From NCBI GenBank assembly GCA_016199545.1, contig JACQGN010000009.1, positions 1 through 46,461 on the forward strand: a DNA stretch of 46,461 nucleotides, read 5' to 3'. Below, one piece after another: positions 1-46,461 of the stretch. The position numbers and the translations under genes are program-made. How positions within the stretch are numbered: the first letter of the stretch is position 1; every line of letters begins with the position of its first letter. The stretch comes from Betaproteobacteria bacterium. Lineage in GTDB: Bacteria > Pseudomonadota > Gammaproteobacteria > Burkholderiales > SG8-41. The notes beneath the pieces were generated by a model. The model searched no databases. It was given only the letters and a program-made list of their open reading frames with translations, and was not told the origin of the DNA.

Positions 1-116
1 GCATACCGCCAGTTTCTAGCACACTGGACGCCACTGTACAACCCCTTTCCCTACGAAAGATGTGTAGATACCTATGCCTTGAAGGGGAGGGACCGGATTC
101 CTTGACCGCGTAAACG

Positions 117-2408
117 TTAACGAGCGGTCCCGTTGATCGCCCGCCAAAGCTTCGCCGGCGTGAGCGGCATATCAAGGTCCTTGATGCCGAACGGGCGCAC
201 CGCATCGAGCACCGCGCCAACCAGCACCGGAATCGAAGCGGTGCAGCCGGATTCGCCGACGCCCTTGACGCCGAGCGGGCTCACCTTGCTCGCGGTGGGA
301 TGTTCTTCCCCGCGAATCTCCGGGATCAGGCCCGCGCGCGGCATGTAGTAGTCCATGAAGGTCGCCGTCAGCGGTTGTCCCGTCTCCGGGTCGTAAATAA
401 CCTTCTCGCCGAAGACCTGTCCCGCGCCCTGCACAATGCCGCCGTGCAGTTGCCCTTCGACGATGGCATGGTTGATGACGACGCCGATGTCGTCGACCGC
501 GCAATACGACATGACCTCGGTCGCGCCGGTCTCCGGGTCGACTTCGACTTCGGCGATGTGACATCCGTTCGGATACGTGGAACCGAACTTGCCATCCGCC
601 ATGAAGCTCAGCGTCTTCTCTTTCGCCAGGTCCGCGAGCTTCACCGTCCTGGGCGATTCACGAGTGCGAAACGTCCCCTTTGCGTATTCCACCTGCGAGG
701 GTTCGACACCCAGTTCCAGGGCCGCCAGCGCCTTGCCTTCTTCGACGAGCTTCTTCGCCGCAAGGTGGCACACGCTGCCGGCGCCGACGGTGCTGCGCGA
801 ACCGCCGGTGCCGTTCCCCTTGAGCCTCGTACCGGGCGCGCACTCTACGATCTTCACCCGCTCGATCGGGATCTCCAGCGCATCCGCGACGATCTGTGCG
901 AACGTCGTCTCGTGACTCTGTCCCTGCGACTTGGCGACCGTGAATGCGCTGACCGTGCCGCTCGCGTCGAGCTGAATCTCGACCTCGTCCTGCGGGGCGT
1001 TGCCGAGGCCGGTATTCTCGATGACCGTCGATATGCCGATGCCGCGCAGCTTCCCGGCCTTCTTCGATTTGGCGCGCCGGCCCGCGAAGCCCTTCCAGTC
1101 GGCGAGCTTGAGCGCCTTTTCGAGCACACCCGGCAGGTCGGCGATCTCGTAGCTGCCGCCGGTCGGCGACGTGTACGGGAAGGCCGACGGGGGAATGAAG
1201 TTACGCCGGCGCAGCTCAGCCGGGTCAACGTCAAGCTCCGCGGCGGCCTGGTTGACGAGGCGCTCGACGGTGTACGCGATATCCGGCCGTCCGGCGCCGC
1301 GATAGGCGCCGATGGGTGTGGTGTTCGTGATGGGAATGCGATACGTCCCGTACAGCGCCGGAATGCGGTACACGCCCGTCATGCAGTTAGTCGTATTGCG
1401 GATGTGCCCCTGCGCGCCCGGCGAGAGGTACGCGCCCAGGTCGACGATCCAGTCGATGCGCATCGCCAGGAACTTCCCGTCCTTGTCGAGCGCGAGCTGG
1501 CCGTGGGCGATCATGTTGCGGCCGTGCGTGTCGGTCATCAGGCCTTCCGTGCGCGTGGCGGTCCACTTCACCGGCGCGCCGAGCGTCTTCGCGGCGATCA
1601 TGAGCGCGGCGTATTCCGGATAGGCGCCCGAGCGCTGGCCGAAGCCGCCGCCGACGTCGCGCGCCTCGAAGACGAGCTTCTCCGGCGGCACTTTGGTGTA
1701 GTTCGAGAGCTGCGAGCGCTGCGTGCCGACGCCCTGCATCGGGGTGTGGATCCGATACGATTCCGTGGCCGCGTCGTAGGCGACGTGGCACGCCCGCGGC
1801 TCCATGGGATTCGGCGCAACGCGCGTCGATACGACTTTGGCGCGGGTGATGTGCGCCGCGGCCGCAAACGCCGCTTCGACGGCCTTTTCGTCGCCGATCT
1901 CGGACTCCCACGCGAGATTGCCCGGCACTTCGTCGGAGAGTTGCGGCGCGCCCTCTTTGAGCGCACCTTCGGGATCGGTGACGCTCCGGAGGTCGCGGTA
2001 CTCGACTTCAACGAGCTCGGCGGCGTCCTGCGCGGCCGCCGCGCTGTCGGCGACGACCAGCGCCACGGCTTCTCCGACAAAGCGTACCTTCTTGTGCGCG
2101 AGCACCGGGCGCTCCGGCGACCTCGCCTTCATGCCGTTCTTGCCGATGAACGCCATGGTGTGCGGCGCCCGGACGTATCCGGCGCGCACCGCGTCTTCGC
2201 CGGTGAACACGCGCTTCACGCCGGGGAAGGCCGCCGCGTTCTTCGTGTCCACCGAGACGATCTCGGCGTGGGCGCGGTCAGATCGCACGAAATGGCCGTA
2301 GAGCTGGCCGGGCACGTTCCAGTCCGAGGCGTACCTGCCGGCGCCGGTGATGAGGCGGACGTCCTCAACGCGGCGGCCGTCGTGATGGTCGTGGGTTTTG
2401 TTGCTCAT
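117..2408 (-). CDS. Xanthine dehydrogenase family molybdopterin-binding large subunit (form II CoxL-like)
   Basis: N-terminal RRVEDVRLITGAGRY, VGGGFG, active-site loop AYRGAGR, C-terminal GVKGVGESG; GGAGGAG RBS before ATG at 2408. Confidence 0.9.
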   Translation of the reverse strand: MSNKTHDHHDGRRVEDVRLITGAGRYASDWNVPGQLYGHFVRSDRAHAEIVSVDTKNAAAFPGVKRVFTGEDAVRAGYVRAPHTMAFIGKNGMKARSPERPVLAHKKVRFVGEAVALVVADSAAAAQDAAELVEVEYRDLRSVTDPEGALKEGAPQLSDEVPGNLAWESEIGDEKAVEAAFAAAAHITRAKVVSTRVAPNPMEPRACHVAYDAATESYRIHTPMQGVGTQRSQLSNYTKVPPEKLVFEARDVGGGFGQRSGAYPEYAALMIAAKTLGAPVKWTATRTEGLMTDTHGRNMIAHGQLALDKDGKFLAMRIDWIVDLGAYLSPGAQGHIRNTTNCMTGVYRIPALYGTYRIPITNTTPIGAYRGAGRPDIAYTVERLVNQAAAELDVDPAELRRRNFIPPSAFPYTSPTGGSYEIADLPGVLEKALKLADWKGFAGRRAKSKKAGKLRGIGISTVIENTGLGNAPQDEVEIQLDASGTVSAFTVAKSQGQSHETTFAQIVADALEIPIERVKIVECAPGTRLKGNGTGGSRSTVGAGSVCHLAAKKLVEEGKALAALELGVEPSQVEYAKGTFRTRESPRTVKLADLAKEKTLSFMADGKFGSTYPNGCHIAEVEVDPETGATEVMSYCAVDDIGVVINHAIVEGQLHGGIVQGAGQVFGEKVIYDPETGQPLTATFMDYYMPRAGLIPEIRGEEHPTASKVSPLGVKGVGESGCTASIPVLVGAVLDAVRPFGIKDLDMPLTPAKLWRAINGTAR

Positions 2409-2549
2409 GGCGTTTCTTGCTCCTCCCGGTTTTGGCGGCATACTGCGAGTCTAAATCAACTGTGATTAAAAAGGGGCCAGGATCGCTTGTCGTGTCACGT
2501 GTCACTTACCTCAAGCTTCCCGACTAGAACGGCTTCTTCCGCGTCGGGT

Positions 2550-3434
2550 TCAACGCTCGGCGGCCACTTTCAGGTCCATCGTACCGATGCCCTCGATGGT
2601 GCCCTTCAGGTGATCGCCGTCGGCGAGCTTCGATACGCCGGCCGGCGTGCCGGTCGTGATCAGGGTCCCGGGCTGCAACGTCAGCGCGGCTGACAGGAAG
2701 CGGATCAGGTCGCGCAGGCCGTTGATCATGTCGGCGGTGTGCGCGTGCATCACGTTCCTGCCGTTCTGCTCGACGTCGATGTGGAGATCCTGCGGCTCGC
2801 GGATCTCGTCGCGCGTCACGATCCACGGCCCGAGTCCGCAGAACGTGTCGAAGCCCTTGCGGATGTTGCGGGTGTTGTGGAATCCCTTGCCCCAGGGATC
2901 GCGGATGCTGATGTCCCAGCACATGGTGTAACCGTACACCCAGTCGAGCGCCTGCGCCACCGGCACCTTGCGCGCCGGGCGGCCGATGACGGCGCATAGC
3001 TCGCATTCGAAATCGACGTGCCGCGCGATCTTCGGCAGTATCACGGTACCGCCGGGCCCGATGATGGACGAGGCTGGCTTCAGAAACAGCTCCGCCATCA
3101 GGTCGTCGCTCGAGAGCTTCGAGCGGTCGTAGCCGCCGACGCGTTCGATCATCTCCGCCTGGTGGGCGCGGTAGTTGGCGGCCGCGGCCCAGATCGCCGG
3201 CGGATGGTCGAGGGGCGCGAGCAGCCGCGCCGAGGCGAGCGCGACCGGCTCTTCCTGGCGCGCGGACGCAAGCGCTGTGGCAGCCGACGGATGGTTCGCA
3301 AGCGCATCGACGACTTCCGCCATGGTCGCACCCGCGCGTGACGCGCCCGCGGCGGCCAGCGCGTCGGAAAGCGGATAGATCAGGCCGCCCTCGATCAGTC
3401 CCGGCGCGCCGTCGTCGTAACAGCAAATCTTCAT
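2550..3434 (-). CDS. Fumarylacetoacetate hydrolase family protein
   Basis: FLKPASSIIGP, DFECEL, GYTMCWDIS.RD, KGFDTFCGLGPWIVT, TGTPAGV motifs. Confidence 0.9.
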   Translation of the reverse strand: MKICCYDDGAPGLIEGGLIYPLSDALAAAGASRAGATMAEVVDALANHPSAATALASARQEEPVALASARLLAPLDHPPAIWAAAANYRAHQAEMIERVGGYDRSKLSSDDLMAELFLKPASSIIGPGGTVILPKIARHVDFECELCAVIGRPARKVPVAQALDWVYGYTMCWDISIRDPWGKGFHNTRNIRKGFDTFCGLGPWIVTRDEIREPQDLHIDVEQNGRNVMHAHTADMINGLRDLIRFLSAALTLQPGTLITTGTPAGVSKLADGDHLKGTIEGIGTMDLKVAAER

Positions 3435-3585
3435 TGAACCCTCGTGTCGGTCTGGCGTGCTACTTGGTGAGCGTCAGCAGGTTGTCCGGCGCGAATGAGT
3501 CGACATGCGGCACGTCTTTCTTCCGGTGGCTGCCAGGCACAGTCACTGAGGGGGGCTGGATGAAAGGGGTGACCGGCCGCAGGCC

Positions 3586-4158
3586 TTAAGAATCCGGGCG
3601 GCATTGCCTGCGCACTTCTTCCACCAGCTTGCGCGCTTCCTCCAGGTCCCGCGCGCTCAGCTTCTCCTTCAACTGGCCGAGCAACTCGGTCGGCTTGGCC
3701 CCGTTCTCCAACGCTACGGTGAGCCATGCGACTGCAAGGACACCGCTGGGCGCGACGCCGCGTCCCATGGCATAGAACAGCCCCACGTTGTACTGGGAGG
3801 CGGCATGGCCGCGCTCCGCCGCGCGCCGAAACCAGCGCAGGGCCCGCACATCGTCGCGCGGCACGAGCAGGCCCTGAGCGTACATTTCCCCGAGATAGGC
3901 CTGCGCCACGCGATCGTTCTGCTCGGCGGCGCGCCGGTACCACAGCACTGCCGTAGCGCCATCCTGCGGCACGCCCAGGCCATTTTCGTAGAGCAACCCG
4001 AGATTGAACTGGGCATTGACGTTGCCCTTCTCGGCGAGGGGTTGCCATGCGCGCAGCGCCGCGCCATAGTCACCCGCTCCCGCGGCGGCGACTCCGGATT
4101 CAAAGTCCGCGGCCGCGGTAAGCGGGAGGGCTAGCAGCAGCAGGAAAAGAAGCCGCAT
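3586..4158 (-). CDS. Secreted Sel1/TPR repeat protein
   Basis: Signal peptide MRLLFLLLLALPLTAAA; three AQxNLG..Y..G.GV..D...A..W...AAE repeats; start may be 4182. Confidence 0.85.
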   Translation of the reverse strand: MRLLFLLLLALPLTAAADFESGVAAAGAGDYGAALRAWQPLAEKGNVNAQFNLGLLYENGLGVPQDGATAVLWYRRAAEQNDRVAQAYLGEMYAQGLLVPRDDVRALRWFRRAAERGHAASQYNVGLFYAMGRGVAPSGVLAVAWLTVALENGAKPTELLGQLKEKLSARDLEEARKLVEEVRRQCRPDS

Positions 4159-4239
4159 GATTCGCCTTGGGAGTCTGCGCATTGTAATCGCGTGCCGGGC
4201 TTCCGATGATCCGCGATTGCGGTATCGGTTACCTCGGCC

Positions 4240-4314
4240 CGAAGCAATCTCGTTGCAGGCAACGCAACCGCGGCCAGCCGCGAGATCGCCGCGTCGTCGA
4301 CTCCTCGCGATGAC
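4240..4314. repeat. Partial palindromic intergenic repeat (REP/RPE-like)
   Basis: Minus strand reads GTCATCGCGAGG...GACGCGGCGATCTC...GAGATTGCTTCG, the pattern of a widespread proteobacterial miniature palindromic element. Confidence 0.55.
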
Positions 4315-4367
4315 AGCAGGCGCCGTGCCCGCCGCAGATTACTGACAGCAATTTACGGGACACGATA

Positions 4368-5210
4368 CTAGCTCTTCTTCGGCGACCAGCCATAGGCCTT
4401 GGCGCAGGCACCGCCCATCAGCATCGCCCGTTCACTGTCGGTGAGGCGGTTGGTCTGGCGGAAGGGCTCGACGGCCTGCTCGAAGTTGACGACCGCGAAG
4501 GCGCGGGTCCAGTCGGTGCCCCACAGGCAGCGCTCGAAACCCCAGGCGTCGAACACGCGGGAGAGTGGGTCCCAGATGTCCGGGAAGGGATACGGCTCCT
4601 TGGACAGCGTGCAGGCGCCGCTCACCTTGATCACCGCGTTCTTGCGCTTCGCGAGCTCCAGCACCTTCGGCAGCTCGGCCCAGGGCTCACGCGGGGCGGG
4701 CGGCGTGCGCGGCTGCATGAGACCCAGATGGTCGATGATGAAGCGCGTGTCGGGGTGGCGGTCGACGAGCGCCGTGCCCGCGTCGAGGTTGCCCCAGCAC
4801 AGCATGTTGACCGGAAAGTCGTGCCGCACGGCTGCGCGCAGTACCCGGTCGAGGCCCTGCTCGCTCGGGCTGCGTCCCGGATCCTTCGTCACGATGATGC
4901 GGATGCCGACGGTGCCCGGCGTCTTCTTCCACTCCGCGATGACGTCGTCCACGGCCGGATCGTCCGCGTCGACCGGCTTGACGATGGCGAACCGGCCGGG
5001 ATGGGCCCGTTGCACTTCCACCGCATAGCTGGCGTCGTACCGGTACATGGAAAACGCGGAGATGAAGATCGCGCCGTCGATACCGAGCTTGTCCATCGCC
5101 GCCGCCATCTCGTCGCCGGTGGCATGAGGGGGCCAGTTCGGCACATTGTGCCAGGGCCGTTTTGGCGTGTTCGCCTCGTAGCAGTGCACCTGCGAATCGA
5201 TGATAGGCAT
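4368..5210 (-). CDS. Amidohydrolase family protein (amidohydro_2)
   Basis: IIDSQVH, IIDHLG, IKVSG, RCLWGTDW motifs. Confidence 0.9.
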   Translation of the reverse strand: MPIIDSQVHCYEANTPKRPWHNVPNWPPHATGDEMAAAMDKLGIDGAIFISAFSMYRYDASYAVEVQRAHPGRFAIVKPVDADDPAVDDVIAEWKKTPGTVGIRIIVTKDPGRSPSEQGLDRVLRAAVRHDFPVNMLCWGNLDAGTALVDRHPDTRFIIDHLGLMQPRTPPAPREPWAELPKVLELAKRKNAVIKVSGACTLSKEPYPFPDIWDPLSRVFDAWGFERCLWGTDWTRAFAVVNFEQAVEPFRQTNRLTDSERAMLMGGACAKAYGWSPKKS

Positions 5211-5246
5211 CGGGAAGCTCCTCTGTGCTAAGGGGAATAGAGACTG

Positions 5247-5448
5247 CTAGCAGCCTGTCGGACTCAGCGGTCCGCACAGGCTGCTATAAGCAAAACCGAC
5301 TGACAATTCATAAAAACTGAGCCAAAGCGATCGAATTTGAGGAAAAGCGTGGGGGACATCGCATAGTTTTCATCATTTTCTCGCACTTCTCCCGGCACCG
5401 GTTTTGCATAAGGAGTTTGTCGGGGCTAAGTCCGACAAATTCCTAGTG
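5247..5448. repeat. 202-bp divergent intergenic cassette, copy 1 (inverted homolog of 43742-43943)
   Basis: Reverse complement aligns end to end with 43742-43943, including both terminal hairpins and the internal ACGCTTT(T/C)CCTCAA(A/G)TTCGA block. Confidence 0.85.
5394..5407 (+). promoter_or_regulatory. Sigma54 (-24/-12) promoter motif upstream of the YciI-like gene
   Basis: GG-CACCGGTTTT-GC(A): exact GG-N10-GC spacing, close to the TGGCACG-N4-TTGC consensus. Confidence 0.6.
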
Positions 5449-5528
5449 TAACTTTTCCGCGGGCGACGGTCGCTGTCAGGAAGTCGAAGCGTTACACTGA
5501 CGCCAATTTCGCATGCAGGAGAGAATCG

Positions 5529-6206
5529 ATGGCTAGCGTTGCAAGCGGCTACCTGCCCGGCGACCCGCGGTACGGGCTGAGCGGCGACGAGTTGCGCCGG
5601 TACTACAGCAAGAAGCCGGCGCAATGGGTGATCTTTGGGTGGGACGGGGCCGGCAAGGCCGGCGCGCGCGCGGCCAATATCGCCGCCCAGAAAGACTATG
5701 CGAAAGCGCTCGGTGAGCGCCTGGTCGGCTATGGACACATCGTGTCTGACGGCGCGTCCCTAACGCTGGCGACTACCTGGTTCGTCCAGCTCGACGACCG
5801 GGCCGCCGCCGAAGCATTTGTCGCCGCGGACCCTTTGAACCGTGCGGGCGTCTACGAAAAGACGGATATCCGTCGCTGGTCGAACAGCTACCTGAAGCGC
5901 GCGGCCGACTACGAGCGCAAAGGGATGCAACGATACCTATGCACCGGATCCAAAATTCCCGGCGCAGCGCCTTTCTTTGCCAGGCACCTGCACGCCCATG
6001 AGGCTTACTTCAAGAAGTACGAAGACAGCTTCATATTCCGCGGACCGCTGCGTTCGCCGGACGGAGCCGAGAATGTCGGGACCGCGCTGCTGCTCGAATT
6101 GCCCGACCGCGCGGCAGCCGAGAACTTCTGGAACAACGAGCCGTTCGCAGCGAACGGCGGTTACCAGGACGACTCGCGGATCTATCGCTGGGAATTTGGC
6201 GACTGA
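5529..6206 (+). CDS. Tandem YciI-like domain protein
   Basis: Two repeats ending DRAAAEAFVAADPL..AGVY and DRAAAENFWNNEPF..NGGY; GGAGA RBS. Confidence 0.7.
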   Translation: MASVASGYLPGDPRYGLSGDELRRYYSKKPAQWVIFGWDGAGKAGARAANIAAQKDYAKALGERLVGYGHIVSDGASLTLATTWFVQLDDRAAAEAFVAADPLNRAGVYEKTDIRRWSNSYLKRAADYERKGMQRYLCTGSKIPGAAPFFARHLHAHEAYFKKYEDSFIFRGPLRSPDGAENVGTALLLELPDRAAAENFWNNEPFAANGGYQDDSRIYRWEFGD

Positions 6207-6238
6207 CCGGTCGGGAATCCTTGGACAGGGAGACGGAC

Positions 6239-6610
6239 ATGAGCAACGGACAGACGATCATCGAGCTCGACCAGAAGCGCATGACCGCGATGGCGCAGAA
6301 GGATGTCGCGGCCTTGAAGAACATGCTGTGCAAGGGGCTCGTCTACACCCATTCCTCCGGCCGCCAGGACACCAAGCAGAGCCTGCTCGACGGCATGGAA
6401 TCCGGCACGACCGTCTACACGTCGATGGTGCCCTCCGACGTCAAGGCGCAGGATTTCGGGAACGTCGTCGTGCTGACCGGCGTCGCGGCCATCAGCGTCA
6501 ATTCCCGCGGCAAGCCGAATTCGTTCCGCGTGCGGTTTACCGACGTCTATGAGAACCAGAACGGCACGTGGCGCATGGTGACCTGGCAGTCGACGAAGCT
6601 TCCCGACTAG
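6239..6610 (+). CDS. NTF2-like (DUF4440) protein
   Basis: LVYTHSSGRQDTK, RFTDVY...WRMVTWQST; GGGAG RBS. Confidence 0.85.
   Translation: MSNGQTIIELDQKRMTAMAQKDVAALKNMLCKGLVYTHSSGRQDTKQSLLDGMESGTTVYTSMVPSDVKAQDFGNVVVLTGVAAISVNSRGKPNSFRVRFTDVYENQNGTWRMVTWQSTKLPD
6543..6609 (+). repeat. 67-bp direct repeat, left copy (3' end of the DUF4440 gene)
   Basis: 66/67 identical to 17588-17654. Confidence 0.95.
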
Positions 6611-6724
6611 ACGCCGCCGTCTCGCCAGAGCATAGCAAGCTACCTAAATCGGGGAATATGAGACAGTCGGGCTCAGCCGACAATTGGTGTCAGGGGTTTC
6701 CTGCCAGCAGAATGAAAGACAACG

Positions 6725-6997
6725 TCAGCCCTCGGATGACTGCGCCGGGGATTTGAGCTTGCGCTGGACTTCACCCTCCACGAACTCAACATATGGCTCG
6801 CCAGACAGGAGCGAGCGAATGGCGGCCTGGCACTCCGGATCGTCTATATCGACGATGTACAGAGCGGCGAGCTCCTTGTCCTTTTCGTTCGGGAACAGCG
6901 GGCGCACGGCCGCCGCTCCGGCATGGGTGACTCTTTCGATCACTCTCTGGCGGTGTGTGGCGGTTGTCGCACCTCGGAACTTGAGTTGGAGCTTCAT
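6725..6997 (-). CDS. Small protein resembling a subtilisin propeptide / I9 inhibitor
   Basis: About 90 aa; begins LQLKFR and ends YVEFVEGEVQRKL, paralleling LIVRFK...AVDFVEP in the adjacent S8 prodomain; start may be 7009. Confidence 0.55.
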   Translation of the reverse strand: MKLQLKFRGATTATHRQRVIERVTHAGAAAVRPLFPNEKDKELAALYIVDIDDPECQAAIRSLLSGEPYVEFVEGEVQRKLKSPAQSSEG

Positions 6998-7035
6998 TCT
7001 CCGGACCAACCGGGATTCTCGGGATTCTCCCCCGG

Positions 7036-8379
7036 CTACTTTAGCAGATTTGGCAGGTACAGTAGACCGTAGCCGTACTCTGAAGTTCTAGACTTTCCCT
7101 TCATCCCGAGGAGGCGCTTCGCCCGAGCTCGCAACAGCGAGCGGACCTTGGCTGCTGTAAGCTGCGGCGACTTGCCAAGTAGTCGCGCAACACCGCCCGC
7201 GACGTGAGGAGTCGCCATCGAGGTGCCATCCCAGGCGGCATATTCCACTTCATCCCGGTGCGCGGATTTCTTCATGGGAAGCGTGGACAGGATCGAAACG
7301 CCGGGCGCGACGACATGTATGTGTTTACCGGTATTGGAGAAATCGGCGCGGTCGAGCAAGCTGTCCACTGCTCCGACCGCTATCACGCCGGAGTACGCAC
7401 CGGGGTACTCCACCGGGTTTCCGTCGTTAAATTCGTTGCCCATGGCGGCGACGACGTTTATACCCCTGGAAACCAGCCGGCGAAAGAGCAGCTGCTCGGT
7501 CTGCGACGAACTCGCACCCCCGATGCTGAGATTGAGAACCCGCGCACCCGAATCCTCCACGGCCCGCAGTGATTGAAGGTAACGCTCGCCGTCCACGTAG
7601 AAATCCCCGTCGGTCGGTTTGTCCGGGAAGATTTTCCATACCTTGAGCTTGCAGTTCGCCACTCCGCTGATGCCGACCGCATTGTTCAATATCGCGGCGA
7701 TGATGCCCGCTACGTGAGTGCCGTGGCCCAGGACGTCTTCAGCGCGGAAGCCGCCGTGGTCGTAATCGATCGTGAGCTCCTTGAGATCGGGGTGCGTCGC
7801 GTCGATCCCGGTGTCGAGCACGGCGACGGTGATGTTATGCGCGCTTGGCAGCGCCTGGTCGAACCAGCCGATGGCATGCAACCCCCATTGCGAGCCCTGC
7901 ATGGGGTCGCCGGCCGCCGCCACGATCCATCGCGCCGGCATCGGTTCCACGAAATCGACTGCGTCCGACGCCTCAATGTCTTTTACGAGCTTGGCCGTCA
8001 CCGCCTTTGGATCGACCTCGACCATATTGAACCCGCGCAGTTCCTCCGAGGGCGATGCCGCCACGCTCATCACCAGGGCCGCCTTGTGCGCTCCTCCCTT
8101 GATGCCCGCGAATTTGATCTTCGGATCCACGGCGCCGGAAAAGAGGGGCGTGACTGTTTCGAGCCCGGCCCTGTTCCTGAGGTAGTCGAGCGGACCCGAA
8201 ACCGTTTCGGGCATTTCGTGAACCGCCGTGGTCATGCGCGCCGCCGAGTGAAACATTCTCGGCCCCACCCGGGGAATCGCCTTTTCCTTGAAGCGGACGA
8301 TGAGCTGTCCAGGAATGTGCGTCAGGCGATGCTTTACGCGGAATGTCGGCTGTTGGGTCCTGCGTGTTCTGGCTGGCAT
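7036..8379 (-). CDS. S8 family (subtilisin-like) serine peptidase, no signal peptide
   Basis: Triad motifs VAVLDTG, HGTHVAG, GTSMATPHVAG; oxyanion AAMGN; GAGGG RBS before 8379 (alternative start 8424). Confidence 0.95.
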   Translation of the reverse strand: MPARTRRTQQPTFRVKHRLTHIPGQLIVRFKEKAIPRVGPRMFHSAARMTTAVHEMPETVSGPLDYLRNRAGLETVTPLFSGAVDPKIKFAGIKGGAHKAALVMSVAASPSEELRGFNMVEVDPKAVTAKLVKDIEASDAVDFVEPMPARWIVAAAGDPMQGSQWGLHAIGWFDQALPSAHNITVAVLDTGIDATHPDLKELTIDYDHGGFRAEDVLGHGTHVAGIIAAILNNAVGISGVANCKLKVWKIFPDKPTDGDFYVDGERYLQSLRAVEDSGARVLNLSIGGASSSQTEQLLFRRLVSRGINVVAAMGNEFNDGNPVEYPGAYSGVIAVGAVDSLLDRADFSNTGKHIHVVAPGVSILSTLPMKKSAHRDEVEYAAWDGTSMATPHVAGGVARLLGKSPQLTAAKVRSLLRARAKRLLGMKGKSRTSEYGYGLLYLPNLLK

Positions 8380-8413
8380 GATTTTTCTCCCTCTTTGAAT
8401 TATTCCGTTGCCT

Positions 8414-8881
8414 TCATTTGCCACCGTCGACTATCGCGATATCCAGGGAATCCAGTTGGGCGAACGCCCAGCTGTCCTCCTTCGATTGATCCCTCAGGGC
8501 AATCAAAGAGCCCGCTATCGCGACTTTCCCACCGGCCTTGATCGGCACACCCAGCCTGGCATCCAGGGGTCCGTGCTGGTCCGACGACGAAACCATGACG
8601 CGGCGCCCCCGCGCCATCAGGAGAATGAGCGCCCATCCGGACGGCGAGGACGATTCCAGGGCGCCACGAAGATCGATCGTAAGCAGCGATCGCTTCTTGA
8701 TGCCGTTCACGCGGAATTCGAGACCGAAGGACCGCGACTCGACCTTGCCCGCGGCATCGGCTTTGTCGTTCGTCACCATCGCCTTGTCGAACAGGATGCT
8801 CAGCTCAGCGCTGTCGGGAGAAAGCGTGCTGATGAGCTTCTCCTTGCCACGGGTCAGCTTCGGCTTGGTAAGGGTGGGCAT
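8414..8881 (-). CDS. Hypothetical protein, 155 aa, probably beta-rich
   Basis: Co-oriented ORF with AGAGG RBS, 11 nt downstream of the preceding gene; no recognised motif. Confidence 0.65.
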   Translation of the reverse strand: MPTLTKPKLTRGKEKLISTLSPDSAELSILFDKAMVTNDKADAAGKVESRSFGLEFRVNGIKKRSLLTIDLRGALESSSPSGWALILLMARGRRVMVSSSDQHGPLDARLGVPIKAGGKVAIAGSLIALRDQSKEDSWAFAQLDSLDIAIVDGGK

Positions 8882-8892
8882 GCGTGTTTCCT

Positions 8893-11800
8893 CTACCTGG
8901 GTCCGCCGGTCGCAGCCTGCCCAACGAGAGTGAGCGAGGTGTCCAGCTGCCGCAGGGTGTCGATCCTGCGCTTGGCATTGCGCACGATGAGCGGATTTAC
9001 TGTATCGACGACCGACTTCGCTCCGCGCGTCCGGTTTTCAACCGCATTTTCGTGGCTGGATCGGGCTAGATTGGCGGCGGTCTCGAGACCAGGAATGTTC
9101 TTCTCCAGATTCTTTCTTTCATCGCTATCCAGGGGAAGCGCTTGCGCCTTGCGGCGCTGCTCGGCAAGCGCACCGTTCTTCTGGGCCAGATCAGTCGAAT
9201 ACTTCTCAACGAGGGGGTTGTCCCCGCGAATCAGCGACTCCAGCCTGTCCCTCAGCCTGCGCATGGATTCGAGCGCCCGGATCATCACGCCCGCCTGCTC
9301 CGCCGCGGTCGCGTCTTCCTTGGCAAGAATGTCCGTGAGCGCGTCGTTCGAGGACTTGATCTCGGCGATGCCGGACGCGTCCTCGGTCACATGCCTCGAC
9401 TTCAGTCCGTTCAAAACATCGTCCCTGGACGCGCCGCTCAGACCGCTTTCCCATGCGCTTCGGATGTCCTCGCCAAGGCGTCCGATTTCTTTCCGCAGGT
9501 CTTCCGCCTCGCTCCTTGTCCGCTTTGCGTGATCGGCGCGATAACCTTCGACCAGCCTCCCCAGTGCATCGGTCCCGGCTGTGCCCGGCTGGGCATTTAC
9601 CTTGTCGAGCTCCCCGCGTATCCCCGCCTTGCTCTCCTCGGGCGTGTCGCGCGAATCCAACTGACGCTGGAGCTGTGCCCGGCGCAGCAGGTTGAGGTCG
9701 AGCCCTTTGCCGATGCCAAACAGCGCCAGCCCCTGCGCGGATCTGAAGATGTCGCTCGGGTCTGCCGAGTAGGCCTTGACGTACCAGTTTCCGACGTCGT
9801 CCTTGGCGAGCACATAGTTGATGTTTCCGCCGCCCGCCAGGTTGACGGTGTTGATGTTCTGCCAGTGCTGCTTGTCGATCTCGCCGAGCGTTTCCAGGTA
9901 CCCCTTTTCGAACTGCGTGAGCGTCGATGCGCCGAGAGAGCGGTTGGTATTGCGGGCAATCATGTTGACCCAGTCCACGTCGGGTTTCGCCTGCAGCGAG
10001 GTCGCCGCGTAGACGCTCCTGAGATAAGCGCTAGCAGGACGCAGGTAAGCAAGATCGGCGCGCTGCTCGAGCACGCTCTCGATTGCCTTCTCCAGGCCAC
10101 GCGCGCGCCTCGTCTCGTTGGACGCAAGGGCGTGTGTTCGCTGATTGCGCAGCATGGCGAGCAGGTCGTCCACCACGTCCTTCTGCGTGGGGTGGGCGTC
10201 GCGCGATTGGACCATCACTGGGGCCCGCACCGGCGTCGTCTCCTTGACCAGCTTGAGCGCGATGTCGAAGCCGCGCCTTCTCTGCACATCGCCGTCAGCC
10301 GTCGAACTCTCGATCTTCTTGCGCTCAGCCTGCAGCGCGTCGGCGAGCAATGCGAGAAGGCCGGCCTGCCTCGCGACACCGGCATCGTTGGCCTTCTTCA
10401 GCACGCTGCCGCGCAAGGCGTCCAGCTCTTCTCGCGCCTTGCTGTAGTCCGCGTGTCGGCCCGCGGCCTGCCCCCCCCGCTTCAGCCTGGCCACCTCACG
10501 GCCGAGCTCGGCTTCCTGCCGCATCAGCGTTTTCACGTTGGCGCGCTCCGACGCAAGGTCGAACAGGAGTTTCTCATTCAGGTTCCTGAAAAATGTGCTC
10601 GCGTCATCGCCCGGCAGCGTGGCGAGCGCATCGCCGTTCGTCTTGAAGAACTTGCTCGTCTTGTCGAGGTTCATCCCCCACGCGGAGCGTTTGCCCGCAT
10701 CGGTGATCGCCTCGAGTTGATAAGCGTCGTCGACGGCCTTCTTTATCGCCGCGATGACATCCGCGCCCTTCTTGGTTTTGTCCTTTGCGAGCGCCTTCAC
10801 CTGCCCATCGATCGAATCGATGAGCTTGACGCCCCTGGGATCGGGCTTGGCACGGGGCTTCGCCGAAGGCGGGAAGACGACCGATATCGCCGCCGCCAGC
10901 GACTCGGCCGACTCCTCGGCGCCTTCACGCTCCCCCTTCTTACCCTGGAGCTTTTCCTCCTCGATCGCCAGGGGCGTCTTTCCTCCCTGGGGCACGGGTT
11001 TCGCGGGAACTACGTCGCGGCTTATGCGCTCGATTTCCGAGTGCAGGTTGCGGAGCAGATTGTCGAGCGCCTGGGCAGGCGTAAGATCGAAGGCGCCGCG
11101 AACCGCCTCGGCCTCCACCCGCCCGCGATCTCTCAGACGCTGCTGGTGCTCGTCGCGCCGGCGCGTGTCATCAGCATGAATGAGGATGGTGTTCGCCACG
11201 GCCTGCACGACTGCGGCCTCGCGCGCGACCTCCGCCGCCCCGCGCTGGTCCTTCTGATCCGGCGGGAGAAGCGCACGGTTGTTGACCGCTACCAGCACGC
11301 GCTCCGCCCAGATGATGAGCGTCTCCTCCAGCTTCTTTCTTGCACTAATGACACGCGGGTTCCGTAGGTCGTTGCCGTAATGCAAGAGCGTTTCCTGGAA
11401 CTTGGTGGTAAGCGAGTCAATCCCCTGAATCTGCCTTGCACGCTCGAAACCGGCGACGGTCCCTGCCGCTATCAGCGACAGGTTGGAAGCCAGCCTGGAG
11501 AGTTGCTGGCTGAAGTTGCGGCCTAGGGTCGGACCGCGGGAAAATCCGAATTGGCGGGCTATCGCAGGAACAACCTCAAGATTATCCTTGCCTGAAAGCG
11601 CCGTGCACCCCGTGAGGTCCCCGGGTGTGGCGACAATGAACGCCCGGTCGCTCTCCTTGAGCAGCTTGACCATTTCCTTCGGAAATCGCGTTGCCGCCTC
11701 CCTGATAGCGCGGCCCGCGCTGTCGTAGGGATCAAGCGAGTCTGCGTTCTCGGACGAATCCGCTGTCCTCGGCTCCAGTTCCCATACCAGACGACCCGTC

Positions 11801-12894
11801 GAGTCCCTCAGCACGGAACGCTCCAGCACGCTACCGAGCCCGCCTGTGAGCGGTGGAGCGCCCTTCCTCGTCAGATAGCAGGCTATTGCCCGGGGTTGCG
11901 AGGTCGCCGCCAGGAAGCGCGCCGCGAGTTGGAGCTGGTCGGAACGATCGGCGTCGCCGAGATGGTCCACGATCTCGAGCATTGCCTTCCAGAGAGATCG
12001 CATCGCGCGCCGCATCTCGAGGAACGCCTCCGAGATTTCCTTCACGCGGGAGACATAAGATTGATCGATCGTCCCGAAGAGGACAGAAGAATAGCCGGCA
12101 AGAACTTCGCTTTTCGACATCTCCGTGTAGATCTCGTTCGCGCCAGCGTTCTTCGAAGCGCAGGCGATATTGTCACGCCCGTCGACGTGCTTTCTTCGCT
12201 GCGCAGCAGGCAATTCCGAAAGCGACTGTTCCATCAGACGACAAGCGCAATGCAGCTCTTCCGCAAGCTTGCGTTTGTTCGGCTCGACATTGTGCAGCGC
12301 CGCGACCGACGCTTTCTTCTGTCGGTCGGCCTCCAGCGAGCATGCCGATGGGACTTGCGTGCTGTCCTCACTCATGAGAAACCGGGCGTGAATGTAGCCG
12401 AACAGCCGCCGGTGCTCATCGATCCCGACGGGATTGCTGGTCATCCGCGGATATGCCTTCAGCAGCCTTTCGGCGAGCGGCCTGTCCTTGCTCTCGGAGA
12501 AGCCAAAAACCTCGTTCTGGTGCCACACCACCTGGAAAGACCGATTTGCACTTTCCATCTCGCTGCCGAGCACAGAATCGGCCGTATCATGGTAAAAGCT
12601 GAGCGCGCCGTTGACGAAACGCGCCGTCTCGTTCGTGAACTTGTAGGCGGGCGCCCAATCGTCGCGGAACGGTCCGAGGCTTTCTCCGAATTTTTCGTTG
12701 CCTTTCCCTTCGAGGCGATTCCTCAACGATGCGAGCACCGGGCGCGCCGCTACGGCGAGCGCAGCATACTGGCGCACCTGTATGTCCTCATGGTTGGCGA
12801 GCGGGCCCTTGTAGACATCGACGTCGATGCGCAGGGCGGCGCAACCGGCGAAGGTCAGCGCGGCAAAAGTAGCAAGCCCGATCCGCGTATTCAT
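8893..12894 (-). CDS. Very large predicted lipoprotein of unknown function (1333 aa)
   Basis: Type II signal peptide MNTRIGLATFAALTFAG-C; helical and coiled-coil-like stretches; ATGA overlap with the upstream gene. Confidence 0.8.
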   Translation of the reverse strand: MNTRIGLATFAALTFAGCAALRIDVDVYKGPLANHEDIQVRQYAALAVAARPVLASLRNRLEGKGNEKFGESLGPFRDDWAPAYKFTNETARFVNGALSFYHDTADSVLGSEMESANRSFQVVWHQNEVFGFSESKDRPLAERLLKAYPRMTSNPVGIDEHRRLFGYIHARFLMSEDSTQVPSACSLEADRQKKASVAALHNVEPNKRKLAEELHCACRLMEQSLSELPAAQRRKHVDGRDNIACASKNAGANEIYTEMSKSEVLAGYSSVLFGTIDQSYVSRVKEISEAFLEMRRAMRSLWKAMLEIVDHLGDADRSDQLQLAARFLAATSQPRAIACYLTRKGAPPLTGGLGSVLERSVLRDSTGRLVWELEPRTADSSENADSLDPYDSAGRAIREAATRFPKEMVKLLKESDRAFIVATPGDLTGCTALSGKDNLEVVPAIARQFGFSRGPTLGRNFSQQLSRLASNLSLIAAGTVAGFERARQIQGIDSLTTKFQETLLHYGNDLRNPRVISARKKLEETLIIWAERVLVAVNNRALLPPDQKDQRGAAEVAREAAVVQAVANTILIHADDTRRRDEHQQRLRDRGRVEAEAVRGAFDLTPAQALDNLLRNLHSEIERISRDVVPAKPVPQGGKTPLAIEEEKLQGKKGEREGAEESAESLAAAISVVFPPSAKPRAKPDPRGVKLIDSIDGQVKALAKDKTKKGADVIAAIKKAVDDAYQLEAITDAGKRSAWGMNLDKTSKFFKTNGDALATLPGDDASTFFRNLNEKLLFDLASERANVKTLMRQEAELGREVARLKRGGQAAGRHADYSKAREELDALRGSVLKKANDAGVARQAGLLALLADALQAERKKIESSTADGDVQRRRGFDIALKLVKETTPVRAPVMVQSRDAHPTQKDVVDDLLAMLRNQRTHALASNETRRARGLEKAIESVLEQRADLAYLRPASAYLRSVYAATSLQAKPDVDWVNMIARNTNRSLGASTLTQFEKGYLETLGEIDKQHWQNINTVNLAGGGNINYVLAKDDVGNWYVKAYSADPSDIFRSAQGLALFGIGKGLDLNLLRRAQLQRQLDSRDTPEESKAGIRGELDKVNAQPGTAGTDALGRLVEGYRADHAKRTRSEAEDLRKEIGRLGEDIRSAWESGLSGASRDDVLNGLKSRHVTEDASGIAEIKSSNDALTDILAKEDATAAEQAGVMIRALESMRRLRDRLESLIRGDNPLVEKYSTDLAQKNGALAEQRRKAQALPLDSDERKNLEKNIPGLETAANLARSSHENAVENRTRGAKSVVDTVNPLIVRNAKRRIDTLRQLDTSLTLVGQAATGGPR

Positions 12895-13610
12895 TTGCCC
12901 CCCGCCTCGGTGCGCAGATCCTCCAGTCGGTCGCGCTGCATCCGGAGCTCCGCGAGATCGTTGAAGAGCGCTCGCTGCAGGTCGAAGCCTCCCCTGCCCT
13001 GCGTCGCCGAAGCCACCACTCCCAGCGCCTCGTCGATGGCTGAAAAAAACGCCTGCGGATTCGCTCCCATGACGACCACCAGCCGATGGTCCTTGGGGGC
13101 CTCCCGGAACCCCTCCGGCCCGAACATCACCAGCCGGCGGCCGGTCTTCAGCGCCTTCGTCTCTTCATCGGCCCGCTTGATCTCGAATCCGCCGCCGTTG
13201 CCCGCGTGCGCGATCGTGGACAGGGAATCGACGAGATCAGCACGCACCCAGCCCGAGGCGAACTTCGTGAAATTGAGCATGCTGGACTGGCCGCGCACGC
13301 GCACCCGGTACATCGTCGGCGGCAACTGCTCCTGCGGGTCGAACACGCCAAGGTAGTACACCTGCTCGATGTCGGTCGACGGAATCTGGCTTGCGATGGC
13401 GGTGCCGACGACCAGGGCGCCGACGGCCGCCTTCTCCCCCGAAGAGAGGTTGGCGCACCCGCTCAGCACGAGGCCCGCTCCCACCGCGCTGGCCGTGAGA
13501 AGGCTGCACCAGGAACGCCCGACAGCGGCGCTCCATGAATCTGCACCGACGTCACGTACTTCGCTCACGTGCGATTTCGACAAGTCATTGCGCAAGATTC
13601 CGGTTACCAT
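12891..13610 (-). CDS. Predicted lipoprotein of unknown function
   Basis: Lipobox LVLSG-C after a hydrophobic stretch, followed by a glycine-zipper-like segment; start uncertain (13640, 13610 or later). Confidence 0.7.
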   Translation of the reverse strand: MVTGILRNDLSKSHVSEVRDVGADSWSAAVGRSWCSLLTASAVGAGLVLSGCANLSSGEKAAVGALVVGTAIASQIPSTDIEQVYYLGVFDPQEQLPPTMYRVRVRGQSSMLNFTKFASGWVRADLVDSLSTIAHAGNGGGFEIKRADEETKALKTGRRLVMFGPEGFREAPKDHRLVVVMGANPQAFFSAIDEALGVVASATQGRGGFDLQRALFNDLAELRMQRDRLEDLRTEAGGK

Positions 13611-13679
13611 CCCTCTCCCTTTCGTCTGTATCGATACCATCGGCTGTTTCGATCTGCTTTTTGGTTGCCGGGTCGGCTG

Positions 13680-15179
13680 CTAAAGCTGGAACGAGTATTC
13701 GTAGAACAGCGGCGTGACCGTGAGCCGCGTCGTGAACGCCTTGCGCTGCGCCTCGGTAAGCGACGCCAGGCTTTCCTTTTTCGGCGCGTCCTGGTCCGAA
13801 AACACCAGGCGCCCGCCGGTCTTTTCCCTGAGCCGCTTCACTAGCGGCTCGAACGGCATCTCGTCCCAGCGGTTCTTCTTCGCCTGCTCCTTCGAAACCG
13901 GCACGAACGCGATCAGATCGTCGCTCGTCATCTGCTCCAGGCCGAGCGTGCGCAGGGTCGCGTTGTGGCTGCCGTGGTGGCCGACCTTGTAGAACACCAC
14001 GCGTTGGAGCAGGTCGGGTCCCGTCACGGTCCGCGTCTCGTTGCCATCCTTGACGGTCCATTTCGTGTCCTGCCAGGAAAGCCAGTTGCCCACCTGGGCG
14101 TCGGCGGCGAACAGGAGCACCTGCCCGCTCTTCACCAGCTCGAACGCGAGCACGAGGCAGGTGTTGTTGGTGTGGCTGTCGAGATTGAGCGCGAGCGTTT
14201 CGGCGGCAGCGGTCCAGTCGAGTTCGATCTTGCGCCAGCTCTCCTCGGGCTCGTCCCAGGTGTCGGCGATGAGCCTCGTCAGCGCCGCGGGCACGGGCTT
14301 CGCCCCCGTCTTCCCCGGAAACAGCGAGAGGTTCTCTTCGAACGGGCAATCCGGGCCGCCTGCTTCGCCCGGCGCCTGGAGACGCTCGAATGCCACCGCC
14401 AGGTTGTCGTCGATCGCCGCGTCCAGGGCGAACTCGTAGACTTCCTTCCCCTTCTTGGTGGGGGAGCTGCGCTTGATGCGGGCTTCGTCCTCGGGCGGCC
14501 CCAGCACGTACACCCGGACGCCGTCCACGCCGGGAAGGGTGAGGGCCGCTTTGGTGGGATAGCGGTAGCTCACCTTCACGCCGCGGCGCTGGCCCAGGTA
14601 CTCGAAGGCGCTCCGGGTCTTGCCGATCGCCTCGCCGGCCGCTGCCAGGCCCTGCAGGCTCGCGGTCGATTCGACGCCGAAGAATTGCAGCAGCGTTTCG
14701 ACCCGGGCCGCGCGACCGGCCGCAAGAGGAGCTGCGTTGCCGCGGAGCGCCATCGCCGCCGCATGCAGGGCCTTCACCTTCGCCGCGCGCTCCTTGCGCA
14801 GCTTCTTCCCGAGCTCGTTCTCGGGATCCTCGGTCCAGGCATACCAGACCTCGCCTACGTCGATGTTGTCGAAGGCGTCCTGGGCCTGCTGCGTCGAGAA
14901 GCCGGAGGCATGGTCCCAGTGCTCGTGAGTCATGACGGCGATGTCGATGCGGCTGCCGCAGCCCTCGGCGATGCTGGCGACCACTTTCTGCATCGTCGGC
15001 TTGGGGTCCTTGGCGACGCCGATCAGGCCGCAGTCGATCAACACGGTGAACGAGCTGTTGCCGCCTTCCTTCGGGAATCGCAACAGGAAGCAGTCGCCGA
15101 GGCCGTGGCGGTACATCCGCACGAGCACCTGCCCGCCAGGGGTCTTTTTCCTCGATCTTGGCTTCGGAGCTTGCGCCAT
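13680..15179 (-). CDS. MBL-fold metallo-hydrolase, ComEC/Rec2-like clade
   Basis: GLGDCFLL, LIDCG, THEHWDH (HxHxDH), NNTCLVL, LLFAADAQ, KVGHHGSHN; start at MAQAPK. Confidence 0.85.
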   Translation of the reverse strand: MAQAPKPRSRKKTPGGQVLVRMYRHGLGDCFLLRFPKEGGNSSFTVLIDCGLIGVAKDPKPTMQKVVASIAEGCGSRIDIAVMTHEHWDHASGFSTQQAQDAFDNIDVGEVWYAWTEDPENELGKKLRKERAAKVKALHAAAMALRGNAAPLAAGRAARVETLLQFFGVESTASLQGLAAAGEAIGKTRSAFEYLGQRRGVKVSYRYPTKAALTLPGVDGVRVYVLGPPEDEARIKRSSPTKKGKEVYEFALDAAIDDNLAVAFERLQAPGEAGGPDCPFEENLSLFPGKTGAKPVPAALTRLIADTWDEPEESWRKIELDWTAAAETLALNLDSHTNNTCLVLAFELVKSGQVLLFAADAQVGNWLSWQDTKWTVKDGNETRTVTGPDLLQRVVFYKVGHHGSHNATLRTLGLEQMTSDDLIAFVPVSKEQAKKNRWDEMPFEPLVKRLREKTGGRLVFSDQDAPKKESLASLTEAQRKAFTTRLTVTPLFYEYSFQL

Positions 15180-15195
15180 GAGTGTCTCCGGCAGG

Positions 15196-17148
15196 TCAGG
15201 CTTCGCTGTGAAGGAGCGAAAGCGGCTCGTCGTCGAGCCTCGTCCCGTCTCCGCCGGTGCCGAAATAGGTGCCCCGGAGCGACAGGCGCTCCTCGCCCTT
15301 GCGCTTCCGGTAGCCGCGGATCTCGGCGAGCCGCTGCTCGTCGTCGATGCGGCGCGTGATGGCATAGCGCAGGCTCGGCTTTTCACCCTCCAGGTCGAAG
15401 ATGAGCGTCGCGCCGCCGCGGAACTCGAATCTGCCCAGGGCCCGATTCTCCGGATCAATGAAGACGCGGCGTACCTGCGTGAGCACCATGATGAGCTGCT
15501 TCATGATCGTGCCCGCGGGGCTCACGCGCAGGGCGGGCCGCAGCGCGTGCACCTCGAAATAGGGAATGCCGTTCGACTTCACAGCGAGACCCTCCAGCCC
15601 GCTCTTGCTCCAGAGATTCAGTCCTGTCACCCGATTGAATTCGGGGCGATGGGGGGCATCGCTGAGGTCGGACATGGATACTTCGAGATACTCGTGTATC
15701 GCGCCCCTCGCGTCGCGCAACCTGTGGAACAGCACCCGCCGATCCCGGACGTACAGCGTCTCCGTAATCTGCGGCCGCAGCTTCGCAGCCACTTCCGTCA
15801 GCGCACCCCAGCCCTCGAAATCCTCCATCCGCGCAAAGGGCAGGCGCAGTTGCTCCTCCGAGAGCGTGCGCAGCCCCTTCGGGAGGATTCCCCAGCGCCG
15901 GAACGATTCGATCAGCGCCACGCGATAGCCGTAGCGATCGTTGGGCACCATGTCGAAGTCGGCGGTGACGAGGGCGCGCAGATAGTCGCCGAAGGTCATG
16001 TCCACCGGTGGGCAGTAGTCCAGCGCGCGGATGCACATGTTGAGGAAGGTCTTCGCAGTGGCGTTCGCCTGCTCGGTGAGCCGGTTGACCAGGTCCGGAT
16101 GGATCGAGCCTGCGGGAAGCACGCCGGTTCCGGCCGTCGCAAGGCGTATCAGGTCCTCGACGCGGGCCTTGTTGACCGCGAGGAATGCGCCGAACACGGC
16201 CGCCACCAAGATGGCGCCGCGGGCATGCGGCTCGAACTCGTTCCCAAGGCGGGCGGGATCCGGCTCGATGGGGTGCCACTTGCCGTCGGGCCCGCGCTCA
16301 CCGATGGCACTGCGTAGCGCCCCGTAGCGCCCGGTCGCTTCACCGAACTGCTGCGCCAGCTCGCCCAACAGGGACTGACTCGCGAGGTCGCCGCGGGTCT
16401 GCGCGATCTGATGGCGGAGGACCTCGGGAAACATGAAATGCTCGAAGAGCGCGACGAGATCGGCGAAGGCCTCGTGGAAGGCCAGCGAGTCTTCGTGATT
16501 GTCCTCGATGAAGCGCCGGTGCATGCCGTCGAGGAGCGCGTGCGTCGTCTCGTGCGCCACGATATCGTGCGACAGGCAGGAGAACACCATGCCGGATGGG
16601 CCGGGGAAATATCCGAACAGCAGGGCCCGCTTGTTCGGGCTGTAGTAGGCGTTGGCGGCCCGCAGGGCATGCGGATAGATCCGCAGGCGCTGAACGTACA
16701 CGTCGCGCTGTCCGGGCGGTTGCGTTTCGTCGTAGAGCGCCGCCCAGAAGATCTGCCGCCCCAAGGCATGCTCAAAGTTGGCGATCGTGTTCATGGTGGC
16801 CGCATACACCATCTGCTGGTGGAACTGCGGGTTGCCTTCGGACGGCGCGAGGCCGTCCTGGGCGACGATCTCGAGCTTGTTCAGATCGACGGGCTCGTAC
16901 CAGCAGCCGCTCGCCGGGTCGTAGTCGAGGACCTCGACGTACTCGCCCACGGGACCGGGATCGAGCTTTCGCTCCCAGGGCGTCTCGAACACCGCCTGGT
17001 TCATCGAGGCCGTGTCCAGCCGCAGCGCGAGGCTCGGATCGAAGGCGTAACCGCGCAAGCGCCGAAAGGGCGGCGGTGGCGCCGTGGCGGACGCGGGATC
17101 GTCGAGTTTACGGTCCAGGTAGAACTGATTGGAATCCGGCGAGAACAT
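15196..17148 (-). CDS. Thermolysin-like (gluzincin, M4/M36-related) metallopeptidase, no signal peptide
   Basis: NAYYSP, DIVAHETTH (HExxH), AFHEAFAD (third zinc ligand Glu), EPHARG. Confidence 0.8.
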   Translation of the reverse strand: MFSPDSNQFYLDRKLDDPASATAPPPPFRRLRGYAFDPSLALRLDTASMNQAVFETPWERKLDPGPVGEYVEVLDYDPASGCWYEPVDLNKLEIVAQDGLAPSEGNPQFHQQMVYAATMNTIANFEHALGRQIFWAALYDETQPPGQRDVYVQRLRIYPHALRAANAYYSPNKRALLFGYFPGPSGMVFSCLSHDIVAHETTHALLDGMHRRFIEDNHEDSLAFHEAFADLVALFEHFMFPEVLRHQIAQTRGDLASQSLLGELAQQFGEATGRYGALRSAIGERGPDGKWHPIEPDPARLGNEFEPHARGAILVAAVFGAFLAVNKARVEDLIRLATAGTGVLPAGSIHPDLVNRLTEQANATAKTFLNMCIRALDYCPPVDMTFGDYLRALVTADFDMVPNDRYGYRVALIESFRRWGILPKGLRTLSEEQLRLPFARMEDFEGWGALTEVAAKLRPQITETLYVRDRRVLFHRLRDARGAIHEYLEVSMSDLSDAPHRPEFNRVTGLNLWSKSGLEGLAVKSNGIPYFEVHALRPALRVSPAGTIMKQLIMVLTQVRRVFIDPENRALGRFEFRGGATLIFDLEGEKPSLRYAITRRIDDEQRLAEIRGYRKRKGEERLSLRGTYFGTGGDGTRLDDEPLSLLHSEA

Positions 17149-17457
17149 GGTTCATTCGCTTTCTTCTGTCGGCTCGACGACCGGCCCCCCAACAGCGTAA
17201 AGGCACGGACACGCCGCAATCCATTGGCGTTTTGGCCTAGTACGGAAGTCGTACGGATTACGGCCTGCGCGCATGCGTAGCGCAGGCTCCCTTCGCTCAG
17301 GCAGTGCAGGTAGAAACCGTAATCCTCCCCGGCAAAGAAGCGGGGCGCGCCGTCATTGCCGCGTTGAAGCGTAACTTAGCGAGGAAATAGGTCACAGTCG
17401 GGCGTAGCCGACAAACGATGTCAGGGAATTCCTGACGCAGACGACGCCCCGAATAAC

Positions 17458-17567
17458 CTAGCCCTTCGTCTGCGACCAGCCGTAGGCCTTAGCGGAGGCG
17501 CCGCCCATGAGTATCGCCCGCTCGCTCTCGGTGAGGCGCTTGATCTGGCGGAAAGGCTTGACCGCCT
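17458..17567 (-). pseudogene. 3' fragment of an amidohydrolase paralog
   Basis: Aligns to 4368-4477 with about 17 mismatches in about 110 nt; encodes AVKPFRQIKRLTESERAILMGGASAKAYGWSQTKG*. Confidence 0.85.
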
Positions 17568-17587
17568 CTTGCGTCGTTGACGACGCA

Positions 17588-17654
17588 ACGTCTATGAGTA
17601 CCAGAACGGCACGTGGCGCATGGTGACCTGGCAGTCGACGAAGCTTCCCGACTA
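17588..17654 (+). repeat. 67-bp direct repeat, right copy (DUF4440 3' fragment)
   Basis: 66/67 identical to 6543-6609. Confidence 0.95.
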
Positions 17655-17743
17655 AAAGGTCATTCCCGGACGCTCCAGCGTCAGGCTCTGCGGTTCTCCT
17701 TGAGCGGAGTATGTCGTTCATGAACAACATCGTGCGGGCGCGG

Positions 17744-18712
17744 CTAATCGAGCTTCACGCCGAACTGGCGGAATAGCTTGCCTATCTTCTCGTAATCTGT
17801 CCTCAGGCGCTGGGCCAACTGTTCCGGCGTCCTGTGCACGGGGTCGTACGTCAGGTCGCTCAGCCTCGAGGCGATCGCGGGATCGCGCAACGCGTTCCCG
17901 AGCTCGGTGTTCAACCGATCGAGGATTGCCTTGGGGATTCCCACCGGTGCAAGAACAATGACCCAGGTCGTGGCTTCGTACCCCGGGAAGGTTTCCGCGA
18001 CCGCCGGCACATCCGGGAGCTTCTTCACCCGCTCCAACGAGGTTACCCCCAGCGGACGCACGCGATTCGACTTGATATGCTCGATAATATCGCCGATCCC
18101 CGCGGTCATGGCGTGGATTTCCCCGGAGACCAGGCCCACTACAGTGGGTCCACCGCCTTTGAACGGCACCTGGGTAACCTGGATGCCCGTCGTGGATTCC
18201 AAGATCACCGTGTTCAGGTGGATGAAGCTTCCGTAGCCGGCATGGCCGAAGAGGACTTCTTTCGGGCGTTTCTTCGCCAGCGCGATGAACTCCTTCACCG
18301 ACCGTGCCGGCACCGAGGGGTGCACGGTCAATACGGTCACCAGATTCCCGAGAGGGGTTATCCCGACGAAATCGCCCAGCGCGTCGTACGACAGCTTCTT
18401 GTACAGGTGCGGGTTGGAAGTGTGGGAGGCGACGGTTTGTATCAGCAGGGTATAGCCGTCGGGCCGGCTTTGCGCCACGACGGCCGAGCCGACCGTGCCT
18501 CCCGCGCCCGAGCGGTTTTCGATGATGAACTGCTGGCCCATCTGCTCGGAGAGCTTCGGGAAAACGATGCGTGCCATGATGTCGTTCGCCCCTCCCGGGG
18601 GAAACGGGATGATCACGCGCACGGGCTTGGCGGGATAAGCCTGCGACCAGGCCGCGCCCCCTGCGCACAGCATGCCGGCGATGAATGCTGCAAGAACACG
18701 AATTGCTCTCAT
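17744..18712 (-). CDS. Bug/TctC family tripartite tricarboxylate transporter substrate-binding protein
   Basis: Signal peptide, YPAKPVRVIIPFPPGG, ENRSGAGG, PDGYTLL, VPFKGGG. Confidence 0.9.
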   Translation of the reverse strand: MRAIRVLAAFIAGMLCAGGAAWSQAYPAKPVRVIIPFPPGGANDIMARIVFPKLSEQMGQQFIIENRSGAGGTVGSAVVAQSRPDGYTLLIQTVASHTSNPHLYKKLSYDALGDFVGITPLGNLVTVLTVHPSVPARSVKEFIALAKKRPKEVLFGHAGYGSFIHLNTVILESTTGIQVTQVPFKGGGPTVVGLVSGEIHAMTAGIGDIIEHIKSNRVRPLGVTSLERVKKLPDVPAVAETFPGYEATTWVIVLAPVGIPKAILDRLNTELGNALRDPAIASRLSDLTYDPVHRTPEQLAQRLRTDYEKIGKLFRQFGVKLD

Positions 18713-18838
18713 GCCATGCGCCCTCCTCTTGGCTGTTCGTATCGTGGACATTATAGCCACCTGGGTCCTGCAGATGATTTGACGCCCGCCGCGTTGCGGG
18801 AGATACCGTAAAAGCGTATCGGCCCGTGGACGGATCTC

Positions 18839-19792
18839 GTGATCCGTTATTACGAGTCGGGCGCCGATGTCCCCAAGGTGCCGGCCTCCAGTTGGAAGCC
18901 CGACAAGGCCGTCGAGTTCGTCGTGCAGGCTGCAGCCGGCGGCGGCAGCGACATCTTCGGCCGCACCATAGCCAAGATCATGTCCGACGAGAAGATCGTC
19001 ACCGTGCCGATCAACGTCGTCAACAAGCCGGGCGGCAGCGGCGCGGTCGCATACTCGTACCTGAGCCGGACGAAAGACGATCCGCACGTCATCGCGACCG
19101 CGACCGGTGGCTACATCACCACGCCGGTGCAGGGGAAGTCACCGGTCAGCTACAAGGATTTCACCAACCTGGCGGTGCTGTGCGTCGAGGACTATGTCGG
19201 CGTGGTACGCGCCGATTCGCCCTAGAAGTCGCTGAAGGACCTGATCGCGGCGGCGAAGCAGAAGCCGAATGGCATCCGGTTCGGTGGCAGCAACCCCGGA
19301 TCTTCCGACAACATCATCGAAACCCGGCTGGAGAAGGCGGCGAAAGTCCAATTCAATTACATTCCATTTCAGAGCGGAAGCGAGGTCAATGCGGCGCTTC
19401 TCGGGGGCACCGTCGACGTCGCCAGCCCGAATCCCAGCGAGGCAGCGCAACTGGTGAAGGCAGGCCGGCTGCGGCCGCTCGCCATGTTTTCTCCGGAGCG
19501 GCTCGGCCAGTGGAAGGACGTCCCGACAGCAAAAGAGCAGGGGTTCGATGTCACGCTCTCGCAGTTCCGCGGCGTGGTGGCTGCGGGCGGGCTGGGCAAG
19601 GAGCAGTCGCTGTTCTGGCAGAACGCGATGGTGAAGATGTTCCAGTCGCCCGGCTTCAAGAAGTACCTGCAGGAAAACGGTCTGCGCCCGCTGGTCAAGG
19701 TCGGAGGCGACGCTGACAAGTACCTCGCGGAGCAGACTGCCTTCTACACGGAAATTCTCTCCGAACTCGGCATGGTGAAGAAGAAGAAATAG
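18839..19792 (+). pseudogene. tctC: tctC pseudogene (no signal peptide, in-frame TAG at 19223-19225)
   Basis: WKPDKAVEFVV..GGGSD..NKPGGSG; frame continues through DSP*KSL into ORF 19454-19792; lies directly upstream of tctB and tctA. Confidence 0.8.
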
Positions 19793-19825
19793 GCGTTACC
19801 GCACTGTGGTTCGGAGGGGACCGTC

Positions 19826-20296
19826 GTGACTCGCGCGAACTTCGTCGGCGGCTTGCTGCTGTCGGCGTTCTTCGGTGCTACGCTGTGGGAGGCTTGGTCT
19901 TTCCAGTACGGCACCGAGTTCGCGCCCGGGCCGGGGTTCGCACCCGTCTGGCTGAGCGCGATCGGCCTGTGCGTGTCGCTGCTGATCGCTGCCCATGGGC
20001 TGTGGGCCATGCGGGGTGGCGAAGGCTCCGACAAGAGAGCAGCGCCCGCGCTTGAGAAGTGGGGCCTGGGGCGCGTGGCGCTGTCGCTCCTCGGCCTGGC
20101 CGCGATGGTTCTCCTCACGGAGCCGCTCGGGCTGGTCGCCTCGATCCTCCTCTTCCTGCTGTACCTCACCCTCGTCGTGCAGCGGCACAGCGTCGCCGTC
20201 GGCATCGGCGCCAGCGTGGGGACGGTCGTTTTCGTCTATGTGGTGTTCGTTTATTTCCTCGAAGTTCCGATTCCGAAAGGCCCCCTGGGATTCTGA
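19826..20296 (+). CDS. tctB: Tripartite tricarboxylate transporter small membrane subunit
   Basis: Four TM segments, PGPGFAP, C-terminal LEVPIPKG. Confidence 0.85.
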   Translation: MTRANFVGGLLLSAFFGATLWEAWSFQYGTEFAPGPGFAPVWLSAIGLCVSLLIAAHGLWAMRGGEGSDKRAAPALEKWGLGRVALSLLGLAAMVLLTEPLGLVASILLFLLYLTLVVQRHSVAVGIGASVGTVVFVYVVFVYFLEVPIPKGPLGF

Positions 20297-20302
20297 ACCC
20301 TC

Positions 20303-21808
20303 ATGAACCCGGACCACCTGCTGCTCGGCTTCTCGCTCGCGACCACCCCGGTCAACCTGCTGTTCGCCTTCCTCGGGGTATTGCTGGGCACGATCATCGG
20401 CGCTTTGCCGGGGATCGGCCCATCGGCCGGCGTCGCCGTGCTGCTGCCGGTGACTTTCGGCATGTCACCGGTCTCCGCCATGATCATGCTGGCCGGTATC
20501 TATTACGGCGCCCAGTACGGCGGCACCATCACCTCGGTGCTGATCAACACCCCGGGCGAGTCGTCATCCGTCATGACCACGCTCGACGGTTACCAGATGG
20601 CGCTCAAGGGCCGCGCGGGGGCCGCGCTGGGAATAGCTGCGATCGGTTCGTTCATCGCGGGCACACTCAGCGTCGTGCTGCTGATGGTCGCCGCGCCGCC
20701 GCTCGCCGAGTGGGCCGTCAGCTTCGGACCGCTCGAATACTTCGCCCTCATGGTGCTCGGGCTTACGACGCTGGCGAGCCTCACCGGAGGCTCCATGCTG
20801 AAAGGCCTGGCGATGGCGCTGGCAGGGTTGCTGCTCGGAACCGTCGGCATCGATCTCATGATGGGCGAGCCGCGCTATACATTCGGAATGGTCGAGCTGT
20901 ACGACAGGCTCGATTTTCTCCCCGTCGCCGTCGGCCTGTTCGCCCTTGGGGAGATTCTATACAACATCTACCAGCCCGTTCGGCTCGAGCCGATCAAGGC
21001 CAAGCTGAGCGGCCTGCTGCCCACGCGCCAGGACTGGCGCGACTCGTGGGGGGCCATTGCGCGCGGCACGGTCATCGGCTTTTTCGTCGGCGTTCTTCCG
21101 GGCGCGGGCGCGACCATTGCATCGTTTCTCGCGTATGCGACCGAGAAGCGCGTCTCCAAGCGCCCGGAGCAGTTCGGCACCGGGGTCATCGAAGGGGTGG
21201 CGGCGCCGGAGTCGGCCAATAACGCGGCGTCCACGGGCGCGCTGGTGCCGCTGATGGCGCTCGGCATCCCCGGCTCGGGTACCACCGCCGTGATGCTCGG
21301 AGCATTGACGCTTTATGGATTGCAGCCCGGGCCGCTCCTGATGAGCACGAACCCGGAGGTTTTCTGGGGGCTGGTCGCCAGCATGTACGTCGGCAATGTC
21401 ATGCTGCTGATCCTCAATCTTCCGCTCGCGCCGGCGTTCGCGAGCGTTCTGCGCATTCCCTACAGCGTGCTCATACCGATCATCATCGGCATCGCGTTGT
21501 TCGGCGTCTACAGCGTCGAGAACAGCATTTTCAACGTGGGCGTGGCGCTTCTCTTCGGGGGCATCGGCTTTGTCACGCGCATCTACGGCTATCCGCCGGC
21601 GCCGCTGGTGCTGGCGGTGGTGCTCGGGCCCATGCTGGAAAAGGCGCTGCGGCAGCCGATGCAGATGTCGCTCGGCCGCCTGGACGTCTTCGTCACGCGG
21701 CCGGTGAGCGCAGGAATCCTGGCCTTCGCCCTGTTGGCCGTGCTGTATCCGTTCGTTCTTTCGTTCTTTGCGCGCCGCCGCGAACAGGCGCTCGCCGGTT
21801 CGCGCTGA
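20303..21808 (+). CDS. tctA: Tripartite tricarboxylate transporter large permease
   Basis: [36 protein letters not shown]. Confidence 0.95.
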
Positions 21809-21895
21809 ACCGTTGCCGCGCCGCGTTAGCGCCCGCTTCGATTGCGCCGATCGCGATAGCGTTACTTCTTGTGCCTGATCCACCGCCCAGGCGCA

Positions 21896-23125
21896 TCAGC
21901 CTGGCTTGGGCGCCAGGACCAGATTTCTCAACGCCGTCGCGCGCGCGAGCGACAGCCACACGTAGGCAAGCACGATCACTGCGCCTCCCGCGAGCGCCAG
22001 GCGCGGACCCGCCAACGACCCTGCGATATTCAACAGAAATCCGCTCAACGATGCCAGGCTCCATACCAGCGTGAATACGCTCATCACCCGCCCGCGGTAA
22101 TGGTCCTCGACCATGGTTTGCAGAATCACCTGCGCACAGGTCAGGAAATAACCATGGCACAGGCCGGCGACAAAGATCATGCAAAACGAAAACCAGTACC
22201 AGTCGCTCAAGGCCAGGCCTATCAATGCCACGTTGTAGGCGGTCAGGGCGCCCACCATCAGGTTTCTCGGCGACATGCGCGACTCCAACCAGGCATAGGA
22301 AAGCAAGCCGGCCAGCGCGCCGACGCCGGCGGCGGAGGTGAGGATGCCAAGGCCACGCGAATCGACCTCCAGGACATCCTTGGCGAATACCGGAAGCATA
22401 TGGATATAGCCCATGGCCATGGTGGCATTGAGCAGCGCCACGGCGATGACCTTGGCGAATACCTCGTTGCCGCGGATGTAATGCAGGCTATCGGTGAAAT
22501 TGTTGAGTAGACTGCCATGCGAACGCGCTTCCCCGCGCGCGGGACGCACCAGGAACAGCACCGCGATCATGGTGCTGACGCCTGCCGCGCACACCAGAAA
22601 AGTGGTCGGCGCGCCTGCCGCGGCAATGAGAAATCCCGCGATCGAAGGGGCAATCATGCGGCTGCTGCCGAAAGCCATGGAGATCAGCGGCACCGCGGAA
22701 CTCAACAGTGGGCGGGGGAGCAGGCGCGGGAAAAAAGACGCGCGCGCGGGCTCGTCGATGGCGCCCGACAGTCCCAATAGAAATGCTCCCAGCGCCAGGT
22801 GCCATAGCTGCGCCACGCCGAACATTGTCGCCAGGCCGACGATGATTATCCCGATCGCGGAATTGGTCTGCGCGGCACCGATGAGCTTGCGCGCGTCCAC
22901 GCGATCGGCCAGCACGCCGCCCAGCAGCGTCAGGGTGAATTGGGGCACGAAACCGCAAAGATAGATGAAACCCAGTTGCGCCTGCGATCCCGTGATCTCG
23001 AAGGCGAGCCATCCCAGAGTGAACCAGAACATATGCTGGCCGACAACCTGCGCGACCAGGGCCACCCAATAAAGGCGAAAGTTGCGCACCGTCAGCGCTA
23101 AAAGTGGATTGGCTTTCTTTTCCAC
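21896..23125 (-). CDS. MFS transporter
   Basis: GGVLADRVDARK motif A, about 12 TM segments, RGRVMS; GTG start with GGAGGAG RBS. Confidence 0.85.
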   Translation of the reverse strand: MEKKANPLLALTVRNFRLYWVALVAQVVGQHMFWFTLGWLAFEITGSQAQLGFIYLCGFVPQFTLTLLGGVLADRVDARKLIGAAQTNSAIGIIIVGLATMFGVAQLWHLALGAFLLGLSGAIDEPARASFFPRLLPRPLLSSAVPLISMAFGSSRMIAPSIAGFLIAAAGAPTTFLVCAAGVSTMIAVLFLVRPARGEARSHGSLLNNFTDSLHYIRGNEVFAKVIAVALLNATMAMGYIHMLPVFAKDVLEVDSRGLGILTSAAGVGALAGLLSYAWLESRMSPRNLMVGALTAYNVALIGLALSDWYWFSFCMIFVAGLCHGYFLTCAQVILQTMVEDHYRGRVMSVFTLVWSLASLSGFLLNIAGSLAGPRLALAGGAVIVLAYVWLSLARATALRNLVLAPKPG

Positions 23126-23269
23126 GGATGCTCCTCCGGACCTCAGCATACCCGAGTCTGGAGCTTCGATATGATGGCCCGGATCAGTCCGCGACGACGG
23201 AAGTGACTTGGACAAATACGCAGTATGTGCGAAGCTTGGGAAGCTCACATAGCCAAAGGAGGCTGAACC

Positions 23270-24493
23270 ATGTCGAACAGCGCTGATTACGACTTTCTCG
23301 CCGGAGTCCGGGTCGTCGACTTCACCCAGTTCGAGGCAGGGCCGACCTGCACCGAATCCCTCGCCTGGCTGGGCGCGGAAGTGGTCAAAATCGAGAATCC
23401 GCGAAGCGGCGATCCGGGGCGGCGGCTGCGGGCGGGCCAACCCGATGACGATCCGTATTATTTTCAGCAGTTCAACGCCAACAAGAAATCGATCACGCTC
23501 AATCTGAAAGAGCCGCAGGGGTTGGCGCTGGTCAAGGACCTGCTGCGCAAGGCCGACATCACGGTGGAGAACATGGCGCCCGGCACGATCGAGCGTCTCG
23601 GCCTGGGCTATGACGAGGTGAAGAAGTTGAATCCCGGGATCATCTATTGCCAGGTCAAGGGGTTCGGCGAGGGCAGCCCGTACGAGGCCAACCTCGCCTT
23701 CGACATGATCGCCCAGGCGACGGGCGGGACGATCAGCGTGACCGGCGAGAAGGGGCGGCAACCGGTGAAGCCCGGCCTGTCGTTCGGAGACACCGGAACG
23801 GGGATGACGATGGCGATCACCCTCCTTGCCGCGTTGCGCAAGCGCGACAAGACCGGCGAGGGTTGCCGTTTGCAGGTGGCGATGCAGGACGCGATGCTGC
23901 ACTACATGCGCACCAACTTCGCCACCCAGTCGCGCACCGGCAAGGCGATCGAGCGCGACGGCACGCACTCGGGCGGCGGCTCCAATACGCCCTCGGGCCT
24001 CTATCCCTGCGCGCCGGGCGGGCCGAACGACTATATCTGGATCATGACCAGCCGCGCGAATCCCGAGCACTGGTCGCGGCTGTGCAAGGTAATGGGGAAG
24101 GAGGATCTGATCGAGGATCCGCGCTTCGCCACGACGGCGGCGCGCGTGAAGAACGAGGCCGAGGTGGACTCGATGATCGCCGCCTGGACGAAGGCGCGCA
24201 CCAAGCACGAGGCGATGTCGGAAGTGGGAGGCGCGGGCATTCCGGCAGGCCCGGTGCTCGATACGATGGAGCTGCTGAACGAGCCGAGCTTCGAACGGCG
24301 CGGCATCATGCAGGTGATGCCGCACAAGACTCATCCCGTCAAGATGCCGTCCTGGCCGGTGCGTATCAACGGGAAGCCTCCGACGGTGAAGGCGTCACCC
24401 GGTCTCGGGGAGCATACCGCGGAGGTGCTGACCGGCTGGCTCGGTCTGAGTGCTGATGAGGTCGGTAAGCTCAAGGCGGATAAAATCGTCTGA
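23270..24493 (+). CDS. Class III CoA-transferase (CaiB/BaiF, formyl-CoA transferase-like)
   Basis: VVDFTQFEAGP, LGAEVVKIE, NANKKSITLNLK, FDMIAQA, catalytic GDTGTG. Confidence 0.92.
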   Translation: MSNSADYDFLAGVRVVDFTQFEAGPTCTESLAWLGAEVVKIENPRSGDPGRRLRAGQPDDDPYYFQQFNANKKSITLNLKEPQGLALVKDLLRKADITVENMAPGTIERLGLGYDEVKKLNPGIIYCQVKGFGEGSPYEANLAFDMIAQATGGTISVTGEKGRQPVKPGLSFGDTGTGMTMAITLLAALRKRDKTGEGCRLQVAMQDAMLHYMRTNFATQSRTGKAIERDGTHSGGGSNTPSGLYPCAPGGPNDYIWIMTSRANPEHWSRLCKVMGKEDLIEDPRFATTAARVKNEAEVDSMIAAWTKARTKHEAMSEVGGAGIPAGPVLDTMELLNEPSFERRGIMQVMPHKTHPVKMPSWPVRINGKPPTVKASPGLGEHTAEVLTGWLGLSADEVGKLKADKIV

Positions 24494-24542
24494 GCGGGGA
24501 TCGCCTCGGTCCGCCTTTGATTCACGAGTCGCGCCGTGAGCC

Positions 24543-24686
24543 CTATGCACGCAGCGGGCGCGGCCCATCGGGTTGCGGCGGCTCCCGCTGCGGAACGACT
24601 TCCGGCTCCTCGTCAGGGGGCACCGGAGGCTGCTTCACGTCGGGTTCCTCGTCGTCTTCCATCGGATCGGGCGTCGGCGTGTGCAT
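24543..24686 (-). CDS. Possible small Pro/acidic-rich peptide
   Basis: MHTPTPDPMEDDEEPDVKQPPVPPDEEPEVVPQREPPQPDGPRPLRA; compositionally biased ORF only. Confidence 0.35.
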   Translation of the reverse strand: MHTPTPDPMEDDEEPDVKQPPVPPDEEPEVVPQREPPQPDGPRPLRA

Positions 24687-24775
24687 GGATCGTCCATTTT
24701 GGGCTTTCATGAAATATCCGACCCCTGTCCGAGTCAGGAAGTTCTTCGGGAGTTCGGGGCTGATCTCAGTTACGG

Positions 24776-24804
24776 TTGACCTGTTGTCGACGGGTCGACA
24801 TAAT
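24776..24804 (+). promoter_or_regulatory. Sigma70 promoter of the R-M operon with two GTCGAC sites in the spacer
   Basis: TTGACC-17 nt-CATAAT; GTCGAC at 24786-24791 and 24794-24799; ATG 7 nt downstream. Confidence 0.7.
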
Positions 24805-24811
24805 TGCTCGT

Positions 24812-25015
24812 ATGACGAAAATAGGTTCAAAGCAGGGTATTCGCGACCGCAGGATCATCGGTTTCAGCCTGCCGCCCGAGCTTGCCGCCGAGGTGAAAAT
24901 CGAGGCGGCCCGCCGCAATGTTTCGCTGCGCAATCTCTTCGTCGAGATGTGGAGCATTTATAAGGACAAAAAAAGCAACGTGAGCAGCGCAGCGGATGGG
25001 CGTCAATCTCGATAG
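24812..25015 (+). CDS. Small ribbon-helix-helix-like DNA-binding protein (putative R-M controller)
   Basis: RIIGFSLPPELAAEVKIEAARRNVSLRNLFVEMW fits the RHH strand-helix-helix pattern; overlaps the endonuclease start. Confidence 0.6.
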   Translation: MTKIGSKQGIRDRRIIGFSLPPELAAEVKIEAARRNVSLRNLFVEMWSIYKDKKSNVSSAADGRQSR

Positions 25016-26024
25016 ACCGCAGAACTGGAAAGCCGACGTCGTCCGGTCCGTTGACATGTACAACGACTGGTTCATGAAGTTCGCGCCGAAGGCTTTTCGT
25101 GACACCCGCATCTAGACGACTAAGGACGTTGAGGCGGCGCTGAAAGCGACCAGGAACCTCACCGATATACAGCCGTCCTTGCTGAAGCGGCATCCCGCGA
25201 TCCTGCCGACACTGCGGATGTCCACCTGCCCACCGCTGGCCGTTGACCGGCTGATTGGCCTCGCGAAGATTTCCAAGAGCCTTGTCAAGCGGATGGAAAA
25301 AGAACACAAGCTTCCGGTGCGCATGAGAGAACCGGTTCTAAATGCCGAGCTCGCGAAAATCGGCACCATTATTAAGAAAATGGCGGACCCAGATATTTTT
25401 GTGTGGCTTGGCCGACGCGCGCAGGCGACTGAAGTCGAAATACACCGGGCCGCCACAATCGTGGCTGACCGGCTGTGCGGTTCCGTCGCCAATCCGATCA
25501 TCCGCAACGCACAGGAAAAGCGCCAGCTCGCGGAAATCAAGGCATGGCTCGAAGCACGCGGTTACAAACAGCTGCCGGCGGGAGGCGGCACAAAATTCAA
25601 TGCGATGCCGCCGGGGACCTTTAGCTTTCGCATGAACGTTCCCATCCGGCTTGTGGGCGGCGAGGAAGCCTTGAAGTTGCTTGAAGAGTCTGAGGACCGT
25701 AAGCCCGTCATCCAAGAGGACGAGGAAGGCGTTAAGGTTAATATTCCGATAGATGCGGTGATCATGCCGAAGAAGGCGAAGCGGGGCGATCTGCCCGTCT
25801 TTTTCGAAGCGAAATCGGCAGGGGACTTTACGAACACCAACAAGCGCCGCAAGGAAGAGGCCGTGAAGATGGCGCAATTGCGAAATACATACGGCAACAA
25901 GATGAGTTTTAACCTTTTTCTATGCGGCTATTTCGATAGTGGCTATCTTGGCTACGAAGCCGCCGAGGGCATTGATTGGGTGTGGGAGCACCGCATCGAC
26001 GACCTCGCAAAATTCGGGATCTGA
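24996..26024 (+). pseudogene. XamI-family type II restriction endonuclease interrupted by an in-frame TAG at 25113-25115
   Basis: MGVNLDRPQNWKADV..YNDWF..FAP then TAG, in frame with ORF 25179-26024 carrying EAKSAGDFTNTNKRRKEE and GIDWVWEHR. Confidence 0.8.
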
Positions 26025-27620
26025 ATGACACGCAGCACTGAAAAACTTGAGCAAGAACGGCTAGCGTTACAGGCCGACCTGGACGGCCACAAGACGCAAG
26101 GCGAGCGCAACCGATTGGGCCAGTTCGCAACGCCCACATTGCTGGCACGCGACGTGGCGACTTATGGTCTTTTATTGCTGCCAGAATACACGCCGATCCG
26201 GTTTTTCGATCCGGCGATAGGCACGGGCTCTTTCTACTCGGCGCTCCGGGCAACAGCTAAGGATCGACTCATCGAATTTGCCAGAGGCTTCGAAATCGAT
26301 CCCCACTACGCGAAGCCTGCACAGGAGCTTTGGCGGGAAACGACGCTGAAGATCGAACTGGCCGACTTCACGCGGCAAGCCGTGCCTGCGGACGAAAAAA
26401 GCAAACCGAATTTACTGATCTGCAATCCGCCATATGTCAGGCACCATCACATAGACGCGGGAGAAAAAAACCGGCTGCGTCATGCCGCAGCCGAGGCCGC
26501 GCATATCCATCTAAGCGGATTGTCGGGTCTGTATTGCTATTTCATGGCGATGTCGCACGCATGGATGAGCGATGGCGGCATTGCGGGCTGGCTCATTCCG
26601 AGCGAATTCATGGACGTCAATTACGGGCGCCACGTGAAGCAATATCTTCTGCGCGAGGTGACGCTCCTGCATATACATCGCTTTGATCCGAACGACGTGC
26701 AGTTTGACGATGCGCTTGTGTCGTCCGCTGTAGTCTGGTTCAGGAAGGCCAAGCCGACACCAGATCACCGCGTAACGTTTTCGTACGGGGGAACGCTTAA
26801 TGCGCCGATGATCTCGAAAGAAATCAGCGTTCACGATTTACGCCTTAACGTGAAGTGGACGAAGTTTCCGCGCACCGATCCTGCAAGGGAACACGAGGGC
26901 TACCGATTGGACGATCTTTTTGCCATCAAGCGTGGCCTTGCGACCGGAGATAACAGTTTTTTCATACTGGATGAGGACCGGGTAAGAGCGTTGAACCTAC
27001 CGCGTGAGTATCTGCGTCCCGTGTTGCCGAGCACGAGATACATCAAGGCGGATGAGATCAAGGCAGACGCGGAGGGCGTTCCATTGCTGGACAAGCGGCT
27101 TTTTCTGATCGACTGCGACATGTCCGAAGATGACTTACCCCGCAACTATCCTGCGCTTTGGGACTATCTGAAGGGCGGACTAGAGACAGTCGCGCCGCGT
27201 TATCTCTGTCGGTCGCGCCGCGTCTGGTATTCACAGGAACGCCGACCAGCCGCGCCGATTGTCTGCACGTATCTGGGCCGCAGCGACCATGACGGCCGCC
27301 CGTTCCGGTTCTTGCTGAACCACTCGCAGGCGACGGCGACGAACGTCTATCTAATGCTTTATCCGCAGCCGCTGCTTGAGGCCGCCCTTGCGAAAAACCC
27401 AGGGGCCCTGCGCAAGCTCTGGCAGGCGCTCAACAACATTCGCCCAGCAACACTACTCAGCAGTGGTCGCGTTTACGGCGGGGGGCTCCACAAGCTGGAG
27501 CCGAGGGAACTTGCGAGTGTGCCCGCTGATGACCTGGCCGCCCTCGTTGGGCTGAAGCCGAAAAGGGTAACGCGTCAACTTGAATTGCTAGAAAAACGCG
27601 CGGCCTACGCGGTCATGTAA
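26025..27620 (+). CDS. N6-adenine DNA methyltransferase (gamma class, XamI/SalI-like)
   Basis: LGQFATP, FFDPAIGTGSF (SAM binding), ICNPPY (catalytic), GRVYGGGLHKLEP; abuts the endonuclease stop. Confidence 0.92.
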   Translation: MTRSTEKLEQERLALQADLDGHKTQGERNRLGQFATPTLLARDVATYGLLLLPEYTPIRFFDPAIGTGSFYSALRATAKDRLIEFARGFEIDPHYAKPAQELWRETTLKIELADFTRQAVPADEKSKPNLLICNPPYVRHHHIDAGEKNRLRHAAAEAAHIHLSGLSGLYCYFMAMSHAWMSDGGIAGWLIPSEFMDVNYGRHVKQYLLREVTLLHIHRFDPNDVQFDDALVSSAVVWFRKAKPTPDHRVTFSYGGTLNAPMISKEISVHDLRLNVKWTKFPRTDPAREHEGYRLDDLFAIKRGLATGDNSFFILDEDRVRALNLPREYLRPVLPSTRYIKADEIKADAEGVPLLDKRLFLIDCDMSEDDLPRNYPALWDYLKGGLETVAPRYLCRSRRVWYSQERRPAAPIVCTYLGRSDHDGRPFRFLLNHSQATATNVYLMLYPQPLLEAALAKNPGALRKLWQALNNIRPATLLSSGRVYGGGLHKLEPRELASVPADDLAALVGLKPKRVTRQLELLEKRAAYAVM

Positions 27621-27799
27621 CGCATGCGAACTCACCAAGCGATTGGGTTGAGCACGCATCTTGGCTGGCGCACAATGTCACTCTGTCGTCGCGCACCGCT
27701 GTACCGCTCGATTGATTGCAGATATGCCTAAGCCTAAGCCGGCATAGCCGGAACCAAGATGGGTAAAGTAGCTCGACGCCCCGAGCAAGGGAGACGGCG

Positions 27800-28078
27800 A
27801 TGACGCAGATGCTGACAGAGCGCTACCGGGACCGCATGGTGGGGGTGCCGTCGTGCTACGACCGAATCGTCACCGCCGGGACGCTGCCGGGCGCTTGCTA
27901 CACGGGCGGGATGACGAGCTTTCTTTACTCTCGCGGCATCCGCATCTTTGACTACGCGCGCTTTGCCGAACCGCTGCGAGAACGCATCCGCACTCGCGCA
28001 GGAGGCGTGTGCCAAGGCGGGCATCCAGATCGGGCACATCAACAAGGCCCACATCCGCAAGGAAGAGGTGGTGGCGAA
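27800..28078 (+). mobile_element. Frameshifted, truncated 5' remnant of a putative transposase
   Basis: TERY...SCYDRIV..GTLPG.CY..GMTSFLY..GIRIFDY.RFAEPLRERIR, continuing in another frame as AGIQIGHINKAHIRKEEVV; resembles the N-terminus of a repeated IS-like protein often mislabelled MarR. Confidence 0.6.
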
Positions 28079-28113
28079 CCATCGCGGCGATTTTAGCTTT
28101 CGCGCCTGTTTGA

Positions 28114-28698
28114 ATGATTCGTGAGTTCGTACTTCGCGAATGGCTTTACTTGCGATCGCGCTGGGCGACGCCCGCGTGGCTGGACGCGCTTTCGTACGAA
28201 CACAAGAAAATTGTGGCGACCGGGCCGTTTCCCCGGCGGCTCCGGCGGCTAGCCGCGGCGCACGTGGGCATGTTTTCTTGGGTGATGGTGCCGCACGAGG
28301 GCAACCCAGAGATCCACAACGGGTCGATGTTTCTGCTGGATTGCGGCCAAGGTCCCTTCTTAGTCACCGCTGGGCACGTCTATACGGGCTACTTAGCACA
28401 GCGCGATTCTGCAAAACGAAACATTTGTCAGATCGGCAATCTCGAGTTTCATGCGGAAGATCGCCTCATTGATTTACAGAAGCGACCCGACATTGCTACG
28501 TTTCGCGTGACCGATCACGAAATCCAGATCATCGGCAAGCAGATCGTTACACACACCGCAGCGAGTTGGCCATGGATCGTTCAGTTGGCGGGGGTTATTA
28601 CCCAAGCGCATTCAAATGAAAACTGGGAGCAAGTCATCGCTGCCACTGCCGCCCACATTCGACCCGATGGGCGAATCCTTCACCAAGTCCTAGCCTGA
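28114..28698 (+). pseudogene. Trypsin-like peptidase remnant lacking the catalytic Ser motif
   Basis: GSMFLL...LVTAGHV (His) and DIATF (Asp) present; no GxSG before LAGVIT. Confidence 0.45.
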
Positions 28699-28739
28699 AA
28701 ACCGGTACACACGGCCGGGATGGATCGAGTGAGAAGCAC

Positions 28740-29351
28740 ATGCTGAAAATCCTGGGAAGAAAAACCTCGGGCAATACCCAGAAAGTACTGTGGTGCTGCG
28801 ATGAGCTGGGTCTCGCGTACGAGCGCGAAGATTACGGTCGAGGGTTCGGCAACAACCACGAGCCCGCCTATCTGGCGCTCAATCCCAACGGCAGAGTTCC
28901 GACGATCGTGGACGACGGCTTCGTGTTGTGGGAATCGAACGCCATCGTGCGCTACCTCTGCGCCAGGCATGGCATGGGCACGCTATGTCCGCCGGAGTTA
29001 CAGCGGCGCGCCGATATGGAGCGCTGGATGGACTGGCAGCAGACCACGCTCAGGCCGCGCTTCCATGCGCTGAGAGACGCGCTGCAAAATAGCAATCCAC
29101 CCAGCGATGCCGCGCTGGACATCCTGAAGCAGGCGCTGGATGACGCCTGGGAAATCCTCGACGCCCAACTGGCGAAGCACCCCTTCATCGCTGGCGCGAG
29201 CCTCACGATGGCGGACATACCGTTCTGCTACATTGTCAATCGCTGGCACAGGTTGCCAATCGAGCGCGGTGGGCTCACTCACGTCAAGGCGTGGTATGAC
29301 AGGCTTTGCGAGCGCCCGGCGTTTCGGCGCAATGTCTACGAAGTCGGGTAA
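28740..29351 (+). CDS. Glutathione S-transferase
   Basis: GRKTSGNTQKV, LNPNGRVPT, LWESNAIVRYL, LTMADI. Confidence 0.93.
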   Translation: MLKILGRKTSGNTQKVLWCCDELGLAYEREDYGRGFGNNHEPAYLALNPNGRVPTIVDDGFVLWESNAIVRYLCARHGMGTLCPPELQRRADMERWMDWQQTTLRPRFHALRDALQNSNPPSDAALDILKQALDDAWEILDAQLAKHPFIAGASLTMADIPFCYIVNRWHRLPIERGGLTHVKAWYDRLCERPAFRRNVYEVG

Positions 29352-29380
29352 TCATTCGGACCAAGGTTGAAGGGGCGGTC

Positions 29381-30337
29381 ATGAGCATTGGTGTCCTAGC
29401 GCTCGTCCGGCTTGCGCCCGAGCGCGTCGCCGCGCTGACGGCCGCCGGCTATGCCGTTTGCGAGGCGGCGAAGTATCCCAGTCGGGTGGATGCCGTGCGC
29501 GACAGCGGCGATGTCAGGGCCGTTCTGACCAACGGCCGCGGCGGGCTGAGCGGCGACGAGATGGCATTGCTTCCGAAGCTCGGGATCGTCTGCGCCACCG
29601 GCGCAGGCTATGAAGCTATCGATCTCGACACCGCCCGGAGCCGCGGCATCGCGGTCGCCAATTGCCCCGACACGAACGCATCCGCCGTCGCCGACTCCGC
29701 CATGATGCTGTTGATGGCGGCCACGCGGCACCTGCTTGCGGCCGATCGCTTCGTGCGCGCCGGCGGCTGGCAGGATCAATGGCGCGTCGACACCCCGACC
29801 ATTTCCGGCAGGCGCCTGGGCATCCTCGGCCTGGGAACCATCGGGAGCAAGATCGCGCACCGCGCCGCGCGCGGCTTCGACATGGAGATCGGCTATCACA
29901 ACCGGCGGCCCGTCGCCGGATCCTCCTACCGGTATTTCGACAGTCTCATCGAGCTGGCGAAGTGGGCCGATTTCCTGGTCGCCGCCGCCCCCGGGGGCAC
30001 TGCGACGCGGCACCTCGTCAACGCCGGTGTTCTCGCCGCGCTCGGACCGAAGGGGTATCTCGTCAACGTCGGACGCGGCACGGTGGTGGACACGGCAGCG
30101 CTGATCGATGCCCTGCGGTCCAAGCGCATTGCGGGCGCAGGCCTGGATGTCCTCGAGGGCGAACCGAACGTGCCGCCGAAGCTCCAGGAGCTTCTACAGT
30201 TCGACAACGTCGTGGTCACGCCGCACTGCGCCGGACGCGCACCGGAGTCGCGCACCGCGGCGACCGCGCTGATTCTCGCCAATTTGAACGCGTATTTTGC
30301 GGGCAAGCAGCTTCCGTCTCCCGTCGCGCCGCTATAG
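29381..30337 (+). CDS. D-2-hydroxyacid dehydrogenase
   Basis: GILGLGTIG, LVNVGRG, AGLDVLEGEP, TPH. Confidence 0.92.
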   Translation: MSIGVLALVRLAPERVAALTAAGYAVCEAAKYPSRVDAVRDSGDVRAVLTNGRGGLSGDEMALLPKLGIVCATGAGYEAIDLDTARSRGIAVANCPDTNASAVADSAMMLLMAATRHLLAADRFVRAGGWQDQWRVDTPTISGRRLGILGLGTIGSKIAHRAARGFDMEIGYHNRRPVAGSSYRYFDSLIELAKWADFLVAAAPGGTATRHLVNAGVLAALGPKGYLVNVGRGTVVDTAALIDALRSKRIAGAGLDVLEGEPNVPPKLQELLQFDNVVVTPHCAGRAPESRTAATALILANLNAYFAGKQLPSPVAPL

Positions 30338-31309
30338 CTTGGGAATCCCCGCGTCCTTGATCACCTGCGCCCAGCGCGCGATCTCCGCGCGCATGAACTT
30401 GTCGAACTCCTCGCGGCTGGTCGGCGCGGGCGGCATCCCCAGCTCGGTCAGGCGCCGCTCGACTTCGGGGATACGCAATACCGAGTGTATGTCGGCATTT
30501 AACTTATCGAGCAACGCTACGGGTGTGGCGGCCGGCGCACACACGCCGTACCACGAATTGACCTCGAAGTCGGGCACGCCCGATTCCTGCATCGTCGGCA
30601 CGTCCGGCAGCAGCGTCTGACGCTTTGCGCTCGCAACCGCGAGCGCGCGCAAGCGTCCGGCCTGAACCGGTGCTACGAGGAACGGAAAGTTCGTAATATT
30701 GATCGGAATCTGGCCGGCAATAACATCGCTCGTCCCCTGCACCGCGCTCTTATAAGGAATGTGCACGATGTCGAACTTCATCCGCAACTTGAGCCACTCC
30801 ATCGTCAGGTGCGGCGAGGTGCCGACGGTCCCGGCGGCGTAACTCAGCTTGCCCGGGTTGGACTTTGCATAAGCCACGAGCTCCTTGATCGATTTGAACG
30901 GCACCGACGGGTGCACGACAATAACGTTGGGCGGCATGCCGATGCGCGTGATCGGCGCGAAATCTTTATGCTGGTAGGGTATCTTTGCGATCATCGACAG
31001 GGAAATTGCATTCGGGGCGATATTGCAATGGAGCAGCGTGTACCCGTCGGGCGGCGACTTCGCGACAAACGCCGCGCCGATCGTGCCGGAGGCGCCCGCC
31101 CGGTTGTCAACGATGACCTGCTGGCCCCAGAGGCGCGTCAATCGTTCGGTGACCAAACGACCGACGATGTCGTTTCCGCTGCCTGCAGGAAACGGGATAA
31201 CGTAGCGAACAGGTTTGACGGGAAAATTCTGCGCCCACGCCGCGGCGCTGCACATCCCTGCAGCCGCAATTGCGCACATCAACAGCCAGGTAGCTTTCTC
31301 AATTTTCAT
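30332..31309 (-). CDS. Bug/TctC family substrate-binding protein
   Basis: Signal peptide, FPVKPVRYVIPFPAG, DNRAGASG, PDGYTLL, HIPYK. Confidence 0.9.
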   Translation of the reverse strand: MKIEKATWLLMCAIAAAGMCSAAAWAQNFPVKPVRYVIPFPAGSGNDIVGRLVTERLTRLWGQQVIVDNRAGASGTIGAAFVAKSPPDGYTLLHCNIAPNAISLSMIAKIPYQHKDFAPITRIGMPPNVIVVHPSVPFKSIKELVAYAKSNPGKLSYAAGTVGTSPHLTMEWLKLRMKFDIVHIPYKSAVQGTSDVIAGQIPINITNFPFLVAPVQAGRLRALAVASAKRQTLLPDVPTMQESGVPDFEVNSWYGVCAPAATPVALLDKLNADIHSVLRIPEVERRLTELGMPPAPTSREEFDKFMRAEIARWAQVIKDAGIPKL

Positions 31310-31355
31310 CGTGCCCTCCCTTGGTGGTGTTCTGCGAACGCGACGTGCGCCCGCG

Positions 31356-32606
31356 CTATGCGGATTTGGCGCCGGGGATGGCCCGCAGTTTCTCGTCGCG
31401 CGCGGCGGTGCGGTCCCCGCCACCGCCGGAAACCAGGGCCGTTCCGCTCAACGCGACGTGCTGCGGCCCGATCTCGGACACCCGGTTGCAGGAAATCTGC
31501 GCCATGCCGCGGCTGATTTCGCCGCGATAGATGTCGAGAGCCCGGGTCGCGCCCGCGTGGCCCGCGGCGGCCGTGCCGTAGAGCGTGCTGCGCCCGATCA
31601 GCACCATTTTCGCCCCCAGCGCCAGCGCCTTCACCACGTCGCTGCCGCGGCGCACGCCGCTGTCGAAGAGGACGGTGGTGCGATCGCCCACCGCCTTGAC
31701 GATCTCCGGCAGCACTTCGATGGGCGCGGGCGCGGCGTCGCAGTTGCGCCCGCCGTGGTTGGACACGATGATGCCGTCGGCGCCGTATTCCAGGGACTTC
31801 GACGCATCATCGGGATGCAGCAGCCCCTTCACCAGGAGCTTGCCGGGCCAGATGTCGCGCAGTGCCTTCAAGTCGTCCCAGTTGAGCGAATCATTGCGGG
31901 TTTCCTTGCTGCCGCCATAGGCAGAGGTGATCTTGCCCTTCAACTCGTCGGGAAAATTCACGCGCGTGGGCATGCCGCCGTTGGCGATATAGCGCCCCAG
32001 CACGCCGAACATCCAGCGCGGATGCATGAGCACGTCGGTGGTGTTCCGGCTGTTGTACTTGAAGGGCACGGAGAAGCCGTTACGCCGGTTGTACTCGCGG
32101 TTGCCGGCGACCACGCCGTCCACGGTCACCAGCAGCGCTTCGAAGCCCGCCGCCGAGGCGCGGCGCACCAACTGATGCGAAAGCCTGCGATCGGCCCACA
32201 TATAGAGCTGCATCCACAGCGTGCCGCCGACTTCGGCGGAGATCTTCTCCATGCTGGTGATGGAGCCGGTGGCGAGCGAAAAGGGAATGCCGGCCTCCTT
32301 GGCGGCGCGCGCGAGTTCCAGCTCGCCCTGGTACCACATCATGCCCACGGCGCCGGTGGGAGCGATGCCGATCGGCATCTTGTGCTCCTTGCCGAAGAGC
32401 GTGGTGTCGAGCGTGCGGCCGGAGACGTCCACCAGCATGCGCGGACGAAACTGGATGCGCTCGAACGCCTCGCGGTTGTTGTGCAGCGCCACTTCGTCTT
32501 CGGTGCCGCGGTCCACGAACTCGAACAGCCACTTGGGCAGGCGGCGCTTCGCCATGTCCCGCAGGTCGAAAATGTTCTGTGCGTCTTCCACTCTCATCAT
32601 GCTCAC
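31356..32606 (-). CDS. FMN-dependent alpha-hydroxy acid oxidase/dehydrogenase
   Basis: PIGIAPTG, WMQLY, LLVTVD, LVKG, SNHGGR, DSGVRRGSDVVKALALGA. Confidence 0.93.
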   Translation of the reverse strand: MSMMRVEDAQNIFDLRDMAKRRLPKWLFEFVDRGTEDEVALHNNREAFERIQFRPRMLVDVSGRTLDTTLFGKEHKMPIGIAPTGAVGMMWYQGELELARAAKEAGIPFSLATGSITSMEKISAEVGGTLWMQLYMWADRRLSHQLVRRASAAGFEALLVTVDGVVAGNREYNRRNGFSVPFKYNSRNTTDVLMHPRWMFGVLGRYIANGGMPTRVNFPDELKGKITSAYGGSKETRNDSLNWDDLKALRDIWPGKLLVKGLLHPDDASKSLEYGADGIIVSNHGGRNCDAAPAPIEVLPEIVKAVGDRTTVLFDSGVRRGSDVVKALALGAKMVLIGRSTLYGTAAAGHAGATRALDIYRGEISRGMAQISCNRVSEIGPQHVALSGTALVSGGGGDRTAARDEKLRAIPGAKSA

Positions 32607-32655
32607 CTTCTTGCGGTTTATCCGAAAAGTTACACTGACCCCATTTACATTGTAG

Positions 32656-34920
32656 TCAGCAACCCGCCTTCACGCCATCCACGGCGATGACACGCTCGCG
32701 GATCAGGCGCTCCAGCTCGCCGGCCATGCCGATTTCTGCGAGCACGCCGGCGGCGTCCGATCCGGGTCTCGCCGCCGGCCGTCCGGCCGTCACCGGCGTG
32801 CGCGAGAGCTTCATACCCGGCGCCGTGGTGGTGATGGGGCCGAAGCCCTCGTGATCGCGGGTGACGGCGAGGCCGCGCGCCTGCACCAACGGATCGGTCA
32901 TCAGATCGACGAGGCTCGGCACGACGCGGTGGGCCCCGATACCGGCCCCACTGAACAATTCCACCCACGCCGCCACGCTGCGGCTGCGCATGCGCGCTTC
33001 CAGTTCCCGCTCGAGGTCCGCACCGCCCAAGCCGGCGAGGTCGGCGAGTTCCGCGCAGCGCGCAAGGTCGCCCGCCCGTGCCGCGAGGAAGAGCCACCCG
33101 TCGCTTGCCTGATACATGCGATTGAGCGGCCCGCTGCCCATCGCCTCCTGGCCGTGCGGTTCGTTCCACTCCTTGCCTTTGTAATCCTGCAGCAGCGCCG
33201 ATTGCAGCATGGTCGCGGTGTAGGCGAGCGCGCTGTCCACGAACTGCCCCTCTCCGGTGCGGCGCCGGTGCAGGAGCGCCAGCGCCACGGCGTAGCAGGC
33301 CATCAGGCCGGTGCCGTAGTCGTTTGCGGCGAACGGCGCAGTGGCGGGCTTCGCCGAGCCGTAGCGCACCTGCATGCCCGACACCGCCTGGCCGAGCTGC
33401 TCGTGGCCGGGACGGGGGGCGTAGGGGCCGAATTGGCCGAAGGTATTCATGTAACCAAAGACAATGTCCGGCCGGCGCGCGCGCACCTGCTCGTAGTCGA
33501 TGCCGAGCCGTTCGGCGACGCCGCCGCGGAAATTCTGGAGCACCACGTCGGCCCAATCGACCAGCTTCCAGAAGATTGCGAGCCCCTCTTTGGTCTTGAG
33601 GTCGATGAGAATGCTGCGCTTCGCGCGGTTGATGTCGTTGTGCCGCAGCACGGTCTTAACGTGCGGGCTGTCGATCTTGACGACGTCGGCGCCGAACTCG
33701 GCGAGCGTGCGCCCGCAGGTCGGGCCGGCGAGGATGATGCAGAGGTCCACGACCTTGACACCCTCGAGCGCCGAACGCAGCACTTCGCTGCCTTCCACCC
33801 CTACCCCAGCCCTCCCCCGTTCAGGGGGAGGGAGGTTGATGTCCTGAGGGGAAGAGAGATTTTTCAGTTCTTTCAGGATTTCCGCGCGGTGTGCGTCTGG
33901 CTTCGGGCGCGGGGTGCGCACCGAGCCCGGCGTGACCGAAAGGCGCGCGTTGATGCCCGGGCCACGGAAGCGGCCCAGTTCCGGATCATCGTAGTCGGCG
34001 ATGATTTTCGATCCCAGCGCCTGCGGATGTTTCAGCCATTCGGCGCTGGTGTGGCAAATCACACCTTCGGAGCCGATGTCCGCAATGAAGTCTTCCCACT
34101 CCCTGGCCGTGCGGGTGCGCATCACCTGTTCGAACTTCTGCGCAAGTTCGTTCGGGGGGAGTTTGGCGTCGCGCCACTGGTCCATGCCGATCACCTTGAT
34201 GAAGGCCTCGAACCGCTTGTTGTTCGCCACGTACATGAGCCAGCGCCCGTCCTTGCAGGGCAGTTGCCGGCTCCAGTTGAATTCGGGCTCGGGCTCGGGT
34301 TTGCCGTTGACCAGCAGGCCGCGCGCGCCAACCACGCTGAAGGTCGCATCGAAGAGCGGAATCTCCACGACCTGGCCCAAGCCGGAACGCGCCCGCGCAT
34401 TGAGCGCGATCGCTACGGTGACCGCGCACAGGAAGGCCGCGTAGGCCGAACCGTAGGGGATGACGGTATAGACCGGGCGGCCTTTGGTCGCGTGGCTCGC
34501 GCGATAGGCGCCGGTGGCCGCTCCCACCACGCCCTCCCATGCCCTGACCCGGGCACGCGGATCGTCCGCGCCGAAGCCCGGCAGCGAGCAGTAGATGAGG
34601 CGCGGGTTGGCCTCCGTCATCGGCACGGCGCCCAGGCCGAGGCGGTCCATCACGCCGGGACGGAAGTTCTCGATCACCACGTCGGCACCCGCGATGAGTT
34701 GCCGCGCGCTTTCCCGGTCTGCATCCTGTTTCAGGTCGAGGACGATGCTGCGCTTGTTGCGGTTCCAGGTGGCATTGCCCGACACATTCCAGCGCGGCCC
34801 GCCCGGCGGATCGATGCGGATCACGTCCGCTCCCTGGTCGCCCAGCAGCATGGCCGCCATGGGGCCGGCGATGTACTGGCCGAAATCGATGACGCGAATG
34901 CCTTCCAGAACGCCTGGCAT
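32656..34920 (-). CDS. Double-domain class III CoA-transferase
   Basis: Two CaiB repeats (LEGIRVIDFG..AGP, LEGVKVVDL..AGP); catalytic NDYGTG only in the second. Confidence 0.9.
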   Translation of the reverse strand: MPGVLEGIRVIDFGQYIAGPMAAMLLGDQGADVIRIDPPGGPRWNVSGNATWNRNKRSIVLDLKQDADRESARQLIAGADVVIENFRPGVMDRLGLGAVPMTEANPRLIYCSLPGFGADDPRARVRAWEGVVGAATGAYRASHATKGRPVYTVIPYGSAYAAFLCAVTVAIALNARARSGLGQVVEIPLFDATFSVVGARGLLVNGKPEPEPEFNWSRQLPCKDGRWLMYVANNKRFEAFIKVIGMDQWRDAKLPPNELAQKFEQVMRTRTAREWEDFIADIGSEGVICHTSAEWLKHPQALGSKIIADYDDPELGRFRGPGINARLSVTPGSVRTPRPKPDAHRAEILKELKNLSSPQDINLPPPERGRAGVGVEGSEVLRSALEGVKVVDLCIILAGPTCGRTLAEFGADVVKIDSPHVKTVLRHNDINRAKRSILIDLKTKEGLAIFWKLVDWADVVLQNFRGGVAERLGIDYEQVRARRPDIVFGYMNTFGQFGPYAPRPGHEQLGQAVSGMQVRYGSAKPATAPFAANDYGTGLMACYAVALALLHRRRTGEGQFVDSALAYTATMLQSALLQDYKGKEWNEPHGQEAMGSGPLNRMYQASDGWLFLAARAGDLARCAELADLAGLGGADLERELEARMRSRSVAAWVELFSGAGIGAHRVVPSLVDLMTDPLVQARGLAVTRDHEGFGPITTTAPGMKLSRTPVTAGRPAARPGSDAAGVLAEIGMAGELERLIRERVIAVDGVKAGC
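33798..33834. repeat. REP-like palindrome inside the CoA-transferase linker
   Basis: CCCCTACCCCAGCCCTCCCCC-GTTCA-GGGGGAGGGAG; 9-bp perfect stem. Confidence 0.6.
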
Positions 34921-34923
34921 GTT

Positions 34924-35340
34924 TTACAGCGGCCTCCGCCGGGGTGGCGGGACTCCAACAACAGCCAACCGTATCATGTCGGTGCCATTGTTGAGCAGTT
35001 GATGCTCCACGACGCCTGCAGGCATATGTATCGTGTCACCGGGCCCCACTTCCTGCTCCCGGATCTCGCCGCTTTCGGTCTTCCACTGGATCACTCCCCG
35101 CCCGCTGAGTATGAAATAGATCTCCTCGAAATCGCCGGGATATTCGACCTCGTAACCTTCCGCCCTGTATTTCGTGTGCGTATGCCAATGATGAGGGCTG
35201 AAGCCCGGACTGACTTCATCCACGTTGAAGAAGAGCTTTTCCGTGGCAATGATTCTTTTTATCTGCCCCGCTTCCTTACCCAGGCCGCGTATGTTCTGCG
35301 GCTGAACCTCATCGGACCTGACAATTCTCAGCTGCGCCAT
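34924..35340 (-). CDS. Cupin domain protein
   Basis: HHWHTH...EEIYFILSGRG and GDTIHMPAGVVEH motifs; AAGGAG RBS. Confidence 0.85.
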   Translation of the reverse strand: MAQLRIVRSDEVQPQNIRGLGKEAGQIKRIIATEKLFFNVDEVSPGFSPHHWHTHTKYRAEGYEVEYPGDFEEIYFILSGRGVIQWKTESGEIREQEVGPGDTIHMPAGVVEHQLLNNGTDMIRLAVVGVPPPRRRPL

Positions 35341-35353
35341 CGGATTCTCCTTA

Positions 35354-37117
35354 TCAGACCATCGGCCCGGGTTTTGGAATGTAGATCTCCTTGATGCCGT
35401 CTGCGGCCCAGCACGCCAGCATGCCGATGGTTCCGGTCGGTCCTTGCGCGGGATTCTGCGGGAACGCACTGCCGCCGACGACGAACAGGTTCGGGACATC
35501 CCAGGACTGCAGGTACCTGTTCACGACGCTGGTTGAAGGATCCGTGCCCATCACGGCACCACCGATGTTGTGAGTGCTCTGGTACGGAATGATGCTGTAC
35601 TTCAACGGAATGGCGTGCGCGTGGTACTTGGCCGGCTTCATGGCCTTCGCGATCTCGACGCAGCGCTCGTACATCCAGGCCAGCATCTTCTGCTCGTTCT
35701 TGTGCCAGTCGAACGTCATGCGCAGCAGCGGCAGGCCGTTGGCGTCACGGTAGGTCGGATCGAGATCGAGATAATGCTGGCGATAGCTCATGCAGGAGCC
35801 GTGTATGTGGACGCCGAGCGTGCGCCGGTAGTTGTGCGCGACCGCCTTCTTCCACTCCGCACCCCAGCGCGGCGTGCCGTGCGGCACCGGCTTCGACTTT
35901 ATCGGCGAGGCCCCGGCGCTTGGACAATTGATATAGGCGCCGCCGACGAATCCGAGCTGCGCGCGATCGATCACATCCCCGTTCAGCTCGTCGATGGACG
36001 TGTTGACTTGCCCGCCGCCGATGAATGGATTGAACTCCCGGTCATCGAAGAATACGTGCACCCTGCCGCCGACCTGGTAGGAATAGTTGCGGCCCACGAC
36101 GCCGCGCCCGGTCTGCGGATCGTACGGCTTGCCGATGCCGGACAGCAGCAGCAATCGGGTGTTGTTGAAGCAGTACGTCGCCAGCACCACGATGCCGGCC
36201 GGCTGCTCGACTTCCCGGCCGCGGGCATCGATGTAGGTCACGCCGGTCGCCTGCTTGCCGGTGGAATCGGTATTGACCTTGATGACGTTGCACAACGGAC
36301 GCAGCTCGAAATTATCCTTCTTGTAGAGCGCGGGGAGCACCGCTGTCAGGGGATTTGCCTTTGCGCCCTGCGAGCACACGTGGCTGCTGCAGAATCCCCC
36401 GTGCTGGCATTCGAGCAGCATCACCTTATAAAGATTGTTGTAGTCCTGGGTCATCGCCGCAGCCGGCCCCTGGAACGGCGTGTAGCCAAGCTCGGTCGCC
36501 GCCTTGGCAAATAATTGGCCCTGCGGCGTCGGGCGTGTCGGGGGATTCGGAAACTCCCGCGAGCGCGGGCCTTCGTGCGGATTTCCCCCCGACTGGATCT
36601 CACCGTTCAGGTTGCCCGCCTTGCCGCTGACGCCGTAGATGTGCTCGAACTGGTCGTAGTACGGCTCGAATTCCTCGTAGGTCACTCCCCAATCCTGGGC
36701 GGTGCAGTCTTCGGGGAAGAAGTTCTTGCCGTAACGTTCCGTCACCTTGGAGCGAATCTCGAAATCGTGCGGGAGAAAGCGCCGCGCATTGCCGCCCCAG
36801 TGCGCCGCGGTGCCGCCGACCATCTCGCCCGGCTTGAACGAACCCAGCTCGCGCATCGGGAGAGCGGTCTGCCTCGCGTTGTTGCGGAAGGTGATCGTTT
36901 CGCGCGACAGGTTCTGGAAGATGTCGCTGTGGCGGTCGTACTTGAGCTCGTCGTTCACGTACGGCATGACGAAATCCGTCTGCGGGTCGATCATCCGGCC
37001 GCGTTCGAGGCAGAGCACCTTCAAGCCCGCGTTCGCGAGTTCCATGGACATGATCGAGCCCACGACGCCGCTGCCTACTACCACAGCATCGACCGGTTTC
37101 AGTTTGGTCGTCGTCAC
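35354..37117 (-). CDS. GMC oxidoreductase, gluconate 2-dehydrogenase flavoprotein-like
   Basis: VVGSGVVG, LERG, VGGTAAHW, YQSTHNIGGAVMG, WDVPNLFV. Confidence 0.88.
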   Translation of the reverse strand: MTTTKLKPVDAVVVGSGVVGSIMSMELANAGLKVLCLERGRMIDPQTDFVMPYVNDELKYDRHSDIFQNLSRETITFRNNARQTALPMRELGSFKPGEMVGGTAAHWGGNARRFLPHDFEIRSKVTERYGKNFFPEDCTAQDWGVTYEEFEPYYDQFEHIYGVSGKAGNLNGEIQSGGNPHEGPRSREFPNPPTRPTPQGQLFAKAATELGYTPFQGPAAAMTQDYNNLYKVMLLECQHGGFCSSHVCSQGAKANPLTAVLPALYKKDNFELRPLCNVIKVNTDSTGKQATGVTYIDARGREVEQPAGIVVLATYCFNNTRLLLLSGIGKPYDPQTGRGVVGRNYSYQVGGRVHVFFDDREFNPFIGGGQVNTSIDELNGDVIDRAQLGFVGGAYINCPSAGASPIKSKPVPHGTPRWGAEWKKAVAHNYRRTLGVHIHGSCMSYRQHYLDLDPTYRDANGLPLLRMTFDWHKNEQKMLAWMYERCVEIAKAMKPAKYHAHAIPLKYSIIPYQSTHNIGGAVMGTDPSTSVVNRYLQSWDVPNLFVVGGSAFPQNPAQGPTGTIGMLACWAADGIKEIYIPKPGPMV

Positions 37118-37118
37118 G

Positions 37119-37778
37119 TTATTTTCCCCCGTCCTGTTTCAACATGATGTGCTTCGCGAAGCCCTGCGCATCGACCTGAGCCTGTTTCAACTGGATGTCG
37201 AGGATGCTCACCGGCTCGGCGCGGTACGGCGCGGGATTGTCGAGGTGCGCGTTGTAGGCGCCGGAGGCCACGCCGGGAAATCCCAGAAGCTTCCACCCCA
37301 CCTTGCCGCGGTTGCCGCCGTACATCGGGTCGGCGAAGTAACCTTCCTCGGTATTGCGCCAGAGGAGATCGAAAAAGAGCTTGGAGGACAACGAGGGCAG
37401 CTCCACCTTATCTTGCTCGAGCGCCTTCAGGACCTCGTCCTGCCTGGGCGCCGGCAGATTCTCGAAGAACTGCTCGTAGCGGGCGCGGCAGAACGCGTTG
37501 ATCTCCTGGATGCCGATCCGATAGATCTCCTGCGGCGTGAGCCGCGACTGGAAGCCCTGCTCGGGCACGCCTTCGAGCCACGGACCCGAGCGGTAATTGC
37601 GGCCGTGCGTGCCCCATGCGCTACATAAGTGACGATCGATGTAGCAGGTGACGCCCGCGTCTCTGCCGCCTGGCCCGAGATCGTCGGTCGGTATCAGTCG
37701 CTCTACCGCCGCGTCGAGAAAGCGAACTTCCGGCTGTATCAGATAGCCGTATGCGTGTAGAAGTGCGGACTCCGCCAT
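37119..37778 (-). CDS. Gluconate 2-dehydrogenase subunit 3 family protein
   Basis: RLIPTDDLGPG..AGV..YID, EGYFADPMYGGNR..GWKLLGFPG. Confidence 0.85.
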   Translation of the reverse strand: MAESALLHAYGYLIQPEVRFLDAAVERLIPTDDLGPGGRDAGVTCYIDRHLCSAWGTHGRNYRSGPWLEGVPEQGFQSRLTPQEIYRIGIQEINAFCRARYEQFFENLPAPRQDEVLKALEQDKVELPSLSSKLFFDLLWRNTEEGYFADPMYGGNRGKVGWKLLGFPGVASGAYNAHLDNPAPYRAEPVSILDIQLKQAQVDAQGFAKHIMLKQDGGK

Positions 37779-37924
37779 CCTTGCCCCCTGGATCACGAAA
37801 AGAGGGGATTGTAGTGCCCAACGCCGCTTCAAGTCCCATAGTCCACCAGTCGGAATCGGCGCGCATGAAGGACGCGGACCAACCCGTCAACCGGCCTGGT
37901 GGTCTATCCCCTAAGCGCCGCTGG

Positions 37925-38905
37925 TCACAGCAAGTTCATTCCTGCGGATTTCACCAGCTTCGTCCACTTCGCGATGTCCGCCTTGATCGACGCGGCAAAC
38001 TCGTCCGGAGAGCTTGCGACCACTTCGAGGCCGTCCACAGCGAGCCGTTCCCTGATGTTCGGCGCGCGCAGTATGGCAGTGGCTTCCTTGTGCAGCCAGG
38101 TGATGATTCCCTGCGGAGTCCCCGTCGGCGCGAAGAGACCGTACCACTGCCCCGACTCGTAGCCGGGCACTCCCGCTTCCGCGATGGTCGGGAGGTCGGG
38201 CGCGGCGGCGGCACGGCGCGCGCTGGAGACGCCGAGTGCGCGAAGCTTGCCGGCGCGCACGTGCGGCATCAGGCTCGACATGCTGTCGGTCATCATCGCG
38301 ACCTGGCCGGCGATCAGATCGATGACCCCCAGCGAGCCGGACTTGTAGGGGACATGGGTCATGCGAATCTTTGCCATGCTTTCGAAGAGAGCTGCGGCCA
38401 GATGTCCGTTGGTTCCGATTCCACCTGAAGCATAGAGGACAGGATCCCCTTTGGCCGCGAGTGCCTTCGCGAGCGCGATCATTTCTCTCACCGAATTCAC
38501 GGGTACCGATGGATGCACGGTCATCAGGTTGGGCGTGGACACCCCCATCGTGATCGGCGCGAGGTCACGCGATGGGTCGTAAGGGATGCTCCGATAGATC
38601 GCCGGACTGATCGCGAACGAGGCCGTGGTCAGCAACAAGGTGTAGCCGTCGGGCTTGGCCTTGGCGGCGACCGCGGTGCCGATCGTGGCGCCGGCGCCCG
38701 GCCGATTGTCCACGACGAACTGATGTCCCGCGCGTTCGGAAAATTCTCTTGCGAGCAGGCGCGAAAAAGTGTCGAGCCCGCCGCCGGGCGCGACTGGCAC
38801 GATCACGCGCACCGGCTGGGCCGGATACTTGGGCTGTGCCAGAGCCGCAGGGAGCGCTGCGATCAGCATCATTCCGCTCGCAATCAGACGTATCGCGTGG
38901 TTCAT
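37925..38905 (-). CDS. Bug/TctC family substrate-binding protein
   Basis: YPAQPVRVIVPVAPGG, DNRPGAG, PDGYTLL, HVPYK. Confidence 0.9.
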   Translation of the reverse strand: MNHAIRLIASGMMLIAALPAALAQPKYPAQPVRVIVPVAPGGGLDTFSRLLAREFSERAGHQFVVDNRPGAGATIGTAVAAKAKPDGYTLLLTTASFAISPAIYRSIPYDPSRDLAPITMGVSTPNLMTVHPSVPVNSVREMIALAKALAAKGDPVLYASGGIGTNGHLAAALFESMAKIRMTHVPYKSGSLGVIDLIAGQVAMMTDSMSSLMPHVRAGKLRALGVSSARRAAAAPDLPTIAEAGVPGYESGQWYGLFAPTGTPQGIITWLHKEATAILRAPNIRERLAVDGLEVVASSPDEFAASIKADIAKWTKLVKSAGMNLL

Positions 38906-38951
38906 CCCGTCCTCCGAACGTAACTCATGGATCCGCCCTTGCCTGGAAACC

Positions 38952-39162
38952 TCAGTAGATCGCCTGTTTTATGCGTTCCGGGTAGCCCTTGTCATGCTCG
39001 GCGGCGTCGATCGCCTTGTTGGTGATCTCTTCCTATGAACGCCCGATAGTGCTCGGAGATGTGATCGATCTCCTTGACTACGGCGGGGCCCACCGGCGCT
39101 CCGTACAGCGCCTCGAGCTCGTCGATGGTCGTGATCTGCCGTTCACCTGCCGCCGCGCTCAT
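38952..39162 (-). pseudogene. Internally deleted pyridoxamine-5'-phosphate-oxidase-like (FMN-binding) gene
   Basis: N-terminus ITTIDELEALYG..KEIDHISEHYRAFI joined out of frame to C-terminus EITNKAIDAAEHDKGYPERIKQAIY*; ATGA overlap with the hydrolase. Confidence 0.7.
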
Positions 39163-39959
39163 GCGAAACCTCCAGACCGGCCTTTGAAAAAGGGAACCAC
39201 CGTATCCACGAACAATTGCGGTGTCGCCAGGTTCATGAAGTGCCCGGTATCGGCCAGCACGTACTTCGCGCCGTGGATGGCGTTGGCTACCCGTTGCGCC
39301 TTCTCGGGGGGACGCTGCGTGTCGTGCCTGGCGCCAATGACCAGTGTTGGCGCCTTGATCTTCGCGTATTCCGGCGTCAGATCCACTGCGATCATCATGC
39401 GGGCCGCGGCCGTAAACGAGGCTGGTGTATTGCAAACCCAGCGGGACTGGTAGCGCTGGAAACGTTCCCGGTCCAGCGCGCGCAGATTCTCGGGGTAGGA
39501 ACGATCGTGGCTCGCCTTCATGGCGGCGCGTATCCCTTCGCGCTCGACCAGGACAGCACGCTCCACGCTTGGCCCGCTGCGTGCGGCATTGCTGTCGATG
39601 TTGGGGCTCGCCAGGGCGAGCTTCGCAACCCGCCCGGGGTGACGCGCGGCAAACCCGACCGAAAAATCGGCACCCATCGCGCAACCAGCCACATGCACCG
39701 GCGCGGTGATTTGCAGAGCGTCGAGCAGTCCGGCCAGGTCCGCCACCACGGTCTCGAAGGTGAGTTCGCGCACCTTCTCCGAAAATCCGAAACCGCGCTG
39801 GTCGTAACGCAGAACGCGGAAATCCTTTTCCAGTCCGGGCAGTGCGTCCTCGTAACTTTCGAGGCACCCGCCGGCTTCATGAATCAAAACCAGCGTCTCT
39901 GTTCCCGATCCGCTCAGTTCGTACCGCAGGCTCGCGCCGTTCGCTTCGATCCAGGGCAT
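39159..39959 (-). CDS. Alpha/beta hydrolase (enol-lactonase-like) with atypical GCAMG elbow
   Basis: LVLIHEAGG, YDQRGFG.S, VAGCAMG, TGHF. Confidence 0.85.
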   Translation of the reverse strand: MPWIEANGASLRYELSGSGTETLVLIHEAGGCLESYEDALPGLEKDFRVLRYDQRGFGFSEKVRELTFETVVADLAGLLDALQITAPVHVAGCAMGADFSVGFAARHPGRVAKLALASPNIDSNAARSGPSVERAVLVEREGIRAAMKASHDRSYPENLRALDRERFQRYQSRWVCNTPASFTAAARMMIAVDLTPEYAKIKAPTLVIGARHDTQRPPEKAQRVANAIHGAKYVLADTGHFMNLATPQLFVDTVVPFFKGRSGGFA

Positions 39960-39976
39960 CGCAAATCCCTGCGATC

Positions 39977-42262
39977 CTAGCCCCGTTGTTCCGCGTCGAG
40001 CGCGGCGAGCACCTTCGGCGGCGACATCGGCAGCTCGGTCAGACGCCGGCCGATCGCGTTTTCGATCGCGTTGGCGATCGCCGCCATCGGCGGAACGATA
40101 TTGGCCTCCGCCACCCCTTTTACGCCGTACGGGTGATTCGGGTTCGGCACCTCCACCACGATCGTCTCGATCATGGGGAGATCGGATGCGACCGGGATGC
40201 GGTAGTCGAGAAATCCCGGGTTCTCCAGTTTTCCGTTCCGGTCGTAGATGTATTCCTCGTTCAGCGCCCAGCCTATTCCCTGCACGACGCCGCCCTGGAT
40301 CTGCCCCTCGACGTATTTCGGATGAACGGCGCGGCCCGCGTCCTGCGCGGCGACGTAGCGCAGGATCTTCACCTGTCCGGTCTCGGGGTCGACCTCCACG
40401 TCGCAAAACTGGGCGGCGAAGCCAGGCCCCTGGCCGTCCGCGTTGATGGCGGAAGCCGCTACGATCGGCCCGCCGGTCGCGGTGCGCTTGGACGCGATAT
40501 CCTTGAACGAAAGCGGCGGGAACTCGCCGGCCCGCTTGCCCGCGGGCCGGGCGAATCCGTCCTCCCAGATCACATCCTCGACATCGATCTTCCAGATCTT
40601 TGCGGCCCGTGCGCACATTTCAGCGATCACCTTATTGCATGCGCCGATCACGGCGCGGCCGGTCGCGTAGGTTACGCGCGAGCCGCCGGTGGCCTGCGTG
40701 TAGCCGACCGAATTGGTGTCGGCGATGATTGGCCTCACCCTTTCGTATTCGATCCCCAGCGTCTCGGCCGCCATCTGGGCCGTCGAAGCGCGCGAGCCGC
40801 CGATATCCGGGCTGCCGGTCGCGACGACCGCCGAGCCGTCTTCGTTGACGTGCACGGTCGCGCTCGATTCGCCACCGCCGTTGAACCAGTAGCCCACGGC
40901 CATGCCGCGACCCTGGTTCTTCCCGAGCGGTTTGGTGTAGCCCGGATGCCGCTGCAGCGCCTGCAGGGTTTCGGCAAAGCCTTCATGCGCGATTTTCGCC
41001 CCGTAGACCAACTGCGTTCCCGGTTTGGCGATGTTCTTCAGCCGGAACTGCAGGGGGTCCATGCCGATCTTCTTCGCCGCCGCGTCCATGGTGCTCTCCA
41101 CGGCGTAAGCCGAGATTGGCGAGCCGGGAGCGCGGTAAGCGACCGTCTTCGGGCGATTGCACACCACGTCGTAGCCGATGGTGCGCACGTTCGGAATGTC
41201 GTACGGCGCGAAGCCGCACATCAAGCCGTTCATGACCGGTGAGGTCGGGAAGGCGCCTGCCTGATACTTCATCAAGGCATCGGCGGCGACGATATCGCCG
41301 TCCTTCATGACGCCGATCTTGATCGTCATCGACGCGCCGGAGGTCGGCCCGGTGCCCCTGAACACTTCCTCCCGGCTCATCATGATCTTCACAGGATGGC
41401 CGGACTTGCGGGACAACGTGACGGCCACCGGCTCGACATACACGACGGTCTTGCCGCCGAAGGCGCCGCCGATCTCGGCGGCATGCACGCGCAGGTCGGC
41501 GGTCTTGATGCCGAGGAGCCTGCACACCATGGTGCGCACCACGAAGTGTCCCTGGCTCGAAACCCAGAGCTCGACCTGCCCGTCGGCGTCGGTGCGCGCG
41601 AGCGTTGCGTGCGGCTCGATGTAGCCCTGGTGCACCGGCTTCGTCTTGAAGCTCAACTCGACTATTTCGTCGGCCGCTGCGAAGCCCGCCGCGATGTCGC
41701 CCATCTTGTACTCGATCCGCTTCGAGACGTTCGAGGGCTCCTTCGGCGGGGGATCGATGCCGCGGGTGATCATGTCCTCGAACAGCAGCGGCGCTTCAGG
41801 CTTCATCGCCTCATCGACGTCGATGACGTGCGGCAGCACCTCGTAGTCGACCTCGATCAGCTTGAGCGCCTCTTCGGCGATGGCCGGGGTGGTCGCGGCG
41901 ACGGCGGCGACGGCGTGGCCCTCGTAGAGCACTTTCTCGCGCGCCATGATGTTGCGCGTCATGTGCCAGAAATTCACGGCGACGCGCTCGGGGCCGACGT
42001 ACTCGAACTTCTGCTCAGGGAGGTCCGCGGAGGTCATCACGGCCTTCACGCCCGGCAACGCCTGCGCTTTCGAAGTGTCGATGGAGCGGATGCGCGCATG
42101 CGCGTGCGGCGAGCGCAGAATTTTTCCCCACAACATGCCGGGGAGGCTGAAGTCCGCGCCGTATTGTGCGAGCCCCGTCACCTTCGGCACGCCATCGGGC
42201 CGCACCGGACTCGTGCCGACGACTTTCAGTTCCTTTTCGGGATGAACGATCACGCTAGCCAT
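39977..42262 (-). CDS. Molybdenum hydroxylase large subunit (xanthine dehydrogenase family)
   Basis: RPDGVPKVTG, IGGAFGGK, AYRAPG, VEGQIQGG, GVKGVAE. Confidence 0.92.
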   Translation of the reverse strand: MASVIVHPEKELKVVGTSPVRPDGVPKVTGLAQYGADFSLPGMLWGKILRSPHAHARIRSIDTSKAQALPGVKAVMTSADLPEQKFEYVGPERVAVNFWHMTRNIMAREKVLYEGHAVAAVAATTPAIAEEALKLIEVDYEVLPHVIDVDEAMKPEAPLLFEDMITRGIDPPPKEPSNVSKRIEYKMGDIAAGFAAADEIVELSFKTKPVHQGYIEPHATLARTDADGQVELWVSSQGHFVVRTMVCRLLGIKTADLRVHAAEIGGAFGGKTVVYVEPVAVTLSRKSGHPVKIMMSREEVFRGTGPTSGASMTIKIGVMKDGDIVAADALMKYQAGAFPTSPVMNGLMCGFAPYDIPNVRTIGYDVVCNRPKTVAYRAPGSPISAYAVESTMDAAAKKIGMDPLQFRLKNIAKPGTQLVYGAKIAHEGFAETLQALQRHPGYTKPLGKNQGRGMAVGYWFNGGGESSATVHVNEDGSAVVATGSPDIGGSRASTAQMAAETLGIEYERVRPIIADTNSVGYTQATGGSRVTYATGRAVIGACNKVIAEMCARAAKIWKIDVEDVIWEDGFARPAGKRAGEFPPLSFKDIASKRTATGGPIVAASAINADGQGPGFAAQFCDVEVDPETGQVKILRYVAAQDAGRAVHPKYVEGQIQGGVVQGIGWALNEEYIYDRNGKLENPGFLDYRIPVASDLPMIETIVVEVPNPNHPYGVKGVAEANIVPPMAAIANAIENAIGRRLTELPMSPPKVLAALDAEQRG

Positions 42263-42265
42263 GGC

Positions 42266-42742
42266 TTAAGCCCTCCGCATTTCGCTGGCGGCATCGAGCA
42301 CCGCCTCGATGATCTTGTTGTACCCGGTACAGCGGCACAGGTTGCCCGCCAGCCAGTAGCGCACCTGTTCCTCGGTCGGATCGGGATTGCGCTCCAGCAG
42401 CGACTTCGCTGCGACCAGAACCCCCGGCGTGCAGACGCCGCATTGGAGCGCGGCATGCTCCAGGAACTTGCGCTGCAGCGGGTGCAGCTTCTCGCCGTCG
42501 GCCATGCCCTCGATCGTCTGGATCGACTTCCCCTGCATCTCGGCGCCGAGAATCAGGCACGAGCACATCAGCCGCCCATCGACCGTCACGCTGCAGGCGC
42601 CGCAGTCGCCCGTGCCACACCCTTCCTTGGTGCCGGTCAAGTGCAATTCGTCGCGCAGGATCTGGAGCAGCGTCTGGCGCGTTTCGCAAAGAAACTCGAC
42701 CGCATTGCCATTGAGTGTTGCCGTTACATGAACTTTGGCCAT
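42266..42742 (-). CDS. [2Fe-2S] small subunit (CoxS/CutS-like)
   Basis: GCGTGDCGAC, QCGVCTPG, NLCRCTGY. Confidence 0.95.
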   Translation of the reverse strand: MAKVHVTATLNGNAVEFLCETRQTLLQILRDELHLTGTKEGCGTGDCGACSVTVDGRLMCSCLILGAEMQGKSIQTIEGMADGEKLHPLQRKFLEHAALQCGVCTPGVLVAAKSLLERNPDPTEEQVRYWLAGNLCRCTGYNKIIEAVLDAASEMRRA

Positions 42743-43614
42743 CAGTTTTTCCTCCGCGCCCGATCGAGCGCAATTTGAGCGGCGCGCCGTGCCATCACGC
42801 CGGCAACCTTGATCCGGTATTCCTTCGTTCCGCGCTTGTCGTCGATCGGCCGGCAGGCTGCGCTCACGGCCGCGGCCATGCGCTGGAGCGCTTCCGCATC
42901 GACTTTGGTGCCGATCAGGGCGGCGGCGGCTTCGCGCACCAGCAACGCGCGCTCGGCCACTGCGCCTATGCAGACCCGCGCCTGGCTGCAGACACCCGCT
43001 TCGTCCAGCGTAAGGTTGATCCCCGCGCCGACGACCGCAATGTCCATCTCGGTGCGCGGGATGAAGCGAAGATAGGCATCGCCCGAACGCGGCGGGCGCC
43101 GTGGCAGCAGGAACGACGCGACGATCTCGCCCCTGACGAGCGAAGTCTTGCCCGGTCCGGTGGCGATATCCTCGACCGGCACCTCGCGTCTGCCGTTGGA
43201 CCCGACAACGCTGACGGTCGCTCCGGCGGCGATCAGCGCCGGAACGGTGTCCGCAGCCGGCGAGGCATTGCACAGATTGCCGCCCGCGGTCGCGCGTCCT
43301 CTCACCTGGATCGATCCGATCAGGTTCGCTCCGTCAATCACGCCAGGCCATGCCTTCGCGAACGCCTCATGTTCGACCAGCTCCATGCACGGAACGGCCG
43401 CTCCGAACCGAAACACGCCGTTGTCGGCAACAATCGAGGTCATCTCGGGGATGCCCTTGATGTCGACCAGCAGCTCGGGATCAACGCGGCCGCCGCGCAT
43501 CTGGATCAGCAGGTCCGTGCCGCCGGCCAGCACTCTCGCCTGCCCGCTGGCGCCCGCGAGCAGGGAAACCGCCGCCGCCAGTGTCTTTGGCGCCTCATAA
43601 CGCATTTCATGCAT
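42742..43614 (-). CDS. FAD-binding medium subunit (CoxM/CutM-like)
   Basis: LAGGTDL, RATAGGNLCNASPAAD, PIDDKRG..YR. Confidence 0.93.
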   Translation of the reverse strand: MHEMRYEAPKTLAAAVSLLAGASGQARVLAGGTDLLIQMRGGRVDPELLVDIKGIPEMTSIVADNGVFRFGAAVPCMELVEHEAFAKAWPGVIDGANLIGSIQVRGRATAGGNLCNASPAADTVPALIAAGATVSVVGSNGRREVPVEDIATGPGKTSLVRGEIVASFLLPRRPPRSGDAYLRFIPRTEMDIAVVGAGINLTLDEAGVCSQARVCIGAVAERALLVREAAAALIGTKVDAEALQRMAAAVSAACRPIDDKRGTKEYRIKVAGVMARRAAQIALDRARRKN

Positions 43615-43741
43615 AATTGCTCCCCCCGTTCGGGTGCGACTCCTGTGCAACTCAGCTACCCCCATTATGCCTTATGCTAGCCACCTTCTGACGATCGGCA
43701 TCGCTCCGTGGGCCAATTGCCCGGGCGGTGCCAAAAGAAGC

Positions 43742-43943
43742 CACAAGGAGTTTGTCGGACTGAGCCCCGACAAACTCCTTATGCAAAACTGGTACCGGAG
43801 AAGTGCGAGACAATGGAAGAGAATAGGTGACGCCACATACGCTTTCCCTCAAGTTCGACCGCTTCGAGTGGTTTTATGATGAACGGCCAGCCAGTTTTGC
43901 GTATAGCAGCCTGTGCGGGCTGTCAAGACCGACAGGCTGCTAG
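43742..43943. repeat. 202-bp divergent intergenic cassette, copy 2
   Basis: Inverted homolog of 5247-5448; hairpins AGGAGTTTGTCGG/CCGACAAACTCCT and TAGCAGCCTGT/ACAGGCTGCTA at the two ends. Confidence 0.85.
43783..43796 (-). promoter_or_regulatory. Sigma54 (-24/-12) promoter motif upstream of the M-S-L operon
   Basis: Minus strand GG-TACCAGTTTT-GC(A), GG-N10-GC. Confidence 0.55.
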
Positions 43944-43960
43944 AGGGGAGACCTGAGACC

Positions 43961-45193
43961 ATGAGTTCCGCAGCGTTCGATTTCGTGCCGCTTTTGCCCG
44001 CAGGGCTGCCGCCGCCGGCGGCGCGCTGGACCGGGCGCGTCAAGTACGATTTCACCGGCGGCAACAATGACGCCGACGGGCTGCCGCTCGAGGGGCTGAT
44101 CGCGGCCGCCGATGCAGTGCTCAGACGCGAGGGACGCACGCTCTCGACCTATGGGCTGGCGAGCGGCCCGCAGGGCTACCGGCGGCTCCGCGAGTTCCTC
44201 GTCGCCAAGCTCAAGGCCGATGCGGGCATTGCCTGCGGGGCCGACGACATCCTGATCACGTCGGGCTCGCTGCAGGCGATAGACCTGGTCAACGGCACGC
44301 TGCTCGCGCGCGGCGACACCGTCGTCATCGAGCAGGACTGCTACCAGGGCTCGATCAACCGGCTCACCCGGCTCGGCGTCACCCTGGTCGGCATCCCGCT
44401 CGACCGCGACGGCATGCGGCTCGACGCGCTCTCGAGCGCGCTCGACGATCTCAAGCGCAAGGGCATTCGGCCGAAATACATCTACACCATTCCGACCGTG
44501 CAGAACCCCACCGGCACCATCCTGCCCGTGGAACGGCGTGAGGCAATGCTGCGGCTGTCGGAGGCGCATGGCGTGCCGATCTTCGAGGACGACTGCTATT
44601 GCGACCTGATCTGGTCGGGGGAGCGCCCGCCCGCGCTCTACGCCATGAGCAAGCGCGGCGGAGTGATCCACATCGGCTCGTTCTCGAAGTCGATCGCGCC
44701 GGCGCTGCGGGTCGGCTACATCGTGGCGCCCTGGGACGTGATGTCGCGCATGCTCGCGTTGAAGACCGACGCCGGCACCGGCGCGCTGGAGCAGATGGTG
44801 CTGGCGGAGTATTGCGCGACGCATTTCTCCAGGCACGTTCCCGCGCTGCGGCGGAGCCTGCGCGCCAAGCTCGAGACGCTGATGGAATCGCTCAACGAGC
44901 ACTTCGGAACGGCGGTGGAGTTCGACGATCCCAAGGGCGGCATTTTCCTCTGGGTCAAGCTTCCCGACGGCGTGGACACGATGAAGCTCTACGAGCCGGC
45001 GCTCGCGGCGGGCGTCGCGATCAATCCGGGGCCCCAGTGGTCGGTGAACCAGGGCCACGCCCGCAGCCGGATGCGGCTGTGCTTCGCGAGCCCGAGCCAC
45101 GAGGAAATCCACCAGGGCGTGGCAGCGCTGGCCGATGTCTGCCGCCGCGAGTTCGGCGTGCCCGCTAGCAGCCTGTCGGACTTGAAGACGTGA
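43961..45193 (+). CDS. PLP-dependent class I/II aminotransferase (2-aminoadipate transaminase-like)
   Basis: ITSGS, YTIPTVQNPTG, EDDCY, SFSKSIAPALRVG. Confidence 0.9.
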   Translation: MSSAAFDFVPLLPAGLPPPAARWTGRVKYDFTGGNNDADGLPLEGLIAAADAVLRREGRTLSTYGLASGPQGYRRLREFLVAKLKADAGIACGADDILITSGSLQAIDLVNGTLLARGDTVVIEQDCYQGSINRLTRLGVTLVGIPLDRDGMRLDALSSALDDLKRKGIRPKYIYTIPTVQNPTGTILPVERREAMLRLSEAHGVPIFEDDCYCDLIWSGERPPALYAMSKRGGVIHIGSFSKSIAPALRVGYIVAPWDVMSRMLALKTDAGTGALEQMVLAEYCATHFSRHVPALRRSLRAKLETLMESLNEHFGTAVEFDDPKGGIFLWVKLPDGVDTMKLYEPALAAGVAINPGPQWSVNQGHARSRMRLCFASPSHEEIHQGVAALADVCRREFGVPASSLSDLKT

Positions 45194-45203
45194 CAGGCTG
45201 CTA
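45166..45203. repeat. TAGCAGCCTGTC hairpin repeat overlapping the aminotransferase 3' end
   Basis: TAGCAGCCTGTC-N14-GACAGGCTGCTA. Confidence 0.85.
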
Positions 45204-45301
45204 AACGTCGATCGCGCGCGGTAGCGGCGATCCGTAGCCGCCGGCGCCGGGCTTCGGCTATGATCTCGCGGAATATCTGACCTGTCGTGGAGGAAGCACT
45301 C

Positions 45302-46351
45302 ATGCCCGATACCATTCGCATCGGCGTCGTCGGCGCCGGCGCCAATACGCGCCGGCACCACATCCCCAACCTGAAAAAGATCGAGGGCGTCGAGATCGCG
45401 TCGGTCGTGAACCGCTCGCGGGCCTCGTCGGAAAAAGTGGCCAAGGAATTCGGCATTCCGCGCGTGCACGACACCTGGCAGGATCTCGTGAGCGACAATG
45501 GCATCGACGCAGTCGTCATCGGCACCTGGCCCTACCTGCACTGCCCGGTGACACTCGCGGCGCTCGCGGCCGGGAAGCACGTCCTCACCGAGGCGCGCAT
45601 CGCGATGAACGCGGCCGAAGCGCGGCAGATGCTCGCCGCCTCGCGTGTGCGTCCGCACCTCGTGACCCAGGTCGTCCCGGGTCCCGCCACGTTCGCGGCC
45701 GACCCGATGGTGATGCATCTGTTGGCCGACGGTTACATCGGCGAGCTGCAGTCGATGGACCTGCGCGTCCCAGCCGGGTTTCTGAACCGCGATGCGCCGC
45801 TGCACTGGCGGATGAACCGCGACTACTCGGGCCTGAACATCCTGTCGATGGGCATCTGGTACGAGTGCATCTCGCGCTGGGTAGGACCGGCGACGGCGGT
45901 CATGGCCCGCACCAGGGTGGCGGTCCCGTACCGCATGGACCAGGAGCGCGGAGAGCGCCGCTCGATCGCGGTGCCCGACCACGTCGAGGTACTGGCCGAT
46001 CTTGCGAACGGCGCCATCGCCCGGCTGCACTGGAGTTCGGTCGCGGGTTTCATGCCCGGGCCCGAGGTCTCGCTCTATGGCAGCGAGGGCACGCTGCGCC
46101 TGGAAATGCGCGGGCGCGACAACGCGTTTCTTTCGGGCGGCCGGCGGGGGGACAAGGAAATGGCCCAGATCGCCATCCCGGAGGAAAAGACCTACCGCTG
46201 GCGGGTGGAAGAGGAATTCATCAGCGCGATCCGGGGGAAAGAGCCGATCCGTCGAACGTCGTTCCTCGACGCCGTGAACTACATGGACTTCACGGAAGCG
46301 GTTCACATCTCGAGCCGCGAAGGACGGCGCGTCTATCTGCCCCTCGCCTAG
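45302..46351 (+). CDS. Gfo/Idh/MocA family oxidoreductase
   Basis: IGVVGAGA, IDAVVIGTWPYLH, AGKHVLTEA; GGAGG RBS. Confidence 0.9.
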   Translation: MPDTIRIGVVGAGANTRRHHIPNLKKIEGVEIASVVNRSRASSEKVAKEFGIPRVHDTWQDLVSDNGIDAVVIGTWPYLHCPVTLAALAAGKHVLTEARIAMNAAEARQMLAASRVRPHLVTQVVPGPATFAADPMVMHLLADGYIGELQSMDLRVPAGFLNRDAPLHWRMNRDYSGLNILSMGIWYECISRWVGPATAVMARTRVAVPYRMDQERGERRSIAVPDHVEVLADLANGAIARLHWSSVAGFMPGPEVSLYGSEGTLRLEMRGRDNAFLSGGRRGDKEMAQIAIPEEKTYRWRVEEEFISAIRGKEPIRRTSFLDAVNYMDFTEAVHISSREGRRVYLPLA

Positions 46352-46386
46352 CAGCCTGTCGGACTTAAAGCTCCGACAGGCTGCTA
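46349..46386. repeat. TAGCAGCCTGTCGGA hairpin repeat beginning at the stop codon
   Basis: Perfect 15-bp inverted repeat TAGCAGCCTGTCGGA-N8-TCCGACAGGCTGCTA. Confidence 0.9.
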
Positions 46387-46461
46387 AATGCAAAACCGCC
46401 CGCAGATTTGCAACGGAACGGTGCGAAAAGAACTGTTTTGGCCGTCGCCAAGGCACGGACC

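What the first reader, a model, noticed from the sequence alone, without database searches (positions are those of the whole stretch)
6725..17148. Candidate undescribed dual-protease / MBL-hydrolase / giant-lipoprotein system
Seen: seven co-oriented genes with short gaps or overlaps (gluzincin, MBL hydrolase, lipoprotein, 1333-aa lipoprotein, 155-aa unknown, subtilisin, propeptide-like protein). They are unrelated to the catabolic neighbours and are flanked by a 67-bp direct repeat. Established: thermolysins and subtilisins are usually exported, yet neither has a signal peptide here, while two partners have lipoboxes. Inference: an envelope-sensing module coupled to a cytoplasmic proteolytic cascade that activates an MBL effector, as in protease-gated conflict or anti-phage systems. 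I do not recognise it as a named system.
Basis: partly seen in the sequence, partly recalled or inferred. Interest (0 to 1): 0.88.

Follow-up and report, generated by a model that had tools for sequence, protein, structure and literature searches.

The report
Mosaic island with metalloprotease–MBL nuclease pair
The seven genes are real but are a patchwork of separate modules, of which only one, a thermolysin-like protease next to a DNA-uptake-type metallo-hydrolase, is a widespread conserved pair that looks like an undescribed variant of the protease-activated nucleases bacteria use against phages.

Summary
Observation confirmed: seven co-oriented, tightly packed minus-strand genes (6725-17148) lie between two copies of a 67-bp repeat. 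The seven genes are not one conserved system. In 80 loci from other genomes, the HExxH protein (g1) is followed directly by the MBL hydrolase (g2) in 78; none has g3, g4, g5 or g7. The model of g1 has a thermolysin-like fold. The model of g2 is most like the ComEC nuclease domain and carries a ~225-residue insertion. All 52 g2 relatives match defence-type MBL models. A complex model places that insertion on g1 (score 0.75, best control 0.00). Protease-licensed MBL pro-nucleases are published for trypsin-like, caspase and subtilisin partners. The main texts I searched name no metalloprotease partner. The two lipoproteins (g3-g4) are a separate conserved pair, found elsewhere without proteases. 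The subtilisin (g6) belongs to another large family, g5 found no relative in the one word-index search, and g7 is only weakly propeptide-like. Verdict: a mosaic island whose g1-g2 core is a new variant of a known kind. Function is untested.

The parts
6543..6609 (+). Left copy of the 67-bp direct repeat. It is the 3' end of the DUF4440 gene (6221-6610).
6725..7009 (-). g7, 94 aa. No family. Only weakly like the g6 prodomain.
7036..8424 (-). g6, an S8 subtilase with an N-terminal prodomain-like region. Catalytic motifs LDTG 203-206, HGTH 234-237, GTSMA 400-404. Likely start at 8379 (M16).
8414..8881 (-). g5, 155 aa, coding-like composition. No relative found by the word-index search.
8893..12894 (-). 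g4, a 1333-aa lipoprotein (lipobox FAGC 15-18, then VDVYKGPL). It is a long-form member of an uncharacterised lipoprotein family.
9685..9882 (-). Conserved C-terminal domain of g4 (residues ~1005-1070; HWQNIN..GNWYVK..DP), shared with 430-640-aa relatives.
12891..13640 (-). g3, a lipoprotein (LSGC 59-62). It is homologous to the lipoprotein genes that sit directly upstream of g4-like genes in five other genomes. Start codon uncertain.
13680..15179 (-). g2, a ComEC-like MBL-fold hydrolase. Motifs GDCF 28-31, HEHWDH 85-90, D360, HHGSHN 401-406.
14160..14837 (-). Insertion in g2 (residues ~115-340) between the two halves of the MBL fold. It holds low-confidence loops at 240-300 and the residues predicted to touch g1 (248-328).
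15196..17148 (-). g1, a thermolysin-fold zinc metallopeptidase with an extra C-terminal helical and beta-sheet part (about 448-620).
16459..16554 (-). Zinc-binding motifs of g1: HETTH 199-203 and HEAFAD 225-230.
17455..17587 (-). 3' remnant of an Amidohydro_2 gene (similar to 4368-4500), cut off exactly at the right repeat copy.
17588..17654 (+). Right copy of the 67-bp direct repeat, an orphan 3' fragment of the DUF4440 gene.

Best explanation
The region 6610-17587 is a horizontally acquired, mosaic island of about 11 kb, not a single seven-gene system. It holds at least three unrelated modules.

(1) g1-g2 is a self-contained two-gene module.
- Shown: g1 carries the HExxH...ExxxD motif, and its model has a thermolysin-like fold.
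- Shown: the model of g2 is a ComEC-like metallo-beta-lactamase-fold hydrolase with intact metal motifs. A ~225-residue insertion splits the fold.
- Shown: the two genes are adjacent and co-oriented across many phyla.
- Predicted by a model: the g2 insertion docks on the beta-rich N-terminal part of g1 beside the catalytic helix.
- Inferred, by analogy with published trypsin-, caspase- and subtilisin-licensed MBL pro-nucleases: g2 is a latent nuclease. g1 cuts within or around the insertion and releases DNase activity, which leads to abortive infection or growth arrest on phage attack or another insult.
- Not known: what switches g1 on. Candidates are its extra C-terminal part and its conserved C-terminal tail.
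- Optional add-ons in other genomes are a patatin or DUF2235 phospholipase gene upstream, and an S8 domain fused to g1.

(2) g3-g4 is a separate conserved pair of envelope lipoproteins of unknown function.

(3) g6 is a subtilase with a prodomain and no evident signal peptide, from a distinct ~450-aa family. Beside it lie g5, with no relative found, and the small g7. No evidence ties these three genes to each other or to g1-g2.
For: Acquisition.
- g1 was found in 0 of 40 relatives, including 0 of 27 high-quality genomes.
- In two relatives, G005 and G001, the YCII gene abuts the MFS gene, so window 6203-21900 is missing there.
- The island lies between the 67-bp repeat copies, and a gene remnant sits at its right edge.

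The g1-g2 module.
- All 8000 scored candidates are g1 relatives.
- Of the 80 loci kept, 78 have g2 downstream. The other two contigs end right after g1.
- g2 is on the same strand in 78 of 78 loci, with a median of 66 nt between the matches. The g1 and g2 identities to the window correlate (Spearman 0.75, n = 69; relatedness inflates this figure).

Structure of g1.
- The model has pLDDT 81.5 and pTM 0.87.
- The top Foldseek hits are ProA, thermolysin, vibriolysin, pseudolysin, aureolysin and M36 fungalysins, with probability 1.00 and target TM 0.45-0.56.
- H199, E200, H203, E226 and D230 are invariant in 44 sequences.

Structure of g2.
- The model has pLDDT 86.8.
- The best Foldseek hit is the ComEC beta-lactamase-like domain 9ic4 (E 8.1e-10, target TM 0.73).
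- Of 52 family members, 52 match PADLOC LmuA (MBL type), 46 match RTasMBL and 34 match Avs1a.

Predicted complex, g1 28-530 with g2 14-499.
- Score 0.75, best of 3 controls 0.00.
- That mark was reached by 58 of 80 solved complexes and 2 of 110 mismatched pairs. These counts hold only roughly, because my own alignments were used.
- The runs agree in at least 84% of contacts, and the partner's pLDDT is at least 82.
- The interface joins g1 63-88, 105-107 and 156-189 to g2 248-328.

Context.
- A patatin gene lies directly upstream in 15 of 76 loci, and a Tle1-like/DUF2235 gene in 2 of 76.
- The three plasmid copies that I opened, of 62 plasmid records with a match, sit among defence-type genes: SIR2 genes, DUF1837 with a helicase, DUF3800 and a restriction enzyme.

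Literature.
- Evans et al. (bioRxiv 10.1101/2025.11.14.688446; outline with abstract, sections 4 and 5, and term searches read) report protease-associated MBL clades with trypsin-like, caspase-like and S8 partners. They show two-site cleavage that yields a Zn-dependent dsDNase.
- Science 2025 (PMC12799240; passages read) reports that defence MBLs resemble ComEC-type nucleases and are pro-nucleases.

Mosaic nature.
- g3, g4, g5 and g7 are absent from all 80 loci.
- g4-like genes turned up in 5 of 400 genomes of the phylum. Each is preceded by a g3-like lipoprotein gene and has no S8, g5 or g7 nearby.
- A profile of the g4 family finds 1253 representative clusters.
- GC3 is 0.82-0.89 in g1-g3 and 0.73-0.78 in g4-g7.
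Against: - No experiment exists on any member. Cleavage, nuclease activity and defence are all inferred.
- No contact with the catalytic residues H199, E200 or H203 is among the confident contacts of the complex model. The model therefore shows docking, not a substrate in the active site.
- The PADLOC and NCBIfam matches of g2 cover only the first ~115 positions of the defence MBL profiles and are far below the curated cut-offs.
- Published modules put the nuclease gene mostly upstream and fuse the protease to a recognisable sensor. Here the MBL is downstream, and no known sensor domain was found in g1.
- g1 is unusually conserved for a defence gene: 45-84% identity across phyla.
- The immediate chromosomal neighbours are mostly housekeeping genes, with only scattered defence hits.
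- The tight spacing of all seven genes, and the S8-g1 fusions elsewhere, leave room for some functional coupling within this island.
Confidence: 0.55

Rival explanations
1. All seven genes form one system. The lipoproteins g3-g4 sense an envelope signal, the subtilase g6 (held in check by g7) and the metalloprotease g1 form a cascade, and the MBL g2 is the final effector.
For: - The genes are co-oriented, with gaps of -11 to 39 nt, inside one island.
- No terminator-like excess was seen: 9 found against 8.8 expected.
- An S8 domain is fused to g1 relatives in 7 of 80 loci and on plasmids, so an S8 + g1 + MBL combination recurs.
Against: - None of 80 g1 loci has g3, g4, g5 or g7.
- The fused S8 domain is only 25% identical to g6 and found no match in the window by tblastn at E 0.01.
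- g6 is closer to ordinary stand-alone S8 proteins.
- No g6-like gene was found in 10 genomes that carry g1-g2.
- g3-g4-like pairs lie next to NadE, MutY and similar genes, without proteases.
- g5 found no relative among 180 candidates.
Confidence: 0.1
2. g1-g2 is a conserved pair but not an immune module. It could be a stress- or nutrient-linked nucleic-acid or phosphoester hydrolase matured by its protease, or a toxin-like addiction module of mobile elements.
For: - Sequence conservation is high across phyla.
- The immediate chromosomal neighbours are mostly housekeeping genes.
- No NTPase or other known sensor was found.
- Copies are common on large rhizobial plasmids: 62 records, 35 of them conjugative.
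Against: - Distribution is patchy: 0 of 40 relatives have g1.
- The MBL matches defence-type MBL models in 52 of 52 members.
- Patatin or DUF2235 effector genes are recurrent neighbours.
- Three plasmid copies lie among defence-type genes.
Confidence: 0.25
3. The cluster is an assembly chimera of a metagenome bin and does not exist as one stretch of DNA.
For: The genome is a 349-contig bin, 78.7% complete with 4.75% contamination. The island is absent from relatives.
Against: - Error-free contigs from a public groundwater run cover 6555-7629, across the left repeat into g7 and g6, and most of g1 and g2. That run may be the bin's own source, so the support is not independent.
- The repeat and the gene remnants at the borders look like biological recombination scars.
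Confidence: 0.03

Closest known systems
Protease-licensed MBL pro-nuclease modules of anti-phage systems: trypsin-MBL in Avs, Hachiman, Lamassu and DRT; caspase-nuclease 'Canu'; an S8-associated MBL clade
   Same: - A ComEC-like MBL hydrolase is encoded next to, and co-inherited with, a protease.
- The MBL carries an insertion between the halves of the fold.
- The MBL matches the LmuA, RTasMBL and Avs1a models.
- The module combines with other effector or sensor genes and sits in defence-type neighbourhoods on plasmids.
   Different: - The constant partner here is a thermolysin-fold zinc metallopeptidase, not a serine or cysteine protease. No metalloprotease term occurs in the three main texts I searched.
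- The MBL gene is downstream, not upstream.
- No STAND, Hachiman or other known sensor is fused.
- The insertion is far larger (~225 residues).
- S8-g1 fusions may be what the preprint calls the S8 clade. I could not see the supplements that would show this.
Thermolysin-like peptidases (MEROPS M4, and M36 fungalysins)
   Same: The HExxH...ExxxD zinc site and the two-lobed fold. One tandem relative weakly matches Pfam Peptidase_M4, and one plasmid relative is annotated 'peptidase M4'.
   Different: - g1 itself has no Pfam or NCBIfam match.
- Neither g1 nor a profile of 44 relatives found a significant sequence match in the PDB (best E 0.16 to an unrelated DUF6827 protein; none with the profile).
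- It has no evident signal peptide.
- It carries an extra C-terminal part of about 170 residues.
- It is always paired with an MBL.
ComEC beta-lactamase-like nuclease domain (PDB 9ic4)
   Same: Best structural match of the g2 model. g2 ends its metal motifs with HHGSHN at 401-406. That an HHGS-type ending is typical of ComEC is my recollection, not a tool result.
   Different: g2 is a stand-alone soluble protein with a large insertion, not a domain of a membrane DNA-uptake channel.
IetAS and other S8-containing defence systems (PADLOC IetS, 'subtilase')
   Same: g6 matches the PADLOC 'subtilase' model at 1.9e-29 and IetS at 3.4e-9 over the catalytic domain.
   Different: The matches are at the general S8 level. 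There is no IetA-like ATPase. NCBIfam IteS scores 16.5 bits against a cut-off of 900.
Dentilisin-type operons (two lipoprotein genes, then an S8 protease gene). The operon layout is recalled from memory.
   Same: The order lipoprotein, lipoprotein, S8. g6 hits the PrtP model at 1.3e-37.
   Different: The score of 129.8 is far below the cut-off of 300. g6 has no lipobox or signal peptide. g3 and g4 match no family in NCBIfam, the library that holds the PrtP model. This is a resemblance only.

Membership tests
Protease-licensed MBL pro-nuclease module | MBL-fold, ComEC-like hydrolase with intact metal-binding motifs | tested here: met
   HEHWDH 85-90, D360 and H401/H402 are invariant in 52 sequences. 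The best fold match is the ComEC MBL domain, E 8.1e-10.
Protease-licensed MBL pro-nuclease module | Sequence homology to the MBLs of known defence systems | tested here: inconclusive
   Of 52 members, 52 match LmuA (best 8.5e-21), 46 match RTasMBL and 34 match Avs1a. For g2 the match covers only profile positions 5-115 of 345. NCBIfam Avs1a scores 24 bits against a cut-off of 420.
Protease-licensed MBL pro-nuclease module | Adjacent, co-inherited protease gene of the trypsin-like, caspase or S8 class | tested here: not met
   An adjacent, co-inherited protease gene is present in 78 of 78 loci, but it is a thermolysin-fold metallopeptidase. An S8 domain is fused to it in only 7 of 80 loci, and not in this window.
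Protease-licensed MBL pro-nuclease module | Gating insertions that block the active site and are cut by the protease | tested here: inconclusive
   There is an insertion at residues ~115-340 with low-confidence loops at 240-300, and residues 248-328 are predicted to touch g1. I could not inspect whether it blocks the site. Cleavage was not tested.
Protease-licensed MBL pro-nuclease module | Protease fused to, or partnered with, an infection sensor | tested here: not met
   No Pfam, NCBIfam or PADLOC domain was found in g1. No conserved third gene beyond patatin was found among the neighbours clustered.
Protease-licensed MBL pro-nuclease module | Protection against phage that needs both catalytic sites | not testable with these tools
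   Needs bench work.
Peptidase M4 / thermolysin-like gluzincins | HExxH plus a downstream Glu (ExxxD) as the third zinc ligand | tested here: met
   H199, E200, H203, E226 and D230 are invariant.
Peptidase M4 / thermolysin-like gluzincins | Thermolysin fold | tested here: met
   Foldseek probability 1.00 to ProA, thermolysin, vibriolysin, pseudolysin and aureolysin, with target TM 0.45-0.56.
Peptidase M4 / thermolysin-like gluzincins | Match to the curated family models (PF01447/PF02868), and a secreted pre-pro-enzyme layout | tested here: not met
   g1 has no Pfam family and no hydrophobic N-terminus by reading.
Subtilase S8 (g6) | Pfam Peptidase_S8 match with the Asp-His-Ser triad motifs | tested here: met
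   PF00082 at E 1.9e-53. LDTG 203-206, HGTH 234-237 and GTSMA 400-404 are present.
Bacterial lipoproteins (g3, g4) | Lipobox L/F-x-G/A-C after a hydrophobic stretch | tested here: met
   g4 has FAGC at 15-18 after a hydrophobic stretch. g3 has LSGC at 59-62, but its N-region is long. Homologues carry lipoboxes at the aligned place. No predictor was run.
Any complete system in PADLOC-DB 2.0 | All required genes of one system model present | tested here: not met
   Only partial hits for g2 and g6. There were none for g1, g3, g4 or g5, and a spurious Cas7b hit for g7.

The most novel reading that the evidence does not exclude
The thermolysin-fold protein g1 and its ComEC-like MBL partner form a widespread, so far undescribed fourth class of protease-licensed pro-nuclease immune module. 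In this class a zinc metalloprotease, not a serine or cysteine protease, is the constant licensing enzyme. The module needs no separate NTPase sensor. The S8 and other serine-protease domains fused to it in some genomes are upstream add-ons that make a true two-protease cascade. If so, the 'subtilisin-associated MBL clade' in the literature is really a metalloprotease-MBL clade.
Probability: 0.35. Interest if true: 0.72.

Novelty: new variant of a known kind. Interest (0 to 1): 0.55.

Why it matters
Proteolysis-gated effectors are emerging as a main logic of bacterial immunity. The published MBL pro-nuclease modules use serine or cysteine proteases fused to known sensors.

The g1 family is large. 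All 8000 scored candidates, each a cluster at 90% identity, are relatives, and at least 589 loci occur in species-representative genomes across many phyla and on conjugative plasmids. Yet it has no model in Pfam, NCBIfam or PADLOC.

If the pair is a metalloprotease-licensed nuclease, three things follow:
- a new protease class joins this logic;
- a minimal two-gene case becomes available for asking how such a protease is switched on;
- many 'hypothetical protein' pairs can be re-annotated.

For this window the practical result is a warning. A tidy seven-gene operon-like cluster is an accretion of unrelated modules.

Tried and rejected
**Readings I dropped**
- I first took the ~1125-1138-aa g1 relatives for g1-g2 fusions. 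One search shows no MBL part. One search shows that P0050, the one I compared, is a tandem duplication of the g1 domain: the first copy has HQLTH (a likely pseudo-protease) and the second has HETTH.
- A word-index search with g4 failed twice by time-out. I used genome searches and a profile search instead.
- The ESM Atlas gave no usable hit for g4 (after a failed). This shows neither absence nor novelty.
- Neither g1 nor the g1 family profile found a significant sequence relative in the PDB: best E 0.16 to an unrelated protein, none with the profile. g2 gave only weak generic MBL matches.

**Searches that found little**
- Viral contigs held no relative of g6 or of the g4 family.
- The phage collection held only two partial g1 matches.
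- A defence-island test on the immediate neighbours of 76 and 73 loci gave only scattered PADLOC hits and no clear enrichment.
- I looked for an empty insertion site. The DUF4440 gene is matched in only one relative, on a contig that ends there, so no clean empty site was seen.
- No integrase or transposase lies between the repeats, so the way the island was inserted is unknown.
- The promoter and terminator scan was uninformative: 0 promoter-like sites, and 9 terminator-like sites against 8.8 expected.

**Sequencing runs**
- No RNA holder is listed. The three runs are DNA of groundwater metagenomes from one study.
- The laid contigs are short. They show no joint that skips the island. The listed joints have short sides of 20-29 letters and are probably repeats or other organisms.
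- Co-transcription therefore could not be tested.

**g6, g5 and g7**
- The search for a conserved g5-g6-g7 module found g6-like genes in 0 of 301 Acidobacteriota and 1 of 301 Myxococcota genomes.
- That one locus has no g5, g7, g3 or g4 relative nearby. One data point cannot settle it.

**Literature**
- No paper holds 'thermolysin' + 'anti-phage' + 'MBL'.
- None holds 'metalloprotease' + 'MBL' + 'patatin' + 'anti-phage'.
- None holds 'PDC-M48'.
- A wider search on conflict-system terms listed nothing on this pair, by titles and abstract starts only.
- The supplements of 10.1101/2025.11.14.688446 and PMC12799240 (full MBL trees, composition of the S8 clade) are closed. They may already show g1-type partners.

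**Other limits**
- G014 is an unpublished genome. It was among the relatives searched. No claim here rests on it beyond its inclusion in those tallies.
It was corrected and sent again.

Full report
**What is there**

The minus strand of window 6725-17148 carries seven ORFs:

| Gene | Coordinates | Length |
|---|---|---|
| g1 | 15196-17148 | 650 aa |
| g2 | 13680-15179 | 499 aa |
| g3 | 12891-13640 | 249 aa |
| g4 | 8893-12894 | 1333 aa |
| g5 | 8414-8881 | 155 aa |
| g6 | 7036-8424 | 462 aa (447 aa if it starts at M16, as in the collection's own gene call) |
| g7 | 6725-7009 | 94 aa |

The gaps between them are 16, 39, -4, 11, -11 and 26 nt. All seven have coding-type composition, with GC3 0.73-0.89 and GC2 about 0.45. 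A 67-bp direct repeat lies at 6543-6609 and 17588-17654, with 66 of 67 bases identical. Its 40-nt core occurs exactly twice in the window, against none in 100 shuffles.

**The borders**

The left repeat copy is the 3' end of a DUF4440/SnoaL-like gene at 6221-6610. The right copy is an orphan fragment of that gene end. It abuts a 133-bp remnant of the 3' end of an Amidohydro_2 gene (17455-17587, similar to 4368-4500). The genes outside are an amidohydrolase, YCII, DUF4440, TctC and TctA.

g1 was found in none of 40 related genomes, including 0 of 27 of high quality. In two relatives (G005, G001) the YCII gene lies directly beside the MFS gene, so window 6203-21900 is missing there. No recombinase gene lies between the repeats.

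I read this as a horizontally acquired segment in a rearrangement-prone spot. How it was inserted is unknown. The bin is from groundwater metagenomes. Exact contigs from one public run cover the left junction, but that run may be the bin's own source.

**The seven genes are not one conserved system**

g1 has a very large family. All 8000 scored candidates are relatives, at 45-84% identity, and all are named 'hypothetical' where a name exists.

I kept the best 80 loci, which come from Acidobacteriota, Bacteroidota, Gemmatimonadota, Chloroflexota, Planctomycetota, Armatimonadota, Myxococcota, Burkholderiales and others. I searched them with all seven window proteins:
- 78 of 80 have g2 immediately downstream. 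The other two contigs end just after g1.
- None has g3, g4, g5 or g7.
- A single unrelated S8 hit appears, on the opposite strand 3.7 kb away.

g2 is on the same strand in 78 of 78 loci, with a median of 66 nt after the g1 match. The identities of the two proteins to the window rise and fall together (Spearman 0.75, n = 69). Shared descent inflates that figure.

**What g1 and g2 are**

g1 has no Pfam, NCBIfam or PADLOC match, and neither it nor a profile of its family found a significant sequence relative in the PDB. It does carry HETTH (199-203) and HEAFAD (225-230), invariant in 44 sequences. Its AlphaFold model (pLDDT 81.5, pTM 0.87) matches thermolysin-fold enzymes with Foldseek probability 1.00: ProA, thermolysin, vibriolysin, pseudolysin, aureolysin and M36 fungalysins. 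It has an extra helical and beta-sheet part at about 448-620, and a conserved, disordered C-terminal tail.

g2 has the MBL motifs GDCF, HEHWDH, D360 and HHGSHN. Its model (pLDDT 86.8) is most like the ComEC beta-lactamase-like nuclease domain 9ic4 (E 8.1e-10, target TM 0.73). About 225 residues (115-340) are inserted between the two halves of the fold and contain low-confidence loops at 240-300. Of 52 family members, 52 match the PADLOC LmuA (MBL-type) model, 46 match RTasMBL and 34 match Avs1a. For g2 these matches cover only the first ~115 profile positions and lie far below curated cut-offs.

**Do g1 and g2 touch?**

A complex model of g1 28-530 with g2 14-499 scored 0.75, against 0.00 for the best of three controls.
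- That mark was reached by 58 of 80 solved complexes and 2 of 110 mismatched pairs. These counts hold only roughly here, because my own alignments were used.
- The three runs agree in at least 84% of contacts, and the partner's pLDDT is at least 82.
- The confident interface joins g1 residues 63-88, 105-107 and 156-189 to g2 residues 248-328. The g1 side is the beta-rich lobe and the strands just before the HExxH helix. The g2 side lies inside the insertion.
- No confident contact with the zinc ligands is listed. The model supports docking of the insertion on the protease, not a substrate seated in the active site.

**Variants of the module elsewhere**

- A patatin-like phospholipase gene lies directly upstream of g1 in 15 of 76 loci, and a Tle1-like/DUF2235 hydrolase gene in 2 of 76. 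Other neighbours are diverse and mostly housekeeping. PADLOC hits among them are scattered.
- In 7 of 80 loci an S8 domain is fused to the N-terminus of g1.
- On plasmids there are 62 records with a match, 35 of them conjugative and mostly rhizobial. I opened four.
  - Methylorubrum extorquens pCMU01 has DUF2235, then an S8-g1 fusion with Peptidase_S8 at 6-290 and the g1 part at 49% identity with HETTH intact, then the MBL. This lies between SIR2 genes.
  - An Agrobacterium pAt plasmid has patatin, g1 and MBL next to DUF1837 plus a DEAD-box helicase, with DUF3800 genes and a restriction enzyme nearby.
  - A Rhizobium leguminosarum plasmid has a g1-like protein annotated 'serine protease', then a metallohydrolase, next to DUF1837.
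  - A Rhizobium etli plasmid has an S8-g1 fusion, then a 512-aa hypothetical protein that is probably the MBL.
- The ~1130-aa relatives are not MBL fusions. P0050, the one I compared, is a tandem of a pseudo-protease (HQLTH) and an active copy (HETTH).

**Comparison with what is known**

- Evans et al. (bioRxiv 10.1101/2025.11.14.688446; outline with abstract, sections 4 and 5, and term searches read) describe protease-associated MBLs in three clades, beside trypsin-like, caspase-like and S8 proteases. For Avs2 they show cleavage of the MBL at two sites, which yields a Zn-dependent dsDNase.
- The Science 2025 paper PMC12799240 (passages read) calls these MBLs pro-nucleases that resemble DNA-uptake (ComEC-type) nucleases. 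It adds the caspase-nuclease 'Canu' loci.
- A third preprint treats the trypsin-MBL module (10.1101/2025.09.03.673762; term search only).
- The words metalloprotease, metallopeptidase and thermolysin occur in none of the three main texts. 'Zincin' and 'HExxH' were also searched in the first two and are absent. Three combined literature searches found nothing on such a pair.
The S8-g1 fusions seen here may be part of the published 'S8 clade', with the unannotated g1 domain overlooked.

I therefore file g1-g2 as a new variant of a known kind. It has the same logic and the same type of effector. It differs in the protease class, the gene order (MBL downstream), the lack of a recognisable sensor and the much larger insertion.

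**The other genes**

*g3 and g4.* g4 starts with a lipobox (FAGC 15-18) followed by VDVYKGPL. It has a conserved domain near residue 1010-1066 (HWQNIN..GNWYVK..DP).
- Both features recur in 430-640-aa proteins: five genomes of 400 sampled in the phylum, and one metagenome contig at 38% identity.
- In all five genomes a 229-337-aa lipoprotein gene sits directly upstream. It aligns with g3 at about 21% identity, with 14 invariant columns including the lipobox Cys.
- Their other neighbours are NadE, MutY and the like. No S8, g5 or g7 is near.
- A profile of the family finds 1253 representative clusters (564 at E 1e-30 or better). Lengths among the best 150 run from 340 to 1360 aa, so long forms like g4 recur.
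- The function of this lipoprotein pair is unknown.

*g6.* It is a full-length member of a large family of ~447-460-aa S8 proteins, 47-68% identical over 92-98% of the length, prodomain region included. In the genomes I could search it is rare:
- the best match in 400 genomes of the phylum is about 40% identical over the catalytic domain only;
- 0 of 301 Acidobacteriota and 1 of 301 Myxococcota genomes have it;
- 0 of 10 genomes that carry g1-g2 have it.

g6 is only 25% identical to the S8 domain that is fused to g1 elsewhere.

*g5.* It found only itself among 180 candidates.

*g7.* It has no family and resembles the g6 prodomain only weakly (E 0.02).

**Most likely mechanism, with shown and inferred steps marked**

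- Shown by sequence and models: a thermolysin-like zinc peptidase and a ComEC-like MBL with intact metal sites, always encoded together.
- Supported by a model only: the MBL insertion docks on the protease.
- Inferred by analogy: the MBL is a zymogen. g1 cuts in or around the insertion, and the freed enzyme degrades DNA, stopping phage spread at the cost of the cell. Patatin or DUF2235 proteins, where present, would be further protease-licensed effectors. Fused S8 domains would add an upstream protease.
- Unknown: the trigger, and whether g1 is itself latent.

I put this reading at 0.55. The main rival is that the pair is real but not immune (0.25). The one-system reading of all seven genes gets 0.10.

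**Verdict**

Interest is moderate. The general mechanism is published. But g1 is a very large family missing from the annotation libraries that I searched, the protease class would be new for this logic, and the pair is small enough to test directly.

Noticed in passing
window 5247-5446 and 43742-43943 (minus strand): A dispersed repeat of about 200 bp lies between the amidohydrolase and YCII genes. It matches many places in this genome (for example C276, C289, C303, C342) and in relatives G002, G004, G008, G011, G013 and G017 at 70-98% identity. It is also by far the deepest bin when metagenome contigs are laid. It looks like a MITE- or REP-like element.
   Followed up: partly
window 25179-27620: An XamI-type restriction endonuclease gene (PF09572, E 9.4e-120) is followed by an Eco57I-type methylase gene. 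They lie in a stretch of lower G+C (0.55-0.56, against about 0.64 elsewhere). This is probably a second acquired island in the window.
   Followed up: no
window 17455-17654: Two gene fragments are joined head to head: the last ~133 nt of an Amidohydro_2 paralogue and the last 67 nt of the DUF4440 gene. The join is a recombination scar at the right edge of the island.
   Followed up: yes
window 6203-21900 compared with L104 (G005) and L105 (G001): In two genomes of the same genus the YCII gene directly abuts the MFS gene. The whole stretch with DUF4440, the island and the tctCBA genes is therefore variable. In G001 the tct genes sit next to the amidohydrolase gene instead.
   Followed up: partly
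P0050 and similar ~1125-1138-aa proteins: P0050, the one compared, is a tandem duplication of the g1 domain: the first copy has HQLTH in place of HExxH and the second is intact. This hints that stand-alone g1 works as a dimer.
   Followed up: partly
L121 (Rhizobium leguminosarum plasmid) 5956-9050: A more distant g1-like domain (29% identity) sits in a 593-aa protein annotated 'serine protease', followed by a 'metallohydrolase'. The pair lies beside a DUF1837 gene and an S1/P1 nuclease gene. It may be a further architectural variant of the module.
   Followed up: partly
g1 residues 623-650 (window 15199-15282): The C-terminal tail of g1 is disordered in the model, yet E641, L646 and H647 are nearly invariant across 44 sequences. 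Such a tail could be an autoinhibitory or docking peptide.
   Followed up: no
A3 downstream neighbours: Three of 73 genes called as 'downstream neighbour' match the PADLOC candidate MBL model PDC-M48B strongly (best 1.2e-66). They are either second MBL genes or g2 genes that my ORF picking displaced. I found no paper on PDC-M48.
   Followed up: no
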